A stretch of DNA of 64,000 nt from an uncultured Gammaproteobacteria bacterium (GTDB lineage: Bacteria; Patescibacteriota; Patescibacteriia; UBA9570), in assembly GCA_964385285.1 (NCBI GenBank), contig CAYLOJ010000002.1, positions 559 through 64,558 on the forward strand. Direction: 5' to 3'. Under the pieces are notes generated by a model. It was not told the origin of the DNA and ran no database searches. It saw only the letters and a program-made list of their open reading frames with translations. This document shows positions 1 to 64,000 of the stretch, in pieces. Position 1 is the first letter of the stretch. The number at the start of each line of letters is the position of its first letter. The translations under genes were made by a program, and so were the position numbers.

Positions 1-133
1 GATCGACATAATCATCAAGGCGGTGTAATACACAAATTCAACATTGCCACGTACTAGGGCATTGAGCGAAAAGATAAACGTGTAGATTGACGTAAAGTAA
101 ACAATGAACTTCTCTAGTTGATTGGTAGTCATG
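1..133 (-). CDS. Partial CDS (N-terminal ~44 aa, continues beyond the window start); hydrophobic hypothetical protein
   Basis: Reverse complement of 1-133 reads ATG at 131-133 then MTTNQLEKFIVYFTSIYTFIFSLNALVRGNVEFVYYTALMIMSI... with no stop before the window edge. Not in the ORF track because it is incomplete. Confidence 0.25.
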
Positions 134-911
134 GTTTGACGATTAAAATTACCTTAGCGCCATTGTTAATATTATCTGGATCCCAATCATGATTGGCGGA
201 CATCAGCGTATCATAACTATAGGTGTAATCTGCGCCACGCCGAGTACCGGGGTCATTTGTAATGACATGCTCCGCGGTATATCCCTTAATGACGAGCATA
301 TGATATATCGGGCCGGGGGCAGTAAAGTTCGGATTGCCAAGTTCACGTCCAGCAGCAGGAAAGATGACTGGATACCCTTGTGCCAAAGCAGTTTTTACAT
401 CATCCCAGGTCCAATCGTAAATGACCTCGGTATGGAGATCATAAAAATCTGAGATCAAATGGGCAGTTTCCTCGGCAGTCGTATCGATTGGCTGTTTCAA
501 GGTATCTTTGTTGTATTGCACTAAGGTGACAATTGCTGTATCGGCATCATTTGCATCCGGGATGTCACGTCCCTGTAAAAAGCGCGCAGCCATTAATACA
601 CTGGCTTCTTCACAAGACTCTTCATGCAGGGCATCCCAATTCGTGAGTGGAGCCTGGGAAGTAAAAGGAATATCTAAATTTAATTCTGTAGGGATCTCAA
701 TGGCTACAGGTGTATTGCTATTGGTTTCCTCCGTCGTGTTAGTGGTAGATGCATTGTGAACAACATCCACATAGGAAACAGCGCTCGGTACTTCGGCTTT
801 GGGGTTACGCCATTCATTAATAGATTCTTTAATCCGAACGCGCTGTGTCCAGGCGAATACAACCATGATGATGACCAGGAGAACACTAAGGGTAATCAGA
901 ATTTTTTTCAT
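129..911 (-). CDS. Membrane-anchored/secreted peptidase C39-like (BtrH-like) domain protein
   Basis: N-terminal TM/signal (MKKILITLSVLLVIIMVVFA). C-terminal domain with IPFTSQAPLTNWD...ESCEEASVLMAARF...YPVIFP...HMLVIKGY...ITNDPGTRRG is typical of the Peptidase_C39_2 fold. Paralogous to the C-terminus of CDS 18692-19744. Confidence 0.5.
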   Translation of the reverse strand: MKKILITLSVLLVIIMVVFAWTQRVRIKESINEWRNPKAEVPSAVSYVDVVHNASTTNTTEETNSNTPVAIEIPTELNLDIPFTSQAPLTNWDALHEESCEEASVLMAARFLQGRDIPDANDADTAIVTLVQYNKDTLKQPIDTTAEETAHLISDFYDLHTEVIYDWTWDDVKTALAQGYPVIFPAAGRELGNPNFTAPGPIYHMLVIKGYTAEHVITNDPGTRRGADYTYSYDTLMSANHDWDPDNINNGAKVILIVKP

Positions 912-931
912 ACATTACTATCTTAACTATC

Positions 932-2434
932 TTACCGATGTTTAAGCTGGTTTAGCACTAAACGCACTTCGTTATTGCGTAGGCTAAGGATAATGATAGT
1001 ATAGCTAATCATACCACTTCCAGCCATCAATACTAATTGCACCAAAGTGCCTACCGTGAGTTGCCCGACAAGCCAGACCACTACGCCCATAACGATACTT
1101 GCTAGTCCACATTGCAATATGGTTTTACCCATGGCAGGATCCATCAGTTTCGGTAAGCGCCAGAGCAGCAGGAGATCGATCACTAGGGACATGCTGACAA
1201 AGCCCAGTGCTAAACCGGTGACACCAAACCACCAACTGCCGACTAAACAGACCACCACATTCAAGACTGCTCCGATGATACTGATCAATGCCGGAGTCCG
1301 GGTGTCATGTTTCGCATAATAGATCCGTGCCAAGATATGCTGAAAACTCTCTAAGGGGATTGCGAGGGCAAAGACCATTAGAGTGATCGTTGTGCGTGTA
1401 ATCGCCTCTGCATCAAATTCACCGCCACCTAGAAATACAGTAATTAGTGGTCGACTGACAAAAATCATGCCCACCATCGCTGGAAGTGTAAACAATACAA
1501 TGGTGCGCAGCGCGGTCTTAGCATTCCCTAACATTTGATCATGGCGCTCAGCGGCGACATCCGCTGCTAAGAGTGGAAACAAAACGGTGGCAATGGCGAT
1601 GCCAATAAAACTAACCGGCAGACTTTGAAAGTTTCGCGCGAAATTAAAGACCGCGACACTTCCATGTTCAAGCGTAGAACCTACTGCATTGTAGGTCCAC
1701 AAACTGGCTTGGACAGCTAGTAAGCCAATGACCCGTGGCCCCATCAACGCTAGAGTCTGGCGGACAGCGGGGTCATGGAATGCACCAACCCGAATCGTCG
1801 GTTGATAACCGATGCGCCAACTCGCTAGAATCCGAATGGCTAAGTGTAGACAGGCACCGATAATGACACCAAACACGACACCTTGAATGCCAAAGCGCGG
1901 AGCAAAGACAAGGATACCCAGTACAATCCCAACGTTGTACAGCATGGGGGAGAGTGCATAGGCTAAGAACCGGTGCCGGCCTTGTAAGACAGCACCAAAT
2001 AATGTACTGACACCGAAGAGTAATGGTGAGAGCAACATCCAACGACTAGTACTAGTCAGTGTCGCTAAATCGGCAGTGGAGAATCCTGGAGCAATCCAGG
2101 GTGTGATCAGCGGCATACCGGCCAGCGCAAGGAGATCCACGCAAAGTAACGCTACGAGCACAACGGTGAACACACTATTAGCTGCCTGATAAGCAGCCGG
2201 TTCTTGTTTGTGTTTTAAAATTTGTGCAAAGATAGGGATGAAGGCCGTGGTTAATGCCGCCGCAAATAGATTCATAATTAGATCCGGCAATAAAAAAGCC
2301 GAATTAAAAATGTCGACTTCACGACTAGCGCCAAAACTTTGTGCTAACAAACGATCGCGCAATAATCCAAATAGATAACTGCCGGCGGAAGCGCCCGCTA
2401 AAATAATTGCATTACGGCCGAGATGGGAACGCAT
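932..2434 (-). CDS. murJ: Lipid II flippase MurJ/MviN
   Basis: 500 aa polytopic membrane protein. The N-terminus (LAGASAGSYLFGLLRDRLLAQSFGASREVDIFNSAFLLPDLIMNLF) matches the MurJ/MviN family signature. Confidence 0.85.
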   Translation of the reverse strand: MRSHLGRNAIILAGASAGSYLFGLLRDRLLAQSFGASREVDIFNSAFLLPDLIMNLFAAALTTAFIPIFAQILKHKQEPAAYQAANSVFTVVLVALLCVDLLALAGMPLITPWIAPGFSTADLATLTSTSRWMLLSPLLFGVSTLFGAVLQGRHRFLAYALSPMLYNVGIVLGILVFAPRFGIQGVVFGVIIGACLHLAIRILASWRIGYQPTIRVGAFHDPAVRQTLALMGPRVIGLLAVQASLWTYNAVGSTLEHGSVAVFNFARNFQSLPVSFIGIAIATVLFPLLAADVAAERHDQMLGNAKTALRTIVLFTLPAMVGMIFVSRPLITVFLGGGEFDAEAITRTTITLMVFALAIPLESFQHILARIYYAKHDTRTPALISIIGAVLNVVVCLVGSWWFGVTGLALGFVSMSLVIDLLLLWRLPKLMDPAMGKTILQCGLASIVMGVVVWLVGQLTVGTLVQLVLMAGSGMISYTIIILSLRNNEVRLVLNQLKHR

Positions 2435-2850
2435 TAGTTGGGGCTAGTGAATTGGTACACTTGGACAGTGCCATTATCTAAGTAGACTTTGCTACCCGGG
2501 AAGACGATGAGATCACTATAACTTAATCGACCTTTGGGATCTTCCGGGAAGGGCAAGGGTAAGCTATTGCCACAGTGGGTGCAGTGGGGGTGGGCATTAA
2601 ACAAAAATAGTCCGCCACATTCGCAAACTGGTGCATGGCTTTGCAGATCATGCTGTTCGCGCAGTGCTGACCGTTGCAACCACAACCCCTTAATTCTGAC
2701 CTTTGCTTTTGGCTCGATATAGGCATTATGACAGCGTGCACAGTAGAGGTGAGGGAAAACGTTAGAAATCACCGCAAAACGTAGTTGTGACTGGCACGAG
2801 GTACAGGCCATCGTCTGTTGTTGTTCTCCTTGAACGGGTATGGATTTCAT
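2434..2850 (-). CDS. Cys-rich zinc-ribbon protein (hypothetical)
   Basis: 138 aa with paired CxxC motifs (CTSCQSQ...CARCHN, CECGG...CTHCGN). Its stop overlaps the murJ start as TAATG. Confidence 0.4.
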   Translation of the reverse strand: MKSIPVQGEQQQTMACTSCQSQLRFAVISNVFPHLYCARCHNAYIEPKAKVRIKGLWLQRSALREQHDLQSHAPVCECGGLFLFNAHPHCTHCGNSLPLPFPEDPKGRLSYSDLIVFPGSKVYLDNGTVQVYQFTSPN

Positions 2851-2857
2851 AGCATGG

Positions 2858-2866
2858 ATTATAACA
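2858..2866 (-). promoter_or_regulatory. Extended -10 (TGnTATAAT) promoter element 7 nt upstream of the ATG of CDS 2434-2850; near-leaderless transcript
   Basis: Minus-strand sequence reads aaaaaatgTTATAATccatgctATG. No SD sequence is present. Confidence 0.3.
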
Positions 2867-2924
2867 TTTTTTGATGATTCCCGATACTTGCCCCCCGCAG
2901 TATTTTCCGCTAAGGTAGATCCCC

Positions 2925-4703
2925 ATGGCAGATGCAGTGATCGAACAAATTAAGCAGCGCATTGATATTATTGAGTTATTATCAGAGTCGTTGCGTTTAC
3001 AAAAAGCAGGTGGTAATTGGCGGGCGCTGTGTCCCTTTCATCATGAGAACAGTCCGTCATTTATGGTTAGCCAAGAAAAGCAGATTTGGCATTGCTTCGG
3101 TTGTGACAAGGGCGGTGATATTTTTGCCTTCATCCAAGAGATGGAAGGAATAGAGTTTCCGGAAGCGCTCAAAATTTTAGCCCAGCGGGCCAATGTTACG
3201 CTCACACAATTTAATCCTTCCAAGCAACAACGCAAGCAGCAATTATTGCAGGCTGTCGCTTTGGCACAGCAATTTTATGCGCAGGCGTTTCAACAATCTC
3301 AAGAAGCGTTAGTGGCACGCACTTATATTCAGGAACGTGGTTTGAATGCAGACAGTATTACCGGATTTGGTCTCGGATACAGTTACCAAGATTGGTCGCG
3401 TTTAAAAGATTATTTAAAACAGCAAGGGGTGAGTGAGGCTGATCAAGCTGCAGCTGGTTTGGTGATTCACCAGGACTCTGGCGGATACTATGATCGTTTC
3501 CGCGGCCGCGTCATGATTCCATTGCACGATAGTAATGGGGTAGTGGTTGGGTTTACCGCACGTACGTTGAATCCGGCAGAACCGGCAGGCAAATATATTA
3601 ATTCACCACAGTCTGAGATTTACGATAAATCTAGTTTGGTATTTGGCCTGTTTCGCGCGAAGCAAGCGATCAAAAAATTGAACGCTACTTTAGTGATGGA
3701 AGGAAATATGGATGCCATTACGGCGCCGCAACGCGGCTGTCCTATTGCGGCTGCCTCCTCCGGGGCGGCAGTCACTGAACAACAACTTTTACAATTGAAG
3801 CGCTACTCGCATAATTTGTTGCTGGCCTTCGATTTAGATGCCGCCGGTGAAAAAGCGGCTGAACGTGGTATCGATTTAGCCATGCAGCATGCCATGAACA
3901 TTAAAGTGGTGCGCTGGCCAGAACAGTATAAAGATCCTGACGACTGCATCCGTGCTAATCCCGCTGCCTTTAAAGAAGCAATCCGTCAGGCTATTGGAAT
4001 TGTCGATTACTGGTTCATGCAAGCGATGCGTGATCTACAACTTACCAGAGTTGAACATAAAAAATTATTAGTACAACGCTTGCTACCCAAACTGGCCAAG
4101 CTAAAGGATCCGGTTGAGATTGCTCATTATGTGCAGCAGCTAGCCGATGTGGTACGGGTAGATGCACATTTACTACAAGAACAGGTACGGCGTTTAGCGG
4201 GTGGAAAGGGGAATGCCGTGCGTGTGAAGCAAGCTCCAGTGAAACCACGTGGCCAGGATCGCTCTGCACGGTTGGCGGAACATGCTCTCGGTTTGTTGCT
4301 GTTAATGCCTGAGCAGTTAGGATATGCTCAGACCTATCTTGATATCGGATTCATTGCTGACCCTACCCTAGAGGAGCTTTACAGAAGAATGCTAGATCAG
4401 TATAATAAGGCCGGTCAGTTTTCAGAGGAAACCTATCTAAACGCATACCCGGCGGATGCTCCGCTCTTGGGAAAACTACGTTTACAAGTCACTAAAGATT
4501 TCCCTGAACGGTCGCTCGTAGATCAGCAAGAAGCTCTCATTACGGTCATCCGTGAATTACATAAGCGCTATGTAGAGCAACGCTTGCGTTCTATCGAAGT
4601 AGAACTAAAACAAGCCGATTTACAAGAGCAGCAAGAGCTCTCTAATCAATTGATGGAAGAAGCTCAGCTCCTTACGCAACAATTAACTGCGTTATCTCAA
4701 TAA
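2925..4703 (+). CDS. dnaG: DNA primase DnaG
   Basis: CHC2 zinc finger ([34 protein letters not shown]), a TOPRIM region (VMEGNMDAI...[12 protein letters not shown]) and a C-terminal helicase-interaction region. 592 aa. Confidence 0.9.
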
Positions 4704-4705
4704 TA

Positions 4706-6040
4706 ATGGCAAAGCGTCCGGTTACATCCATGAAAGCCAAATCTAAAACTCCAGCCAAAGGGAAGGTTAAGCCTAAAGCAAAACCAAAAGCACAACCTAA
4801 ACCCAAAGCAAAACCTGTAAAGAAACAACCGGCAAAAAAACCTGTAAAGAAACCGGTTGTTAAAAAGAAAACCGCTGAAAAAAAACCGCTAGCTAAAAAG
4901 TCTTCAGACAAAAAGGTTAAAGCTCCAGCTCTCGTTTTGTCTGCACCCGTTCCATTTCCTGTTGATGGCGCTGAGTTATTGTTGAAAAAGGGCCGCACCC
5001 GCAACTTCCTCACAGAAACTGAGATGCTCTATACCTTCAATAGTTTGGAAGATTACGTTTCTGAATTTGAATTCTGGTTAGGGTTAGTAGAAAAATCGGG
5101 TATTCAGGTGATTGAAACCGATGGTAACGTACTTGGGTTAGATGCAAAACGTGTCGGCTTAGTAGATGCAAATCGTGAAAAGGCTGGTAAAGCGGCGATG
5201 GATCTGTCTGATATTTCTGGTGACTCCATTCAGATGTATTTGCGAGAAATTGGTAAAGTACCGTTATTGTCGACCGAAGAGGAGATTCGTTTAGCCAAAT
5301 TAAAAGAGGCCGGAGACCTGGAAGCAAAGCGCAAGTTGCTAGAAGCAAACTTACGCTTGGTAGTAAGTATTGCTAAAAAATTCACCGGCCGCTCATTATC
5401 CTTATTGGATCTTATCCAAGAGGGCAACATTGGTTTACATCGCGCTGTTGAAAAATTTGATTATCGTAAAGGTTATAAATTTTCTACCTACGCTACCTGG
5501 TGGATTCGCCAAGCCATTACCCGTAGTTTGGCCGATCAATCTCGTACCATTCGTATTCCGGTGCACATGGTGGAAACAATCAATAAATTTCAACAGATTG
5601 AACGTGGCTTAATTCAGATCCTTGGTCGCGAACCCCTACCTGAAGAGATCGCCGCAGAAATGGGTGAAGAGTTGGACAAGGTCCATACCATTATTAAGAT
5701 CTCTCAAGAAACTGTTTCATTAGAAACTTCTGTTGGGGATGATGAATCTGAAGATTCTACACTTGGCGATTTCATCGAAGATCAAAAGACCATGTCTCCA
5801 GATCGTTCGGCTTCACTGCAACTCTTAAAGGATCACGTCTTTGATATTATTAAAGATCTACCACCACGCGAGCAAAAAATTCTTGAAATGCGTTTTGGAT
5901 TGATCGACGGTGTGTCCCATACCTTGGAAGAGGTTGGTCAGGAGTTTGGAGTTACTCGTGAACGTATTCGTCAGATTGAAGCTAAAGCTTTGGATAAAAT
6001 TCAACAGCACGTCGGCATGCGCAAGCTAAGGGATTATTAA
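4706..6040 (+). CDS. rpoD: Primary sigma factor RpoD (sigma-70) with a lysine-rich N-terminal tail
   Basis: Regions 1.2-4 are conserved ([58 protein letters not shown]). The first ~90 aa are KPKAKP/KKPV repeats. It lies immediately downstream of dnaG, the conserved operon order. Confidence 0.9.
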
Positions 6041-6152
6041 AAGATCCTAATCTACCCACGGGGATAAACCCCGGGACTCCAATGGGAGGCGCCGGCTTTA
6101 GGCCGGTTGCTGGTATGTTCAATTTTGTAAGGTGCTTTATTTTTTTCATCAC

Positions 6153-6181
6153 TTGCAATGGTGTGTCAGCTGGGGTATAAA
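6153..6181 (+). promoter_or_regulatory. Sigma70-like promoter (TTGCAA-17-TATAAA) with the predicted TSS at or next to the thyX-like ATG (leaderless)
   Basis: TTGCAA at 6153-6158, a 17-nt spacer, TATAAA at 6176-6181, ATG at 6188. Confidence 0.45.
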
Positions 6182-6187
6182 TAGTAC

Positions 6188-7747
6188 ATGAAACAGAAGT
6201 CTAAAACTCCACAACGACGTAAATTACAACGCAGTATCTATGCCGTGGGAGGCTTAGCGCTACCACCGGAAGCTGGCGCCTACGGTTTAGCCCGTTACAG
6301 TCGGTCTGATAAACCAGCCAGAGAGACCTTTACTGCAATGGCTGAAAAAATTCTCGAAGGGAATGACGCGATGAAGCGTTTTTTTGAGATTTTTTATTTC
6401 CAATATGGTCATGCCTCGATTGCTGACTTAGCCCATGTGGGGATGGCGGTAGAAAATATCTCCATGATCGCTGCGATGGATTTAGTGGACGAACAGCTAT
6501 GGGATGGCCAAGAACGTTCTACACGTTATCAACACTTCAGTGAAGATGCCGTGCATGAACCGAACAGCGTGACGAAGAATGCCAAAGTCGCTAAGCAGTA
6601 TCGCACGGGCATTGCCTACCTGATGGCTGAGTATGAAAAGCTGTATCCAGAATTGTTAGCCGCCGTACAAGAGCAAAATCCATTACCGAAAGATTATCCA
6701 GAGGGTGCCTACAAATCAGCTACCAAAGCGCGCGCTTTTGATATGGCACGCTATCTGTTGCCCTTAGCTACGTTGACCAGCGTTGGTCAGATTACCTCTG
6801 GCCGCACCTTAGAGAAGATGATTTCGCGGTTATACTCAAGTGACTATAGTGAAATTCGAGCGATGGCGGATGATCTGAAAACAGCTTGTAATTCTCCAGC
6901 GTTTAACCCGTTCAGCCAAGAGATTGCGAGCGGATTGAAGAAAATTCCGGATGCTAAATTACGTAAACGGTTAGAAAAAATTCTCGCTCCAGGACACCCA
7001 CTACCAACCTTAGTGAAGTACACGGCACCGATGAAGTATCAGATGGAGACAAAAAAAGATCTTCAACAAGCGGCACGTGAATTGTTGAAAATAAAAACGG
7101 TGGATTCGAGTTTTGATGTCCAGGCATTTCATAAACAAGACCCATTGGTGGAGGCTGTGACTACAGCGCTCTATGGCGTAACCCACTATTCCTACAAACA
7201 AATTTACACACAAGTAAAAGAGTGGAGTGAGAAGCGATTGATTGAGGTCTATGAATTAGCCACACGTAAACGAGGCGCGCATGATGAATTACCGCGCTAC
7301 TTAGATACTCATAGTGTGACGATGGATATCTTAATGGATGTGGGTTCTTACCGTGATATGCACCGACATCGTCGTACTATCCAAGTTCCGCAAGATTATA
7401 CTCCAATCCATGGTTACGATACGCATCCTGAAACCGGAAAATATGGTGGTCTCTATCCATATCAAGTCGCCATGGATAATATTTCAGAAACGTTGAAGAA
7501 ACTAGATGCAGTTAATCATGAAGCGGCCATTTATTTAATGCCGATGGGCTTTAAGCGTCGTTCATTGTTCAAGATGGGCTGGAATGAGATTGATTACATT
7601 GGCAAATTGCGTACCGGACCAGGCCGTCATTTATCGTATTGGACGATTGCACTCAGAATGGTTGAAGAGGCCAAAAAATTATCTCCTGTGCGCACACGAC
7701 ATATTCCCACCAAACCGTTATCGATGGATACGGTCTATGAGCGTTAA
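6188..7747 (+). CDS. thyX: ThyX-like (Thy1 family) flavin-dependent thymidylate synthase homolog, atypically long (519 aa)
   Basis: GHASIADLAHVGMAVENIS, QERSTRYQHF, ARYLLPLATLTSVGQITSGRTLEKMI and GSYRDMHRHRRT resemble ThyX blocks (GHFSVLEHASVSF, SQLSQRYV, ARAVLPNATETR..., GNYRAWRHF), recalled from memory of M. tuberculosis ThyX. The canonical RHR of the RHRx7-8S signature is not at the expected position. Confidence 0.5.
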   Translation: MKQKSKTPQRRKLQRSIYAVGGLALPPEAGAYGLARYSRSDKPARETFTAMAEKILEGNDAMKRFFEIFYFQYGHASIADLAHVGMAVENISMIAAMDLVDEQLWDGQERSTRYQHFSEDAVHEPNSVTKNAKVAKQYRTGIAYLMAEYEKLYPELLAAVQEQNPLPKDYPEGAYKSATKARAFDMARYLLPLATLTSVGQITSGRTLEKMISRLYSSDYSEIRAMADDLKTACNSPAFNPFSQEIASGLKKIPDAKLRKRLEKILAPGHPLPTLVKYTAPMKYQMETKKDLQQAARELLKIKTVDSSFDVQAFHKQDPLVEAVTTALYGVTHYSYKQIYTQVKEWSEKRLIEVYELATRKRGAHDELPRYLDTHSVTMDILMDVGSYRDMHRHRRTIQVPQDYTPIHGYDTHPETGKYGGLYPYQVAMDNISETLKKLDAVNHEAAIYLMPMGFKRRSLFKMGWNEIDYIGKLRTGPGRHLSYWTIALRMVEEAKKLSPVRTRHIPTKPLSMDTVYER

Positions 7748-8489
7748 AACGTGGTTGCAGTTGGTGGGTGGGGCACTGGCCTGCGTTGCCATTGGTCTGA
7801 CTGCGTTAACACTCTGGTTATATTTTGTAATTGCTAGTGGTTTGCCGGCTGAGCGACCAGCCGAGTTTACATTTGAAATTGCCGAAGGCGGTGGCATGCT
7901 AAATCAATCCTCGAGTTATGAATTAACAAATGGCCAACTGACCTATACGGATCACTATGAAGACAGTACGGTCACGACGCAATTTGATCTGAGTGAAGAG
8001 GAGTTGGATTATTTTTGGCAGATTTTGCGAGTGCAGCGGTTTGATCGCATGCGCGCGCATGAAGAGCAAGGCGTCTATGATCGTGGCGGTACTACGATGC
8101 GGCTGAACTACAATGATGTCAATATTTCAGCCACCGATGCCGGCATGACCTTTTTAAATGGTTCGAGCTCAAAGCGTTTTTATGCTATCGAACGAGAGCT
8201 GACCACATTAGTAAAACCATACCTAGATAATCGTATGCGTTCCGTTGCAGTGAAGATTGACCCTGCAGTTGCGCCTGCTGTTCAGTTTGTACAACTCAAT
8301 GCGCAAGTGCTGTACGCACAGACTGGTGATGCCAGTGGACACCTTTCGGTATTACCTGGTGATTATCTTGTCAGTCTGACAACGCAAGATGGCTATGAAA
8401 CCAGCATGGTCACCATTACAGAAGCCTCAAATATTGTGGTGAGTGGTTCACCAGATGCGATTACCGTAACCGTAGAACCAATTCTTTAG
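7737..8489 (+). CDS. Hypothetical membrane-anchored protein
   Basis: In-frame ATG at 7737 overlaps the thyX stop. N-terminal TM (WLQLVGGALACVAIGLTALTLWLYFVIASGL). No recognised domain. Confidence 0.4.
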   Translation: MSVKTWLQLVGGALACVAIGLTALTLWLYFVIASGLPAERPAEFTFEIAEGGGMLNQSSSYELTNGQLTYTDHYEDSTVTTQFDLSEEELDYFWQILRVQRFDRMRAHEEQGVYDRGGTTMRLNYNDVNISATDAGMTFLNGSSSKRFYAIERELTTLVKPYLDNRMRSVAVKIDPAVAPAVQFVQLNAQVLYAQTGDASGHLSVLPGDYLVSLTTQDGYETSMVTITEASNIVVSGSPDAITVTVEPIL

Positions 8490-8617
8490 TTCTTGAACTC
8501 TAGTTTCTACAGCGTAGTATTACGCTCTACAAACTAGGTGTGCTCCGAAATGAATCATTTCAGGAGCACCGGAGCGTTCCACCCATGTGGTCACGTTCCG
8601 TCCTCCTAGTGGGCCGA

Positions 8618-9295
8618 CTACTCGCAGTCCGTGTCGCCGAACGTGTCGGCGGCGCCGTCGCAGTCGTCATCAAGGCCGTTGTTGCAGTTCTCGGGCGCGG
8701 CTGGGTTGATGACGTCGCTGGTGTCGTCGCAGTCGTCGCTGGCTGCGCCGTAGCCATCCCCGTCGTTGTCGTCGGTGATGCAGGTGGCGCCCACCTCCCA
8801 GTCCTCATCGAGCACACCGTCACAGTCCTCGTCCTCCTGATCCCCGCATTGCTCGGTGGCACCGGGGTGGATGGACGGATCCTGATCGTTGCAGTCGACG
8901 TCGTACTCATGGCCGTCGAGGTCACGGTCGAAGTCGTTGTCTCCGGCGCAGTTGGAGTCGAGACCGTCGTACCAGATCTCGGGCGCGGCTGGGTTGACGC
9001 TGGCATCGGCATCGTTGCAGTCTCCGCCCGTCCAGCTGGTGCCCGCGGGGAGCACACAGGTGGTGTTGAGGGCGTCGTAGCCGTAGCCATCGTCGTCCTC
9101 ATCCAGGTAGGCGATCTGTTGTAGGCCCTGGTCGATGAGACCATCACAGTCGTCATCGAGGCCGTTGCAGACCTCTGCGGTGGGAGTGCAGGACGGGCCG
9201 GTGTCGGCAACCGTCGCCGTGTCTTCCCCAAGGATCACCACCTTACCGGCGGTGCAGCCCGAGAGTAGACACAGGCACAGAATCATCAGTTTCAT
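8618..9295 (-). CDS. Secreted lipoprotein with MopE-like Cys/Asp-rich putative metal-binding repeats; GC-rich foreign gene
   Basis: Lipoprotein signal (MKLMILCLCLLSGC) preceded by a GGAGG RBS. Repeated CNGLDDDCDG / EDCDGVLDE / NGLDDDCDGAAD motifs. GC about 65%, with overlapping shadow ORFs in every frame. Confidence 0.6.
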   Translation of the reverse strand: MKLMILCLCLLSGCTAGKVVILGEDTATVADTGPSCTPTAEVCNGLDDDCDGLIDQGLQQIAYLDEDDDGYGYDALNTTCVLPAGTSWTGGDCNDADASVNPAAPEIWYDGLDSNCAGDNDFDRDLDGHEYDVDCNDQDPSIHPGATEQCGDQEDEDCDGVLDEDWEVGATCITDDNDGDGYGAASDDCDDTSDVINPAAPENCNNGLDDDCDGAADTFGDTDCE

Positions 9296-9419
9296 GGAAC
9301 CTCCGTTCCTGTTGAGGGTCGTTGCCTGAAAACGCGGATCATTTTTAGCTGACTTTGATGGAACTGTCAACGCTAACTGATGATCAAAATACCCAATTTT
9401 ACTATTGTAAAACCAAGCG

Positions 9420-9448
9420 TTGACAGTTTTTTAGCTCAGCACTATAAT
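9420..9448 (+). promoter_or_regulatory. Consensus sigma70 promoter (TTGACA-17-TATAAT) for tRNA-Asn
   Basis: TTGACA at 9420-9425, a 17-nt spacer, TATAAT at 9443-9448, about 32 nt upstream of the tRNA 5' end. Confidence 0.6.
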
Positions 9449-9480
9449 CACAGGCGTTCTTTGAGTAAAGAATAAACTAT

Positions 9481-9552
9481 TCAGGAGTAGCTCAGCGGTA
9501 GAGCAATACGCTGTTAACGTATGGGTCCTGGGTTCAAATCCCAGCTCCTGAG
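9481..9552 (+). tRNA. tRNA-Asn (anticodon GTT)
   Basis: Manual cloverleaf: acceptor TCAGGAG/CTCCTGA, D-arm GCTC-AGCGGTA-GAGC, anticodon stem ATACG/CGTAT with loop CTGTTAA, T-arm CTGGG-TTCAAAT-CCCAG, discriminator G. 72 nt with no encoded CCA. Confidence 0.9.
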
Positions 9553-9598
9553 CATAAATAAAATCACGCCCATCTGGGCGTGATTTTATTTGATTGTT
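9536..9598 (+). repeat. Direct repeat copy 1 (tRNA-Asn 3' end plus terminator; attL-like)
   Basis: aaatcccagctcctgagcataaataaaatcacgcccatctgggcgtgattttatttgattgttc is repeated at 10702-10767 with about 90% identity. Confidence 0.75.
9562..9591 (+). terminator. Rho-independent terminator of tRNA-Asn
   Basis: Hairpin AATCACGCCCA-tc-TGGGCGTGATT followed by TTTATTT. Confidence 0.7.
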
Positions 9599-9710
9599 CA
9601 AGTAGCTAAGGATTTGAAGGGTATCCGAAGAAAGTGCCGGTGGCACTTTGTGAGGAACCCAGGCCGTGAAGGAACTCTGAGCCGGCTTGCGGCGAAGAGT
9701 AGGTGAACGG

Positions 9711-9729
9711 AAATCCCAGCTCCTCAGGA
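9711..9729 (+). repeat. Third, degenerate partial copy of the tRNA-Asn 3' end (aaatcccagctcctcagga)
   Basis: Matches 16 of 19 nt of the tRNA acceptor/T-arm 3' segment. It lies between the two full repeats. Confidence 0.5.
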
Positions 9730-9801
9730 TATCACCCTACTGTTCTTTGAAGCATTGAGCATGATACACTGTAAACAATTTGATATTAGAAATGAATTCA
9801 A

Positions 9802-10689
9802 ATGAGCGATAAGTTAACACGTCAGAGTATATATTCTCAGATATCTCAGTCAATGCGATCTAGCTTTGAAGAATCAAGACAGCTGCCCCATCCAGGAGAA
9901 AAAGGTAGAGCTGCGGAGCTGGTTTTGCGTAACTTCTTATCAAAACATCTGCCAAAACGTTTTGAAGTTTGCTCAGGTTTTATTTTAGATAAAGAGGATA
10001 ATGTTTCTGGTCAAACAGATGTAATAATCTACGATTCTTTAAATTGCCCAGTCTATTCTGTTCATGATGACCTGAGAATTATTCCAAGTGATAACGTTGC
10101 TGCCGTAGTAGAAGTGAAGTCAACGCTCAGGAATCAAGATTTTAATGATGCAGCGACTAAGGCATCAGTAATAAAGCATTTAGTTAAAACACCTGAACAA
10201 CCATCTAAAGAGATGGTCTTAACCAATACTTATGTTTCTTTGTTTGCATTTGACAGCGACCTTCCAAAGGAGAAAGTATGCGAACTTCATGCCACTTCAG
10301 TAAATGGTCGTGGATTAACTTGGCATCTTGATTCTGTATGCATTCTAGATAAAGTAATTAGCTATACGTCTGTAGAAATCGAACAACAAACACAAGGTCC
10401 ACAACCCATGGAACTTTCAGCCTTGAATCCTGCTGTTACTCGAGATAGATTGACTAAATTTAGTATCAGCGCTGAAGAAAAGAACCAGGACAGTCTAGAA
10501 ATATGGTTGCGTTTACTGCTAGCACACTTATCATTCTTTCGACACCGCGTTGACCATCCTGGCTTTGATTGGGACCGTAGCACACTCACGTGCGTATCTT
10601 TATTTGATATGCCTAGACGAAACCCAGAACGGAATGATCCTTGCTATTGCCTATCAGGCAATAAGTGGAAGTACTGTCATGGCGCTTAG
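9802..10689 (+). CDS. PD-(D/E)xK nuclease-fold protein with a C-terminal SEC-C zinc-binding motif (cargo of the tRNA-flanked cassette)
   Basis: Nuclease-core motifs QTDVIIYD and AAVVEVKSTL (D...E-V-K). The C-terminus (RNDPCYCLSGNKWKYCHGA) matches the SEC-C CxC-x8-CH motif. Low GC (about 38%) and no SD sequence. Confidence 0.55.
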   Translation: MSDKLTRQSIYSQISQSMRSSFEESRQLPHPGEKGRAAELVLRNFLSKHLPKRFEVCSGFILDKEDNVSGQTDVIIYDSLNCPVYSVHDDLRIIPSDNVAAVVEVKSTLRNQDFNDAATKASVIKHLVKTPEQPSKEMVLTNTYVSLFAFDSDLPKEKVCELHATSVNGRGLTWHLDSVCILDKVISYTSVEIEQQTQGPQPMELSALNPAVTRDRLTKFSISAEEKNQDSLEIWLRLLLAHLSFFRHRVDHPGFDWDRSTLTCVSLFDMPRRNPERNDPCYCLSGNKWKYCHGA

Positions 10690-10701
10690 GCTTAAAACCT
10701 A

Positions 10702-10767
10702 AAATCCCAGCTCCTGAGCATAAATAAAATCGCGCCCAGACGGGCGTGATTTTATTTTATTGTTCCC
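10702..10767 (+). repeat. Direct repeat copy 2 (attR-like), including a second copy of the terminator hairpin
   Basis: aaatcccagctcctgagcataaataaaatcgcgcccagacgggcgtgattttattttattgttc. It begins 12 nt after the stop of CDS 9802-10689. Confidence 0.75.
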
Positions 10768-10848
10768 TTGCTGGGCAATGAACCTATTGCACCGCAAGCA
10801 GTGTTTCGACGTATTCACATAGCCAATGGGATAATGTAAAGGCCACCG

Positions 10849-10881
10849 GAAACATCGTCTCCGGTGGCCTTGCCGTGCCTC
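10849..10881 (-). terminator. Candidate terminator hairpin downstream of the GC-rich M23/MopE gene
   Basis: Perfect 12-bp stem AAGGCCACCGGA / TCCGGTGGCCTT with a 9-nt loop. The following U-tract on the minus strand is weak. Confidence 0.35.
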
Positions 10882-10945
10882 GCTTGGTCGACGCCTCGTC
10901 GCCGAGACGCCGACGCCTGTTGGGCACGGTGCCTACCTTCCCCCG

Positions 10946-13729
10946 CTACAGTCCGTTGCCGTAGCTGAAGCTCCAGCTGGCGCTGTTGCTGCAGGTCGAG
11001 CAGGTCCGCGGGATGCTGGTGTTGTTCAGCACGTAGAAGGTACCGCTACGCCGGACGATGATCTCGTCCTTACCGTCTCCGGTCAGGTCGGCGAAGTAGT
11101 AGTCGTCGCTGTCGCCATACCCGTAGGTGAAGTAGAAGTCGTCCCCGCCTTCGTGGGTCTGATCCACCGTGAAGAGGTTGCCCTCCCGGAAGGTCAGGTC
11201 GATCTCTCCGTCACCATTGAAGTCGGCCAGGTAGTAGTGCTGCGTACTGGTACCCCAACCGAAAGGGTAATACCACTCCTCGCCGCCCGCCGCGTTGTTG
11301 TCCACGACGAAGTAGCGAGTCGACCGCTGGATGGCCAAGGCGCCTCCGTTGCCGAAGTAGTGCCCAACATCACCGCTGACGCCGAAGTTGTAGGTGCGAT
11401 CCGTCTCTCCGTCCGCATCCTCGTCGAGGTAGAAGGTGCCGTAGCCGAACACCACCGCCACACCGTCGCCGGTGGAGAAGTAGGTTGCGCTGACACCATC
11501 ACCATAGGCGAAGACGTAGTCGCTGCTGCCGTCGAGGCCCTCATCGCAGAGGAGCATGTCCAGGCGCCGCAGGCACGGGTCGAGGATGCCGTCGTGGTCG
11601 GAGTCGATGAACAGGTACTGATCTTCCGGACCAGTCCAACTGTCGATCACCCACTCGTTGTTGTCCAAGGTGACACCGATCCCGTCGGAGTCATCATCCG
11701 GTTCGTAGTCGATCGCCTGGAAGCAGACGTTGTCGTTCGTGACCGTAGATTGGAGCTGGACCGATTGAGCCGCCTCGCTGAACCACAGCCCTTGGAAGGT
11801 GTCCGTGGCTGAGTCCAGTGTGAGGTCGTAGCACTCCAGCAGATCGCCCGTTGCGTAGGGGCCGCTGTAGCCACAGGCCGTCATCGGCTGTTCGAGACTG
11901 TACGTCACCAACCCCAGCGTGCTGAAGGTGTGGTCGAACGTCAGGGTCAACTGGGTCTGGTCGTGGCTGTTCGCCATGATGCAGGCATAGTTGCCCCAGG
12001 AGTACTGCATCCAATCTCCCTGGTTGAGGGACAGGATGAAGTGTCCGAAGTCCCAGCCACTGGGGATCAAGGTACCGCTCGCCGCTTCGTCAAAGTGTTC
12101 GCCGTCGAGATGATCCAGACCGGTTTCGGTCAAGAAGTCCTCGAAGTCGAGCTCAACTCCGCTCAGAGCGACCGAGTTGTTGTCGATGACGCCATCACAG
12201 TCGTTGTCGACGCCGTCGTACCACTCCCAGCTGTCCGGGTTGATGTTCGCATCGGTGTCGTCACAGTCACCATCGGCGACGCTGTCCCCATCGTTGTCGA
12301 GGTCATTGTCGTCCGCGGCGGCTGAATCCACATCGAGCGCGTCGTCGGTAATGCTGAACGCAGAGTAGATGCAGGTGAGCTGGGAGTTGTTGGTGATGGT
12401 TGCACTGCCCTCGCTCAGATCGTAGTAGACGACCCGTTGGTAGCCAGCGGCGTTGGTGCCGCTGAAGGTCTGCAGGTAGCGGTCTCCGTTCGCGCAGACA
12501 CCCCCCGTGGGGTAGCCGAAGTGCTTGGAGGCACCGTACTTCTCGTACTTGCGCGCGATGGCATAGGAAACGACGTCGTCCCAACCTCCGCTGGTGAACT
12601 CACCCGGTGCGAAGCCGCTCGGGTAGTCGAGCACGTCCACCGGATTCGCTCCGGTGTTGGTGTCGTCCGGGTGGTAGGTCACACGACAGTCCTGGAAATC
12701 CTGCACCCACTTGTGGCCCTTGCCGTAGACGTTGGTGATGGGATTGCCGCAGTACTGCGGATCATGGGACGTGGAGCCCTGCGGACCGTTGGTCTGCAAC
12801 CAGCCGGACCACTGCTGCGCTTGCACAACGTAGGCGTGGTTTGCACCGCCCCAATCGTCGAAGACGACGGCGCCAGTGCAGGAGCCCGTGTAGTCCTGGG
12901 TGTAGAGCGTGGTGTACTCGTAGTTGCCCGTGCGGCAATCCCGACAGGTTGAGGACTGGCTCGGCGTCTGGCCGCTGCTGTAGCCCCACCAGTGCAAGGT
13001 TCCATTGGCGCTGCTGATGCAGATGCCCGGACTCTCCTTGGTGCCCGTCGCCGAGTTCTTCCGCTTGTTGTGCTTGTTGTAGGTACCGAAGTCGGTAGTG
13101 AGAGCGGTGGAGATGAGAGTGGAGGTGGAGGTAGAACTACCAGGGAGAACCGGAGGACACTGAGTCCACAAGTTGTCATCTCCACACCCAGTATCTTCGT
13201 TGTAGATGTCGGGGTAGATTTCCTGAGTGGAATACAGGTCGTAGGGGTCAAGATTTTCACCGCACCCAGGCTGACCGTAGCTATCCTCACTGACTTCGTA
13301 GTGGAGGTGAAGATAGCCATTCGAAGCATTACCACTCTTGCCGGACATACCGAGATAATCACCCACACTGAAATACCCAGAGCTGAACTCGCAGCTCTCA
13401 AGGTGAGCATAGACAGTGTAGTAGGTGTGGGAGCCAGTAGCATAGCTACCCTTAGCGTACCAACCCCAACTGTCGCTCCAACCACACGTGTAGTTACCAT
13501 CATGGGAAGCGGTCACCTCGAAGGTCAACCACTGGCCAGAGGTCCCCTTGCGGTAATCAATGCCGCAATGGTTCGCGGTAGTATAGTCGTAGATCCAACC
13601 CTGCTGAACATAAACAGCAGCATCATTGGTCGGCAAGTACAGATAGTTCGGCGAATCGGCCTTGGCAGGCACAGTGAACAGGAACAGAGCCAAGATGCTC
13701 AGAACGAGGATGCGCAAAGAGCGTTCCAT
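10946..13729 (-). CDS. Secreted multidomain protein: N-terminal M23 (LytM) peptidase, Ser/Thr linker, MopE-like Cys/Asp repeats, C-terminal FG-GAP/VCBS-like repeats; GC-rich foreign gene
   Basis: Signal peptide MERSLRILVLSILALFLFTVPAKA with a GAGGT RBS. M23 motifs YYTVYAHLES...GMSGKSGNASNGYLHLHYEV. MopE-like DGDCDDTDANINPD and WYDGVDNDCDGVIDN. FG-GAP-like DFNGDGEIDL and DLTGDGKDEIIV. GC3 is very high, with shadow ORFs in all frames. Confidence 0.65.
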   Translation of the reverse strand: MERSLRILVLSILALFLFTVPAKADSPNYLYLPTNDAAVYVQQGWIYDYTTANHCGIDYRKGTSGQWLTFEVTASHDGNYTCGWSDSWGWYAKGSYATGSHTYYTVYAHLESCEFSSGYFSVGDYLGMSGKSGNASNGYLHLHYEVSEDSYGQPGCGENLDPYDLYSTQEIYPDIYNEDTGCGDDNLWTQCPPVLPGSSTSTSTLISTALTTDFGTYNKHNKRKNSATGTKESPGICISSANGTLHWWGYSSGQTPSQSSTCRDCRTGNYEYTTLYTQDYTGSCTGAVVFDDWGGANHAYVVQAQQWSGWLQTNGPQGSTSHDPQYCGNPITNVYGKGHKWVQDFQDCRVTYHPDDTNTGANPVDVLDYPSGFAPGEFTSGGWDDVVSYAIARKYEKYGASKHFGYPTGGVCANGDRYLQTFSGTNAAGYQRVVYYDLSEGSATITNNSQLTCIYSAFSITDDALDVDSAAADDNDLDNDGDSVADGDCDDTDANINPDSWEWYDGVDNDCDGVIDNNSVALSGVELDFEDFLTETGLDHLDGEHFDEAASGTLIPSGWDFGHFILSLNQGDWMQYSWGNYACIMANSHDQTQLTLTFDHTFSTLGLVTYSLEQPMTACGYSGPYATGDLLECYDLTLDSATDTFQGLWFSEAAQSVQLQSTVTNDNVCFQAIDYEPDDDSDGIGVTLDNNEWVIDSWTGPEDQYLFIDSDHDGILDPCLRRLDMLLCDEGLDGSSDYVFAYGDGVSATYFSTGDGVAVVFGYGTFYLDEDADGETDRTYNFGVSGDVGHYFGNGGALAIQRSTRYFVVDNNAAGGEEWYYPFGWGTSTQHYYLADFNGDGEIDLTFREGNLFTVDQTHEGGDDFYFTYGYGDSDDYYFADLTGDGKDEIIVRRSGTFYVLNNTSIPRTCSTCSNSASWSFSYGNGL

Positions 13730-13823
13730 GATGACCTCACAACAGATTGTAAAAGTACGTCCTAGCTAGGAGGATTCCTGAACTAGCCATACCAATCCAA
13801 TGGTTGGATTGGTAGTGGCCAAG

Positions 13824-14612
13824 TCAGGAATTGGTTTGAAATGTGTGCACAATATTTAATAAGTCATTTTGGTCATAATTGCCATTATTTGTTTCCATTG
13901 TAAAAACTACACTTTGGACTGGCTTACCCATGTTCGTTAATTCAGCATCCGGGAGCGGAATGTAAATATAGTGGTAATTTGAGTTGCCTTCCCAGCTTTT
14001 TTTCAGGTAAACATTAGTTGCTACAATATTGTTATCCAGTAGTGTTGTATCGCCAATTGTAAAAGCAAAACCTTGTTCACTAACTAAGTCAGAAACTTCA
14101 AGGTCAGAAACAGCAACTGAAATTAACTTACCTCTTGCAACTGATTCCATTACTCCTACTCCCATCACATCTGTTAGAGATTTGTAGTGATCAATTTCTG
14201 CAGTAATATCTGCGTTGTCAAGCGAAGTAGCAAATACTATATCTGTCGTATTGACCTGATATCGTGGGTTATCATATGATTTTTTATATTCTTCAAAGAT
14301 ATCGTTTGAAATTTGCCAGTCCTTTGGATACTTAAAACTAAATCCATATTTCTCATTTGTATATGTCTGCCAATCGGAAGTATCTAAATCTGAAACTTCA
14401 GTGTTGCTATTCTCGTTCAGATTGGTATTAGCAATGGCCTCGTTCACATTGTCATTCGCAGTGGTAGTATTTGTGACTGTGTTTGTATTGTTCACACTAG
14501 TATTCACCACTGCATTGGCATTGGTATTGGTCTTTGTATCAGTAACGCAGCCTGCGAGTGTGATGGCGCTCAAGGCTAGGGCTGGTAGTAGATAAGGTGG
14601 TTTGTATGTCAT
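13824..14612 (-). CDS. Lipoprotein with an N/T-rich low-complexity linker (hypothetical surface protein)
   Basis: Lipobox LALSAITLAGC. Linker TNTNANAVVNTSVNNTNTVTNTTTANDNVN. Globular C-terminal domain with no recognised family. Confidence 0.5.
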   Translation of the reverse strand: MTYKPPYLLPALALSAITLAGCVTDTKTNTNANAVVNTSVNNTNTVTNTTTANDNVNEAIANTNLNENSNTEVSDLDTSDWQTYTNEKYGFSFKYPKDWQISNDIFEEYKKSYDNPRYQVNTTDIVFATSLDNADITAEIDHYKSLTDVMGVGVMESVARGKLISVAVSDLEVSDLVSEQGFAFTIGDTTLLDNNIVATNVYLKKSWEGNSNYHYIYIPLPDAELTNMGKPVQSVVFTMETNNGNYDQNDLLNIVHTFQTNS

Positions 14613-14758
14613 AAGCTGAATGTGGATAATTATGAATGTGTTAGATCAGGTTAGTTTGGCATAGTGGATACTAATGTAGATTTCTGGTATTCACTGCAAT
14701 ACTAGTGAAAGTGTCATCTTAGTGTACGGGACGCCCAAAATTGATCAATAGTTCTGTC

Positions 14759-14841
14759 GCGACGGCGCTATGCAAAAAACACTACTTTATCTAAGCAGAG
14801 TAGAATAATCTGCGAACAGTTGTGTTATCCCCAGACGGCGC
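14759..14841 (+). repeat. 83-nt paralogous intergenic element, copy A (starts GCGACGGCGC, ends CCCCAGACGGCGC)
   Basis: About 75% identical to 16092-16174, same length and orientation. It lies about 150 nt upstream of minus-strand CDS 13824-14612. Confidence 0.6.
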
Positions 14842-14904
14842 TAAAGTACACATCGGCAAGTATTTGAGTCCACAAAAGATATATGACAGTATCTGATTGC
14901 TCTT

Positions 14905-16047
14905 CTACCTGGATGGGGTTAACAAAGTTCTGTAAATGCGATTATACTCAGTGACAAAATAAAGATAGTTTTCAGTCAATACCATATCATTAATGCTAGC
15001 GTCATGTGTAGACCCAATTTGTTTCCAATTAGTAAAGTCTTTCGTACTTAGCACAACACTTTGTCCAGTATCATTCAGTGCTGACAGATATATTAATTCA
15101 GAGCTGCTATCAAAAAGTATGTGATCTTGAACTTTGAATCCAGTTATTCTCAATTTTTTCCAAGTTGTCCCTGCATCAGCTGAGTAGTATAATATACGAC
15201 GCTCTCCTTGCTCGAAGTATTCAAAAATATAGTTGCCTATTAAACCAACGTCCGTAGGACTAGTTTGAAATTTTTTAATGGATTGCCAGTGCGTGGCGTC
15301 ATCAGATATAAATAACTTTTTATTTGACTGAAGATATATTTTTTGATTAAAAACAAAAGAATGAACTGGCATGATAACTTCATGATCTGGCACATTCTGA
15401 TAATCAAGTACATCTGATTGGTTTGATTTTAGCGTATATGCACCCAAACGTTGGTTGCGGCTTCCAAAAAAATAGTACTTACCATTAAAGCGTACGCCCG
15501 ACATTTCCAATAAGTATGATTCTACCGTTGGCAATAATACAGCCTTTGAATCGCCCACGCCATGATGAAACTTGGTAACGACAAGCTGACTAGAACCACA
15601 AGAAGTATAAAGCCACTCTTTATAAGAGAAGAAATATTGTTGGCTTTGAGTGTAATAACAGTTATTCAAGAAAGTGATGGTGTTATTAGTCGTGATCCTG
15701 TACAAACCATCCCCAAAGTAAACATACAATGCATTGTTGTAGACAACTGCTGGTTTATGCCCAACCTGGTAGCTAGAGTAATCAAACGAACCTTGAAGTA
15801 GATAGCTCCAACCAGCTTGCGTCAGTGTTGCGAATGTGTAGGGATACGATGAACTTATGGGCCCCCCACTATCATAGTGAGTAAAGTAAATAGTATTATT
15901 GAAACTGTATAAGTGCTGGCTTGCATTGGAATAAGGGCTAATAATTTCTGGAGAAACATCTTCCCAGGTTGCATCAACGACATCCATAGCAAAACCCCTA
16001 CAGGGTAACAATAACAGTGCTGCTAAAACGATACATTTATAATCCAT
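14905..16047 (-). CDS. Secreted BNR/Asp-box repeat protein (beta-propeller, sialidase-like fold)
   Basis: Signal peptide MDYKCIVLAALLLLPCRGFA. Asp-box motifs YYSADAGTTWKKL and STKDFTNWKQI. The annotated longer start at 16128 runs into repeat copy B, so the start was moved to the internal Met at 16047. Confidence 0.5.
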   Translation of the reverse strand: MDYKCIVLAALLLLPCRGFAMDVVDATWEDVSPEIISPYSNASQHLYSFNNTIYFTHYDSGGPISSSYPYTFATLTQAGWSYLLQGSFDYSSYQVGHKPAVVYNNALYVYFGDGLYRITTNNTITFLNNCYYTQSQQYFFSYKEWLYTSCGSSQLVVTKFHHGVGDSKAVLLPTVESYLLEMSGVRFNGKYYFFGSRNQRLGAYTLKSNQSDVLDYQNVPDHEVIMPVHSFVFNQKIYLQSNKKLFISDDATHWQSIKKFQTSPTDVGLIGNYIFEYFEQGERRILYYSADAGTTWKKLRITGFKVQDHILFDSSSELIYLSALNDTGQSVVLSTKDFTNWKQIGSTHDASINDMVLTENYLYFVTEYNRIYRTLLTPSR

Positions 16048-16091
16048 ATGTGCAGCATAAAAGTTCACACCAATAAACACAAGGGCGCTGA

Positions 16092-16174
16092 TGCGACGGC
16101 GCAAGGGCAAAAACGCTACTTTCATCAAGCAGAGTAAAATAATTTACGCATGAATGAGTTTTCCCCAGACGGCG
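16092..16174 (+). repeat. 83-nt paralogous intergenic element, copy B
   Basis: gcgacggcgcaagggcaaaaacgctactttcatcaagcagagtaaaataatttacgcatgaatgagttttccccagacggcgc. It lies about 45-125 nt upstream of minus-strand CDS 14905-16047. Confidence 0.6.
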
Positions 16175-16317
16175 CACTCATGGCACGGAACGTTCTCATA
16201 ACTTCTTCCGAGATGGTGTCTACCATGAGGTCAGAATTTGGCCAGTTTTTGTTTTGCGCTATAAAAAAAACACAAACTTTGCTAAGGTATAAATATAATC
16301 AATAACTGAATGCACTT

Positions 16318-16689
16318 ATGGCTAAAGGTACTTACGTCGACGGTTTCGTCATTGCGATTCCAAAGAAGAATACAGCCAAGTATAAGGCGATGGCTAAAGA
16401 AGGACTCACCATTTGGAAAAAATTCGGAGCGCTAGATTACAAAGAATGTATCTTTGATCAAACACCGCCGCAAGTTAGTCTGACCTTTAAGAAATTGATT
16501 AACGCCAAACCGACGGAAACCGTTTGGTTTTCATTTGTGACCTATAAATCGAAAGCCCATCGCGATGCCGTGAATAAAAAAGTGATGGCGTATTTTGCGA
16601 AAAAATATAGTGACGCCGATCTGATGAACATGCCCTTTGATATGAAGCGCATGGCGACTGGTGGGTTTAAAGTAGTAGTAGGGATTTAG
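16318..16689 (+). CDS. DUF1428 family protein
   Basis: 123 aa. MAKGTYVDGFVIAIPKKNTAKYKAMAKEGLTIWKKFGAL... matches the DUF1428 N-terminal signature. Confidence 0.5.
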   Translation: MAKGTYVDGFVIAIPKKNTAKYKAMAKEGLTIWKKFGALDYKECIFDQTPPQVSLTFKKLINAKPTETVWFSFVTYKSKAHRDAVNKKVMAYFAKKYSDADLMNMPFDMKRMATGGFKVVVGI

Positions 16690-16694
16690 AGTCT

Positions 16695-17576
16695 GTGCAA
16701 AAAATCGTTACCCATTTATGGTTCGATACACAAGCTAAAGAAGCTGCGGCTTTTTATGTAGATCTCTTTGGTGGAGATTCTAAAATTAAGCACAGCTCCA
16801 AGCTACAGGGCACGCCGTCTGGTGATGTGGATTTACTAGCGTTCACCTTGCTGGGGCAGGATTTTATGGCCATTAGTGCAGGACCCTATTTCAAATTTAA
16901 TCCATCCATTTCATTTCATGTGAAATGTAAAACGGTAGAACAGGTAAACCAGATCTGGAGTAAATTATCACCCGGTGGAAAAGTATTAATGGAGTTAGGT
17001 AAGTACCCATTTAGTGAACGCTACGGTTGGGTAGAAGATCGTTATGGATTATCTTGGCAAATTATCCATTCCGGAGATCAGCCGATTACGCAAGCGATTG
17101 TGCCGGTGTTGATGTTTACGAATAACGTCTGCGGTAAAGCTAAACCTGCTATGGAGTTTTATACCTCAGTCTTTCACAACGCAAAGATTCACTTTACGGC
17201 TCCGTATGGTGTTGGCGCCGAACCCGATGCACCGGACAGTATTAAGTATGGCCATTTCAGTATGGAAGGCCAAGAGTTTGGTGCTATGGATAGCGCGCGG
17301 CAGCATGACTTCAATTTTAATGAAGCTATATCCTTTCTTGTGCGTTGTGATACCCAAGCCGAAATTGATTACTATTGGGAAAAATTGTCAGCCGTTCCTG
17401 AAGCGGAACAATGTGGTTGGCTAAAGGATCAATTTGGTGTGTCTTGGCAAATTTCACCGACAGTGATGGAAACAATGCTACAAACTACCGATCAGGCCAA
17501 GCTTGACCGGGTGACCAAGGCGTTTTTGCAAATGAAAAAATTTGATCTTGCCGCTTTGGAGCAATCCAGTCAGTAG
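16695..17576 (+). CDS. PhnB-like / 3-demethylubiquinone-9 3-methyltransferase-domain (VOC superfamily) protein, two tandem domains
   Basis: Two tandem ~140 aa PhnB-like (3-dmu-9_3-mt) domains: HLWFDTQAKEAAAFYVDLFGG... and PVLMFTNNVCGKAKPAMEFYTSVF... Confidence 0.5.
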   Translation: MQKIVTHLWFDTQAKEAAAFYVDLFGGDSKIKHSSKLQGTPSGDVDLLAFTLLGQDFMAISAGPYFKFNPSISFHVKCKTVEQVNQIWSKLSPGGKVLMELGKYPFSERYGWVEDRYGLSWQIIHSGDQPITQAIVPVLMFTNNVCGKAKPAMEFYTSVFHNAKIHFTAPYGVGAEPDAPDSIKYGHFSMEGQEFGAMDSARQHDFNFNEAISFLVRCDTQAEIDYYWEKLSAVPEAEQCGWLKDQFGVSWQISPTVMETMLQTTDQAKLDRVTKAFLQMKKFDLAALEQSSQ

Positions 17577-17607
17577 GTGATCGATCAATTTCTGCTATAC
17601 TGCACAG

Positions 17608-18681
17608 ATGCCAAATGCCATTGCCAGAATACTACGTCTGACTGCCTTGACGATCCAAATCATTTCGCCTTTGGTCGGCGTCTTAGTATTCGGTTGGGAT
17701 ATCACCGAAGTAGTATTTATCTTTGGGGTGGAGGCTGCCGTCATGGCTGGTTTTCACGCCTACAAATATAGTCGTACCTATCGGCAATTGCCCGCGGGGG
17801 ACCACAAACGATTTTATGGTGGTACGGCCACCGTACGCGTAGGGATGGAAATAGTGCTGGTCATTGGAGCCTTTACGGTTTTCATTGATTCCGTACTAGG
17901 TTATCGATCCACTGTCTTTGATGATCCACAGGTTTTAGTTCAATATCTCTTCATCACGCTAGTTCCAGTCTTGGCGATTGTTGCCCATTATATTCAAGCG
18001 ATTACGCGCTTCTATCAACAACCCATTACGCGCGTGAGTATTACTCCGATCTGGATCTGGATTTTTCAATTGCCATTACCGGGTTTAGTCTATAGCTATC
18101 TACTGTCGAGTCACTACACCAGTTGGCTATTAGGTTTATTGAGCGTGTTAACTCTCTCTCGTGTCATCGTAGAGTGGTATCAAGCAACACATTCATCACA
18201 GGTTTCCAACACTAATCCCACAGATCCGCTACTACTACAATCTTCTCCCTATTCAACGGCTGGGGTTCTGAGCATGTTATTTAGTTACCTGCTGGTCTTG
18301 ATGGGATTTTTAGCAGTCAATCCATTTACACAAGATCCTAAGTTTACACCCACACAAAATGCTTTGATCTATTTGGGTTGCATCATCGTATTGATTCCTG
18401 TGTTGCATCGTCGTCAGATCTCGGCGCAGATTCATCCCACTACACAAACGATTACCGTTGAGCGTGGCCGCTATTGGAAGCGACAGCGCACGATTGTGTT
18501 CGCGGATATCACCGAGATTGAGATTCAACGTAATCAGCAGCATATGGCGTATCAATGTACGTTTCATCTGCGCGGACAACGACCATGGAAATGTAGTAAT
18601 TCGCCATTCGCCATTACCGATTGGCATGCATGGTTACGGCGACTCAATGTCATTGCCAACTTGAATATGCCTAAATTGTAA
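17608..18681 (+). CDS. Hypothetical polytopic membrane protein
   Basis: Multiple hydrophobic helices. No recognised motif. Start uncertain. Confidence 0.35.
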   Translation: MPNAIARILRLTALTIQIISPLVGVLVFGWDITEVVFIFGVEAAVMAGFHAYKYSRTYRQLPAGDHKRFYGGTATVRVGMEIVLVIGAFTVFIDSVLGYRSTVFDDPQVLVQYLFITLVPVLAIVAHYIQAITRFYQQPITRVSITPIWIWIFQLPLPGLVYSYLLSSHYTSWLLGLLSVLTLSRVIVEWYQATHSSQVSNTNPTDPLLLQSSPYSTAGVLSMLFSYLLVLMGFLAVNPFTQDPKFTPTQNALIYLGCIIVLIPVLHRRQISAQIHPTTQTITVERGRYWKRQRTIVFADITEIEIQRNQQHMAYQCTFHLRGQRPWKCSNSPFAITDWHAWLRRLNVIANLNMPKL

Positions 18682-18691
18682 TGGTAGTCGC

Positions 18692-19744
18692 ATGATGAAC
18701 AGATATTTTACAGCAACAGTGATTGTCTTACTCTCTGTTGTAGCACCTACTATGACTTCAGCTAGTACTGTGGCGGAGCGCACGCAAGGCAAAATTTTAT
18801 TACAAGTGGAACAGCACGGGGAAGCCTGGTATGTGAATCCAGCGAATGAGTTACGTTATTATTTAGGTGCGCCCAGTGATGCCTATCAAGTGATGAAATC
18901 GTTGGGGGTTGGAATTACAAATGCAAATTTGCAATTGATTCCAAAACAAGGCCAACCCTGGGATGGTAATAGCGCGGTCATGAATAGTGTGCGTGGGAAA
19001 ATTGTGCTGCAGGTCGAAAAACACGGCGAGGCTTGGTACGTGAATCCTACTGATGGTAAGCGCTACTTTTTGGGACGGCCAAAAGCTGCCTGGAAATTAA
19101 TGACTAAATTTGGCTTAGGCATTAGTGACGCTGATCTGGATCAAATTGAAATAGCAGGGGAGTACGACAGCGATCATATTCCAAGCTCATATTTATTAGA
19201 TGTGCCATTTACTAGCCAAGCACCCAGTGGAGATTGGTCTTCACCCTACAGCGAAGCTTGTGAAGAAGCGATTTTGGTCATGCTTAGCCATTGGAAAGCA
19301 GGAACAAGTTTTTCGGTCACGCAAGTCGAAGATGAAATCCAAAGTATTGTGCAATGGGAGCTAGCGAACTATGGTCATCACGAAGATACTGCTATGGCTG
19401 AAACAGCTAACACGGCGAGCCAATATGAGGGTTTAAAGGTGAAGGTTTCGCGGACGGTCACTATTAATCGTTTGAAGCAACTGGTCAGCGAAGGTAAACC
19501 AGTGATTGTGCCGGTCTATGGCAAGGCCTTGGGCAACCCTCATTTTCTAAATGGAGGACCAGATTATCATGTTGTACTACTGGTGGGATACGAAGGTACA
19601 GATTTTATAGTGCATGATCCAGGTACGCGTTACGGTGAAAATTACCATTATAATGTAGATATATTTTACAATGCCATTCACGATCTAACGGATCCAGAAT
19701 CAAATATTGCGAACGGTGAGAAAGCTATTGTTGTTGTCCAATAA
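18692..19744 (+). CDS. Secreted C39-like peptidase domain protein with two tandem ~50-aa N-terminal repeats
   Basis: Signal peptide. Repeats GKILLQVEQHGEAWYVNPANELRYYLG... and GKIVLQVEKHGEAWYVNPTDGKRYFLG.... The C-terminus (VPFTSQAPSGDWS...EACEEAIL...KPVIVP...HVVLLVGY...HDPGTRYG) is paralogous to CDS 129-911. Confidence 0.5.
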   Translation: MMNRYFTATVIVLLSVVAPTMTSASTVAERTQGKILLQVEQHGEAWYVNPANELRYYLGAPSDAYQVMKSLGVGITNANLQLIPKQGQPWDGNSAVMNSVRGKIVLQVEKHGEAWYVNPTDGKRYFLGRPKAAWKLMTKFGLGISDADLDQIEIAGEYDSDHIPSSYLLDVPFTSQAPSGDWSSPYSEACEEAILVMLSHWKAGTSFSVTQVEDEIQSIVQWELANYGHHEDTAMAETANTASQYEGLKVKVSRTVTINRLKQLVSEGKPVIVPVYGKALGNPHFLNGGPDYHVVLLVGYEGTDFIVHDPGTRYGENYHYNVDIFYNAIHDLTDPESNIANGEKAIVVVQ

Positions 19745-19764
19745 TCCGCTATAATTAATGGATT

Positions 19765-20556
19765 ATGACTGTTAAAATTTTACTGTGTCTGGTGATTCTT
19801 GGTGGAGTAGTATTTAGTATGCAGGCGTCCGCTGCGGTGTTTCACGACAGCATCATAACGAACGGAAAATTTGATGATGGTGTATTAGCTTGGACACTTG
19901 AAAATGTGGATAGCTCAGATCTCGAAGATCAATACGCCTTGGATGGTCAGTACCTGACACTTGGCCAATTGAATCAGACAGAAGCGATTAGTCAGACCCT
20001 CACGATTCCAGCAGAGACCGGTCAAGCTGCACTCAGTTTTTATTATCGGTTCTATACCGATGACGCAACCAGTAGCGATGATCTAACGGTAGAGTTTGTG
20101 CGCGCTGGTACGAGCACGGTGTTATTTACGAAAACAATTCCCGCCAGTAATGGCGATGTCGTGACTTGGACAAAACGCACAATGGATGTGAGTGCGTTAG
20201 CCGGAGAGACAGTGATTATGCGCATAGCGGTGACCAATAATGCTAGTCAATTTACCTTTGTTGATCTGGATACTATCCGGCTGACCGTCGATTCGTACGG
20301 AGAATTAAAGGCTACAGTAGTAGATGCTAGTGGAGATCCAGTACGGAATGCCGAGATTACTCTACGGAATGCGAAGGACAAAAAAATTTGGACCGGTACG
20401 ACAAATGCGAAGGGTAAATTTACAGCTACGACTTTGCCCGGCAATAATAAAAAATACCGCTTGGTGATTAAAAAGAATGACAGTGTTACCACGAAACACA
20501 CTAAAATTCAGTGGGCAGAACGTACCACTAAAACATTTAGGATTGAGTCACTATAA
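19765..20556 (+). CDS. Secreted protein with a C-terminal carboxypeptidase-regulatory-like (CarboxypepD_reg) beta-sandwich domain
   Basis: Signal peptide. C-terminal segment GELKATVVDASGDPVRNAEITLRNAKDKKIWTGTTNAKGKFTATTLPG. Confidence 0.4.
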   Translation: MTVKILLCLVILGGVVFSMQASAAVFHDSIITNGKFDDGVLAWTLENVDSSDLEDQYALDGQYLTLGQLNQTEAISQTLTIPAETGQAALSFYYRFYTDDATSSDDLTVEFVRAGTSTVLFTKTIPASNGDVVTWTKRTMDVSALAGETVIMRIAVTNNASQFTFVDLDTIRLTVDSYGELKATVVDASGDPVRNAEITLRNAKDKKIWTGTTNAKGKFTATTLPGNNKKYRLVIKKNDSVTTKHTKIQWAERTTKTFRIESL

Positions 20557-20564
20557 AGAATCAT

Positions 20565-22289
20565 ATGCCAAAATTCATCGTGCGTTTATTGCTTACCATC
20601 ACGCTGTTATGTGCAGGATATGCCCTACCAGTCTTGGCGATTGAGGATGATGGCTATTGGGATAATATCGATGATTATGCAGTGCAGTTACAGGTGCGCC
20701 CGAATGGAACACTGCATGTGCATGAAGTGATTACCTATACATTTGGCGATGGCTTGGAACCAGCACATGGCATCGAGCGCTATGTGCCATACAACTATGC
20801 TAACGGTTGGTTCACCGATCAATTAGATATTCGTTTGAATAGCGTTACAGATCAACAAGGTGAAGAGTGGCCAGTAGAAACGTATCAATCAAACGGAAAT
20901 TCGGTTTGGCGCATTGGCAGTGACGCGACCACAGTACGTGGGACACAAGTGTATGCGTTGGACTATGACGTCGACTGGGTGATGACGGATTATCAGGATT
21001 ACGTCGAGTTATATTGGAACGCAATTGGTACAGAATGGAACGTACCGATCAGCAAAGCCAAAATTAGCGTGACTGTCCCACCGGATAGTCAGCTAGAACA
21101 GTATCCAGCCAGTTGTTTTTATGGGGCTAGTGGAGACGATAATACTTGCTCATATTCTGTTGCTGGAAATACTTATACGGCTGAACTGAAGAATTTAGGC
21201 GACTATCAAGGTATGACTGTCCTTTTTGCATTCAAGCCAGGCACAGTAACATTGCACTCCACTAGCGAGCGTATTGTACATTGGGCGTTAGCCAATTGGA
21301 CGCTATTTTTGATTCCAGGCTGGCTGCTCTTGGCGTTATTGCTCTTGGTATTGAGCCGCCGTCGTAAACCCAGTAAAGCATTGATTCCAATTTACGAAAT
21401 TCCGACTGGCATTGAAAACCCAAGTCAGGCCGAATATTTATTGACTGGTAAAATTACGCCGCGTGCATTGGCAGGCGAATTGATTGAATCAGCCCGATTG
21501 GGGGAGATGGAGCTAATCTACGATGAGAAAAAAGGCGAGGTAAAGACGTTACGTGCCACGGGCAAGGTTGTGCGCACAGATCCGACCACAACACTCTTAC
21601 GCAATCAGATCTTTGGTGTGAAGTATGCGGCCGGTAGAGAAGTAGAATTAAAAAAGACCACGTTAATCAGCACTGGATTTATGGTGTCGACCAAAAAACA
21701 GGCTGCAGACCATCTGCAAGCCATGAGCTGGATCGATTCCATGAAGAAAACTATTAAAACGATGGTCGGGCTCTATGGGTTAGGAGGCTTTGTGCTCGGT
21801 GGCTTTGTTGTCTCAAGTTATTCATCCGCCGGCGTGAACCATTACATCATTACCGGAGTGAGTATGATGATCCTCAGTGTGATCACCTTCTTTGTTCAAA
21901 ATAATCGTTTGCCATTGAATGTAGCTGGGGCCGACGCTCGACAACTCGTTGAGGGGTTTAAGTGGTTCTTAGGCGTCACGGAAACTGAGCGATTAAAGTT
22001 TTCACAGGTCCCAAAACTGACACCGAAAATGTTTGAAGAGTATTTACCCTATGCTATCGTCTTCGGGGTAGAGAGGCAGTGGGTGAAACAGTTTGAAGGT
22101 ATTTTGCAAGATCCGCCCACTTGGATGCACGGTGTCAATCAGGCTTTACTGTACAACGCTTTGTTGTCGACCAGTCGTACGCCTAGTCAGTTTAAAGTGC
22201 CTGCCTCTGCACGCTCGGGTGGTTCTGGCTTTAGTGGTGGCGGTTTTTCTGGCGGCGGCTTCGGTGGTGGCGGCGGTGGACGCTGGTAA
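20565..22289 (+). CDS. DUF2207 family membrane protein
   Basis: Signal peptide plus extracellular domain, internal TM segments and a glycine-rich tail (SGGSGFSGGGFSGGGFGGGGGGRW), all characteristic of DUF2207. Confidence 0.5.
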   Translation: MPKFIVRLLLTITLLCAGYALPVLAIEDDGYWDNIDDYAVQLQVRPNGTLHVHEVITYTFGDGLEPAHGIERYVPYNYANGWFTDQLDIRLNSVTDQQGEEWPVETYQSNGNSVWRIGSDATTVRGTQVYALDYDVDWVMTDYQDYVELYWNAIGTEWNVPISKAKISVTVPPDSQLEQYPASCFYGASGDDNTCSYSVAGNTYTAELKNLGDYQGMTVLFAFKPGTVTLHSTSERIVHWALANWTLFLIPGWLLLALLLLVLSRRRKPSKALIPIYEIPTGIENPSQAEYLLTGKITPRALAGELIESARLGEMELIYDEKKGEVKTLRATGKVVRTDPTTTLLRNQIFGVKYAAGREVELKKTTLISTGFMVSTKKQAADHLQAMSWIDSMKKTIKTMVGLYGLGGFVLGGFVVSSYSSAGVNHYIITGVSMMILSVITFFVQNNRLPLNVAGADARQLVEGFKWFLGVTETERLKFSQVPKLTPKMFEEYLPYAIVFGVERQWVKQFEGILQDPPTWMHGVNQALLYNALLSTSRTPSQFKVPASARSGGSGFSGGGFSGGGFGGGGGGRW

Positions 22290-22292
22290 TGT

Positions 22293-23123
22293 ATGCGTTT
22301 TGCACCAGATTTACCACAACGACGGCAACTTGCCGAGGAACGCAAGAACCTGATCCAAAGAGAAGGAGAAGGTTATGGTTTTATGATGGGAGAATATCGA
22401 CAGCCATTATATGTCGATGAACCAGCACAAACTAATCAGCAGCGCGTCGAAAAATTGTATGGCGTGGAAGAGGACTTAGCTCACCTGTTAGCACAATATC
22501 CAGGAGTTCTGGCTGAGCACAACATTGATCGGCCAGCCATTTTGGTTGATTTTGGTGGCATGGTTGGTTTAAGCGCGTTGCGCATCGCTGCTCAACCACT
22601 GATTAGACAAAAGATAGAGCAGGGTAAGATTGCTATTGTAGTCACTAATTTAGACTTTCACCTGTCAGATCAAAGTAGTCCATCCGTCAAAGAATTATTA
22701 CCCTTCTTAGGCATGGAAGAACAGATGTTTATTGAAGTATTTCGTCGCATGGTGCATTATCTCAAAGGAGATGCCTCCACTATTTTGCGCAGCAGCATAA
22801 CCTTGCCGGATGAGCGCACGATTCAGCTCAAAGGGAATGTAGATGTAGTACACGAGCGGCTGGCGTTAGCACATGGTTTCAAAAATGATTTAGATATTCC
22901 ACGTTTAGGGAAGTTATTAAGTCCAGTCGGGCAGTTGTGGTTAGGTACTAAGTCGAATGGTTTAATGCAGGCAGCCGATGTAGGTTTACGCGTGAATAAA
23001 ACTGTACAAAGCTCGCGCGAGCAGGCACATCAGTTGGGCACAACTAACTTAGAGGAGCTTGGTTTACATGCAGTGCAGCCTACGCGACCGATGACTTATC
23101 AAATCTTTAAGCATGATCGCTAG
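22293..23123 (+). CDS. Hypothetical protein
   Basis: 276-aa ORF with no recognised motif. Confidence 0.3.
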   Translation: MRFAPDLPQRRQLAEERKNLIQREGEGYGFMMGEYRQPLYVDEPAQTNQQRVEKLYGVEEDLAHLLAQYPGVLAEHNIDRPAILVDFGGMVGLSALRIAAQPLIRQKIEQGKIAIVVTNLDFHLSDQSSPSVKELLPFLGMEEQMFIEVFRRMVHYLKGDASTILRSSITLPDERTIQLKGNVDVVHERLALAHGFKNDLDIPRLGKLLSPVGQLWLGTKSNGLMQAADVGLRVNKTVQSSREQAHQLGTTNLEELGLHAVQPTRPMTYQIFKHDR

Positions 23124-23167
23124 CTATTGCTGATCAACCTGATTTATACTACACTAGCAGCGCTTTA

Positions 23168-23239
23168 GCCCTCGTCGTTCAATGGATAGGACACAAGTTT
23201 CCGGAACTTGCGATAGAAGTTCGATTCTTCTCGAGGGCA
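23168..23239 (+). tRNA. tRNA-Arg (anticodon CCG)
   Basis: Manual cloverleaf: acceptor GCCCTCG/CGAGGGC, D-stem GTTC/GGAC, anticodon stem CAAGT/ACTTG with loop TTCCGGA, T-arm AGAAG-TTCGATT-CTTCT, discriminator A. 72 nt. Confidence 0.85.
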
Positions 23240-23270
23240 CAAACCAAAGATTTAACAATCATCGAATGCT

Positions 23271-23579
23271 ATGGCTGGAATTGAATTATCTGAAGAAGCA
23301 TATCGAGTCCTGCGTGAAAGTGGGGCAGAAGATTTATTGATAGCAAACCTTGAGGTCTTATTGGATATTTTATTTCAGCGCCAACCCGGTACGGTAGGTG
23401 CTATTTACGATGCCGCGGTTGAAGCCATTAAGGAATTACAGGAGCAGCGTCCAGATTTATTGGAAAATATTCAAGCGTATGCCGACGCTCAACAACCATT
23501 TTTATTTGGTCAGTTATTAATGCTAATGTCTTGTTATTTACGGGATGAAGCATTGAAGCGTGTAGAAATTATCGAATAA
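23271..23579 (+). CDS. Small hypothetical protein (102 aa)
   Basis: ORF with no recognised motif. Confidence 0.3.
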   Translation: MAGIELSEEAYRVLRESGAEDLLIANLEVLLDILFQRQPGTVGAIYDAAVEAIKELQEQRPDLLENIQAYADAQQPFLFGQLLMLMSCYLRDEALKRVEIIE

Positions 23580-23712
23580 GGTGAACTCACCGTGAAGTTT
23601 TTTTGTGTTATCCCATTGTGTGGGTAACCTGTGTATATCTACTACCCTTGATAGTATGAATCACCATAGTATACTAAAATTATAATTCAATCATTAACTT
23701 ATTAGTGATCGT

Positions 23713-24924
23713 ATGTCATTTAAATCTAATGCCTTATCCATCATATTGGGATCCCTTGCTGGTGGTTTTATGACCTTGATCATTGGCGGGGTTCTGGTGT
23801 CTGTCATTTACTTAAAACCCGAATGGGTTCGTGATGGACTCAATTTATCCACCTCAACCATGAGTGATTCGGTCTCCCAAGTAATTCCAACTACCACTGA
23901 TCAAGAAGTACAAATTGTCGATGTGGTCCAGCGGGTAACTCCGGCAGTCATTTCGATTGTGGCTACGCAAGATGTCCCCGTGTATGAACAGTACTATGAG
24001 CAACAGCAGTTCGATCCGTTTGGTTTGAATTTACCGCAATATCGACAAAATGGAACAGAGAAACAAGAGGTGAGTAGTGGGTCAGGATTTTTAGTCTCTG
24101 CAGATGGCTATATTGTAACGAACAAACATGTGGTCTCTGAAGAAGAAGCCGAGTATACCGTTTATGCGAACGATGGCACGACGTATCCGGCCACCATCAT
24201 TGCGCGCGATCCAGCGAACGATATTGCCATCCTCAAAATTGAAGGGACTGATTTTCCCTATTTAGAATTTGCAGATTCGGATACGTTACAAGTTGGCCAA
24301 ACCACCATTGCCATTGGCAATGCACTTGGAGAGTTTAGCAATTCAGTGTCGGTGGGAATTGTTTCCGGTTTGGCGCGCTCGATCGAGGCTGGAAACGGGC
24401 TAGGAAGTTCAGAACAACTACAAGGATTGATTCAGACAGATGCCGCGATTAACTTAGGCAATTCCGGCGGTCCCTTGCTGAATACCTCGGGCCAAGTGAT
24501 TGGGGTAAATGTCGCCATGGCTGCTGCAGAAAATATTGGTTTCGCGTTACCTGGAAATTTAGTGAAGAATACATTCGAAAGTGTTCAGACGACTGGTAAA
24601 ATTAGTCGTCCGTATCTTGGAGTACGCTATGTTGCGATTACGCCGACGTTTAAACAAGAGGCGAACTTGCCGGTAGAATACGGTGCCCTGGTGCGCCGTG
24701 GTGATGCCCCAACTGATTTAGCCGTGATTCCTAGCTCACCAGCGGACAAAGCCGGCCTAGAGGAGAATGATATCCTTTTGGAAATGAATGGCCAGAAATT
24801 GAATGATACCCACGACCTTGGCACGTTAATTGGCCAACATCAGGTAGGGGATGTAGTGGAGTTAAAAGTGTTGCATGATGGAGAAGAAAAAACTGTGGAA
24901 GTCACTTTGGAAGAACGGCAGTAA
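23713..24924 (+). CDS. htrA: HtrA/DegP family serine protease with a PDZ domain
   Basis: N-terminal TM anchor. Catalytic-triad motifs GSGFLVSADGYIVTNKHVV, DIAILKI and GNSGGPLLN. C-terminal PDZ domain. Confidence 0.85.
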   Translation: MSFKSNALSIILGSLAGGFMTLIIGGVLVSVIYLKPEWVRDGLNLSTSTMSDSVSQVIPTTTDQEVQIVDVVQRVTPAVISIVATQDVPVYEQYYEQQQFDPFGLNLPQYRQNGTEKQEVSSGSGFLVSADGYIVTNKHVVSEEEAEYTVYANDGTTYPATIIARDPANDIAILKIEGTDFPYLEFADSDTLQVGQTTIAIGNALGEFSNSVSVGIVSGLARSIEAGNGLGSSEQLQGLIQTDAAINLGNSGGPLLNTSGQVIGVNVAMAAAENIGFALPGNLVKNTFESVQTTGKISRPYLGVRYVAITPTFKQEANLPVEYGALVRRGDAPTDLAVIPSSPADKAGLEENDILLEMNGQKLNDTHDLGTLIGQHQVGDVVELKVLHDGEEKTVEVTLEERQ

Positions 24925-24926
24925 TC

Positions 24927-24955
24927 TTGACAAAAACTATTTTTTAGGTTATATT
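24927..24955 (+). promoter_or_regulatory. Sigma70-like promoter (TTGACA-17-TATATT) for CDS 24964
   Basis: TTGACA at 24927-24932, a 17-nt spacer, TATATT at 24950-24955, ATG at 24964. Confidence 0.45.
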
Positions 24956-24963
24956 ATTAACCT

Positions 24964-26640
24964 ATGCCTCAGCGTTATGAACGCCCACCTCGTCGTGAAG
25001 CTCCGACAGAACAAAACAATCCAAACTTGGATCTAATTGTCGCGCATTGGTTTGAACATGCCCCGAAGGAAGAGGTAGATTTATCGACTAGTGACGGCGT
25101 ACTGCACTCGGCTCAGACAGCGAATCCGGCGGAGCGTGAGCGACAACGCAGCTGGTTCGAACGACAAGCACATAGTCGGTTCGCCAATCTTGTACCTGCT
25201 CTGGTAGCAATGATGGCTGCCTCTTGTGAAATGGATTTAGAGCAAGCTAGCAAAGGAGTGGATCTGAATACGATCGTACCGCTCGAGTTAACGGAAGAGC
25301 AAGGGGATGTAGTGATTACGTTAAATGCCGATACCGCAATTCGTATTTCCGATTACGCTGGTCGAGCCCATTGGGATGCCCCCTTACTTGGGGTTGATAA
25401 TCATGAAGTTGAGCACAATGTAACCTTTCAGATGCACGAACGCGTGATGCGAGATCAATATGAACGTTCGATTCGACAAGAGGATCATCTCTATCAGGCA
25501 GATCAGCATGGCCCACTTGGAACGACTGTTAAATACACCAGTGAGCCAAGTCGTATGTATCCGGGAGAGTATCCTAGCTATGGTGATGTGTACGGTAATA
25601 TGGCTTTAGGAGCCACGGAGGATGATGTGCTCTATGCAAAAAATTATCTTGAAACGAGTTGGTTACAAGCTGCGAATGCCCATTTTGGTGAACACTACAA
25701 AACAGTGCAGGATTTAGAGGCGTTAACAGCAGCGCAATGGATGGTGGTGTTGCAAGAACCGACTTCAGCACTAACGTACGATCCAACATTGACCTCCTTG
25801 TATCCACAGTATGATGCTGCAAAAACACAGCTACACATCCAAAAAACGATTGCCGAATTGTTAGAAGCATCGAATGGAGTGTGTCGCGATTTTGAGCGTC
25901 TGAATATTTCTAGCTATGTTTTAGCCGATGAGGAGTTTCATTTAGCAGAACGTGGTTTGTTGTACATCCCGCAAGTGAATATGAGTGATGCTGCGCATAC
26001 AGAAGGGATATTTATGTTTGCTAAATCTGCAACGGAAACCATAGTAGTCGGTGTAAATTCTACCGATGCCACTGGTGATCGATTAGATAGTTTTATCGCT
26101 GTGCCGGACACTGCAGCGTGGTATAGTCAACAGTATGGTAAAGAGTTCGTGGATAGCCCAGACCACGCCATTGAAGCCTATCAAGGCACCTTAGATATTC
26201 TGGGTGCTGATATGAACCCTACGGCGCGTGCCATGTTAAAACGTGAAGTTGTCTTGGCTAATTTGCGTGGTGCCGAATTGGCAGATAATCAAGTCGATAA
26301 AAAGAAGTATTTAGAGTCTGCATTTACTGGACTGCAAAATCAACTGATTGAAGAAGCTGCTTTGAACACCCCAACTTTGGATCGTCCATCACGGGTTGTG
26401 CCAATGTATGATTTATTGTTAGCCACAGCTGCCGCGTACGACGAGGTAGACCGCAGTTCGGCTGCCGGACTACATACCGTAGCTGCTCGATCATTATTTG
26501 AATCCTACTTACAGAAACACACTGGGGTTGAATTAGATGCCGCTCGCGAGGCAGTTGAGTTGATTGATCGCGCCGGTACTCAACAAGAGCGTAATCAATA
26601 TTATATTCAATTGATACAACTACTCGAACAGAAGCGCTAG
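24964..26640 (+). CDS. Hypothetical protein (558 aa)
   Basis: Long ORF with a coding-like composition and no recognised motif. Confidence 0.35.
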   Translation: MPQRYERPPRREAPTEQNNPNLDLIVAHWFEHAPKEEVDLSTSDGVLHSAQTANPAERERQRSWFERQAHSRFANLVPALVAMMAASCEMDLEQASKGVDLNTIVPLELTEEQGDVVITLNADTAIRISDYAGRAHWDAPLLGVDNHEVEHNVTFQMHERVMRDQYERSIRQEDHLYQADQHGPLGTTVKYTSEPSRMYPGEYPSYGDVYGNMALGATEDDVLYAKNYLETSWLQAANAHFGEHYKTVQDLEALTAAQWMVVLQEPTSALTYDPTLTSLYPQYDAAKTQLHIQKTIAELLEASNGVCRDFERLNISSYVLADEEFHLAERGLLYIPQVNMSDAAHTEGIFMFAKSATETIVVGVNSTDATGDRLDSFIAVPDTAAWYSQQYGKEFVDSPDHAIEAYQGTLDILGADMNPTARAMLKREVVLANLRGAELADNQVDKKKYLESAFTGLQNQLIEEAALNTPTLDRPSRVVPMYDLLLATAAAYDEVDRSSAAGLHTVAARSLFESYLQKHTGVELDAAREAVELIDRAGTQQERNQYYIQLIQLLEQKR

Positions 26641-26762
26641 TCGTCGTAGAGGTAAGTTAGACCATTTGCTTGATCACGCCGCTTAGTGTGGTCATGACCT
26701 TCTACGTATGTAGGGATCGTGCTATACTACTGCGTAGCGGCATTATTAGTAAATATTTTACT

Positions 26763-27740
26763 ATGCAAAAATTATTCAAACACCAAGGAAAATTGGCAAT
26801 CAGTTTGGCCTTGATGGCGATGCTATCCGTAGCCTTGCAGCCAGCCTTAGCTCGTAGCAATAACCCTACTACAGATAACAGTACCTCCATTGATACGGAT
26901 GGAGATGGCTATTATGACTGTGTTGAAAAGGGCCAATATCGTGATGATAGCGACAATGATGGGGTCGACGACTCTGAAGATGACACTACTGACGATCTGC
27001 AAAGTTCGGCGGACCATGACACTGATGGTATTCCAGACTATATTGAGAAGAGTGAATATCGTAACAATCATGATAATACCGGCAAGCATGACGCCGAAGA
27101 TCTAGATGACGATGATGATGGCATGCGTGATCGTAATGAAGCTGCTGCAGACAAGAAGGATCATGATAATAGCGGTAAGTCCGACAAAAAGGATCTAGAT
27201 GACGATGAAGATGGTACTGAAGATTTGAGTGAGGATTCTTGCGGCCAAGTATTGGATCATGATAATGATGACACGAAAGATCGTGTAGATAGTGATGATG
27301 ATAATGATGGTGTAGAGGATGACGAAGATGAACATTTGAATGATCACGATAACGATGGATCAGACGATAAAGAAGATGGCGATGATGATGCAGATGGAAT
27401 TGAAGACAGTGAGGATACTCATCAGTACGATCATGATAACGATGGAACTGATGACAACCGTGATTCGTCAGATGATTCAGAAGATAATGTGGAAGCCGTC
27501 GAGGTGGAGATCGATAATTCTGAATTTAGCCCAACCGATTTGACAATCCAAGTAGGCGATATGGTTACCTTTACCAATAAGGATAATATGGTGCACACGG
27601 CTAGCGCAGTTGATGGAACCTTTACGACTGGCGATTTATCTGAAGATGAATCCTACACAGTGACCTTTGATGAGGCCGGTACCTATGACTACTACTGCGT
27701 CTATCATCCATCCATGACTGGGACGATCACGGTAGAGTAG
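26763..27740 (+). CDS. Secreted protein with 11 DxDxDG-type Asp-rich Ca-binding-like repeats and a C-terminal type-1 copper (amicyanin/plastocyanin-like) cupredoxin domain
   Basis: Signal peptide MQKLFKHQGKLAISLALMAMLSVALQPALA. Repeats DTDGDGYYD, DHDTDGIPD, DHDNDGSDD, DHDNDGTDD and others. The C-terminus MVHTASAV...YDYYCVYHPSMTGTITVE carries the His...C-x2-H-x2-M ligand set. Confidence 0.55.
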   Translation: MQKLFKHQGKLAISLALMAMLSVALQPALARSNNPTTDNSTSIDTDGDGYYDCVEKGQYRDDSDNDGVDDSEDDTTDDLQSSADHDTDGIPDYIEKSEYRNNHDNTGKHDAEDLDDDDDGMRDRNEAAADKKDHDNSGKSDKKDLDDDEDGTEDLSEDSCGQVLDHDNDDTKDRVDSDDDNDGVEDDEDEHLNDHDNDGSDDKEDGDDDADGIEDSEDTHQYDHDNDGTDDNRDSSDDSEDNVEAVEVEIDNSEFSPTDLTIQVGDMVTFTNKDNMVHTASAVDGTFTTGDLSEDESYTVTFDEAGTYDYYCVYHPSMTGTITVE

Positions 27741-27832
27741 TAGTGACTTTTCCACACCCCTCGTCAAAAACCTTCAAGAAACCCAATAAATAGTGTATAG
27801 TAGAGCAAATTTATTAAACTAACAGAACTGTT

Positions 27833-28117
27833 ATGGCCAAACCAATGACCAAAAGCCAATTCATGGCTGCAATGGCTGACAAAGCCGGTTTAAGTAAGAA
27901 GCAAGTTGCCACCATGTGGGATATGCTCGTGGACCTCGTCTACAAGCAAACCAAAGATGCTGGTGAATGCACTCTTCCAGGCTTAGGCAAAATGCAAAAG
28001 AAACATCGCGCTGCTCGTATGGGCCGCAACCCAGCTACTGGTGCTCAAATTCAGATCCCAGCCAAAACTGTTCTGAAATTCCGCGTTGCCAAGCAAGCTA
28101 AAGACGCAATCTTGTAA
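27833..28117 (+). CDS. hup: HU/IHF family DNA-binding protein
   Basis: 94 aa. FMAAMADKAGLSKKQVATMWDMLVDLV...GLGKM...RAARMGRNPATGAQIQIPAKTVLKFRVAK matches the HU arm-region motif RxGRNPxTG. Confidence 0.8.
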   Translation: MAKPMTKSQFMAAMADKAGLSKKQVATMWDMLVDLVYKQTKDAGECTLPGLGKMQKKHRAARMGRNPATGAQIQIPAKTVLKFRVAKQAKDAIL

Positions 28118-28142
28118 GATCAGCGTTTTATCACAGAAATTC

Positions 28143-28180
28143 GTAGAGACGTTGTTCGCAACGTCTCTACTTTTGTATTT
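28143..28180 (+). terminator. Rho-independent terminator (12-bp perfect stem, T-tract) after hup; member of the TAGAGACG hairpin family
   Basis: GTAGAGACGTTG-ttcg-CAACGTCTCTAC followed by TTTTGTATTT. Confidence 0.75.
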
Positions 28181-28249
28181 AGACCGATTTCAGCTTGTCT
28201 ATTCAACCCAATGTTTGTATACTAGGAACGTTATTCTTAATGCCAATCT

Positions 28250-28747
28250 ATGCAAAGTTTTCGTTATCGTTTAATTGCTAGTTCTGCTGTCATCGTATTG
28301 ATGGCCACGGGATGCGCAACTAATAGTTCTACAGTCACAACCAACGTGAATACTGCTACTGTGAACACGAATACTGTAAATCCTGCAGGGGAAACCACTT
28401 TGAGTGGTAGTGCGGATGCCAATGTGAATGATACTCCAACAGCAACTGCAGATGATGACACCACAGTGAATACCACGAAAACATTTGACGTTGTAGCTAG
28501 TCAATTTTCCTTTAGTCCAAGTACGGTTACTGTGAATCAAGGTGATACCGTAGTCATCAACCTAACTACGGAAGACGTTCCCCATGGCTTTTCCTTGCCA
28601 GATTTCGATATCAACGAGACGATTACTCCAGGCAAAACAACTACGGTAGAGTTTGTGGCTGATCAAACAGGCAGCTTCTCCTTTTCCTGTTCAGTGGCTT
28701 GTGGCGCTGGCCACAGTAGTATGCGGGGTACACTGGTCGTCAATTAA
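28250..28747 (+). CDS. Cupredoxin-fold lipoprotein with a CuA-like binuclear copper motif (CoxII-like domain)
   Basis: Lipobox LMATGC, an N/T-rich linker, then VPHGFSLPDF...FSCSVACGAGHSSMRG, which gives H...C-x3-C-G-x2-H-x2-M as in the cytochrome oxidase subunit II / N2O reductase CuA site. Confidence 0.5.
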   Translation: MQSFRYRLIASSAVIVLMATGCATNSSTVTTNVNTATVNTNTVNPAGETTLSGSADANVNDTPTATADDDTTVNTTKTFDVVASQFSFSPSTVTVNQGDTVVINLTTEDVPHGFSLPDFDINETITPGKTTTVEFVADQTGSFSFSCSVACGAGHSSMRGTLVVN

Positions 28748-28789
28748 TTTTTTTGCTAACTAATTTTTATTACTAACGTTTTTGCATCT

Positions 28790-29362
28790 ATGCGTACAAC
28801 AACCTCGTTAGCTGCTCTGTTGCTCTCCACTGTCGTAGTGGCCGGCTGCATGGGTGGTTCAGACAATGTTAACCGCCCAGCTCGTACCTCTGGTACGAAC
28901 GATACCAACAGTGTGGCCGTTAAGGACTATGCCGTTGGGGAAGAAGCTCCAGCCGGTGATATCGTCCACAAAGTAGTCTCCGTTGAACAGATGGATGTAA
29001 TTCCATCTTCAGCGACCTTACCAGAATGGGAGATCATTGCTGAAGAAACTCCAGCGGATGAAGGCTTTACATGGCTCCATATTAAAGGTGAAGTGACCAA
29101 CAACAGTAAAGAAACTCAGACCGTTAGTACTAACGGAGTCTATGTGATGGATGCTGATGAAAACCAATTTGAGGTTTCCACAGACACCACGATTTATGTA
29201 GATAGTGATTCCTCACCTGTCTACATCAGTTTGCAGCCCACTCAAACCGTTGACTGGGAAGGTTATTTTGAAGTGCCTAAGGCAGCGACTGGCTTAGTTC
29301 TCGTAGGGAACGATCTTTCGTTCTTACCAGAAAGCGAAGTCCATATCGACTTAGGATTGTAA
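28790..29362 (+). CDS. Hypothetical lipoprotein
   Basis: Lipobox VVVAGC. 190 aa. No recognised domain. Confidence 0.4.
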   Translation: MRTTTSLAALLLSTVVVAGCMGGSDNVNRPARTSGTNDTNSVAVKDYAVGEEAPAGDIVHKVVSVEQMDVIPSSATLPEWEIIAEETPADEGFTWLHIKGEVTNNSKETQTVSTNGVYVMDADENQFEVSTDTTIYVDSDSSPVYISLQPTQTVDWEGYFEVPKAATGLVLVGNDLSFLPESEVHIDLGL

Positions 29363-29378
29363 GATTTCTCCAGAGCAT

Positions 29379-29441
29379 AACACCCGGTGTCATACCGGGT
29401 GTTATAAAAAATAACCCCACACGTGATGTGTGGGGTTATTT
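29379..29441. terminator. Bidirectional terminator region between convergent genes (two hairpins; the second is flanked by an A-tract and a T-tract)
   Basis: Hairpin 1: AACACCCGGT-gtcat-ACCGGGTGTT (29379-29403). Hairpin 2: ataaaaaataa-CCCCACAC-gtgat-GTGTGGGG-ttattt (29404-29441). Confidence 0.6.
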
Positions 29442-29453
29442 AGTTATTGCGGT

Positions 29454-30233
29454 TTATTGTGCAGTGTTGGTATTGCTATTATCGTTGGTAGCATCAGCGT
29501 TAGGATCTTGTCCTTCTGGATACCCAACGACTACTTTCCCATCGGCGGTCGCTTTGACATCAAACATGACATTAGCTGTTTGGATCAATTGTGCATCGAC
29601 CGTTGCTTTGTCGCAATCATTCAAGGCATCATAAGCTTCGTTGACATACACGATTGAACCTTCACTAGTATATTCCACCCAACGTAAACGAATGCCGCTA
29701 GCAGCATTGTCATAACCAGTTTCCTCGGAAGTAGGGCCAGCGAGATCAGCCAAGATAATTTGGCCGTAGAAATCATCGCTAGGCGTGACAGCTCGTTTCA
29801 CCGGAGAAACTTCACCGCAACTCGCACCGTCTTTAGGGAAGTAAAGGGTAATAACCTCTTCACCTTCACCGGCTACAACCTCATCGGCAGTTTCATCCGC
29901 GCTGTTGGTATTGCTGTTACTGTTAGTGTTGGTATTACTATTCTCGGGTTCTACTAAACCAGCATTCGTGTTGCTGTTATTTGTATTCGCATTACTATTG
30001 CTATTACCATTGCTATTTGCGTTCTTGTTCGCATTCGCATTTTTATTCTTGTTTGCGTTGCTATTGGCAGTAGCATTTACTGTATTGGTACTTGTGTCGG
30101 TATCGTCGCTTGGGGCAATTAATAAATAAGCGAAGTAGCCGATTAGGGCCAATAAAACGGCGATAACTACGCCGAAAATTAGATAGAGTGATTTGGATTG
30201 TTTGTTCTTCATCATGGCTTCACTATACACCAT
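29454..30233 (-). CDS. Membrane-anchored protein with an Asn-rich low-complexity linker (possible GerMN-like domain)
   Basis: N-terminal TM (LYLIFGVVIAVLLALIGYFAYLLI). Linker ANSNANKNKNANANKNANSNGNSNSNANTNN, encoded by imperfect tandem DNA repeats at about 29950-30070. Globular C-terminal domain. Confidence 0.4.
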   Translation of the reverse strand: MVYSEAMMKNKQSKSLYLIFGVVIAVLLALIGYFAYLLIAPSDDTDTSTNTVNATANSNANKNKNANANKNANSNGNSNSNANTNNSNTNAGLVEPENSNTNTNSNSNTNSADETADEVVAGEGEEVITLYFPKDGASCGEVSPVKRAVTPSDDFYGQIILADLAGPTSEETGYDNAASGIRLRWVEYTSEGSIVYVNEAYDALNDCDKATVDAQLIQTANVMFDVKATADGKVVVGYPEGQDPNADATNDNSNTNTAQ

Positions 30234-30249
30234 GTGCTATCATATTGTC

Positions 30250-30975
30250 ATGTTCAAATCAACGTATTTGTTGGCTGTTTGCCTAGGGTTGAGTGTAATG
30301 GTATTAGCTGGTTGCACCCTGCCGGTATTGCAAAAGTCTAGCTCTACCACTGTGATTGCTGATCCGATAAAACAGTTTCAACAGCAGGCGGAGGATTTGG
30401 GTAATACCATAGAGTTAGAATCACAGATGCAGAATTTGTTCGCCAGCCAGGCGAAATCTGAAGATGTAAATTTTACCTACCCCATTGAAGCATACACCAC
30501 TGCACGTACTCAAAAAACGTTTGGTCAGTATATTGAACCTGACAGTGGGGATCGTTTCAGTGGTTATCACACTGGTGACGATGTTGAAGTGTCCGACCGT
30601 TCAGTAGAAGTCCCTGTCTATGTGTTAGCAGATGCCATGGTCATACAGAAGCAGGTAGTATCTGGTTATGGTGGAGTAGTCATTCTTGAATTTACTGCGG
30701 ATGCCGTCACTTACCATGCCTTATACGGTCACTTAGATTTAGCATCTGTTACTGCCGAGGTTGGTGATCAGCTTAAACAAGGTGATCAGTTAGGTGTATT
30801 AGGCGAAGATCAATCTACCGAAACGGATGGTGAACGTAAACACTTGCATTTTGGTCTTTATCCTTACACAGGCACAGAGTTATATGCTGGGTATGTACAA
30901 AATAATGCAGATTTAGTCCATTGGATTAATCCCGCTGATTTTTTACGCGAGCATCAGGCCATTGCCGCAAAATAA
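30250..30975 (+). CDS. M23 family metallopeptidase lipoprotein
   Basis: Lipobox MVLAGC. HxxxD motif (GYHTGDD) and HxH motif (KHLHFGLYP) of LytM/M23. Confidence 0.65.
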   Translation: MFKSTYLLAVCLGLSVMVLAGCTLPVLQKSSSTTVIADPIKQFQQQAEDLGNTIELESQMQNLFASQAKSEDVNFTYPIEAYTTARTQKTFGQYIEPDSGDRFSGYHTGDDVEVSDRSVEVPVYVLADAMVIQKQVVSGYGGVVILEFTADAVTYHALYGHLDLASVTAEVGDQLKQGDQLGVLGEDQSTETDGERKHLHFGLYPYTGTELYAGYVQNNADLVHWINPADFLREHQAIAAK

Positions 30976-31039
30976 TGTGATATTCAAGAGGCAATTCCGG
31001 TAAGGGCAACCCTAGGGTTGTCCCTACTTGACCATTTTG

Positions 31040-31232
31040 AGACCCTGGTTTATCCTAAGCCATACCTTTACAACTTTTAGGGGAATCCGGTTAGAATCCG
31101 GAGCTGTGCCGCAACCGTATGTCTGAATGTTAGACGAGCCGGGATACCTCTTATCGTGTATGTTCTCGAGCAAGGACAGACGATCGATGTATCCTCATCT
31201 GTTGTCGTCCTGCTCTCAGCAGGATTTTTTTA
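31040..31232 (+). ncRNA. Cobalamin (B12) riboswitch with a terminator expression platform
   Basis: Core AGGGGAATCCGGTTAGAATCCGGAGCTGTGCCGCAACCGTATG is close to the E. coli btuB leader core (AGGGAATCCAGTGCGAATCTGGAGCTGACGCGCAGCGGTAAGG, as recalled). It is followed by terminator TCCTGCT-ctc-AGCAGGA + TTTTTTT at 31208-31231, 22 nt before the start of CDS 31253. Confidence 0.7.
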
Positions 31233-31252
31233 TTCTCTATCCAAAAGCCGAC

Positions 31253-31879
31253 ATGCTAAAACGCCTCATCACAATTTATCTCCCTATGCTGGTTGTGATT
31301 AGCGTTGCGTTCATCGCTGGCCGCCAATTGTATTACGATAATGATGTCACGTTGGATGATGTAGCATTCGTGGAATCATCGAATACTCTAAATAGCAATG
31401 CAAATGTAGTGCAGCCTGCTGATGAATCATTAAATACAGAGCAGATACCGGAAGATGCAGTACTTGTAAACACTGAAACTGTAGTTGCACCGGTAGATGC
31501 TGTAGAGACTGAGCCAGTCAAGGAGATTGTGGAGCCAGTAGCGGTGACTGAGCCAGAAGCAGAGGTGGTGACACAGAATGTGGTTGTCACGATCAGTGGA
31601 CCGGGGATCACTAAACGTTGTGTGGTGACATACACAGATGATTTATCTGTACATCAGTTGATGCAGCAAGCGAGTCAACAGTGCAATTTTGCTTACCGCG
31701 TTAAAGATTATACCTCTCTCGGTGCGTTTGTGGATGAGCTGGGTGGTGTGACTTCGAGTCGCAAAGAGGGGAGATACTGGATTTACTACGTGAATGGCAA
31801 AAAAGCAAACGTCGGTGTGTCGTCCTATACAGTGGCGCCGGACGATCTGGTGGCCTGGGTGTATGAGCAAGAATATTAA
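31253..31879 (+). CDS. DUF4430 (transcobalamin-like) domain protein, membrane-anchored; putative B12-binding surface protein
   Basis: N-terminal TM (MLKRLITIYLPMLVVISVAFIAG). C-terminus GAFVDELGGVTSSRKEGRYWIYYVNGKKANVGVSSYTVAPDDLVAWVY matches the DUF4430 signature (YW-Y-VNG ... GD-V-W-Y). Lies directly downstream of the B12 riboswitch. Confidence 0.6.
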   Translation: MLKRLITIYLPMLVVISVAFIAGRQLYYDNDVTLDDVAFVESSNTLNSNANVVQPADESLNTEQIPEDAVLVNTETVVAPVDAVETEPVKEIVEPVAVTEPEAEVVTQNVVVTISGPGITKRCVVTYTDDLSVHQLMQQASQQCNFAYRVKDYTSLGAFVDELGGVTSSRKEGRYWIYYVNGKKANVGVSSYTVAPDDLVAWVYEQEY

Positions 31880-31897
31880 TTAGTTAATTGATTAGTA

Positions 31898-33433
31898 GTG
31901 TATTTTATGAAACGTTATTTACTCAGCCTGCTCATGTTCGTAGTCGCTAGTCCGGCTGCGGCTAGTAGTTATATTCAAACTAATCTGCGCGTTGAGACTG
32001 CCGACGAGACAGTGTATGCCGGTGATGTCTACATCAGTTCCGATGGTTGCGCAGTACGCGACACAGATGGCGTGAAACATCAGATTGATGGTGCTGCAGC
32101 CGTCTGTGCGTTAAAAGCGGCTGCAACGCTAGGTGGCTTTGAGTATGCATTGCAAGATTCCAGTTACGGTTTATACCTAACGAGTGTGGATGGTCATGCT
32201 GCCACGAGTGCCGACTATTGGTCCTTCTTTGTGAACTATACCGTCGCTTCAACCGGCTTAACCGATTACACTTTGAGTAATGGTGACAATGTGATTTTGT
32301 CATTAGGCGGGTATCCCAATAATGCTTTAGAATTAAAAGTGCCTAGTAAACAAGTATTGGTCAATGAAAAATTGGTAGTGCGGGTGAAATCTAATGGTGA
32401 ACCGGTCAGTGGGGCAACGGTCCATTTTGGAGATGTGACGACGCAGACTGATAGTTTAGGAAAGGCTCGCTATACACCAACCGATACCACAAATGGTTTG
32501 GAGGTGTATGCTACTGCAGACGGAGCTACGCGTACTCCGACTGCAAGTATTCGTGTGATGCGCCGCTATACAGAGAATACTAGAGTGAACGTTGCTAATC
32601 AGCAGACGATGTTAACAGCAGCCGCAGATTTTTTACTGGCTCGTGTCGATGCCGATGGCATGATCTCGGGTAGTCAGAGTGTGACCGATTGGACAGCAAT
32701 TGCGTTTGCCAATGCAGGCATTACGGTTCCCGCAGCTATGCAAACTGCGGTCTTAGCTTACGATCCAACCATTGAGGTTGCCTATGCGACCAATGAAATC
32801 GCGCGTCATATTTTGGCTGTTGAAGCATTGGGCTATGATGCGACCGATCAAAACGGCGTCAATTATGTAGCCCGCTTGCTCAATACAAAGGCGCACGGTC
32901 AATTTGGTGATACTGCCTACGTCAATGATGATCTCTACGCTGGCTTAGCGCTATTGGCCGCTGGTGTTGCCAGTGATGATGCGGATGTATTGCGTGCTGT
33001 CACTGCTGCCAAAGACAGTCTGAATAGTGACGGTGGATTATCCTATGCTGTGGCGTTAGACGAAAGTGATAATGATACCACTGCCATTTTTGTACAGTTG
33101 CTTAGTAACATCGGTGATAATTCTAAGGCGTATCGCCAGGCAGTGCAGTATCTGCTCGATCAGCAAAACTATGATGGGGGTTGGGGCTACGATAATCATG
33201 GATTATCTAACTCCTCAAGCACAGCGGTAGTCTTACAGGCCTTGCATGCAGCTGGGTATACGCCTAATAAAGTACGCAGTAATCACCGCACAGGTTACAA
33301 CTTCTTAGCCTCGATCCAAAATAGTAATGGAGCTTTTGATTATGACGTGCTCGGCTCGTATAGTTACAAGACCTTAAATTCTGAAGCCGCCATTTTGGCC
33401 CTGGCCCACGCTTGGCTAGGTATGGTAGACTAA
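31898..33433 (+). CDS. Secreted protein: N-terminal DUF4430-like domain, CarboxypepD_reg-like domain, C-terminal prenyltransferase/squalene-oxidase-like alpha-alpha toroid repeats
   Basis: Signal peptide. The N-terminal block ending SADYWSFFVNYTVASTGLTDYTLSNGDNVILSLGGY is DUF4430-like. QW-type repeats (QQNYDGGWGYDNHGLSNSSSTAVVLQALHAAGY) are typical of the prenyltransferase-like toroid. Confidence 0.5.
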   Translation: MYFMKRYLLSLLMFVVASPAAASSYIQTNLRVETADETVYAGDVYISSDGCAVRDTDGVKHQIDGAAAVCALKAAATLGGFEYALQDSSYGLYLTSVDGHAATSADYWSFFVNYTVASTGLTDYTLSNGDNVILSLGGYPNNALELKVPSKQVLVNEKLVVRVKSNGEPVSGATVHFGDVTTQTDSLGKARYTPTDTTNGLEVYATADGATRTPTASIRVMRRYTENTRVNVANQQTMLTAAADFLLARVDADGMISGSQSVTDWTAIAFANAGITVPAAMQTAVLAYDPTIEVAYATNEIARHILAVEALGYDATDQNGVNYVARLLNTKAHGQFGDTAYVNDDLYAGLALLAAGVASDDADVLRAVTAAKDSLNSDGGLSYAVALDESDNDTTAIFVQLLSNIGDNSKAYRQAVQYLLDQQNYDGGWGYDNHGLSNSSSTAVVLQALHAAGYTPNKVRSNHRTGYNFLASIQNSNGAFDYDVLGSYSYKTLNSEAAILALAHAWLGMVD

Positions 33434-33437
33434 ACCT

Positions 33438-34025
33438 ATGATTCACACTCCAAAAGATTTCAAACACTTAGTTGGCCAACTTCCTGGCATGACTGATCGT
33501 CAAGTGGAAACCCATTTAGGCTTATATGCGGGTTATGTTAAGAAGCTCAATGAAATTCAGGACAAGCTCAAGACGGTTGATCCAGCCGATAGTAACTATA
33601 GCTTTGGTGCGTTTTCCGAATTAAAACGTCGTGAAACGGTTGCTTTCAATGGTTCTTATCTCCACCAAGCATATTTCGAAAACATGACGCCGGCTAAAAC
33701 CGAAGTATTATCAAGCTTTCATGCTGCAATTGAGCAGAGTTGGGGTACTTGGGATAAGTTCGTGGCTGATATCAAGGGTTCAGCAGCTTCAACTCCAGGC
33801 TGGGTGATTTTGACGAAGAATCAAGTAGATGGATTGCTGCACACCTATATCATGTATGAGCATCATGTAGGCTTTCCAGTCCACAATAACGTTATCATGG
33901 CGTTAGATTGTTGGGAACATGCCTTTGCCATCGATTATGGTACTGATAAAGCCAAATACGTGGAAAATTTCTTGAGTGTGGTCGATTGGAATATTGTCGC
34001 TGAACGGTTTGCTGCACTGAAGTAG
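33438..34025 (+). CDS. sod: Fe/Mn superoxide dismutase
   Basis: VAFNGSYLHQAYFENM and DCWEHAFAIDYG are the classic Fe/Mn-SOD metal-ligand motifs. 195 aa. Confidence 0.85.
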   Translation: MIHTPKDFKHLVGQLPGMTDRQVETHLGLYAGYVKKLNEIQDKLKTVDPADSNYSFGAFSELKRRETVAFNGSYLHQAYFENMTPAKTEVLSSFHAAIEQSWGTWDKFVADIKGSAASTPGWVILTKNQVDGLLHTYIMYEHHVGFPVHNNVIMALDCWEHAFAIDYGTDKAKYVENFLSVVDWNIVAERFAALK

Positions 34026-34040
34026 TCAGCAGACAGATCA

Positions 34041-34075
34041 ATAGAGACGTAGCTAGCTACGTCTCTATTTTTTTA
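34041..34075 (+). terminator. Rho-independent terminator after sod; TAGAGACG hairpin family
   Basis: ATAGAGACGTAGC-ta-GCTACGTCTCTAT followed by TTTTTTT. Confidence 0.75.
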
Positions 34076-34127
34076 GCGAGGTTTCTATTTAGGCTTTTTT
34101 TCAATTCGTGTTATACTAAAGCCCGTT

Positions 34128-35189
34128 ATGCTCACTGATCAGCCGGTTTGGCAAGCTTTATTTAATCACGTGCGCGAAGCCGTAGTTGTGATCGATAAAA
34201 ACGAGAAGATCGCAGATTGCAATGGAAGTTTTGTAGACTTGGCGCAGCAAGATCAAGCTGCAATGATTGGCAAAAGCTTGGACGAGATTTTACCATTACT
34301 GCAACCGAGCAGTAATCTCTCGGCTGCTTGGCAATATACACCTACGCATCAGTGGGTGACTACGCAAAAATTCAAACGGCCGAATAAGCTGGAGCAGGTG
34401 TCTATTGGTTTTCAAGTGGTGAAAACCGAAACAGACGATGAAGTCACAACCTTAGTGTTAATTCGTGATTTGACCCGCGAGCAAGAGCTCATGGAGCTGC
34501 GTTCTGAGTTTGTTTCCATTGTTTCGCATCAATTACGCACTCCGGCTTCTGCAGTGAAATGGTACTTAGAAACTTTAATCGACAATCGTCGCGGCAACGA
34601 ACTCAATGAATGGCAAGTAGATAAGCTACACCAAGCCTATCAAAGTAATGAACGCATGATCTCACTGATCAATGATCTACTGAATGTATCACGTTTAGAT
34701 TCTGGAAAATTCCTATTAAAACCGACCGAGGTATCGCTTTATAAATTATTCGAAGAGGTGAAGGACGAACTCTATCATTTTGCGCATGCACATAATGTTG
34801 ATATCGTGAATAAAGCTCCAGCCGATTTACCTGTGGTCTCGGCAGATAGGGATAAAGTCCGTGAGGTGATCTTAAATTTAGTGAATAACGCCATTAAGTA
34901 TAGTCCTCCTGGTCATCGTGAAGTGGTGATTAGTACACGCATCCAAGACGGTTTTGTGGAGAGCAGCGTACAAGATCAAGGCATTGGGGTTCCAGCTAAA
35001 GATCAGGCCCATTTATTTGAAAAATTTTACCGCGCTGATAATGCCATTGAATCACAAACCGAAGGCTCTGGCTTAGGCCTATATATTGCTCGTGAAATCG
35101 TCCGCCTCCACGGCGGTGATATTTGGCTTACTTCTAAAGAGGGAGTAGGAACCACAGTCTATTTTTCATTACCCATTTATGCCCATTGA
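34128..35189 (+). CDS. Cytoplasmic PAS-domain sensor histidine kinase
   Basis: No TM segment. H-box SHQLRTPASAVKWYLETL. N-box and G-box LNLVNNAIKYS, GSGLGLYIAREIVRLHGGDIW. Confidence 0.8.
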   Translation: MLTDQPVWQALFNHVREAVVVIDKNEKIADCNGSFVDLAQQDQAAMIGKSLDEILPLLQPSSNLSAAWQYTPTHQWVTTQKFKRPNKLEQVSIGFQVVKTETDDEVTTLVLIRDLTREQELMELRSEFVSIVSHQLRTPASAVKWYLETLIDNRRGNELNEWQVDKLHQAYQSNERMISLINDLLNVSRLDSGKFLLKPTEVSLYKLFEEVKDELYHFAHAHNVDIVNKAPADLPVVSADRDKVREVILNLVNNAIKYSPPGHREVVISTRIQDGFVESSVQDQGIGVPAKDQAHLFEKFYRADNAIESQTEGSGLGLYIAREIVRLHGGDIWLTSKEGVGTTVYFSLPIYAH

Positions 35190-35583
35190 TTTCAAATCCT
35201 ACACTATATTAATCGTCGAAGATGAATCCTTCTTATCCAAAGTGTTAGCGGAACGGATGGAAGATGAAGGATTTGGTCGCATTACTGTGGCTGGAAATGG
35301 CGAAGAAGCATTAGAACAGGTGAAGGCGCATATCCCCAACATCATTTTATTAGATATGATTTTGCCACGCATGAATGGTTTTGAGGTCTTAGAGCACTTG
35401 CAGGCTGATCCTAAATTCAAAAAAATTCCCGTATTAGTACTGTCGAATCTTGGTCAAGATCAAGATATTGAACAGGCTAAAACACTTGGTGCTACCGACT
35501 ACATCGTCAAAAGTAATTTCTCGTTACAGAAAGTTGTAGAAAAAATTGTCACTATTTTGTCAGCGACCACTCCTAAAGCTTAA
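35179..35583 (+). CDS. Receiver-only (CheY-like) response regulator
   Basis: ILIVEDE...LLDMILPRMNGFEVL...VLSNLG...TDYIVKS. 134 aa with no output domain. Overlaps the kinase stop. Confidence 0.75.
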   Translation: MPIDFKSYTILIVEDESFLSKVLAERMEDEGFGRITVAGNGEEALEQVKAHIPNIILLDMILPRMNGFEVLEHLQADPKFKKIPVLVLSNLGQDQDIEQAKTLGATDYIVKSNFSLQKVVEKIVTILSATTPKA

Positions 35584-35588
35584 CGTGT

Positions 35589-37259
35589 TTGACTATGCTC
35601 AGTGACGCCAAATTACAACAGATCATCAGTGAAACAAAGGTTGTGCCTGAGGCCGACTTAGCTGAAGCGCTTAGTTTTGCCCAGAAGGAGCAACGTCCAC
35701 TCGCAGATATTTTAGTCGAGCGCGATCTGTTATCCGATGAACAACTTGGTCAGTTGATTGCTGAACACGCCGGTTATGCATTTGTTAATTTGCGGAAGGT
35801 AAGTATTCCTGACGATGTTTTGCGTATTGTTCCAGAAAGCATGGCACGAGCGATGCGTGTCATCGCCTTTGGGCAAACTAGCCAATCCATTCAGTTGGCA
35901 ATGGCTAATCCGTTAGACGTTGCCACAGTTCACTTGATTGAGAAAAAAATAGGCAAGTTAGCAGAGGTAGCATTCGCAACCGATCGCGATGTACGTGACG
36001 CCCTGGGTTACTATAAACGGGGATTACAATTTGAATTTGCAAAGTTAGTGGAAGATAAATTAGGCGGTAACGATGCCACTCCGCCCGTCGTAGAGTTGTT
36101 AGAAATCATGGTGCAGTATGCCTATTTGCAAAAAGCCTCCGATATTCATATTGAGCCCACAGATGACAATGTAGTGGTGCGGTTCCGTGTTGATGGTGTG
36201 CTGCATGACATGGTTAAGTTGCCCAAACATCTCTTGGAAACCTTGATTACACGTATTAAAATTTTAGCTAAACTCCGTACCGATGAACATCGCTCTGCAC
36301 AGGATGGGAAAATGGTACAAAAATTAGAACAAGAAGATCTAGATATTCGTGTTTCCATTCTGCCTGTGTCCGAAGGGGAAAAGGCAGTTTTGCGTTTGTT
36401 ATCTAGTCGATCACGTCAGTATGCATTAGAAGATATTGGCTTTGGATCAAGCGATGTTGAACGCGTACGTAAATATTTGAAACGTCCTCAAGGCATGATT
36501 TTAGTGACTGGACCTACCGGTTCGGGTAAGACGACAACATTGTATGCGTTTTTGAAAATTCTAAATCGCCGTGAGGTGAATATTTCTACGATTGAGGATC
36601 CTGTGGAATATGCGATCGCTGGGATTAATCAAATTCAGGTCAACGCTGCTACTAATCTAACTTTTGCAACTGGCTTGCGCTCCATTGTCCGGCAAGATCC
36701 TGACATTATCATGATTGGAGAAATCCGTGATCAAGAAACAGCTAGTATTGCCGTGAATTCGGCAATGACTGGCCACTTGGTGTTATCCACGTTGCACACG
36801 AATGACGCAGCAACAACGTTGCCACGGTTACTGGATATGCAAGTAGAGCCCTACTTGGTTGCATCTACAGTGAACATCGCCGTGGGGCAACGGTTAGTAC
36901 GAAAAATTTGTACTCAATGTGTGATGAGTGAGGTAGTGACCGGGGATCAGATGAAAGAGTTGATGCAGCAATTCCACTTGGAGAAATATATCAAAAAGGA
37001 TGCGAAGCAGTTACGCTTCTATAAAGGCCGTGGTTGCAACAGTTGTAATCATTCCGGTTACGTAGGTCGAGTAGGTGTATTTGAAGTGCTAGAGATGTCT
37101 ACGGCAATTCGCCAGTTGATTTTAAATCATGCTGATTCCGATCAGATTAAGCAGCAAGCCATTAAGGAGGGGATGACCACTATGTTTGAAGATGGTTTTC
37201 ATAAAGCTTTGTTGGGGGTAACAACCTTAGAAGAGGTTTTACGCGTCGTGGCTGAATAA
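35589..37259 (+). CDS. pilB: Type IV pilus assembly ATPase PilB (GspE family)
   Basis: GSPII_E N-terminal domain, Walker A GPTGSGKTTTLYA, and a tetracysteine motif CTQC...CNSCNHSG. Confidence 0.85.
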   Translation: MTMLSDAKLQQIISETKVVPEADLAEALSFAQKEQRPLADILVERDLLSDEQLGQLIAEHAGYAFVNLRKVSIPDDVLRIVPESMARAMRVIAFGQTSQSIQLAMANPLDVATVHLIEKKIGKLAEVAFATDRDVRDALGYYKRGLQFEFAKLVEDKLGGNDATPPVVELLEIMVQYAYLQKASDIHIEPTDDNVVVRFRVDGVLHDMVKLPKHLLETLITRIKILAKLRTDEHRSAQDGKMVQKLEQEDLDIRVSILPVSEGEKAVLRLLSSRSRQYALEDIGFGSSDVERVRKYLKRPQGMILVTGPTGSGKTTTLYAFLKILNRREVNISTIEDPVEYAIAGINQIQVNAATNLTFATGLRSIVRQDPDIIMIGEIRDQETASIAVNSAMTGHLVLSTLHTNDAATTLPRLLDMQVEPYLVASTVNIAVGQRLVRKICTQCVMSEVVTGDQMKELMQQFHLEKYIKKDAKQLRFYKGRGCNSCNHSGYVGRVGVFEVLEMSTAIRQLILNHADSDQIKQQAIKEGMTTMFEDGFHKALLGVTTLEEVLRVVAE

Positions 37260-37262
37260 CCT

Positions 37263-38327
37263 ATGCGGAATATCGAGCTATCATTTTGGGTGAATCGCAA
37301 GGATGTAGCTTTTTTTACCAAGAATTTTTCCGTGATGCTGGGTGCTGGTTTGACGGTTGTGGAATCGCTGGCCGTTTCAGAAGAACAGACACACGGTAAG
37401 CTACGACGTATTATTCGCAACATGCGTTTATATGTGGAGCAGGGCAATCAATTAGCTGACGCGTTCGCAAAATATCGCCGGCAGTTCTCTCCAGTATTTG
37501 TGGACGTCATTCGTACTGGTGAGTTTTCTGGCAACTTAACGCGTAACGTGCAGCAGTTGGCCAATCGTTTGACGGATGATTTAGAGTTACGGCGCAAGAT
37601 TCGTGGCGCGATGATCTATCCGATGGTCATACTTGCTGGCATTATCGCCCTAGGCACAGTATTATCATTGTTTGTCATGCCCAGATTCATTCGTTTGTTT
37701 AGTTCCCTGGAGGTGGAGTTACCATATTTAACACAGATCACGCTGAAAGTTGCTGGTTGGATGCAAACGTATTGGTGGTGGTTCCTGTTTGCTTGTGTCA
37801 TCGCTGGCATCATCGGCAAGCTATTACTCCGTATTGCTACTCTTGAGCGATTCTGGCATGCCGTGTTGGTGCGACTTCCCATTATCGGTCCGATGATTCG
37901 ATCGATTAATTTAGCTCGGTTCACTGGCACATTAGGTTCACTGTTGAGTAGTGGAGTGCCGATTAGCGAAGCTTTACATTCGGTGGTTCATTCTTGTACC
38001 AATTTATCGTATCAGTATAGTATCCGACGTGCGCTACAGGCTGTAGAAGATGGTGGTAGTTTATCCTCGGTGATTGCGCGAGAGGCATTATTATATCCGC
38101 CGTTAGTAATTCGCATGGTAGCGGTGGGTGAGCGCACGGGGCAACTAGCTGAGTTGCTGAGTTATTTGGGACATTATTATGAAGGAGAAGTAGACAGTAC
38201 GACTAAGCAGTTGGGTGTGTTAATTGAGCCTGTCTTACTATTTGTGATCGGCGCAGTGGTGCTGATTATTGGCTTGGCAGTGATTACCCCGATTTATCAA
38301 TTCACTGCCTCTGTTGGGGCTTTATAA
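37263..38327 (+). CDS. pilC: Type IV pilus platform protein PilC (GspF family)
   Basis: Two GspF-like repeats with 3 TM helices. Lies immediately downstream of pilB. Confidence 0.8.
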   Translation: MRNIELSFWVNRKDVAFFTKNFSVMLGAGLTVVESLAVSEEQTHGKLRRIIRNMRLYVEQGNQLADAFAKYRRQFSPVFVDVIRTGEFSGNLTRNVQQLANRLTDDLELRRKIRGAMIYPMVILAGIIALGTVLSLFVMPRFIRLFSSLEVELPYLTQITLKVAGWMQTYWWWFLFACVIAGIIGKLLLRIATLERFWHAVLVRLPIIGPMIRSINLARFTGTLGSLLSSGVPISEALHSVVHSCTNLSYQYSIRRALQAVEDGGSLSSVIAREALLYPPLVIRMVAVGERTGQLAELLSYLGHYYEGEVDSTTKQLGVLIEPVLLFVIGAVVLIIGLAVITPIYQFTASVGAL

Positions 38328-38329
38328 TT

Positions 38330-38776
38330 ATGGGCGTGGCCCGGGGTTTTTCTTACATTCAACTCCTACTCGTCATCACCATGTTGGCGGTATTGGCTGC
38401 AGTGGCTTCGCCGTATTATTTATCGTGGCAAACTCGTCAGCAAGTGCGTAGTACTAGTGCGATGTTATGGTCAGATCTTCACTATGCGCAAAGTCGAGCC
38501 ATGCAACTTGAACAATCGGACGCATGGGGCGTGCATATAAATCAGAGCCAACATGAATATGTGATTTTTCATGGTTCTACTTATGACAGTAGCGATCTCT
38601 ATAACGAAACAATTACCTATTCAGACGGCGTGACGATTACACCAGATACAGACATTGCATTTGCAGGTTTAACAGGCGCAGTTGCTAGTGACCTTACCTT
38701 AACCATTACGGCTAATGCCTTACCGAGTGAAAGCCGAACCATTACGATCAATGAAGAAGGTCTCATTTCACAATAA
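38330..38776 (+). CDS. Prepilin-type N-terminal domain protein (minor pilin/pseudopilin; Gln rather than Glu at +5)
   Basis: MGVARG^FSYIQLLLVITMLAVLAAVASPYY. Confidence 0.45.
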   Translation: MGVARGFSYIQLLLVITMLAVLAAVASPYYLSWQTRQQVRSTSAMLWSDLHYAQSRAMQLEQSDAWGVHINQSQHEYVIFHGSTYDSSDLYNETITYSDGVTITPDTDIAFAGLTGAVASDLTLTITANALPSESRTITINEEGLISQ

Positions 38777-41700
38777 TTCATCCGGGATATTAATCGTTGA
38801 GGCGGTCATTAGTATTGCTTTATTTGTGATATTTGCAGCCGGAGCGATCTACCTTTTAACTGCTTCTATTTTAACTAGTCGCACCGCACAACGTCATGCC
38901 ACAGCAGCAGCTTATGCGACCGAAGCAATTGAAGCAGTACAAACCATTGACCGGTTAGCTTGGAATGCATTAGCGGATAGTCCAGATAGTACATACGGCT
39001 TGGCTCTATCTGGTGATGATTGGACGCTCACTGCTGAGCCAGATCATCCTGATCTTGCTGGAGACTACACGCGCACCATTCAAATCAGTGATGTCTATCG
39101 TGATAGCAGTAATCTGATCACGGATACGGAGACGGGAAATACATTCGATCCTCATACACGCAAGGTCAATGTTACGATCGATTGGTCAAATGATACTGGT
39201 ACAGCACAGAGTCTAACCACTGCTACCTATTTAACCGATTGGGATGACTCGGCGTTGCAAGAGGATCTGGTGACCGATTGGACAGCGGGAACAGTTGATC
39301 ATTTGCGGGTCAGTAATCTAGATGATGGCGAACTGCAAATAGTACAACCCACTTTAGAGATCGGCACCGTCACCGCCACCAATAGTTGGCAGACCATTAC
39401 GTTATCCAATGAGTATGACGAGGCGGTTGTCGTAGCAAGTGTGTTAGATGGTAATAACCCAAATTCACCGGTGAGTGTACGGGTGCGCAACGTTACGGCC
39501 ACCACCTTTGATCTGCGCTTACAATTTCCAACTGATAACTTTGCACCTAGCACCACGAATAGTGAGCAGGTCAATTATATGGTCATTGAAGCTGGTGTCT
39601 GGACACTGGGAGATGGTAGTACAAAAATTGAAGCGGGGATTGTTCCGTCTGTTTCGCGCGTGAATTGTTCTACCTGTGGTAGCTGGAATCAGGGCACAGA
39701 TGTCTATTTTCAGAGTGGCTTTAGCACGGGTCCTGTAGTGTTACATCAAGTGATGACTGAGAATGATGCTTCGTGGATTACCACGTTTGCGTCGGATGAT
39801 ACCAATGCAGCACTGCCACCTGGCACAGATGGATTTCAAGTGGCATTAAATGGTGCTGAGGTGACTGCTGCGCATAGTGCCGAAGATATCGGCTATATCG
39901 CTTTTCAAAGTGAAACGACAGATCGTTTTGAAGGAGTTAAATTTGAAACCGATCTGACTGGCAATACGGTACGTGGTGCAACGGATGTGCATCGGGTTGA
40001 AAATTTTGATCAAACTTATACTGCCGCACCCATTGTGTTGACTAGCATGTTAACCGCACGTACTACGGAAGGTAACTGGGCTATGTTAGATAGTGTCACA
40101 GCCACGCGTGTCACGCTTTATGCAGATGAAGATCAAACCCTAGATGCAGAACGCACGCATGCTGTTGATTACGCTGGCTATGTGACCTTTGCGACAACCG
40201 GTACGTATTATTTAAACGCGGCCATTACTGCGTATGATGAACCACCCATGGAAGTGGGAGTGATCCGCGGCAGTGCGTCGGGACATATGGAGGTGGGCAC
40301 GACCACGGCGTCGAGTAGTTGGTCAACCATTACATTAACGAATACATACACTAAGCCAGTGGTGATTGTGAGTTTATTGGATGGCAATAATCCGAATAGT
40401 CCAGTTTCCACGCGCGTCAAGAATGCCAGTGGCAATAGTTTTGAGGTGCGTTTAGATTTTCCTAACGATCGCTTTGCGCCGGTCACTACGAATAGTGAGA
40501 CGGTCTATTACATGGTTGTGGAGGCTGGTGTTTGGTTAATGGGTGATGGTAAAACAAAGGTGGAAGCCAATATTGCTGAAGATGTTTCTCGGGTGAACTG
40601 TTTTACCTGTGGTTCATGGAATAATGGTACGCAGATTGTACACACCAGTGGTTACAGTGCCAATCCCGTATTTTTGCATCAAGTGATGAGTGAGAATAGT
40701 TCAGCTTGGATCAGCTCCTTTGCTTCCAATAGTACGGATTATCGTAGCCCACCAGGCACGAATGGTTTTCGCATTGCACTGAACGGTGCTAGTGTCACCT
40801 CCACCCATGCCGCAGAAGACATCGGTTATGTGGTAATGGAGACAGAAAAAGTGGACACTGCTAATAGTATTCAGTATGAGACAGATACCACAGGGATTAG
40901 TGTACGTGGCTTCGACGATGCGCGTTACAGTGAAAGTTTTGATCAAGCCTATACTACAGCTCCATTAGTATTGGTTTCACAGTTAGGCATGCGTGGCACC
41001 GAGGGAAGTTGGGCGATGATAGATAGTATTACTACTACCACCCTCACTATGTATGAAGATGAGGATCAAGCAACCGATCGTGAACGGTCGCACCAAGCGG
41101 AATATTACGCGTATTCGGCATTTGCATCCGCGGGTAGCTTCACTCTAACGGATCAGACGTTTTTGCAAAATCCAGTGAGTATTTCTTTGAATAATACCTA
41201 CACGAATCCCGTGGTCATCACGACTCCATTTTTTACGAATGATCAAAATTCGCCAGCGTCAGTACGGGTGTATGATGTGACTAGTAATAGTTTTACAGCA
41301 AAACTAGATTTTCCAACTGATCGTTTTACACCTACCAATACCAGCTATTCTAACGATGTGTATTATATGGTGATTGAAGCGGGGACCTGGCAAATTGGTG
41401 ATCTGAAGATTGAAGCTCATGTGGACAATATTTCTACTGTGAATTCATTAACGAATGGATGGACCGGCACAACCACAACTTTTGATCATGCCTTTACGGC
41501 TGCACCCATTGTATTGCAACAAGTGATGAGTAATAGTGATACGGCCTGGATTACCACCTGGCTCGCGCGCACGGCTGATCGCACTAATCCTCCTTCCTAC
41601 ACCTCAATGCAGATCGGTTTGAATGCAGCTGAGGTGGCCACAAGTAATGCGCATGGTCCGGAAGATGTGGGTTGGGTCGCCTTTTCGAACATTGGGTCTG

Positions 41701-42338
41701 GCACTGTAGATGCATATGATTTTAGAACTTTCTTTCAGTTAGATTTGCCGTTTGGGCATCAAAATGGTTGCTATACATTTACACCTGGTGATACCTATGC
41801 TGATCCGATTCCACTCATTTCACAAATGAGCATGGATGGAGCGGAGGGTTCGTGGCCTTCGATCTGTTCATTATCTACTACGACGGTTGGTGTGCACGTG
41901 GAAGAAGATGATTATTTAGATAGCGAGCGCTCGCATACAGATGAGGCCATTGGCGCTATTGTCTTTGATGGTGCATTTGCCTATGCAGGCAGCACTAACC
42001 CAGATAACCATACCAGTGGTACCTATGAATCTCCGGTATTAGGTGATAGCGCACTCTGGCGCAACTTCAATATTGTGCAATGGGTAGAAGATATCGATTG
42101 TGCCAATTGTGCAATCGAAATCCAGGTGCGGACAGGCGATTCTGTTGGGGCAGTCGGCAGCGCTACCTACATTGGTCCGGATGGTACTGCTGATACCTAT
42201 TATGATAGCTCTGCTGGGGCACTACTTAGCTTAGAACATCTGAGCCAGCCCTATATTCAGTATCAGGTCACCATGCGTGGTTCTACGGTGCGTTCGCCAA
42301 TATTTTACGATGCTACCATTTGGGGCTATGCACAATAA
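38751..42338 (+). CDS. Giant pilin-like protein (1196 aa) with a prepilin N-terminus and three tandem ~280-aa internal repeats (putative tip adhesin)
   Basis: MKKVSFHNNSSG^ILIVEAVISIALFVIF has Glu at +5. Repeats at about 39365-40205, 40297-41125 and 41166-41960 share W-TI-L-N-Y-PVV...GNNPNSPVS-RV, YMV-EAGVW-GDG-TK-EA, SRVNC-TCGSWN and FDQ-YT-AP-VL...TEG-WAM-DS. Confidence 0.5.
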   Translation: MKKVSFHNNSSGILIVEAVISIALFVIFAAGAIYLLTASILTSRTAQRHATAAAYATEAIEAVQTIDRLAWNALADSPDSTYGLALSGDDWTLTAEPDHPDLAGDYTRTIQISDVYRDSSNLITDTETGNTFDPHTRKVNVTIDWSNDTGTAQSLTTATYLTDWDDSALQEDLVTDWTAGTVDHLRVSNLDDGELQIVQPTLEIGTVTATNSWQTITLSNEYDEAVVVASVLDGNNPNSPVSVRVRNVTATTFDLRLQFPTDNFAPSTTNSEQVNYMVIEAGVWTLGDGSTKIEAGIVPSVSRVNCSTCGSWNQGTDVYFQSGFSTGPVVLHQVMTENDASWITTFASDDTNAALPPGTDGFQVALNGAEVTAAHSAEDIGYIAFQSETTDRFEGVKFETDLTGNTVRGATDVHRVENFDQTYTAAPIVLTSMLTARTTEGNWAMLDSVTATRVTLYADEDQTLDAERTHAVDYAGYVTFATTGTYYLNAAITAYDEPPMEVGVIRGSASGHMEVGTTTASSSWSTITLTNTYTKPVVIVSLLDGNNPNSPVSTRVKNASGNSFEVRLDFPNDRFAPVTTNSETVYYMVVEAGVWLMGDGKTKVEANIAEDVSRVNCFTCGSWNNGTQIVHTSGYSANPVFLHQVMSENSSAWISSFASNSTDYRSPPGTNGFRIALNGASVTSTHAAEDIGYVVMETEKVDTANSIQYETDTTGISVRGFDDARYSESFDQAYTTAPLVLVSQLGMRGTEGSWAMIDSITTTTLTMYEDEDQATDRERSHQAEYYAYSAFASAGSFTLTDQTFLQNPVSISLNNTYTNPVVITTPFFTNDQNSPASVRVYDVTSNSFTAKLDFPTDRFTPTNTSYSNDVYYMVIEAGTWQIGDLKIEAHVDNISTVNSLTNGWTGTTTTFDHAFTAAPIVLQQVMSNSDTAWITTWLARTADRTNPPSYTSMQIGLNAAEVATSNAHGPEDVGWVAFSNIGSGTVDAYDFRTFFQLDLPFGHQNGCYTFTPGDTYADPIPLISQMSMDGAEGSWPSICSLSTTTVGVHVEEDDYLDSERSHTDEAIGAIVFDGAFAYAGSTNPDNHTSGTYESPVLGDSALWRNFNIVQWVEDIDCANCAIEIQVRTGDSVGAVGSATYIGPDGTADTYYDSSAGALLSLEHLSQPYIQYQVTMRGSTVRSPIFYDATIWGYAQ

Positions 42339-42342
42339 CTGG

Positions 42343-42840
42343 ATGATTAAATTACGTCATGGTTTTTCACTCTTTGAGGTGATTGTGTATATTGCGATCA
42401 TTAGCGTGGTGATGACCGCAGTCTTAAGTATCGTTGCACGCAGTGTGTTAAATCGTGTGAAAGCGGAGGCGCTGTTTAGTGTCACTAGTAGTACTCGCTT
42501 TGCGATGGAACGCATGGTGCAAGATATCCGGGCCGCTGCGGATATTGATGAGACAGATTTAGCCAGTAACGTACTGACGGTCGAATCAGCTCAAGGGGTG
42601 ATTCGGCAGTACGCGGTGATTAATGATCAATTAACTGTCTCTACCAACGGCGCTACTCCCATTGCCCTCACCCCAGACAACCTGATGGTGACCGAGTTTA
42701 GCCTGGCTGATCGCACTACAGTGGGGACTGCTACAACCGCGGTGGAAGTGACCTTAACACTGGAAACGGTCAGTACTAATCCTAGCCCTGAATACCATGC
42801 CGATTTTAGTTTAGAAACTACTGCTACGAGTCGTTTATGA
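42343..42840 (+). CDS. Prepilin-type pseudopilin
   Basis: MIKLRHG^FSLFEVIVYIAIISVVMTAVLSIVA has Glu at +5. Confidence 0.55.
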   Translation: MIKLRHGFSLFEVIVYIAIISVVMTAVLSIVARSVLNRVKAEALFSVTSSTRFAMERMVQDIRAAADIDETDLASNVLTVESAQGVIRQYAVINDQLTVSTNGATPIALTPDNLMVTEFSLADRTTVGTATTAVEVTLTLETVSTNPSPEYHADFSLETTATSRL

Positions 42841-43235
42841 AAATCACGCGAATTTTACCACCAGGCTATGCCGCCTTAATCACTGTAGTGATGGTCATGT
42901 TAACCGTTACAGCCATTGGCTTCACTCTCACGGTGCTTAGTGCTGATAATCTATTAAGTACTCTGCGGTATGATGCCGGCATCCAAACACAAGCTGTGGC
43001 AGACAGTTGCGCATATGAGGCCGCTTTACAGATGCGTGATCTCGGGTTGGCCTATGTGGGTACACATACACTGACTATTGGTGAAGATCAATGCACGATG
43101 ATCGTGACTAATACGAGTGGAACAATCTTGGAGGTAGCGATTGATGCACAGCATGACCAATATCATCGTTTAGTAGAACAGACCATGGACGTCAGTGATG
43201 ATCGTATCTTGCTCTGGCAGGAAGTAGGCGATTAA
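42837..43235 (+). CDS. Hypothetical minor pilus component (membrane-anchored)
   Basis: N-terminal hydrophobic segment (LPPGYAALITVVMVMLTVTAIGF), non-canonical for prepilin. Sits in the pilus operon. Confidence 0.3.
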   Translation: MKITRILPPGYAALITVVMVMLTVTAIGFTLTVLSADNLLSTLRYDAGIQTQAVADSCAYEAALQMRDLGLAYVGTHTLTIGEDQCTMIVTNTSGTILEVAIDAQHDQYHRLVEQTMDVSDDRILLWQEVGD

Positions 43236-43250
43236 GCTACAATTATTTTC

Positions 43251-44279
43251 ATGCGCATCTTAGGACTCAATTTATCTGATGCTTCCGCCGAACTTGTCGA
43301 ATTGAGTGGTGGTTTATTGCAACGTCCAGGTTGGACCACACATCTTCGAGTTGAGCTATCGGAAGGGATCGTAACGAACGGCATTATTCATGATGTCAGT
43401 CTATTGGCGAGCAAGTTAAAAGGGCAGTTTCGCCCGGGCAATTTAGCGATGTCCATTCCTGAATCTCAAGTGTATTCCCGTTGGTTGCGTTTTCCTGCCA
43501 AGACAAAACTCAGTGAAATTCGCGCGACGATCGCTCAACATGCGGCTGAATATTTTCCGTTTGAGGCTCATGAGATTGTGTTTGATTGCGTTTCCGCTGG
43601 CCAACACGGAGAATCGCAAGATGTCTTTACAGCAGCTGTACCACATTTGGTTTTGAATAGCTACCGTGAATTTGCTAAGGCTTTGGATTGTACATTAGTT
43701 AGGTTAGAACTAGAGTCACTTAGTTCTGCCCGCGCGACTCTACCTAGTTTGCCTAAGGTCGGCGCTACGCTATTATTAGATATTGGAGCACGGACTACAA
43801 TCGCCAGTTGGTTTACTGATCAGGGTTTGCGTTTCACGTTCAATGTGCCGTTGGCAGGGCAATATTTTACCGAACGGATTCAGCAAGGCTTAAAATTGAC
43901 TGCACTAGAAGCCGAGCGTCTGAAGCAAACACAGGGACTCAGCGGAAAAGTGGAATCAGTGTTAGTTGCGGCTTTAGAACCATTGGTGAAGTCGCTGAAT
44001 GAGGGGATTAGTTATGTGCAATCAGAGTGGCAGATTGATACCAAAGCAATCGTATTGATTGGCGGGTCTTCCCAGTTGCCAAAATTAGCGGATTATCTAG
44101 CCACTCAATTTCAGGTTACTACCAACTTACCACCAGCGTTGCCCTGGCAAACCACATATGGTATGGTATCTGCGTCAGATCAGGAGGGGAATTATATGCT
44201 TAATGCCGTAGGGTTAGCCCTAGGTGAGCTAAAGGCCTATCGTGACTGGCCAACCGTTAACTTTTTAAATACAAAATAA
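43251..44279 (+). CDS. pilM: Type IV pilus assembly protein PilM (actin-like ATPase)
   Basis: N-terminus MRILGLNLSDASAELVEL. C-terminal LIGGSSQLPKLADYLATQF. Actin/Hsp70-like fold within the pilus operon. Confidence 0.7.
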   Translation: MRILGLNLSDASAELVELSGGLLQRPGWTTHLRVELSEGIVTNGIIHDVSLLASKLKGQFRPGNLAMSIPESQVYSRWLRFPAKTKLSEIRATIAQHAAEYFPFEAHEIVFDCVSAGQHGESQDVFTAAVPHLVLNSYREFAKALDCTLVRLELESLSSARATLPSLPKVGATLLLDIGARTTIASWFTDQGLRFTFNVPLAGQYFTERIQQGLKLTALEAERLKQTQGLSGKVESVLVAALEPLVKSLNEGISYVQSEWQIDTKAIVLIGGSSQLPKLADYLATQFQVTTNLPPALPWQTTYGMVSASDQEGNYMLNAVGLALGELKAYRDWPTVNFLNTK

Positions 44280-44282
44280 GTT

Positions 44283-44765
44283 ATGAAAGTTCTCCGTAAG
44301 TTCCGTCGTGGTTTTACACTCGTTGAATTGCTCATCGTGATTGCAGTGATCTCTATTTTGGCAGCGGTTGCCTTTGTGGCTATTGATCCAGCTACGCGTA
44401 TTAATCAAGCTCAAGATTCAGAGCGTTGGAGTGCAGTGAATGCGTTAATGGATGCATTTTTAGATTCCACAGTTGATAATGATGGCAACTATCCAGCCGG
44501 TGTCTCGGCCAATGGTACAGTACATATGATTTCTAGCAGCGGTACTTGCACAGACGCAATTTCTGGTTGCCCAACAGCCGTCAGTACCTGCACAGATTTT
44601 GATTCCTTAGTCACCGATGGTTATATTGCAAGTTTGCCGGCAGACCCTGATGGTGTCACCACATATGGTGGCGGCTATGGATATACGCTATCGGTTGCTT
44701 CGAATGGCATCGTTTCCGTTGCCTCCTGTGGTGCGGAAGAAGACACGATTGAAGTGTCCCGCTAA
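44283..44765 (+). CDS. pilA: Type IV major pilin
   Basis: MKVLRKFRRG^FTLVELLIVIAVISILAAVAFVAI is the canonical class III signal with Glu at +5. Cys pair in the C-terminal domain. Confidence 0.8.
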   Translation: MKVLRKFRRGFTLVELLIVIAVISILAAVAFVAIDPATRINQAQDSERWSAVNALMDAFLDSTVDNDGNYPAGVSANGTVHMISSSGTCTDAISGCPTAVSTCTDFDSLVTDGYIASLPADPDGVTTYGGGYGYTLSVASNGIVSVASCGAEEDTIEVSR

Positions 44766-44790
44766 ATAGTCCAATCATCATCATAAAGAA

Positions 44791-44821
44791 ATAGAGACGT
44801 AGTATTACGTCTCTATTTTTG
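44791..44821 (+). terminator. Rho-independent terminator after pilA; TAGAGACG hairpin family
   Basis: ATAGAGACGTA-gtat-TACGTCTCTAT followed by TTTTT. Confidence 0.75.
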
Positions 44822-44836
44822 CTTGCTGTTCGAATG

Positions 44837-44920
44837 TGCCGCGAGAGAGAATCGAACTCTCATGAGTGTGAACCCGTACGATTTTGAGTCGTATGCGTCT
44901 ACCAATTCCGCCATCGCGGC
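44837..44920 (-). tRNA. tRNA-Leu (anticodon CAA), class II with a long variable arm
   Basis: The reverse complement reads GCCGCGA-tg-GCGG-AATTGGTAGA-CGC-A-TACGA-CTCAAAA-TCGTA-long variable arm-GAGAG-TTCGATT-CTCTC-TCGCGGC-A. 84 nt. Confidence 0.8.
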
Positions 44921-45000
44921 TTACTGCTGTGACGCGCTTGATCATATACAGTTTTGAATTCAGTGTCAACTTCAAGAAAGCATGGTGATCGTGTATACTA

Positions 45001-45768
45001 TTGAGCATGGCTAGAATCATTGCATTTGCTAATCAAAAGGGTGGAGTGGGTAAAACAACGACGGCTGTTAATGTGGCTAGTTTTTTGGCCTTATCTGGTA
45101 AAAAAGTCCTCCTAATTGATGCTGATCCACAGGCCAATGCCACGAGCAATTTAGGAATCAATGCTAAGCAGCTACAGCGTGGCGTCTATGATGTTCTGAT
45201 TGGACAACATTCGCTACGGGATGTGTTATTTCAGACCGCCGTGGATAATTTGCATATCGCCCCAGCCACATCAGCATTAGCTGGTGCTACCGTCGAATTA
45301 GTGCCGCTCGAGCGACGAGAGTTTCGTCTACACGAGGCTGTGCAGAGCGTCGCGTATTACTATGATTATATCATTATCGATTGCCCACCTTCACTCGATG
45401 TATTGACGTTAAATGCCTTGGTGGCGGCGACAGAGGTGATTGTTCCGGTGCAGTGTGAATACTTTGCCTTAGAGGGCTTAGGACAATTGCTGCATACGAT
45501 TACGTTAGTGCAGCAACACCTACAACCAACGTTGAAAGTCACTGGTGCGGTGATTACGATGTTTGATAAACGTAACTCACTCTCGAAAGAGGTAATGGGT
45601 GAATTAGAGAAATTTTTTCCAGATCGCTTGTTTAAAGCGGTGATTCCACGCAATGTGACCTTGGCCGAGGCTCCATCCTTTGGTCAGCCGATTGCCATTT
45701 ATGATAAGAAATCGAAGGGTGGAAAAGCCTATGCTGATCTTACAGAAGAAATTATGCTATACTCTTAA
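45001..45768 (+). CDS. parA: Chromosome partitioning ATPase ParA/Soj
   Basis: Deviant Walker A IIAFANQKGGVGKTTTAVNVA. 255 aa. Adjacent to parB. Confidence 0.85.
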   Translation: MSMARIIAFANQKGGVGKTTTAVNVASFLALSGKKVLLIDADPQANATSNLGINAKQLQRGVYDVLIGQHSLRDVLFQTAVDNLHIAPATSALAGATVELVPLERREFRLHEAVQSVAYYYDYIIIDCPPSLDVLTLNALVAATEVIVPVQCEYFALEGLGQLLHTITLVQQHLQPTLKVTGAVITMFDKRNSLSKEVMGELEKFFPDRLFKAVIPRNVTLAEAPSFGQPIAIYDKKSKGGKAYADLTEEIMLYS

Positions 45769-45773
45769 GTGAT

Positions 45774-46619
45774 ATGGCTTTAGGTCGTGGTTTAAGTTCA
45801 CTCATCCCATCAAAACAGTCTCCAGGCCCGGAGTCTGATTTAACGTCCGTGTCCCAGGCTACCATTCTAGATGTGCCGGTAGATCAGATTGTTCCGAATC
45901 CGCACCAACCACGCTTACAGTTCGCCCATCATCAGTTAGAAGAGTTGATTGCATCCATTAAAGAGCATGGTGTACTGCAGCCATTATTAGTGACCAAAGC
46001 GGAACATGGCTACGAACTGATTGCTGGAGAGCGCCGATTACGGGCTTCAAAATTAGCTGGACGCGCCACTGTGCCGGTCATTGTGCGTGATGCCAAAGAA
46101 TTGCAAAAAGTAGAAATTGCACTTATTGAAAATATTCAGCGTGCGGATTTAAATCCGATGGAAAAAGCGGAAGGCTATCGAAAATTATTGCAGGAATTCG
46201 GCTTAACCCATGATGAAGCTGCCCGCAAGTTGGGTTTATCACGCTCAACGTTTTCGAACACATTGCGACTATTGGATCTACCTGGTGATATGCAGAAGGC
46301 GTTGGGGGACGGGAAAATTACTGAGGGCCACGCTAAGTTGTTGCTAGGCCTAGAAACTGAACGAGAACAACGCAAATATTTTGAATTAATTCAGACTGAT
46401 CATCTCTCTGTACAACGTCTCTCGAAAGCGGTGGCGGGAAAAACGAAGCAGCCACGCGCCACGGGGTCTGGCAACGTTCAACTCAACGCCTATCAAGAAG
46501 AGTTAGCACTAACCTTAGGCACGAAAGTAACCATTACACCCAGACAAATTTTGATCGATTATTACTCGCCAGAGGAGTTGGCGACTTTAATCCGCAAGCT
46601 GACGCGCAGTCGTCCGTAA
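45774..46619 (+). CDS. parB: Chromosome partitioning protein ParB/Spo0J
   Basis: ParB N-terminal motif GERRLRAS and the HTH region GLTHDEAARKLGLSRSTFSNTLRLL. Confidence 0.85.
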   Translation: MALGRGLSSLIPSKQSPGPESDLTSVSQATILDVPVDQIVPNPHQPRLQFAHHQLEELIASIKEHGVLQPLLVTKAEHGYELIAGERRLRASKLAGRATVPVIVRDAKELQKVEIALIENIQRADLNPMEKAEGYRKLLQEFGLTHDEAARKLGLSRSTFSNTLRLLDLPGDMQKALGDGKITEGHAKLLLGLETEREQRKYFELIQTDHLSVQRLSKAVAGKTKQPRATGSGNVQLNAYQEELALTLGTKVTITPRQILIDYYSPEELATLIRKLTRSRP

Positions 46620-46621
46620 CG

Positions 46622-48052
46622 CTAACTGGTACGGTTTAGTTTCTGTAAGATATGGCGTTTAGCCGAGTGTGTTTTTACCATTTCGATCCAGTCCGCATTT
46701 GGAGCTTTGCGGTTTTTGTCGACTAAAATTTCGATGACATCACCCGATTTTAATTTAACATCCAAGGCGACCATCTGATCATTCACTTTGGCGCCAACAC
46801 ACTTGTGTCCGATATCAGTGTGAATGTGATATGCAAAATCTATCGGAGTGGCGTCTTCTGGCAAATCAATGACATCACCACGTGGGGTAAAGACAAAGAT
46901 CCGCGTTTGGAAGAGGTCAATTTTGAGCGACTCTAAATATTGACCTTCATCTCGAATTTCGTTTTGCAATTTTGAGAGCTGTTCCACCCAACCTAATTTT
47001 TCTTTTGGTATTTGTTGATGACCGGTTTCCTTGTAATGCCAGTGGGCAGCAATTCCATACTCAGCTTCTTCATGCATTTCAGCAGTACGGATTTGAATTT
47101 CAGCGATGTCACCATCCGGTGTAAATACAGTTGTGTGTAACGAACGATAACCATTAGGTTTCGGTTGAGCAATGTAGTCCTTGATTCTCCCTTTTAATGG
47201 AGCGCAAAGCTTATGGACGATGCCTAAAGTTTCATAACAACGTGAGACATCCGGTACGATAATCCGTAAGGCCACGAGATCATATATTTTAGCCATGTCC
47301 CGGTTGTGTCGTAACAATTTTTTGTAGAGCGAATAGATATGCTTAGCTCGACCATGTACCGAGATGTAGGGGATATGGTGTTCGTCTAGAGTTTTTTCTA
47401 CGGCCAATTGCAAGCGATTCACAATTTTTGCCTTTTGATGCTTTTCAACCTCAATCTTTTTGACTAACCAGGCATGCTCTTCCGGGTAGACATACGGAAA
47501 CGATAGATCTTCTAATTGACCACGTACATCACACATGCCCAATCGATTAGCAATAGGTACGTAAATTTCCAAAGATTCTAAAGCGATGCGCCGCTGTTTT
47601 TCAGGGGGGAGTGCAGATAGGGTTTCCAGATTATGCATCCGATCGGCAAATTTTATCACAATCACCCGAATGTCCTGAGCCATAGCCACAAACATGCGTC
47701 TTAGGTTTTCTACGTAGCGTTGCATGCCACGATATTTCAGTTTGCCTAACTTGGTTACCCCTTCCACTAAGAAGGCGATCTCTGACCCGAATTCTTTTTT
47801 GACATCCTTTATGGTGCGTTCAGTATCTTCTGGTACATCATGTAGTAAACCAGCGGCAATTGTGCGATCATCCATACGCAAGCTGGCCAACTTATAGGCC
47901 GTGGCTTTGGGGTGATCAAAGTAAGGCGCACCCGATTTTCGCATTTGACCGGCATGGGCAGTCTCGGCAAAGGTATAAGCCCGTTCGAGTAACTCAAAAT
48001 CGGCATCTGGTACCTGTTCGCGAATATATTGCATTAACTCTTCTTTCTTCAT
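46622..48052 (-). CDS. rel: Short bifunctional RelA/SpoT homolog (HD hydrolase + (p)ppGpp synthetase + TGS; no ACT domain)
   Basis: HD motif LLHDVPEDT, synthetase motif DYIAQPKPNGYRSLHTTV, TGS domain VFTPRGDVIDLPEDATPIDFAYHIHTDIGH. 476 aa. Confidence 0.75.
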   Translation of the reverse strand: MKKEELMQYIREQVPDADFELLERAYTFAETAHAGQMRKSGAPYFDHPKATAYKLASLRMDDRTIAAGLLHDVPEDTERTIKDVKKEFGSEIAFLVEGVTKLGKLKYRGMQRYVENLRRMFVAMAQDIRVIVIKFADRMHNLETLSALPPEKQRRIALESLEIYVPIANRLGMCDVRGQLEDLSFPYVYPEEHAWLVKKIEVEKHQKAKIVNRLQLAVEKTLDEHHIPYISVHGRAKHIYSLYKKLLRHNRDMAKIYDLVALRIIVPDVSRCYETLGIVHKLCAPLKGRIKDYIAQPKPNGYRSLHTTVFTPDGDIAEIQIRTAEMHEEAEYGIAAHWHYKETGHQQIPKEKLGWVEQLSKLQNEIRDEGQYLESLKIDLFQTRIFVFTPRGDVIDLPEDATPIDFAYHIHTDIGHKCVGAKVNDQMVALDVKLKSGDVIEILVDKNRKAPNADWIEMVKTHSAKRHILQKLNRTS

Positions 48053-48134
48053 AGCGAATAACCAATCGAAAGAATTTTAAGATGCTTACAGCCTACTGAA
48101 AAAAACAGTTTTGTTCAAGTGCTAGCAAGATGAA

Positions 48135-50750
48135 CTACTTGCTGCGTTTTTGATCAACGACGGTAATGGCTTGTTCTAGCGTGATGCTTTCAGGTGGAAT
48201 TTCCTTGGGAATGGTCGCATTCACTTTGCCACATTTTAGGTAAGGACCATATTTACCGTTACACACTTGAATCGCTGCTTTCAGTTGTGGATGCTCACCC
48301 AAGATTTTTAACACCGTGGTGCGACGACCTTTGATTTTGGGAGTATCCAACATGGCAATGGCTCGCTCGGCAGTTAAGGTCAGTAAATTATCTTCCGGAC
48401 TCAAGCTCCGTGTCTCGATGCCACAACGGATATACGGACCAAACCGACCATTGTCTGCAATCATTGCTTCTCCAGTTTTGGGGTAAGGTCCTAAATTTTT
48501 TGGGAACGCCAATAACTGCAAAGCAATTTCTAAAGTGACATCCGTTGGCAACATTCCTTTTAACAAACCTTTCATTTTTGGTTTGATCAGTTTGGCTTTT
48601 TTTACTTTCTTTGGCTTCTTAGTCTTTGTATCAGTGACTTCGATGTTCGCAGGGTCTACAACAACTTCTGGTGCAGAGGTTTGTTTGTCACCTAATTGGA
48701 CATAAGGACCAAATCGACCATCTAGCAAATAGACCGGCTTACCAGAGTTAGGATCTGTGCCCAGTGGGGTTGGTCCCGCTGCGCGTTTTGTAATGAAATC
48801 TAAAGCTTGTTCGACGGTTAACTCATCGGGAGCAATAGTATCAGGAATACTAGCCGTTTTTTCACCTTCAGATAACACCTGTTCCACAAATGGACCAAAC
48901 CGACCAACGCGCACATTGATGGCATGACCGTCCTGGTCATGGCCAATCGGAATAGTGCAGGTGGCACGGGGGTCAATTTCTACATTCAACATGTCATGTA
49001 GCCCAGTGTGCTCTGGAGAACCAAAGTAAAATTGCTTTAAATAGGGGATCGATTCGATTTCACCAGCCGCAATGCGATCTAAATCTTCTTCCATGGCCGC
49101 CGTATAGTGCGTGTTTACCAAGTTAGAAAAATTATTACCCAGCAAGGCATCCACTGCAAAGGCCACGAACCGTGGTACTAGCGCACTACCTTGTTTATAC
49201 ACATAACCACGATTTTGAATTGTATCAATAATGGTTGCATAGGTACTAGGACGTCCAATGCCGTCACTTTCTAATTGTTTGATTAGCGAGGCTTCGGTAT
49301 AACGGGCCGGAGGCTTGGTGTTGTGTTCATCTGCCTGGGCAGTAGTGGATTGAACGGAGTTGCCAGCACTGACCGCTGGTAATACCATTTCAGCTTCATC
49401 TGCCTCATCTGTGCTTTCTGCATAGGCCTGCATATAACCTGCAAACTGAACGGTGCGGCCACTGGCCTGAGCAACAACATCATCCCATGTTAACTGAATT
49501 GAGGTTTGTTGCAGTTTTGCATCAGCCATTTGGGAGGCGACAGTACGTTTCCAAATCAGATCATACAAACTGGCTTCTTCACCGCCCAATGCGTCGCCGA
49601 TATCTTCTAAACTGCGCATCTCTTTACCAGCGGGACGAATCGCTTCATGTGCCTCTTGTGCAGATTTGTTCTTATTTTTGTATTGACGAGGTTCGGGGGT
49701 TAGAAAACGATCACCATACAGCTTAGAAATTTTTTGCCGGGCTGCTTGAATGGCTTCGGCCGATAACGTCACGGAATCAGTACGCATGTAGGTAATAAAT
49801 CCATGTTCATAGAGCCGTTGAGCAGTACGCATCGTTTTGCCGGCGGGCCAACCCAATTTTCGTCCGGCATCTTGCTGTAGGGTACTAGTAATAAATGGAG
49901 GTTTGGGAGTCAGGGTTAATGGTTTTTGTTGGACATCTGCTACCTGCCAAGTTTGTGGTGCAACACGTTGGGCTAAGTTCTGACTCGCCTGATGATCTAG
50001 TACTATGACTTCATCCGCGACTTTGGCTAACACAGCGCCACTGGTGCTATCAAAATCTTTTGTGCCTGCGATGCGTTTACCAGCAACCGTATGGATTTTA
50101 CCCGTAAATGTTGTGGCATCATGCTGATAACTGACGGTGACATCATGATAGACTGAGCTATGGAATGCCATCCGACTTTTCTCACGTTCAACAATCACGT
50201 GTAACGCCGCGCTCTGTACACGACCAGCTGACAACTTTGGAGCAACTTTTCGCCACAGCACTGGAGAGATCTCGTAACCATATAAGCGATCCAAAATACG
50301 GCGGGTTTCCTGTGCAGAGACAAGATGCATATCCACTGTGCGGGGATGCTCAAGGGCTGCCAAGATCGCTTCCTTAGTGATTTCATGAAACACCATGCGT
50401 TTAATGGGCACTTTGGGCTGCAACACTTCTAGCAGGTGCCAACTAATGGCCTCTCCTTCGCGGTCTTCGTCAGTTGCCAGATAAACCTCTTCAGCTTCTT
50501 TGACTAATTTTTTCAATTCAGCAATGTGCTTTTTTTTGGCGCTCGGAACAATATAAAGTGGTTGAAAATCATGATCTACATCAATACCCAAGCGTGCCCA
50601 TTTTTCCTTTTTGTATTGGGCGGGGATCTCTGTAGCAGATTGTGGTAGATCTCGAATATGACCTAAGCTAGACTCCACGACGTAACCAGCCGGTAGGAAT
50701 TTTTTAATCGTCTTAGCTTTGGTTGGACTTTCCACAATGACCAGCTTCAT
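48135..50750 (-). CDS. topA: DNA topoisomerase I
   Basis: TOPRIM MKLVIVESPTKAKTIKKFL, a topoisomerase IA core, and C-terminal zinc-ribbon/Topo_C repeats (GRFGPYV... x3). Start placed at Met13 of the annotated ORF. Confidence 0.85.
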   Translation of the reverse strand: MKLVIVESPTKAKTIKKFLPAGYVVESSLGHIRDLPQSATEIPAQYKKEKWARLGIDVDHDFQPLYIVPSAKKKHIAELKKLVKEAEEVYLATDEDREGEAISWHLLEVLQPKVPIKRMVFHEITKEAILAALEHPRTVDMHLVSAQETRRILDRLYGYEISPVLWRKVAPKLSAGRVQSAALHVIVEREKSRMAFHSSVYHDVTVSYQHDATTFTGKIHTVAGKRIAGTKDFDSTSGAVLAKVADEVIVLDHQASQNLAQRVAPQTWQVADVQQKPLTLTPKPPFITSTLQQDAGRKLGWPAGKTMRTAQRLYEHGFITYMRTDSVTLSAEAIQAARQKISKLYGDRFLTPEPRQYKNKNKSAQEAHEAIRPAGKEMRSLEDIGDALGGEEASLYDLIWKRTVASQMADAKLQQTSIQLTWDDVVAQASGRTVQFAGYMQAYAESTDEADEAEMVLPAVSAGNSVQSTTAQADEHNTKPPARYTEASLIKQLESDGIGRPSTYATIIDTIQNRGYVYKQGSALVPRFVAFAVDALLGNNFSNLVNTHYTAAMEEDLDRIAAGEIESIPYLKQFYFGSPEHTGLHDMLNVEIDPRATCTIPIGHDQDGHAINVRVGRFGPFVEQVLSEGEKTASIPDTIAPDELTVEQALDFITKRAAGPTPLGTDPNSGKPVYLLDGRFGPYVQLGDKQTSAPEVVVDPANIEVTDTKTKKPKKVKKAKLIKPKMKGLLKGMLPTDVTLEIALQLLAFPKNLGPYPKTGEAMIADNGRFGPYIRCGIETRSLSPEDNLLTLTAERAIAMLDTPKIKGRRTTVLKILGEHPQLKAAIQVCNGKYGPYLKCGKVNATIPKEIPPESITLEQAITVVDQKRSK

Positions 50751-50758
50751 AAAAAAAG

Positions 50759-51634
50759 TTATGGATTTATTTCGTACCGCATCCAAATATTCTTCCGTAC
50801 TATTCCTTGTATTTCTAATTCTGTCAAGCCAACTTGGAGCGATTCACTTGAACAACCCAATGTTTGTGCTAGTTCTTCAGCGTCACTCGATTGCCGTTGC
50901 AAGGCTTCGATGATACTGCGCTGTAGGGAAGAGCAGTGTGTTGTAGAGAGCGTCTTGGGTGATAATGGAGGGATAGATAAATCACTAAACAGATCCTCGA
51001 TGGAGTGCAATACTTGGGCCCCTTCTTTTAGTAAGCGGTGCGTGCCAGCAGAACGGGTGCTGAAGATTGATCCCGGAACAGCAAATACTGAGCGATTCGC
51101 CTCCAATGCGTGATGGGCAGTATTAATTGCGCCGGATTGATAGGCGGCTTCGATGACGATAGTGGCCAGGCTTAACCCAGCAAGAATGCGATTGCGTTCT
51201 AAAAAATGATGACGTCGTGCCTGGGTCGTGGCTGGATATTCAGACAACAATGCTCCACCATGTTGCAGGATGTTTTGAGCGAGTCGTCGGTTACCGGCCG
51301 GAAAAATCACCTCAGTGCTTAAACCAGAACCAAGCACTGCTAAAGTCGTGCCGCCTAATTCTAAGGTGGCTTGGTGTGCAATGGCATCAATGCCTGTTGC
51401 CAAGCCGCTGACAATCGCCAGCCCGGCCCGGACACAGGCCGACACCACATAGCGACAAACATGTTCGCCGTAGGGGGTCATGGCCCGACTTCCTACAATG
51501 GCAATGCTAGGTAAGTAGAGAGCCGAGGAGTTGCCGGCAATATATAATAGGTGTGGCGGAGAGGGGATTTCTGCAAGCAAGGGAGGTAAACCGGCAGTCG
51601 TTAAAATGGTCGTATCCATACAAAAAACCCACAC
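50759..51634 (-). CDS. dprA: DNA processing protein DprA (Smf)
   Basis: Rossmann-like DprA core LLYIAGNSSALYLPSIAIVGSRAMTPYGEHVCRYVV...SGLATGIDAIAHQATLE. It lies 8 nt upstream of topA, the conserved dprA-topA pair. Confidence 0.8.
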   Translation of the reverse strand: MWVFCMDTTILTTAGLPPLLAEIPSPPHLLYIAGNSSALYLPSIAIVGSRAMTPYGEHVCRYVVSACVRAGLAIVSGLATGIDAIAHQATLELGGTTLAVLGSGLSTEVIFPAGNRRLAQNILQHGGALLSEYPATTQARRHHFLERNRILAGLSLATIVIEAAYQSGAINTAHHALEANRSVFAVPGSIFSTRSAGTHRLLKEGAQVLHSIEDLFSDLSIPPLSPKTLSTTHCSSLQRSIIEALQRQSSDAEELAQTLGCSSESLQVGLTELEIQGIVRKNIWMRYEINP

Positions 51635-51701
51635 TTCGGTGGGCTCTTATTTCTAACCTATCATGCTTTACGGTGCTTGGCAACTTTGTTATAGTCACTG
51701 C

Positions 51702-52466
51702 ATGAAACCTAAGTACTTAATCGTAGTCAGTGTTGCGATCATCGGGCTATTACTCGCAGCAGTAGTTGGGTTTGTCTGGTGGCAAAATGGCTTTGAAGAA
51801 TATCCGCCTATTAGTGGCAATCAAGTGTCTGTTGGTTTAGTGCCCGCAGAGGGAACTTATCTTGCTGCTCGTTATTATGCTGCTCCCGGTAAAGTTTCGA
51901 ATCGTGGTGTGATTTTGCTGCATCAATACAATAGTAACCAAAATGCCTGGAATGAATTTGCAGCTGAATTGCAAGATCGCGGATTTGCCGTCATGACGTT
52001 GGATTTTCCAGGTCACGGTACATCGTCAGGTGATCTCGCAACCATGACGGAAGACGACTATCAAAAATTTGCTACGGATGCAGCCGATGCAGTGGAATAT
52101 TTGCGTGATATTAACGCTGATATGAAGATTGCAGTCATTGGGGCAGGCTTAGGAGCGAATGTAGGCTTGCAGTTAGCGGCCAATGATGAATCAATTGCCG
52201 CTGCCGTACTGGTGTCTCCACAATATAATTATCGTGGAGTAAAAATTACTACAATTAATAAAAATTTTACCCGACCTATATATTATCTTGTGAGCCGAAC
52301 TGATACGATTAGTTTGGAGGCGACTCAAGGTTTATATGACCACACAGCCGCATCAACAAAGGAATTACGCATTGCGGAAGAAGCCAAGGGTCGCGGTACA
52401 AATTTGTTACGCCACGCTCCAAAGCTAAGAGATGCAATGGTGGATTGGCTCGAGTTATCGCTATGA
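51702..52466 (+). CDS. Alpha/beta hydrolase family protein (membrane-anchored)
   Basis: N-terminal TM. GVILLHQYNSNQNAWNEFAAELQDRGFAVMTLDFPGHGTSSGD and a nucleophile-elbow-like VIGAGLGANV. Confidence 0.5.
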   Translation: MKPKYLIVVSVAIIGLLLAAVVGFVWWQNGFEEYPPISGNQVSVGLVPAEGTYLAARYYAAPGKVSNRGVILLHQYNSNQNAWNEFAAELQDRGFAVMTLDFPGHGTSSGDLATMTEDDYQKFATDAADAVEYLRDINADMKIAVIGAGLGANVGLQLAANDESIAAAVLVSPQYNYRGVKITTINKNFTRPIYYLVSRTDTISLEATQGLYDHTAASTKELRIAEEAKGRGTNLLRHAPKLRDAMVDWLELSL

Positions 52467-53026
52467 CCACTGTATTCATGGATTGGTTTCAAGGTAATGT
52501 GTGGAAAATTATTTTGATTTTAGTGTTATGGGTAGCGACTTCCTACACCGCTACTAAATTTGGACGCCAATTGGTTTCTTTAATTTTGACTAAGGAAAAA
52601 GCCGGTTTACGGCAGCGTCATCGTACGCTAACGGCAGGCGAACAGCACTATATTGAAACACTCAGTGCATTCATCTCACGCTTTTTGAAGCTTTGTATTG
52701 TCCTCATTTTTGTCACAATGTTACTGACGCAGTTTGGAATCTCCGTAACACCACTCTTCGCGAGTGCTGGAATCATTGGTGTGGCGCTTGGCTTTGGGGC
52801 GCAATCGCTCATTAAAGATATGTTAGCCGGACTCTTCGTATTGATTGAGAATCAATATGCTAAGGGCGATCGGGTGCGGTTAGGCGCCGTGACGGGCATG
52901 GTGGAAGATCTCTCCTTGCGCGCTACCATTCTGCGGGACGACCAAGGTGTGGTTCATTATATTCCTAACGGCTCTATTACGGTCATCTCAAATTTTTCTA
53001 AACAGGACCAGCAACAGCATTTATAA
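52463..53026 (+). CDS. mscS: Small-conductance mechanosensitive channel (MscS family)
   Basis: TM helices plus the conserved MscS block LIENQYAKGDRVRLGAVTGMVEDLSLRATILRDDQGVVHYIPNGSI. Overlaps the previous stop as ATGA. Confidence 0.65.
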   Translation: MTTVFMDWFQGNVWKIILILVLWVATSYTATKFGRQLVSLILTKEKAGLRQRHRTLTAGEQHYIETLSAFISRFLKLCIVLIFVTMLLTQFGISVTPLFASAGIIGVALGFGAQSLIKDMLAGLFVLIENQYAKGDRVRLGAVTGMVEDLSLRATILRDDQGVVHYIPNGSITVISNFSKQDQQQHL

Positions 53027-53039
53027 TCGATCAATACTT

Positions 53040-53768
53040 ATGGGAATTAGTTTGTGGCGTCAAATTGCGTTAGCGGTACTGGTCGGGGTGATGCCGCTGA
53101 TGCCAACAGCGCAACCCGCTGTTGCTCAGCATGCGGTAGTCACTAATGTGCAGATGACACAAGTGATCTCCACACAGCGGATTAAGTTTACGTGGGATAA
53201 AATCGCTACTGCCAAAAAATATCGGATTCGGATTATGCATGGTAGCGATAAGATTGCAAAAAAAAATGTGGATAAGCCGCATGCTAAATTTAAAGAATCC
53301 AAATTTTCTGATTACGAAACCTACACAGTCTATATCCGTGCCAAAGGTAACGCTAACTACACAGTCAATGCGTGGACAGAGTATACATTTATCTATTTTG
53401 ATGCAGATCATGACAATGATTTGATTTCCGATGAGGATGATTATGACGACGATAATGATGGAATTCCTGATACGATTGATGATGATCCCTACAGTGTGAG
53501 CGGGACAGTGTATCCAATCATTATTGAAAATAATGCATTGCAAAGTGGTACGATCAGCATTCTACAGAATGATAGCGTGACCTGGATTAATAAAGATGAG
53601 GGTGGCCATGCTGTAGCAGCGAGTAACGGCAGTTGGTATAGTCCGCCCTTACAACGCAACGAATCCTACACACATGTATTTGGTAGTACGGGTATATTTA
53701 CTTACTATGATCCCACCTATCCCGGTGTCGCCAATATGATGGGAACGATCACAGTTTCAACAGAGTGA
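53040..53768 (+). CDS. Secreted protein: FN3-like domain, Asp-rich linker, C-terminal cupredoxin-like domain that lacks the copper ligands (paralog of the C-terminus of CDS 26763)
   Basis: Signal peptide MGISLWRQIALAVLVGVMPLMPTAQPAVAQ. DADHDNDLISDEDDYDDDNDGIPDTIDDDPY. The C-terminus YTHVFGSTGIFTYYDPTYPGVANMMGTITVS aligns with ...YDYYCVYHPSMTGTITVE but has no Cys and no His. Confidence 0.45.
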   Translation: MGISLWRQIALAVLVGVMPLMPTAQPAVAQHAVVTNVQMTQVISTQRIKFTWDKIATAKKYRIRIMHGSDKIAKKNVDKPHAKFKESKFSDYETYTVYIRAKGNANYTVNAWTEYTFIYFDADHDNDLISDEDDYDDDNDGIPDTIDDDPYSVSGTVYPIIIENNALQSGTISILQNDSVTWINKDEGGHAVAASNGSWYSPPLQRNESYTHVFGSTGIFTYYDPTYPGVANMMGTITVSTE

Positions 53769-54463
53769 AGATGAAACACTATCTGTGGTTAGTAGCATTA
53801 CTAGGGTTAGCGGGTTGTGGCACAACTAGTGATGCGCCGTTATTACAATCCCAGGTAGTAACGTGGGGTGATATTCAAATTACAGCAGAGCAGACACCGG
53901 CCGAATGGGATTGGTCGGGTGTTGATGACGCATTAGCGACGCAGAAGACGGATCTCATTGTGCCGATTTATCCATACGCTCTGTGGGATCAAGCAAATTG
54001 TCATGCGGATTGGCCAAGTGTCGTGACTATTTTTGGTCCCAGCTTTCAAGCACCCTACCCACCGTGTGATCAAGCTGCCTACACGCGTTGGTTAACAGCT
54101 CTAGTTGAGCGCTATGGTGATCGTGTAGCTGCTTGGCAGATCTTGGCGAGTCCTACAGATCAAGCACCACCCACTGCCCAATTTATTGGCGGGGAGCAGA
54201 GCTATGCAGAGTTGCTCACCCTATCGGCCAGTGCCATTCGCGCAGCGGATGATCAGGCAGTGGTGTATGTTGGTAATCTGCATGATCTTTCCCCCGAAAC
54301 CATTACATTCTATACAGAGTTATTAGCACGATCCGAGGTGCAATCCGCAGCTAATGGATTCACCGTGAATGCCAATGTGACAGATGATCGGTCTGTGATT
54401 GAATCGTTGGTCGAGCGTGCACAATGGGACCAACTAACACAGAAGGTGTATACTGTTCAATAG
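53765..54463 (+). CDS. Hypothetical lipoprotein
   Basis: Lipobox LLGLAGC. 232 aa. No recognised domain. Confidence 0.35.
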   Translation: MKMKHYLWLVALLGLAGCGTTSDAPLLQSQVVTWGDIQITAEQTPAEWDWSGVDDALATQKTDLIVPIYPYALWDQANCHADWPSVVTIFGPSFQAPYPPCDQAAYTRWLTALVERYGDRVAAWQILASPTDQAPPTAQFIGGEQSYAELLTLSASAIRAADDQAVVYVGNLHDLSPETITFYTELLARSEVQSAANGFTVNANVTDDRSVIESLVERAQWDQLTQKVYTVQ

Positions 54464-54465
54464 TT

Positions 54466-54855
54466 ATGGAATTGCTTTTAAAACAAGGTGACGTGCTCAC
54501 CGCGCAAACTCAAGCGATCGTTTATCCGGGTGATGCGGCAGGCTATGTGGGAGAGGCGAGCGTGGTGGAGGGTCGCATTGTTGCTCCAACCATGAAACAT
54601 CCCAATGAACCCATTCCACCCAAGCAAGTAGAATTGGCCACAGTGGCAGCGTTACGCTGTGCAGATGAACAGGGTTATACTTCTGTCGCATTTCCACCAT
54701 TGGGTACGGGCGTTGGAGCGGTAGATTTAGACACCGCCGCGCGGATCATGATGGAAACTATTCAAATGTTTCGCTGTGATCACGGTTTACAGCGCGTCGA
54801 GATTTGGCTGCCTACAGCTGAAGCCGTCACTATCTTTCAGCGTTATGGCTTATAA
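54466..54855 (+). CDS. Macro domain protein (ADP-ribose binding / deacetylase-like)
   Basis: About 130 aa. GDVLTAQTQAIVYPGDAAG...SVAFPPLGTGVGAVDL matches the macro-domain FPxIGTGxxG motif. Start placed at the internal Met. Confidence 0.5.
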   Translation: MELLLKQGDVLTAQTQAIVYPGDAAGYVGEASVVEGRIVAPTMKHPNEPIPPKQVELATVAALRCADEQGYTSVAFPPLGTGVGAVDLDTAARIMMETIQMFRCDHGLQRVEIWLPTAEAVTIFQRYGL

Positions 54856-55927
54856 CAAAACTGCCGTTGCTGGTGGCATGGTCGTCGGTATGATTATTGT
54901 GGCTGGTATTCTCCAAGTAAAGTTTTACTTTAATCCTCCGAAGGATAATTTTGACAATGAGATTGATTTTTTGTTAGATCGGCAAATGGCTTTATTGGCA
55001 GACAGCATCGATGATGCTCCGTTTGCTGATTCTGTGGATGCTCTGAGTGTCACACCAACGGAGTCTTCGCAACCGATCTATGGAGATTTTCAAACGATCA
55101 CACTTAGCACTGGAATCCCATTGGCTAGTCTAACGGAGACCGCTGGGGTGAGTAGTGTGGTGCTGCGTGGTAATCAATTATTACTAATGCAGTACGATCA
55201 ACAGTGGCAAGTTCGTCCGGATGGCGAACATGTCTTAATGACAGAGATTAGTCTGGTGAACGGCAAGGCTCCATTGGCTAGCCTGACATCGACGCCCAAT
55301 GGTTATCAACTGTTAATCACACAACCAACCGCTGTCGGTACGATTGTGAAAGTCATATCCATTGATGAGCAATTTGCGGTCACTACCACTAATAGTTTAG
55401 CAGTTGATCCAGTAGTGATGGCTGCTACAGGTAATACGCTGTGGAGTTATACTGTGGATGCTAAGTTACAGATTTATAGTATCGCGGAAGGAACGTTAGT
55501 GGCCGAACAAACCAATACACTTGTTCCGTGTAATTTGATTACGGATGGCGATAGTGTCATCGTTTTATCAGCACAAAGTGATCAGTTATTGTTTTCAAAG
55601 ATTTCAGCGGTGGGAGAGACTCGGTCCAAGATTATCGTGTCTGCAGCCGGCATTACCAGCTGCGTTGTCAGCGGGCGACTAAACCAGCACCTAGCGGTAG
55701 TACTGCCAAATACAATTCAATTATTTAATGATAATCTAACCGTCAGTTATCCAGCAGTCGATCTTCCGACCAATGCATTATTCCCTCTGATCGGATTCAG
55801 CGGAGAGCAACTGTGGGTCATGTACAGTACCTCAGAAACGTTAGGAGAGTATCAATTCCATGTCGCTATGTATGATCCGCTTGCAGTTGTAACACAGCCT
55901 GATGCAGCAAACGTGTATACAAATTGA
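54845..55927 (+). CDS. Hypothetical membrane-anchored protein
   Basis: N-terminal TM (AGGMVVGMIIVAGILQV). No recognised domain. Its 3' end overlaps the convergent mfd. Confidence 0.3.
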   Translation: MAYNKTAVAGGMVVGMIIVAGILQVKFYFNPPKDNFDNEIDFLLDRQMALLADSIDDAPFADSVDALSVTPTESSQPIYGDFQTITLSTGIPLASLTETAGVSSVVLRGNQLLLMQYDQQWQVRPDGEHVLMTEISLVNGKAPLASLTSTPNGYQLLITQPTAVGTIVKVISIDEQFAVTTTNSLAVDPVVMAATGNTLWSYTVDAKLQIYSIAEGTLVAEQTNTLVPCNLITDGDSVIVLSAQSDQLLFSKISAVGETRSKIIVSAAGITSCVVSGRLNQHLAVVLPNTIQLFNDNLTVSYPAVDLPTNALFPLIGFSGEQLWVMYSTSETLGEYQFHVAMYDPLAVVTQPDAANVYTN

Positions 55928-58187
55928 GACCGATTTGTTGCATGTGTCCATGTTGATTTTTCCCAAGAATATCGCCGACACCGCGAATCTCTAAATCTTT
56001 CATAGCCAATTCAAACCCTCCACCCAACTCTTTGATTGAATGCAAAGCACGCAGGCGTTCTTGGCCTTGTTTGGTTAAGTGTTGCTTAGAGTAGAGTAGA
56101 TACGCATAACCTTGAGTATGGCTTCGTCCGATTCTGCCGCGCAGTTGGTAAAGTTGAGCGAGCCCAAAATCTTCTGCATGTTCCACAATCAACGTATTGG
56201 CATTAGCGATATCTAAGCCATTTTCAATGATCGTAGAGGCAATCAGTACATCAATGTTGCCGCTATAGAATTCTTCCATGATATGAATCAGCCGATCTGC
56301 AGATAATTGGCCATGTGCAACTGCTACGGTATGCTTTGGGAAATGTTGATGTACAAAACTCTCTCGGACATGAATAGTGCTGAGATCATTGTGGACGAGA
56401 TAAACTTGGCCATCGCGTTCTAGTTCTTCATGGATGGCTTGCAGCTCAAGTTCGGGAGCAAATTCATTAATGATTGTTTTAACACCGAGGCGTTGTGGTG
56501 GGGCAGTGTTCAACACAGAGATATCGCGTAAGCCAGACATAGCTAAATTTAATGTCCGCGGAATGGGTGTGGCGGTCATCGTTAAGACATGCGCAGCGGC
56601 CCGCAAGGCTTTTAACCGTTCTTTATGCAACACACCAAAGCGTTGCTCTTCATCAATAATGACGCACTGTAACTTTGGAAATTGAATGTCACTCGATAAT
56701 AAACGATGCGTTCCGATCACAATATCTACTTGTCCAGCGCGAATTGCCCGCACTGTTTCTTTGGTTTGTTTAGGAGTTTGTAATCTAGACAAACAGCCTA
56801 CCTTTACGCCATAGCGTTCTAAGCGGCGATGAAATGTATGCCAATGCTGATCGGCCAAAACGGTAGTGGGGGCCAAAATGGCAACCTGTCCACCGCCTTG
56901 GAGTACAACATGGAGGGCGGCACGGAGTGCGACCTCTGTCTTCCCAAAACCGACATCACCACATAATAGGCGATCCATGGGCTTCTCTAAACTAAGATCA
57001 TTAAGAATGTCGACGATGGCTTCTTCTTGATCCGGTGTGAGCGTAAATTCAACATCTTGAGCACATGCAAGCTCTTCAGCGGCTTGGAGGTTAGGAATTG
57101 CACTTGCCTGGGCAGCATCGCGTTGGGCGTGTAGTTCCAATAGCTCTTTGGCAGTATGACGAACATCATCTTGTACGCGGTGCACAATGGTTTCCCACTG
57201 GGTGCCAGATAAACGTGTTAAACGGGGTTGGGCCTGACCAATATATTTTTCTACGCGATTAGCGGCCGATAGTGGAACGAATAGCTTGTCATTCCCCAAA
57301 TATTTTAATTTGAGATACTCTTCACCATCAATGGTTTGACGACCCTCAAATAAACCGATGCCGTGGTCGATATGAACAACATAGTCACCTAATTCCAAGT
57401 CACTGACATCAAGTACATTGGCGAAAGTGGCAATCGACTCTTCTTCGCCAAAAATATGTTCATCGGTTAAAAATAGGAAATGTTCAGCAGGAAACACAAA
57501 GCCATCTAGTAACTTTAATGGTGTGCTTATGGTGATCTCTGGTAAAAGCGTAACAATCTGTTCCGGATTGCGCGTGGCTACTTGAATGCGTAAATATTTC
57601 TCGGCATCCTGCTTCAGCAAGTTAAATCGCTTGTGATAAAATTTTGGAGTGACAAATTCGTATTGTAATTGCTCTTCCTCCCATAACGGCAGGTGAGCGG
57701 CATAGGCATGGGGATAAAACGTGATGTGATAAAGTTTGGGCCCCGATTGTTGGCTAGAGATATTGAAGCTATTCAGTTGTTCGATGGTATTGCCATCAAA
57801 TTCTAGGCGGACTGCAATATGATCCACGATATCAACGATATTGCCACGTACGGCAAAGGTACGAGGGGAGACTGCCCTGGGAAAGCGTTCAAATCCCATA
57901 GTCGTTAACTGTTGTGTTAACGTGGTGATGGATAGGTTTAATTTTGCTTCCAATTCTAAGGTTTGATGGTGGTACTCTTTGGTTGTAATGGTGTGTTCAT
58001 CCAGAAACAGTTGAGAGATAATGGTTTCTTCTGGAAAGGTGTCGTTGAAATAACGGGCTAGGGTACGTAGTTGGATGGCCTCCTTCTCAGATTGCGCTAA
58101 AAAAAAGACTGGCCCCGTATGTAGGAGAGGGGGTAAACGACGCGATAGCTCGAAGGCGATTTCTGTAAGAGTCCGGAAGTGCGGCAC
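55866..58187 (-). CDS. mfd: Transcription-repair coupling factor Mfd, short form (773 aa)
   Basis: CarD/TRCF RNAP-interacting domain DYVVHIDHGIGLFEG...EYLKLKYLGNDKLFVPL. SF2 helicase motifs GDVGFGKTEVALRA, VIIDEEQRFG, QLRGRIGRS. About 220 aa shorter at the N-terminus and about 80 aa shorter at the C-terminus than canonical Mfd. Confidence 0.75.
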   Translation of the reverse strand: MPHFRTLTEIAFELSRRLPPLLHTGPVFFLAQSEKEAIQLRTLARYFNDTFPEETIISQLFLDEHTITTKEYHHQTLELEAKLNLSITTLTQQLTTMGFERFPRAVSPRTFAVRGNIVDIVDHIAVRLEFDGNTIEQLNSFNISSQQSGPKLYHITFYPHAYAAHLPLWEEEQLQYEFVTPKFYHKRFNLLKQDAEKYLRIQVATRNPEQIVTLLPEITISTPLKLLDGFVFPAEHFLFLTDEHIFGEEESIATFANVLDVSDLELGDYVVHIDHGIGLFEGRQTIDGEEYLKLKYLGNDKLFVPLSAANRVEKYIGQAQPRLTRLSGTQWETIVHRVQDDVRHTAKELLELHAQRDAAQASAIPNLQAAEELACAQDVEFTLTPDQEEAIVDILNDLSLEKPMDRLLCGDVGFGKTEVALRAALHVVLQGGGQVAILAPTTVLADQHWHTFHRRLERYGVKVGCLSRLQTPKQTKETVRAIRAGQVDIVIGTHRLLSSDIQFPKLQCVIIDEEQRFGVLHKERLKALRAAAHVLTMTATPIPRTLNLAMSGLRDISVLNTAPPQRLGVKTIINEFAPELELQAIHEELERDGQVYLVHNDLSTIHVRESFVHQHFPKHTVAVAHGQLSADRLIHIMEEFYSGNIDVLIASTIIENGLDIANANTLIVEHAEDFGLAQLYQLRGRIGRSHTQGYAYLLYSKQHLTKQGQERLRALHSIKELGGGFELAMKDLEIRGVGDILGKNQHGHMQQIGLNLYTRLLHQAVLQLQADHT

Positions 58188-58225
58188 CTCTGTATTCTAA
58201 CAAAGATCCTCGTGGGATGGTAGGG

Positions 58226-58253
58226 CTTGACAACTCTCTGTTACCTGCTATAC
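58226..58253 (+). promoter_or_regulatory. Candidate promoter (TTGACA-16-TATACT) with no downstream CDS for about 220 nt
   Basis: TTGACA at 58226-58231, TATACT at 58248-58253. The downstream 200 nt ends in a T-rich run. Confidence 0.3.
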
Positions 58254-58432
58254 TGGCGCCGCTTTTGCACTTTCTATCGCGTTGCAGTGCTACTAGAACT
58301 AGCGCTCAGCCATCCAGATGTATGGGTTGGTCGGATATGCTCACTCCTCCTAAAGCATGCCGATCACTCAAGTAGGCTTTTGTCTCACCTATACATTTGG
58401 ATGATTGAGCGTTTTTTTGTTTTTTACTCCTC

Positions 58433-58461
58433 TTGAAATTAATTGAAAATTCTGTTATAAT
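58433..58461 (+). promoter_or_regulatory. Sigma70-like promoter (TTGAAA-17-TATAAT) for CDS 58474 (12 nt from -10 to ATG; leaderless or near-leaderless)
   Basis: TTGAAA at 58433-58438, a 17-nt spacer, TATAAT at 58456-58461. Confidence 0.55.
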
Positions 58462-58473
58462 ATTTATCACCAA

Positions 58474-58818
58474 TTGTTTATGGATCCACGCCTACATACA
58501 TATTTAAAGCATCTGCTTAATACAGCTCACCATTTACAGGGTGATCGCACGATGCCCGCACCGTTAGCTGAAAAAATGCTTGCGGATCTTCATATTCAGC
58601 TGGAACAGCGCTTAACTGCAACCTTAGTAGATCAATTGCCAGAAGAGGATCAAGAGGCGTTTGCAGCCCTAACTGCCACTACACCTGATCAAAAAGCGGT
58701 GTTTGATTTTTTGAATGCCAAAGTCCCGAATGCGGAAGCAGTCATACAGGTTGTTTTAGTAAAATTTGAAGAGGACTATATTAGTATTGTGAATCGCGGT
58801 AAAGCCAATGCCAATTAG
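58474..58818 (+). CDS. Small hypothetical protein (114 aa), translationally coupled to the giant ORF
   Basis: ORF overlapping the next gene's start by 11 nt. No recognised motif. Confidence 0.35.
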   Translation: MFMDPRLHTYLKHLLNTAHHLQGDRTMPAPLAEKMLADLHIQLEQRLTATLVDQLPEEDQEAFAALTATTPDQKAVFDFLNAKVPNAEAVIQVVLVKFEEDYISIVNRGKANAN

Positions 58819-61800
58819 TAACGAACATTATCAGAAGGTGTTAGAAACACGTACACCTGCAGCTGCGTTCAGTGTTGATCAGTTTCGTAGTGCACTAAAG
58901 CATAAAGAATTGGCTGGAGTTTTGACTGATGAAACAAACCCAGAGGCAGTTTCAGTTTTAACGACCTTAGCTGAACAAGCCAAACTACATGGCTTGGAGA
59001 TCTCTGATTTAGATCACACGCTTCAAGAAATTTCTGAGCAGTTGGATATTGAAGCCAATAGTGTAGCTCGTCATGAGCACGAGGCGGATCGTAAAGGAAC
59101 AAGTCTGTTGAATATTCCACATATAGTGGCGGTGCGTTGGAACAGTATGTTGGAGACATTCGGTAAAGGTGTTATTGCAAAGCGCGCCGATGAACAACGT
59201 AAACAACGCCTGTCAGATAAAGATTATATTGCTCAGGTGACGGCAGCAGCGATTGAACGCGCATCGTTACGCAAGCGTTTCCAAGAATATATTGCCATTG
59301 GAGGCTCCGACTTTAGCCAGCGATTGCAAGAGTATATGCATGGCTCCGTTACGCGTGAGTCGGTAGAAAAATCCAAACAGTTTGGAGATGGTGTCGATGC
59401 CATTGTGCAGCAGATTGACTTGCCTAAACCGTTTGAAATCGACGGAGTTGAAATTGAGGCGACGCCGGAAAATTTGGCGATGATTCGTAATCATCTGAGG
59501 TTTGTTATTTCTGATGAAGTCATTCAGTTAGCACAATTGAGTCAGATGCGCGTCATGGAAACCGATGTTTACCATGTGACGGCGAAACGCGATGGCGGCA
59601 AAATGGGGACGCTGCTTTCTAAAGTCCTTGGTTCCGGTACTCTGTGGGGAATGACAATTCGCGGCGGTAGTCGCGCCATCGGAATCGGAGGCTCCATTGT
59701 GGGCGCTAGCTTTGCGGCGAGCCCAGTTGGTTGGAGTGTGTTAGCAGCGGCTGTTGGCACAGGTGCTGTAGCTGGCTATGTTTCCCAGTGGGCGCAATAC
59801 AAATTTGTGCGTCGTCAACAGAAGAAAATGGATTTAGCCACTGGGGCATTGCGAGAGACAGTTGCCATTACTGATCACGATGAAACCGGGGAAAAAATCG
59901 GTGAACGACAAGTTGAGGTCGTGAAAAGCGCCGAGCAAATTAATCATCAATTAAAGGCGGAGGTAGATAAAATTTCCAATTTAGTAACCGCGTTGCAAGA
60001 TGGCGGATTGACCGATTACACACCATTAGAGGAAGCCATTACTGCGGCCTATCGGATTATGATGGATGCTGAGTGTCGCTTATTGCAATCCAAACCCACT
60101 GAAGACAATGCTGAGAAGCAGGATCTGATTTCGTTCGGGATGACAAATCGTTTGCAAGCAGGATTAGATCTAGTCAAGAATTTGAAACAAGCTGCCCTGG
60201 TAGTGCGTGATGCGAAACAGATCGTCAAGCGGAAACGGTATGGTGATTTCTCCAGCAGTGCACAATTGGAGGAACAGTTGCGCAACATCGCAGTGGCCAG
60301 TCGTCAGGAAATTTCCGCTGTAAAAGAAAATTTAGAACGAGCTCTATTAAAAGGAGAAGGAAAGCGTCGGATCATGAGTGCTGTCGTAGGCGGAAGTTTT
60401 GCCGGACTATCGTCCGTAGCCATGGATTATTTCCATCATTGGTTTGGCGAGCACGACGTATCGCCCGCGCAGGCGCCGAGCTTTGAGCATCAGCAGACAG
60501 TCACGGTACATCAAGCTGGTGCCGAATATACAGTGAGTGCTGTTGATCAGCATCAGCTAATGGTACAGGCCGCGGATGGTCAGCAAGAGTTGATTACTCT
60601 ACCCGATGGTGTAGAAACAAATCACATTGTAATCGATGATCAGTTCCAGCTCTATCAAGCAGCTACGGGCGAGCCAGTAGCAGCAATTCACCTGGAATTT
60701 GCAACGGCGGAGACACTGAAGGTGCCTGAGTTAGCCGTATCGTTAGATGTAGATCATTATGCGCCCATTGATATCCAAGGCCATCAATTTGGGATGGTGG
60801 TGAATCAAGATGGCAACCTGGCCTTATATCAGATGAAATTGGATGGCACTGTAGATTTGTCACAGCCGGTTGGCCATACCCCAATGCAGATTTTTTCTGA
60901 GCCGTTACATCAGAAATTTTCCGCCTTGGCACAGACAGATCCTACTCAGGCGACAGAACTCATCAAAGCAGCTAGTAAATTGAATGTCGAAACTCAACCC
61001 GACGGTACAGTCTTGGTAAAATCCGTGTACGATCAATCCATCGTGGCTCAATTTAAAATTGAAACGAGCGGAGTGGTAACCGTGCCTGAGCCGACCACAA
61101 CCCCAGTTTCTGGAGATGTTATTAGCAAATTATTTGCGGATCCGAATAGCGAGGTTGCGCAGGCATTGAATAAAATGGGCGTACAAGCCGGTGAAGTGAG
61201 TGTAGACGCGCAAGGTCATCTGCAGATCCCTGATGCAGCGGTGCGTGGAGAATATTTAGGTCAAACAGCCGGTTGGCGTCAGATGCGTCTAACGTTGCTG
61301 TTAGAAGCGTATCAATCCGGTAAAATATCTGGTACAGAACCGGCAGATGTGGTGGTTGCACGTTTAGAGCGTGCCACTCGTCATCTGCTGATGGAGTCGG
61401 GAAAATATCACGATCCTCAATCTGCCTTAAATGAGGCCTTTGGTAAACCAGCTGACTTTATTGCTAAAAATGAGTTGCCCTTTGTGAATGGGGCCAAGAG
61501 CAATATTGGTGGTCAGTGGGGCGAGTTAGTGGATACCATGCGTCGTGTATCGGTTGATCATCCTGCGGTTGAACAGGCAGCTGCGGTAGGTGATCCTGCC
61601 ACTGCCATTGCAGAAGCCAACCTCATGCCAGATGCTTTGGTCAATGTACATCCTATTACACCGGAACAGTTATTTGAGCACGCAGCTGATTTACAAGCCA
61701 GCACTGCAGCCACAGAAGCTGTGCACCAAGCGTGGAGTCAAGTGGCTGAGCAGAGTGCGAACCTAGTGCTAGGTATAGTTGGTGGTGCTTTAGATTCTTC

Positions 61801-63247
61801 ACTATCTGCCTCGCATTTAATCGGCCGACGGCAGTCAGATCAAATTGAACACGGCACACAACTGCCACCGTTTGTGTTTTCTCCAGAATTTTCTGGCGGT
61901 GACGATGAGGAAGACCTGAGCGTTCCCGCCAAGGCTGAACCCACCAAAGTGGAGGTCGCACACGATGCGAGTGTAGATTATGATGCGGTAGTAGCGGTGT
62001 TACGTCCAGAAGTTACGCAGTCGGAATATATGTATAGATGGCTGAAAAGGGATTATTGGGACAATGACAAAATGAGCACGACCGATGAAGTTAAATTAAT
62101 CACACAGTGCAATGAGATTCTCAAGTTAGTGCAGATTAATATTGGTAATACGGATCAAGCAATCTTGGAGGCTAAAGTGATAGGCAGGGATCCTGATCAG
62201 TTAATAAAATATCTTAATGAGGCCAGTATTGAGGCTATTCGGAAAAAAAATGAGATTGATCAGCATGCAGCACAGCGCGCTAACAAAAAAATGGACGCGG
62301 CTCAGGCGCAATTAAATGGCCTAAACGGACTGGGGCATGTAATTGACGTAGGGGTATTACAAGTACGTATAAATAGCATGCAAGCGATCGATCGTGAATT
62401 GCAAGACGTAGCCAATAATGTCTCAGTTGTCATGGCGTTTCCTGGAACGGTCGAAGCTAGGTTGCGGAGTGTCCGTGGGGAACTAGCAAGCGCTCAAGCT
62501 CGCATCGGTGAACGTATTCGCGCAATCGAACAAGAACAACGGAATCTGGAGCAATTTGAACGTATGCTCACGGAGACATTTAAATCAGCTGAGTTCAGCA
62601 AAGCGCTGCTCGCGGAATTTCGAACGCTGGGCTTGGGCTTACCTGAACAAGGGGCGGGTGTGGTGATGTTAAACAATAACTTTAAGCGTCTGGTGCGGCA
62701 GCAACCTTATCTTAACGATCTACTCATTGCTGGTAAACCTGTGTTGTCCGCGATTAGCGTGGATCTTGCTGATCCAGCAACAGTGCGGACATTAGCAACC
62801 CATATACAAGCCGCTGTCGGCCGGGCTGAAGCAAATCCGAACATTATTCAGTTAGCTAATATTCCGGAACGCCTGCAATGGCAAATCAATGATAAGCTAG
62901 ATACGATTGTACGTGGATTTGGGCTTGGCAAGAAGTTTGGTACTCAACTGGCCGCACATCTCAATGCGAAGTTATCAGCACAGGACGCACAGGTAGCTGC
63001 ACTGGCCTGGTTTAATGAGCAGTGGAATCGTGTGCTCCAAAAAGACGCTGCCCTGAATACAGCTTCGACCGAGCAAAAATTAAAACGATTGAATTGTTTT
63101 GATGCTGCCGATCGGTGGGATGATGCCAAAGTGGCTCAATTATTTGATCGTATTATGGCTAAAGATCAAACGCTATTCGCAGATAGTCCCGCTCCAGATT
63201 CCATTGCAACACGTCTGAATAAACGTTTAGGTGATCCTGATTTCTAA
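58808..63247 (+). CDS. Giant hypothetical protein (1479 aa) with a glycine-zipper hydrophobic segment and coiled-coil-rich regions
   Basis: Uninterrupted 4.4 kb ORF. Gly-zipper AIGIGGSIVGASFAASPVGWSVLAAAVGTGAVAGYV followed by KFVRRQQKK. Extended heptad-like regions near the C-terminus. No recognised catalytic motif. Confidence 0.45.
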   Translation: MPISNEHYQKVLETRTPAAAFSVDQFRSALKHKELAGVLTDETNPEAVSVLTTLAEQAKLHGLEISDLDHTLQEISEQLDIEANSVARHEHEADRKGTSLLNIPHIVAVRWNSMLETFGKGVIAKRADEQRKQRLSDKDYIAQVTAAAIERASLRKRFQEYIAIGGSDFSQRLQEYMHGSVTRESVEKSKQFGDGVDAIVQQIDLPKPFEIDGVEIEATPENLAMIRNHLRFVISDEVIQLAQLSQMRVMETDVYHVTAKRDGGKMGTLLSKVLGSGTLWGMTIRGGSRAIGIGGSIVGASFAASPVGWSVLAAAVGTGAVAGYVSQWAQYKFVRRQQKKMDLATGALRETVAITDHDETGEKIGERQVEVVKSAEQINHQLKAEVDKISNLVTALQDGGLTDYTPLEEAITAAYRIMMDAECRLLQSKPTEDNAEKQDLISFGMTNRLQAGLDLVKNLKQAALVVRDAKQIVKRKRYGDFSSSAQLEEQLRNIAVASRQEISAVKENLERALLKGEGKRRIMSAVVGGSFAGLSSVAMDYFHHWFGEHDVSPAQAPSFEHQQTVTVHQAGAEYTVSAVDQHQLMVQAADGQQELITLPDGVETNHIVIDDQFQLYQAATGEPVAAIHLEFATAETLKVPELAVSLDVDHYAPIDIQGHQFGMVVNQDGNLALYQMKLDGTVDLSQPVGHTPMQIFSEPLHQKFSALAQTDPTQATELIKAASKLNVETQPDGTVLVKSVYDQSIVAQFKIETSGVVTVPEPTTTPVSGDVISKLFADPNSEVAQALNKMGVQAGEVSVDAQGHLQIPDAAVRGEYLGQTAGWRQMRLTLLLEAYQSGKISGTEPADVVVARLERATRHLLMESGKYHDPQSALNEAFGKPADFIAKNELPFVNGAKSNIGGQWGELVDTMRRVSVDHPAVEQAAAVGDPATAIAEANLMPDALVNVHPITPEQLFEHAADLQASTAATEAVHQAWSQVAEQSANLVLGIVGGALDSSLSASHLIGRRQSDQIEHGTQLPPFVFSPEFSGGDDEEDLSVPAKAEPTKVEVAHDASVDYDAVVAVLRPEVTQSEYMYRWLKRDYWDNDKMSTTDEVKLITQCNEILKLVQINIGNTDQAILEAKVIGRDPDQLIKYLNEASIEAIRKKNEIDQHAAQRANKKMDAAQAQLNGLNGLGHVIDVGVLQVRINSMQAIDRELQDVANNVSVVMAFPGTVEARLRSVRGELASAQARIGERIRAIEQEQRNLEQFERMLTETFKSAEFSKALLAEFRTLGLGLPEQGAGVVMLNNNFKRLVRQQPYLNDLLIAGKPVLSAISVDLADPATVRTLATHIQAAVGRAEANPNIIQLANIPERLQWQINDKLDTIVRGFGLGKKFGTQLAAHLNAKLSAQDAQVAALAWFNEQWNRVLQKDAALNTASTEQKLKRLNCFDAADRWDDAKVAQLFDRIMAKDQTLFADSPAPDSIATRLNKRLGDPDF

Positions 63248-63250
63248 GCT

Positions 63251-64000
63251 ATGGAACCCGGATCACGTGGTGAGCCACGTCCAGAGGTATTAGAAAAGTT
63301 TTCTGTCCAATGGTATATCAAGGAGCTACAAGATCTTTTTGTGATTGCTGATGAAGCTCGCACATCCGGCGCTCCGGAGTTTGGATATATCACTAGATTA
63401 TTAGAACGTCTATCCGTAGAGTTTGTGCAGGCGGACCAAATTCAAACTCACCATGATCAAGATTTGATTCAAACGTATCGTACCCGGGCAGCCACGTTAT
63501 CGCGTGGTACAGAGGAATTTTTTTCTACAGTTGAACTGGGTCGCTGGTTGCGTGTTTGCCAAGATGCCATCGCTAAAGGTCAAACTCCTGAGCAGATTAG
63601 TGCATGGATTACCCCCGTGCTGGAGCAAAAATTAGGGGACTATGGTCTTCGCTCCACTGAAGCTTCATCTGCACCAATTGCTCCTGTGTTACCACCAGAA
63701 CCAATTCAACCACTGCCAACTAAGCCAGTCGGTCCCAAAAAAAACGTGCGTCCTCAGCAATCACCGGTAGGTAAATTAGGGCTCGCCGCTACTATGGCTG
63801 CCGGCGCATTGGCTGGAGGATATTTACTAGCTGAGTATCTGAAGTCGGAGACAGCCGAGCCAACCGCCTGGCATGAACAGTATAGAGATATTCCACCTCA
63901 ACTATTAGAGCATGTTGTCGGCATTCCACATACTGAGCAACCTGTAGAATTTAAGCCCCAGGCTGATTGGAGAGAGTTAAATCCAGGTGTCTACCAATGG
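63251..64000 (+). CDS. Partial CDS (N-terminal 250 aa, continues beyond the window end); hypothetical, with a glycine-zipper segment
   Basis: ATG at 63251. MEPGSRGEPRPEVLEKF... LGLAATMAAGALAGGYLLA. No stop before the window edge. Confidence 0.3.
   Translation, partial: MEPGSRGEPRPEVLEKFSVQWYIKELQDLFVIADEARTSGAPEFGYITRLLERLSVEFVQADQIQTHHDQDLIQTYRTRAATLSRGTEEFFSTVELGRWLRVCQDAIAKGQTPEQISAWITPVLEQKLGDYGLRSTEASSAPIAPVLPPEPIQPLPTKPVGPKKNVRPQQSPVGKLGLAATMAAGALAGGYLLAEYLKSETAEPTAWHEQYRDIPPQLLEHVVGIPHTEQPVEFKPQADWRELNPGVYQW

Follow-up and report, generated by a model that had tools for sequence, protein, structure and literature searches.

A structured small RNA and an operon pairing a DUF5663 gene with a giant protein gene on a Patescibacteria chromosome

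The stretch of DNA analysed here, 64,000 nt in length (the window), ends in a region that most likely comprises two transcription units of a Patescibacteria (CPR) chromosome. These are a small RNA (sRNA) gene and an operon made up of a DUF5663 gene, a gene for a giant protein and a third gene, ORF3, that is cut off by the window end. The features are as follows.

58227-58254, + strand: sRNA promoter, TTGACA-16-TGcTATACT, 11 of 12 positions, extended -10
58261-58425, + strand: sRNA gene, about 160 nt, ends deduced from the promoter and the U-run
58300-58414, + strand: long three-way hairpin of the sRNA, downstream of a variable 5' part
58342-58353, + strand: invariant, C-rich apical loop of the sRNA, CACUCCUCCUAA
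58412-58425, + strand: U-run of the sRNA, after the hairpin
58433-58461, + strand: promoter of the DUF5663-giant-ORF3 operon, TTGAAA-17-TATAAT, TG-extended, 11 of 12 positions
58480-58818, + strand: DUF5663 gene, 112 aa, five helices; alternative upstream TTG at 58474
58808-63247, + strand: giant protein gene, 1479 aa, its start overlapping the DUF5663 stop codon by 11 nt
63251-64000, + strand: ORF3, partial, 250 aa; soluble N-terminal domain, then a single membrane helix and the beginning of an ectodomain
63776-63832, + strand: single-pass membrane helix of ORF3, aa 176-194

A sequence-only reading of this DNA had proposed a 114-aa ORF (58474-58818, + strand, from TTG), a 1479-aa ORF overlapping it by 11 nt and a third ORF, partial at the window end, from ATG 63251. 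All three are present with this overlap and these ends. The two promoter-like sites that it named also proved to be real and strong, each with an extended -10 TG. Across the region six promoter-like sites were found, compared with 9.7 expected, and there is thus no excess; the weight of both sites comes from their conservation and not from counting. The sRNA promoter site is kept in the four homologous RNA loci, with both -35 and -10 conserved in the related loci L001, L008 and L004. A site of the TTGACA-17-TATAAT type lies directly 5' of the DUF5663 gene in at least six of eight related loci, 9-25 nt before the start codon. No Shine-Dalgarno sequence precedes the DUF5663 gene, and the same is true of essentially all ORFs of the window. 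All homologs of the small gene begin MD(P)RLH, and the protein's database entry has 112 residues. Thus, the true start is ATG 58480, 18 nt after the -10 box, and not TTG 58474; the small ORF stands, shortened to 112 aa. The DUF5663, giant and ORF3 genes form an operon transcribed from the second promoter with a short leader. ORF3 begins 4 nt after the giant gene and is therefore probably co-transcribed. The GC content of the giant-gene region equals that of the flanking sequence.

That the first promoter could drive an sRNA had been suggested before, and the suggestion is now backed by the stability of the fold, by covariance-model copies and by covariation. The fold has a z-score of -6.2, and none of 200 shuffled sequences folded as well. 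With a covariance model, copies scoring 115-146 bits were recovered from four genomes (the window, L001, L008 and L004) and three genomic contexts. In the alignment of the four copies, 97% of cells are paired and nine pairs covary, a result reached by none of 500 shuffles; slid controls are 26-46% paired. Window and L001 share 95% identity in the hairpin, as against 74.5% nucleotide identity in the Mfd gene. An Rfam scan at gathering thresholds matched the sRNA to no family. Permissive Rfam scans of three copies returned only plant and animal miRNA hairpin models, scoring 15-27 bits against gathering thresholds of 70-118.

The L008 copy adjoins pth and faces pth and der in a neighbourhood that lacks a DUF5663 gene, and the L004 copy lies 3' of the giant gene. 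The sRNA at 58261-58425 is an independent gene, with copies outside the operon setting as well, and does not belong to that unit; its transcription from the first promoter is well supported. It is improbable that the element is instead a 5' leader or attenuator that controls read-through into the DUF5663-giant operon. Such a role would suit its position: both in the window and in L001 it immediately precedes the operon in the same orientation, and the terminator-like hairpin at its end could be regulated. However, the operon has a strong promoter of its own downstream of the U-run, and in L001 about 200 nt and two further terminator-like hairpins separate the element from the operon. The placement of the L008 and L004 copies argues against a leader as well.

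As a free-standing sRNA, the element would be transcribed from its strong promoter to the hairpin-plus-U terminator. The invariant C-rich apical loop, together with an invariant inner duplex, suggests that it binds a protein or another RNA. A role of the loop as an anti-Shine-Dalgarno mimic acting on ribosome-binding sites is ruled out, since the ORFs of the window lack Shine-Dalgarno sequences. Hairpin-shaped regulatory RNAs such as 6S RNA, and sRNAs with C-rich loops, are known classes with which it can be compared. It shares with them a length of about 160 nt, a strong promoter, a long closing stem, an internal junction with a side hairpin and an intrinsic terminator. Unlike 6S RNA, it has no large central bubble and matches no Rfam 6S model.

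The small protein encoded by the first gene of the operon belongs to DUF5663 (Pfam PF18908). It scores 30.2 bits, above the gathering threshold of 23.7, over profile positions 9-80 of 84, and its homologs in L005 and other loci match the same family. The matching subfamily is small (20 proteins at 90% identity). An AF2 model is all-alpha (pLDDT 79.8), and a fold search of the PDB with it gave no informative match. The view of the small and giant ORFs as a promoter-driven pair holds well beyond the window: in nine of nine contexts examined, drawn from at least three different gene neighbourhoods, the DUF5663 gene lies immediately 5' of a giant-family gene, with spacing from a 14-nt overlap to a 15-nt gap. 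No function is assigned to PF18908, and the family description, as far as checked, does not include the consistent company of a giant membrane protein gene seen here; a full-text search of the available papers found the name in none. We anticipate that DUF5663 is a small, cytoplasmic, obligate partner co-produced with the giant protein via translational coupling. It would bind the N-terminal module of the giant protein as a chaperone, assembly factor or regulator.

The giant protein can be divided into the following segments.

58808-59662, + strand: aa 1-285, conserved, all-helical N-terminal module, predicted to be cytoplasmic
59663-59785, + strand: aa 286-326, glycine-zipper hydrophobic hairpin, two helices of about 17 residues around P306-G308
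59786-60367, + strand: aa 327-520, basic stretch with a beta-hairpin and a helical bundle
60368-60445, + strand: aa 521-546, third, weakly hydrophobic Gly/Ala-rich helix after KRR, hydropathy 1.3-1.7
60485-61063, + strand: aa 560-752, beta-rich domain of four-strand meanders, AF2 pLDDT about 80-90
61115-61552, + strand: aa 770-915, conserved helical domain (W823-R-Q..R..L, ARLERATRH), 45-62% identity
61553-63247, + strand: aa 916-1479, fast-diverging tail, identity 15-24% for aa 916-1249

The family is rare, with 32 clusters among 1.84 billion representatives, and two relatives are labelled Candidatus Kerfeldbacteria. The ORF is intact in all relatives found (1170-5105 aa). Its conserved core is the first ~950 residues, followed by a hypervariable tail that cannot be aligned across the family; the tail ends in a domain of about 210 aa (aa ~1250-1465) that recurs only in P0002, P0005 and P0007 (E = 1e-14 to 1e-36). 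The AF2 model, with an overall pLDDT of 73, consists of helical bundles, the beta domain and the helical domain, and confidence is low at the hydrophobic segments. The N-terminal module has long helices and shares 41-59% identity with relatives. Averaged over 10-residue blocks, its pLDDT lies at about 75-91 for most of aa 20-250 and falls to 62-73 near aa 91-120. Read from the sequence, the N-terminus carries no signal peptide. The most conserved segment is the glycine-zipper hairpin (62-77% identity), present in almost all family members; the peptide quoted for it earlier, AIGIGGSIVGASFAASPVGWSVLAAAVGTGAVAGYV, is found at residues 290-325. Both hairpin flanks are net positive (means of +2.35 and +3.15 over 20 sequences). 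The segment aa 327-520 contains the invariant motifs R424-L425 and Q438-D439..F443-G444..R448. For the third helix the flanks carry +1.15 on the N-terminal and -1.5 on the C-terminal side; if membrane-spanning, this helix would accordingly be oriented N-in/C-out. The charge flanks of the hairpin and of the third helix fit the positive-inside rule.

Searches of Pfam, NCBIfam, PHROGs and PDB sequences revealed no catalytic or known domain in the giant protein, in agreement with the sequence-only reading, which had recognised no catalytic motif. There was no convincing fold match either; for the beta-rich domain only weak beta-propeller matches were obtained (BamB, E = 2.7e-3, TM-score ~0.1). The most divergent relative, P0019 (5105 aa), encodes in its tail a PP2C domain (E = 1e-7) and a C-terminal J domain with the HPD motif (DnaJ, E = 3e-25). 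About 12 family members were scanned, and none has an Ig-like, lectin, LysM or SLH domain.

There is a single copy of the giant gene, surrounded by housekeeping and cell-wall genes. Mfd, DprA, TopA, tRNA synthetases and ribosomal proteins are encoded nearby, and neither phage nor integrase genes occur among the neighbours. Between the window and L001 the giant protein shares 45% identity, compared with 60-89% for neighbouring genes (Mfd 84%). The neighbours of the giant gene are repeatedly envelope-related: genes for a GT4 glycosyltransferase and YfiH/Cu-oxidase_4 are found on its upstream side in L005, L011, L012 and L015, and an M15-like peptidase and a LysM protein are encoded downstream in L001. 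A type IV pilus cluster lies within the window and, together with the CPR affiliation, indicates that the organism is probably an episymbiont. The giant protein family and the sRNA have not been described previously, and they are leads to how the cell surface is built and used.

We tentatively favour, at less than even confidence, a reading in which the locus holds a stand-alone sRNA and an operon whose giant protein is a membrane-anchored envelope scaffold with DUF5663 as its partner. The cytoplasmic helical modules (aa 1-285 and 327-520) would flank a re-entrant glycine-zipper hairpin that would hold the protein in the cell's own membrane, and the third helix after KRR would act as a signal-anchor. 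The remainder (beta-rich domain, Pro/Thr linker, helical domain and diversifying tail) would extend outside the membrane as a stalk making contact with the cell wall or with the surface of a host. The conservation of the gene pair, the domain layout, the charge asymmetry, the fast evolution and the envelope-related neighbours are all consistent with this membrane topology and with a surface or envelope role. The protein may also take part in host interaction. Several observations count against this reading. The third helix is only marginally hydrophobic and carries charged residues in some members (e.g., P0019 and P0014), the PP2C and J domains of P0019 normally act in the cytoplasm, and typical extracellular domains are absent from the ~12 members scanned. 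There is also a weak match to the stalk/paddle half of LeoBC, a cytoplasmic, peripheral membrane dynamin-like protein, and for the proposed partner the uninformative DUF5663 fold search is a further point against.

A second explanation, which we regard as somewhat unlikely, is that the giant protein is wholly cytoplasmic and only peripherally inserted in the membrane. The hairpin, with or without the third helix, would be a paddle in the inner leaflet and the helical modules a stalk, and the variable tail would be a platform that recruits J-domain chaperones or PP2C signalling in some lineages; the function would be membrane shaping, tethering, division or polarity scaffolding without a GTPase. 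Hairpin helices of only ~16-17 residues with positive charge on both flanks fit a re-entrant hairpin, and the weakly hydrophobic third helix, the tail domains of P0019 and the single-copy gene among housekeeping genes are compatible with a cytoplasmic protein. The PADLOC LeoBC profile (positions 304-584 of 601) matches aa 70-484 at E = 7e-7 and 26.8 bits, is matched by six of 20 family members and is the only PADLOC family to match. In LeoB a middle domain, a glycine-rich hydrophobic membrane-binding region and a C-terminal helix follow in the same order (PMC4159319), and the giant protein shares with LeoBC, BDLP1 and mitofusins the succession of helical bundle, glycine-rich hydrophobic hairpin, basic stretch and helices (PMC4159319). 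However, hhalign of the family profile against ETEC LeoB, a single sequence, aligned 28 columns beside the hairpin with a probability of 0.7%, hhalign against LeoA found nothing, and neither comparison gave a GTPase alignment. No GTPase domain, P-loop or Dynamin_N match was detected, and a PDB fold search with the whole model returned no dynamin-like protein among the top 50. The giant protein is also far larger than LeoBC and BDLP1 and, unlike them, has a beta domain and a variable tail. The KRR-hydrophobic-acidic arrangement of the third helix resembles a signal-anchor, and very fast divergence and Pro/Thr linkers are more typical of exposed proteins. On present evidence the giant protein does not appear to be a bacterial dynamin-like protein. 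As for a defence system, PADLOC gave only this weak LeoBC match; there is no LeoA partner, and DUF5663 and ORF3 had no match.

It is improbable that the giant protein is exported as an effector that forms pores or inserts into host membranes, with DUF5663 as its cytoplasmic chaperone, which would keep the hairpin out of the producer's membrane until delivery and allow tail PP2C and J domains to act in the host. In T3SS translocator-chaperone and T6SS Eag-effector pairs, a small chaperone accompanies a hydrophobic effector, in the T6SS case one with transmembrane domains. The present pair resembles the T3SS class II and T6SS Eag pairs in having a small helical gene, here in nine of nine contexts, 5' of that for a large protein with moderately, not strongly, hydrophobic helices. 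This likeness is one of gene organisation alone, with no sequence or fold similarity and no linked secretion system. The hypervariable tail and the probable episymbiotic lifestyle would also suit an effector, and the P0019 domains would be sensible inside a host cell. In contrast, Pfam, PDB and fold libraries showed no similarity to pore-forming toxins (such as colicin-type or T6SS glycine-zipper toxins), translocators (such as those of T3SS) or toxin domains, and no recognised secretion or immunity-like gene is consistently adjacent across the contexts examined. What is conserved is a 950-residue N-terminal core and not a short trafficking domain, and a single copy of the gene sits in conserved synteny with housekeeping genes. 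The positive charge on both flanks of the hairpin follows the positive-inside rule and is what would be expected of a hairpin that resides in the cell's own membrane. The earlier proposal of a pore-forming factor is thus not upheld, as nothing specific speaks for it. A disguised tape-measure, SMC, defence-system or mobile-element gene is effectively refuted. The ORF is long and helix-rich with hydrophobic Gly-rich segments, as are some tape-measure proteins, and has the weak PADLOC match. However, PHROGs and a tblastn search of 50,697 phage records were empty, BFVD fold matches had TM-scores of at most 0.1 (tape-measure models at E >= 0.09 and TM ~0.1), and the neighbours and GC content are as described above. 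SMC/Rad50 identity was rejected as well, with no SMC/ABC ATPase motif or P-loop, no such Pfam or NCBIfam match, and an AF2 model of bundles and a beta domain in place of an ATPase-headed coiled coil. The sequence-only reading had itself named SMC, tape-measure and an ORF split in relatives as grounds for abandoning it, and none of these was found.

For the membrane-anchored scaffold, a parallel by description is offered by the giant proteins of the CPR episymbiont Vampirococcus lugosii, which are membrane-localised and the ten longest of which have 1392-4163 aa (PMC8080830). In both cases the proteins are very large, lineage-specific and membrane-localised (here by prediction), have a proposed surface or host-contact role and occur in CPR bacteria that are ultra-small (here apparently so) and encode type IV pili. 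Unlike the Vampirococcus lugosii giants, which have WD40, TPR, PKD and saposin domains, the present family has no known domain and is marked by a fixed core of ~950 residues, the glycine-zipper hairpin and an obligate DUF5663 gene.

ORF3 had been taken for another glycine-zipper protein. The segment quoted for it, LGLAATMAAGALAGGYLLA, is indeed present at residues 176-194, but ORF3 is not the same kind of protein as the giant; it is a single-pass membrane protein, and its full-length homolog has an M15/LAS peptidase-like domain. This homolog, 950 aa long, is encoded at the equivalent position of L001; ORF3 matches its N-terminus at 45% identity, and its C-terminal end is formed by a DdpX/VanX-like M15 domain (NCBIfam E = 2.8e-9, below the curated cut-off; Pfam E = 0.007). 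The window ends at ORF3 residue 250, before the M15 domain, and the motifs HxxGxAxD (HVRGYAYD) and ExWH (ERWH) are known from the L001 homolog. These motifs and the weak Pfam and NCBIfam matches recall the VanX/DdpX M15 (LAS) D-Ala-D-Ala metallopeptidases, although the homolog scores far below curated cut-offs and its domain, unlike VanX/DdpX, is part of a single-pass membrane protein that tethers it and whose cytoplasmic N-domain is novel. ORF3 would thereby add a membrane-tethered peptidoglycan peptidase in this lineage.

The small ORF directly upstream of the giant gene encodes a DUF5663 protein (Pfam, 30.2 bits; cut-off 23.7). An ORF scan agrees with the arrangement proposed by the sequence-only reading, in which this ORF, the giant ORF and a third ORF running to the window end follow one another, and both hydrophobic peptides quoted there are present. 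The small ORF was rightly called, with its start now moved to ATG 58480 (112 aa), where homologs and the database copy begin.

Features at the giant-gene locus (window positions)
55866-58187, minus strand: Mfd gene (773 aa), the neighbour upstream of the pair
58227-58254: promoter 1, TTGACA-16-TATACT with a TG extension
58261-58425, plus strand: predicted small RNA gene
58433-58461: promoter 2, TTGAAA-17-TATAAT with a TG extension
58474-58818: small ORF (DUF5663) from the ORF scan, as first described
58808-63247, plus strand: giant ORF of 1479 codons, overlapping the small ORF by 11 nt
ATG 63251 to beyond the window end: ORF3, partial

The two promoters had also been proposed from the sequence, and a sigma-70-type consensus scan finds both as near-perfect sites. 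Such sites show no overall excess in the region (6 found against 9.7 expected); we give weight to these two because both are kept in related genomes. A TTGACA-17-TATAAT-type promoter lies 9-25 nt 5' of the DUF5663 start codon in at least six of eight loci. Within the window, 51 of the 52 ORFs lack a Shine-Dalgarno motif in their start regions, and many have a -10-like box (TATAAT- or TATACT-like) 8-20 nt ahead of their start. Short-leader or leaderless mRNAs therefore seem to predominate in the source genome, which appears to lack Shine-Dalgarno-based initiation. Since such boxes are common near start codons, the promoter 18 nt before the DUF5663 start is the local norm rather than an oddity. 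ORF3 starts 4 nt past the giant gene's stop codon, and thus it probably shares the giant gene's transcript in the window. On the other strand, a TAGAAT box about 8 nt before the GTG start codon of Mfd indicates that this gene would be transcribed divergently from the small RNA promoter, back to back within about 40 nt (58188-58260). Mfd is about 1150 aa long in model bacteria, compared with 773 aa here.

The giant protein belongs to a small family. A word-indexed search returned only seven relatives; when 1.84 billion representatives were searched exhaustively with a profile, the family came to 32, with full-length members of 1170-5105 aa; the corresponding DUF5663 subfamily is likewise small (20 clusters). 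Wherever relatives of either protein are named in NCBI, the name is 'Candidatus Kerfeldbacteria bacterium'. On this basis we place the source among the CPR/Patescibacteria, in a probably Kerfeldbacteria-like lineage, and set aside an affiliation with Saccharibacteria. The sequence-only reading allowed that the giant ORF might be split or frameshifted in relatives; it is intact in all of them. In every context that could be read (the window and loci L001, L002, L003, L005, L011, L012/L013, L014 and L015), the DUF5663 gene is immediately upstream of the giant gene, either overlapping it or within 15 nt of it. The genes further upstream differ: Mfd in the window and L001, RelA/SpoT in L002, and ArgRS, a GT4 glycosyltransferase and YfiH in L005, L011, L012 and L015. 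Because the neighbourhoods differ, we regard the DUF5663-giant pair as the conserved unit. Beside the pair in L014, on a contig labelled Kerfeldbacteria, a second giant gene is divergently oriented on the minus strand (1-8011); its product exceeds 3582 aa and has a faint VWA match.

Neither the giant protein, the DUF5663 protein nor the family profiles gave a significant match in Pfam, NCBIfam, PHROGs or PDB sequences, the DUF5663 Pfam hit aside. An exact look-up of the window's giant protein matched no contig on record. Domain scans of about 12 relatives were equally empty, except for the PP2C and J domains of P0019, the most divergent member. An AlphaFold2 (AF2) model of residues 1-1019 found nothing in the PDB with Foldseek at E ≤0.001. 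Its best PDB matches were beta-propellers (BamB, WD40, YxaL) with TM-scores of about 0.1, which probably reflect the beta-rich domain of the modelled protein. Against BFVD, the same model gave only meaningless long alignments (TM-scores ≤0.1), with tape-measure models at E ≥0.09, and tblastn of the giant protein against 50,697 phage records gave no match. The SMC and phage tape-measure identities that the sequence-only reading had asked about were thus found in none of these searches (Pfam, NCBIfam, PHROGs, PDB, Foldseek, phage tblastn), and tape measures, SMC proteins and defence systems are effectively excluded as the class of the giant protein. The DUF5663 protein, folded with database homologs, is modelled as five helices (pLDDT 79.8), for which neither a PDB sequence search nor Foldseek gave an informative match; the papers searched by full text make no mention of DUF5663. 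No giant proteins were found in the Saccharibacteria genetics paper.

In the family alignment, the giant protein divides into a core of some 950 conserved residues and a tail that cannot be aligned. The AF2 model, built with 20 sequences, averages pLDDT 73.4, and 712 of its residues reach at least 70.

Predicted architecture of the giant protein (AF2, residue numbers)
1-250: helical bundle
263-315: low confidence; lead-in to the hydrophobic hairpin and its first half
310-345: long helix bearing the hairpin's second half along with a basic stretch
351-370: beta-hairpin
375-546: helices, with a third hydrophobic segment at the end
564-751: beta-rich domain with a helical insert
770-913: helical domain; includes the highly conserved WRQ..ARLERATRH region
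917-1019: linker, low confidence

The hairpin (residues 286-326) is the most conserved piece of the protein (62-77% identity). Residues invariant across the 20 sequences are G62, L63, G119, G121, L241, S276, W280, G319, G346, R424, L425, Q438, D439, F443, G444 and R448, among which we see no catalytic-looking constellation. The last approximately 210 residues form a domain common only to the relatives P0002, P0005 and P0007. A similar acidic C-terminal motif occurs in the giant protein (63200-63247), P0002 and P0005 (..GDPDF, ..DDDF and ..DPTF) and might be a sorting or binding signal, or could be chance in only three sequences. A LysM-like motif in the relative P0010 was dropped, as Pfam lent it no support at E up to 1.

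The only PADLOC match of the giant protein is a weak one to LeoBC (residues 70-484 on positions 304-584 of the 601-position profile, E = 7e-7). The LeoBC model matches six of 20 family members, and the other PADLOC families match none of them. LeoC and LeoB are a split bacterial dynamin-like protein (Michie et al., PMC4159319), and LeoB of ETEC has a layout like that of the giant protein: a Gly-rich hydrophobic stretch, then a basic stretch, then helices. In hhalign, the giant family profile aligned with ETEC LeoB over 28 columns only, beside the hairpin (probability 0.7%, not significant), and with ETEC LeoA not at all. Unlike dynamin-like proteins, the giant protein has no GTPase domain, and we read the likeness to LeoBC as a resemblance in layout.

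Both hairpin flanks of the giant protein carry a net positive charge (+2.35 and +3.15, means of 20 members), so by the positive-inside rule both ends would be cytoplasmic, and since its two helices have only 16-17 residues each, the hairpin is probably re-entrant. The third hydrophobic segment is flanked by +1.15 on its N-terminal side (KRR) and -1.5 on its C-terminal side, the charge pattern predicted for an N-in/C-out signal-anchor. If it spans the membrane, everything past residue 546 would be outside the cell. We tentatively favour a membrane-anchored envelope or surface scaffold with DUF5663 as its dedicated partner. However, the hydropathy of this segment is marginal (1.3-1.7), some members have charged residues inside it, and a typical extracellular domain occurs in no member scanned. 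Further against an outside location, two normally cytoplasmic domains occur in the tail of P0019 (L011 8001-23318; 5105 aa): PP2C (E = 1e-7) and, at the C-terminus, a DnaJ J domain that includes its HPD motif (E = 3e-25). These points would suit a wholly cytoplasmic, paddle-anchored scaffold, with which the signal-anchor pattern fits less well and which we consider somewhat unlikely. P0019 also contains internal helical repeats of about 105 aa and a duplicated module of about 600 aa.

The J domain implies that this tail meets an Hsp70, either in the bacterium's own cytoplasm or in the host's. The latter would accord with an exported membrane-inserting effector with a chaperone, an explanation that we think improbable. 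A joint reading goes further: the core would be a GTPase-less relative of the dynamin/mitofusin stalk and paddle, by which an episymbiont tethers or fuses its own membrane with that of the host, the hypervariable tail would be cargo reaching the host cytoplasm, DUF5663 would be the dedicated chaperone and, separately, the ultra-conserved RNA of about 160 nt would be a new housekeeping-level riboregulator of this CPR lineage. In one relative the tail has the PP2C phosphatase and a J domain, which would need an Hsp70. We give this combination very little credence.

Rates of change were compared as amino-acid identities between the window and L001. These are 89% for MscS, 84% for Mfd, 76% for an alpha/beta hydrolase, 72% for DprA, 59% for DUF5663 and 45% for the giant protein; the value for ORF3 (45%) covers just the first 130 residues. 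Along the giant protein, identity to relatives is 41-77% in the core and 15-24% over residues 916-1249, and length varies three- to four-fold across the family. This gradient and the length variation fit an exposed or interface protein, without proving one.

The part of ORF3 within the window encodes a conserved N-terminal soluble domain, a K/R-rich stretch, one membrane helix and the beginning of an ectodomain. The ectodomain start aligns to residues 609-648 of a 950-aa protein that occupies the same position in L001 and has its membrane helix at about 568-588. The L001 protein has a DdpX/VanX-like M15 domain at its C-terminal end (E = 2.8e-9 in NCBIfam and 0.007 in Pfam, each short of the curated cut-off), along with the LAS zinc motifs HVRGYAYD and ERWH, and is adjoined downstream by a LysM protein. 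Because its counterpart has this domain and these motifs, ORF3 is best read as a putative membrane-tethered cell-wall peptidase. It is linked to the DUF5663-giant pair only in this lineage.

The guess that promoter 1 drives a small RNA is well supported by the fold, the copies and the covariation. The 181 nt after this promoter form a long hairpin followed by a U-run (-66.3 kcal/mol; z = -6.2), and none of 200 shuffles folds equally well. L001, where synteny is the same, has a nearly identical promoter and hairpin; identity between the two loci is 95% over the hairpin, compared with 74.5% for the adjoining Mfd gene at the nucleotide level. Scanning metagenomes with a 20-mer of the loop yielded a single true homolog (L008); matches in L007, L009 and L010 lie within coding sequence and are due to chance. 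A covariance model from the three copies then found a fourth in L004 (115 bits). The four copies occur in three contexts: those of the window and L001 precede the DUF5663 gene, that of L008 faces pth and der, and that of L004 comes directly after the giant gene and faces an ORF of pth size. Every copy has its own TTGACA..TGCTAnAnT promoter and U-run. When the four sequences are aligned, 97% of cells are paired, and in 9 of 41 base pairs both partners change; neither this pairing nor this covariation was equalled in any of 500 shuffles, and pairing in slid controls is 26-46%. Neither the apical loop CACUCCUCCUAA nor the inner 16 bp of the main stem varies among the copies.

None of the copies matches an Rfam family. 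From the fold, the conservation and the varied contexts, we conclude that this is a predicted independent small RNA gene outside the protein operon; the sequence-only reading had grouped it with the pair, which itself stands as a conserved, promoter-driven unit with a membrane hairpin. As far as tools and libraries show, the RNA is undescribed, as are the giant family and its link to DUF5663. We rejected the idea that the loop mimics an anti-Shine-Dalgarno sequence and titrates ribosome-binding sites: 51 of 52 window ORFs have no Shine-Dalgarno motif and the window holds no site complementary to the loop, so targeting of ribosome-binding sites by the C-rich loop is unlikely. In L001, about 200 extra nt (8525-8738), absent from the window, separate the small RNA from the DUF5663 promoter and hold two more GC-rich terminator-like hairpins.

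CPR bacteria account for a large share of bacterial diversity, and most are thought to be attached to other cells; to our knowledge, their envelope and host-interface molecules are almost unknown. The analysis defines a two-gene module of DUF5663 and a giant glycine-zipper membrane protein, which gives this function-unassigned Pfam family its first genomic association. The giant family is rare and fast-evolving, and a fixed core with a swappable tail is the pattern expected of a surface or interface protein. The second outcome is a new structured RNA that can be tested and is better conserved than the protein-coding genes next to it. We regard both module and RNA as leads rather than discoveries. 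Giant membrane proteins are already well recognised in CPR episymbionts (PMC8080830), and thus the giant family is not a new category.

Elsewhere, the window encodes ParAB, a small RelA/SpoT, TopA, DprA, MscS, a macro-domain protein, three tRNAs and a type IV pilus cluster (34128-44765, plus strand) with a PilB-like ATPase (35589), PilM (43251) and pseudopilins (42277 and 44283). One product of this cluster, 1207 aa long (38715-42338), whose only match is a weak one to an H-type lectin, may be a giant pilus-associated adhesin. A GC-rich island on the minus strand (10946-13729; 0.53-0.55 compared with about 0.45 elsewhere) contains a 927-aa ORF with a Peptidase_M23 match and a MopE-like metal-binding motif, and may be horizontally acquired or encode a compositionally odd secreted protein. 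At 31081-33433 (plus strand), a cobalamin riboswitch, scoring 38 bits and passing its gathering score, immediately precedes two DUF4430-containing proteins, one of which also has a prenyltransferase/terpene-cyclase-like toroid. The region resembles a binding or uptake module under B12 control in a CPR genome.
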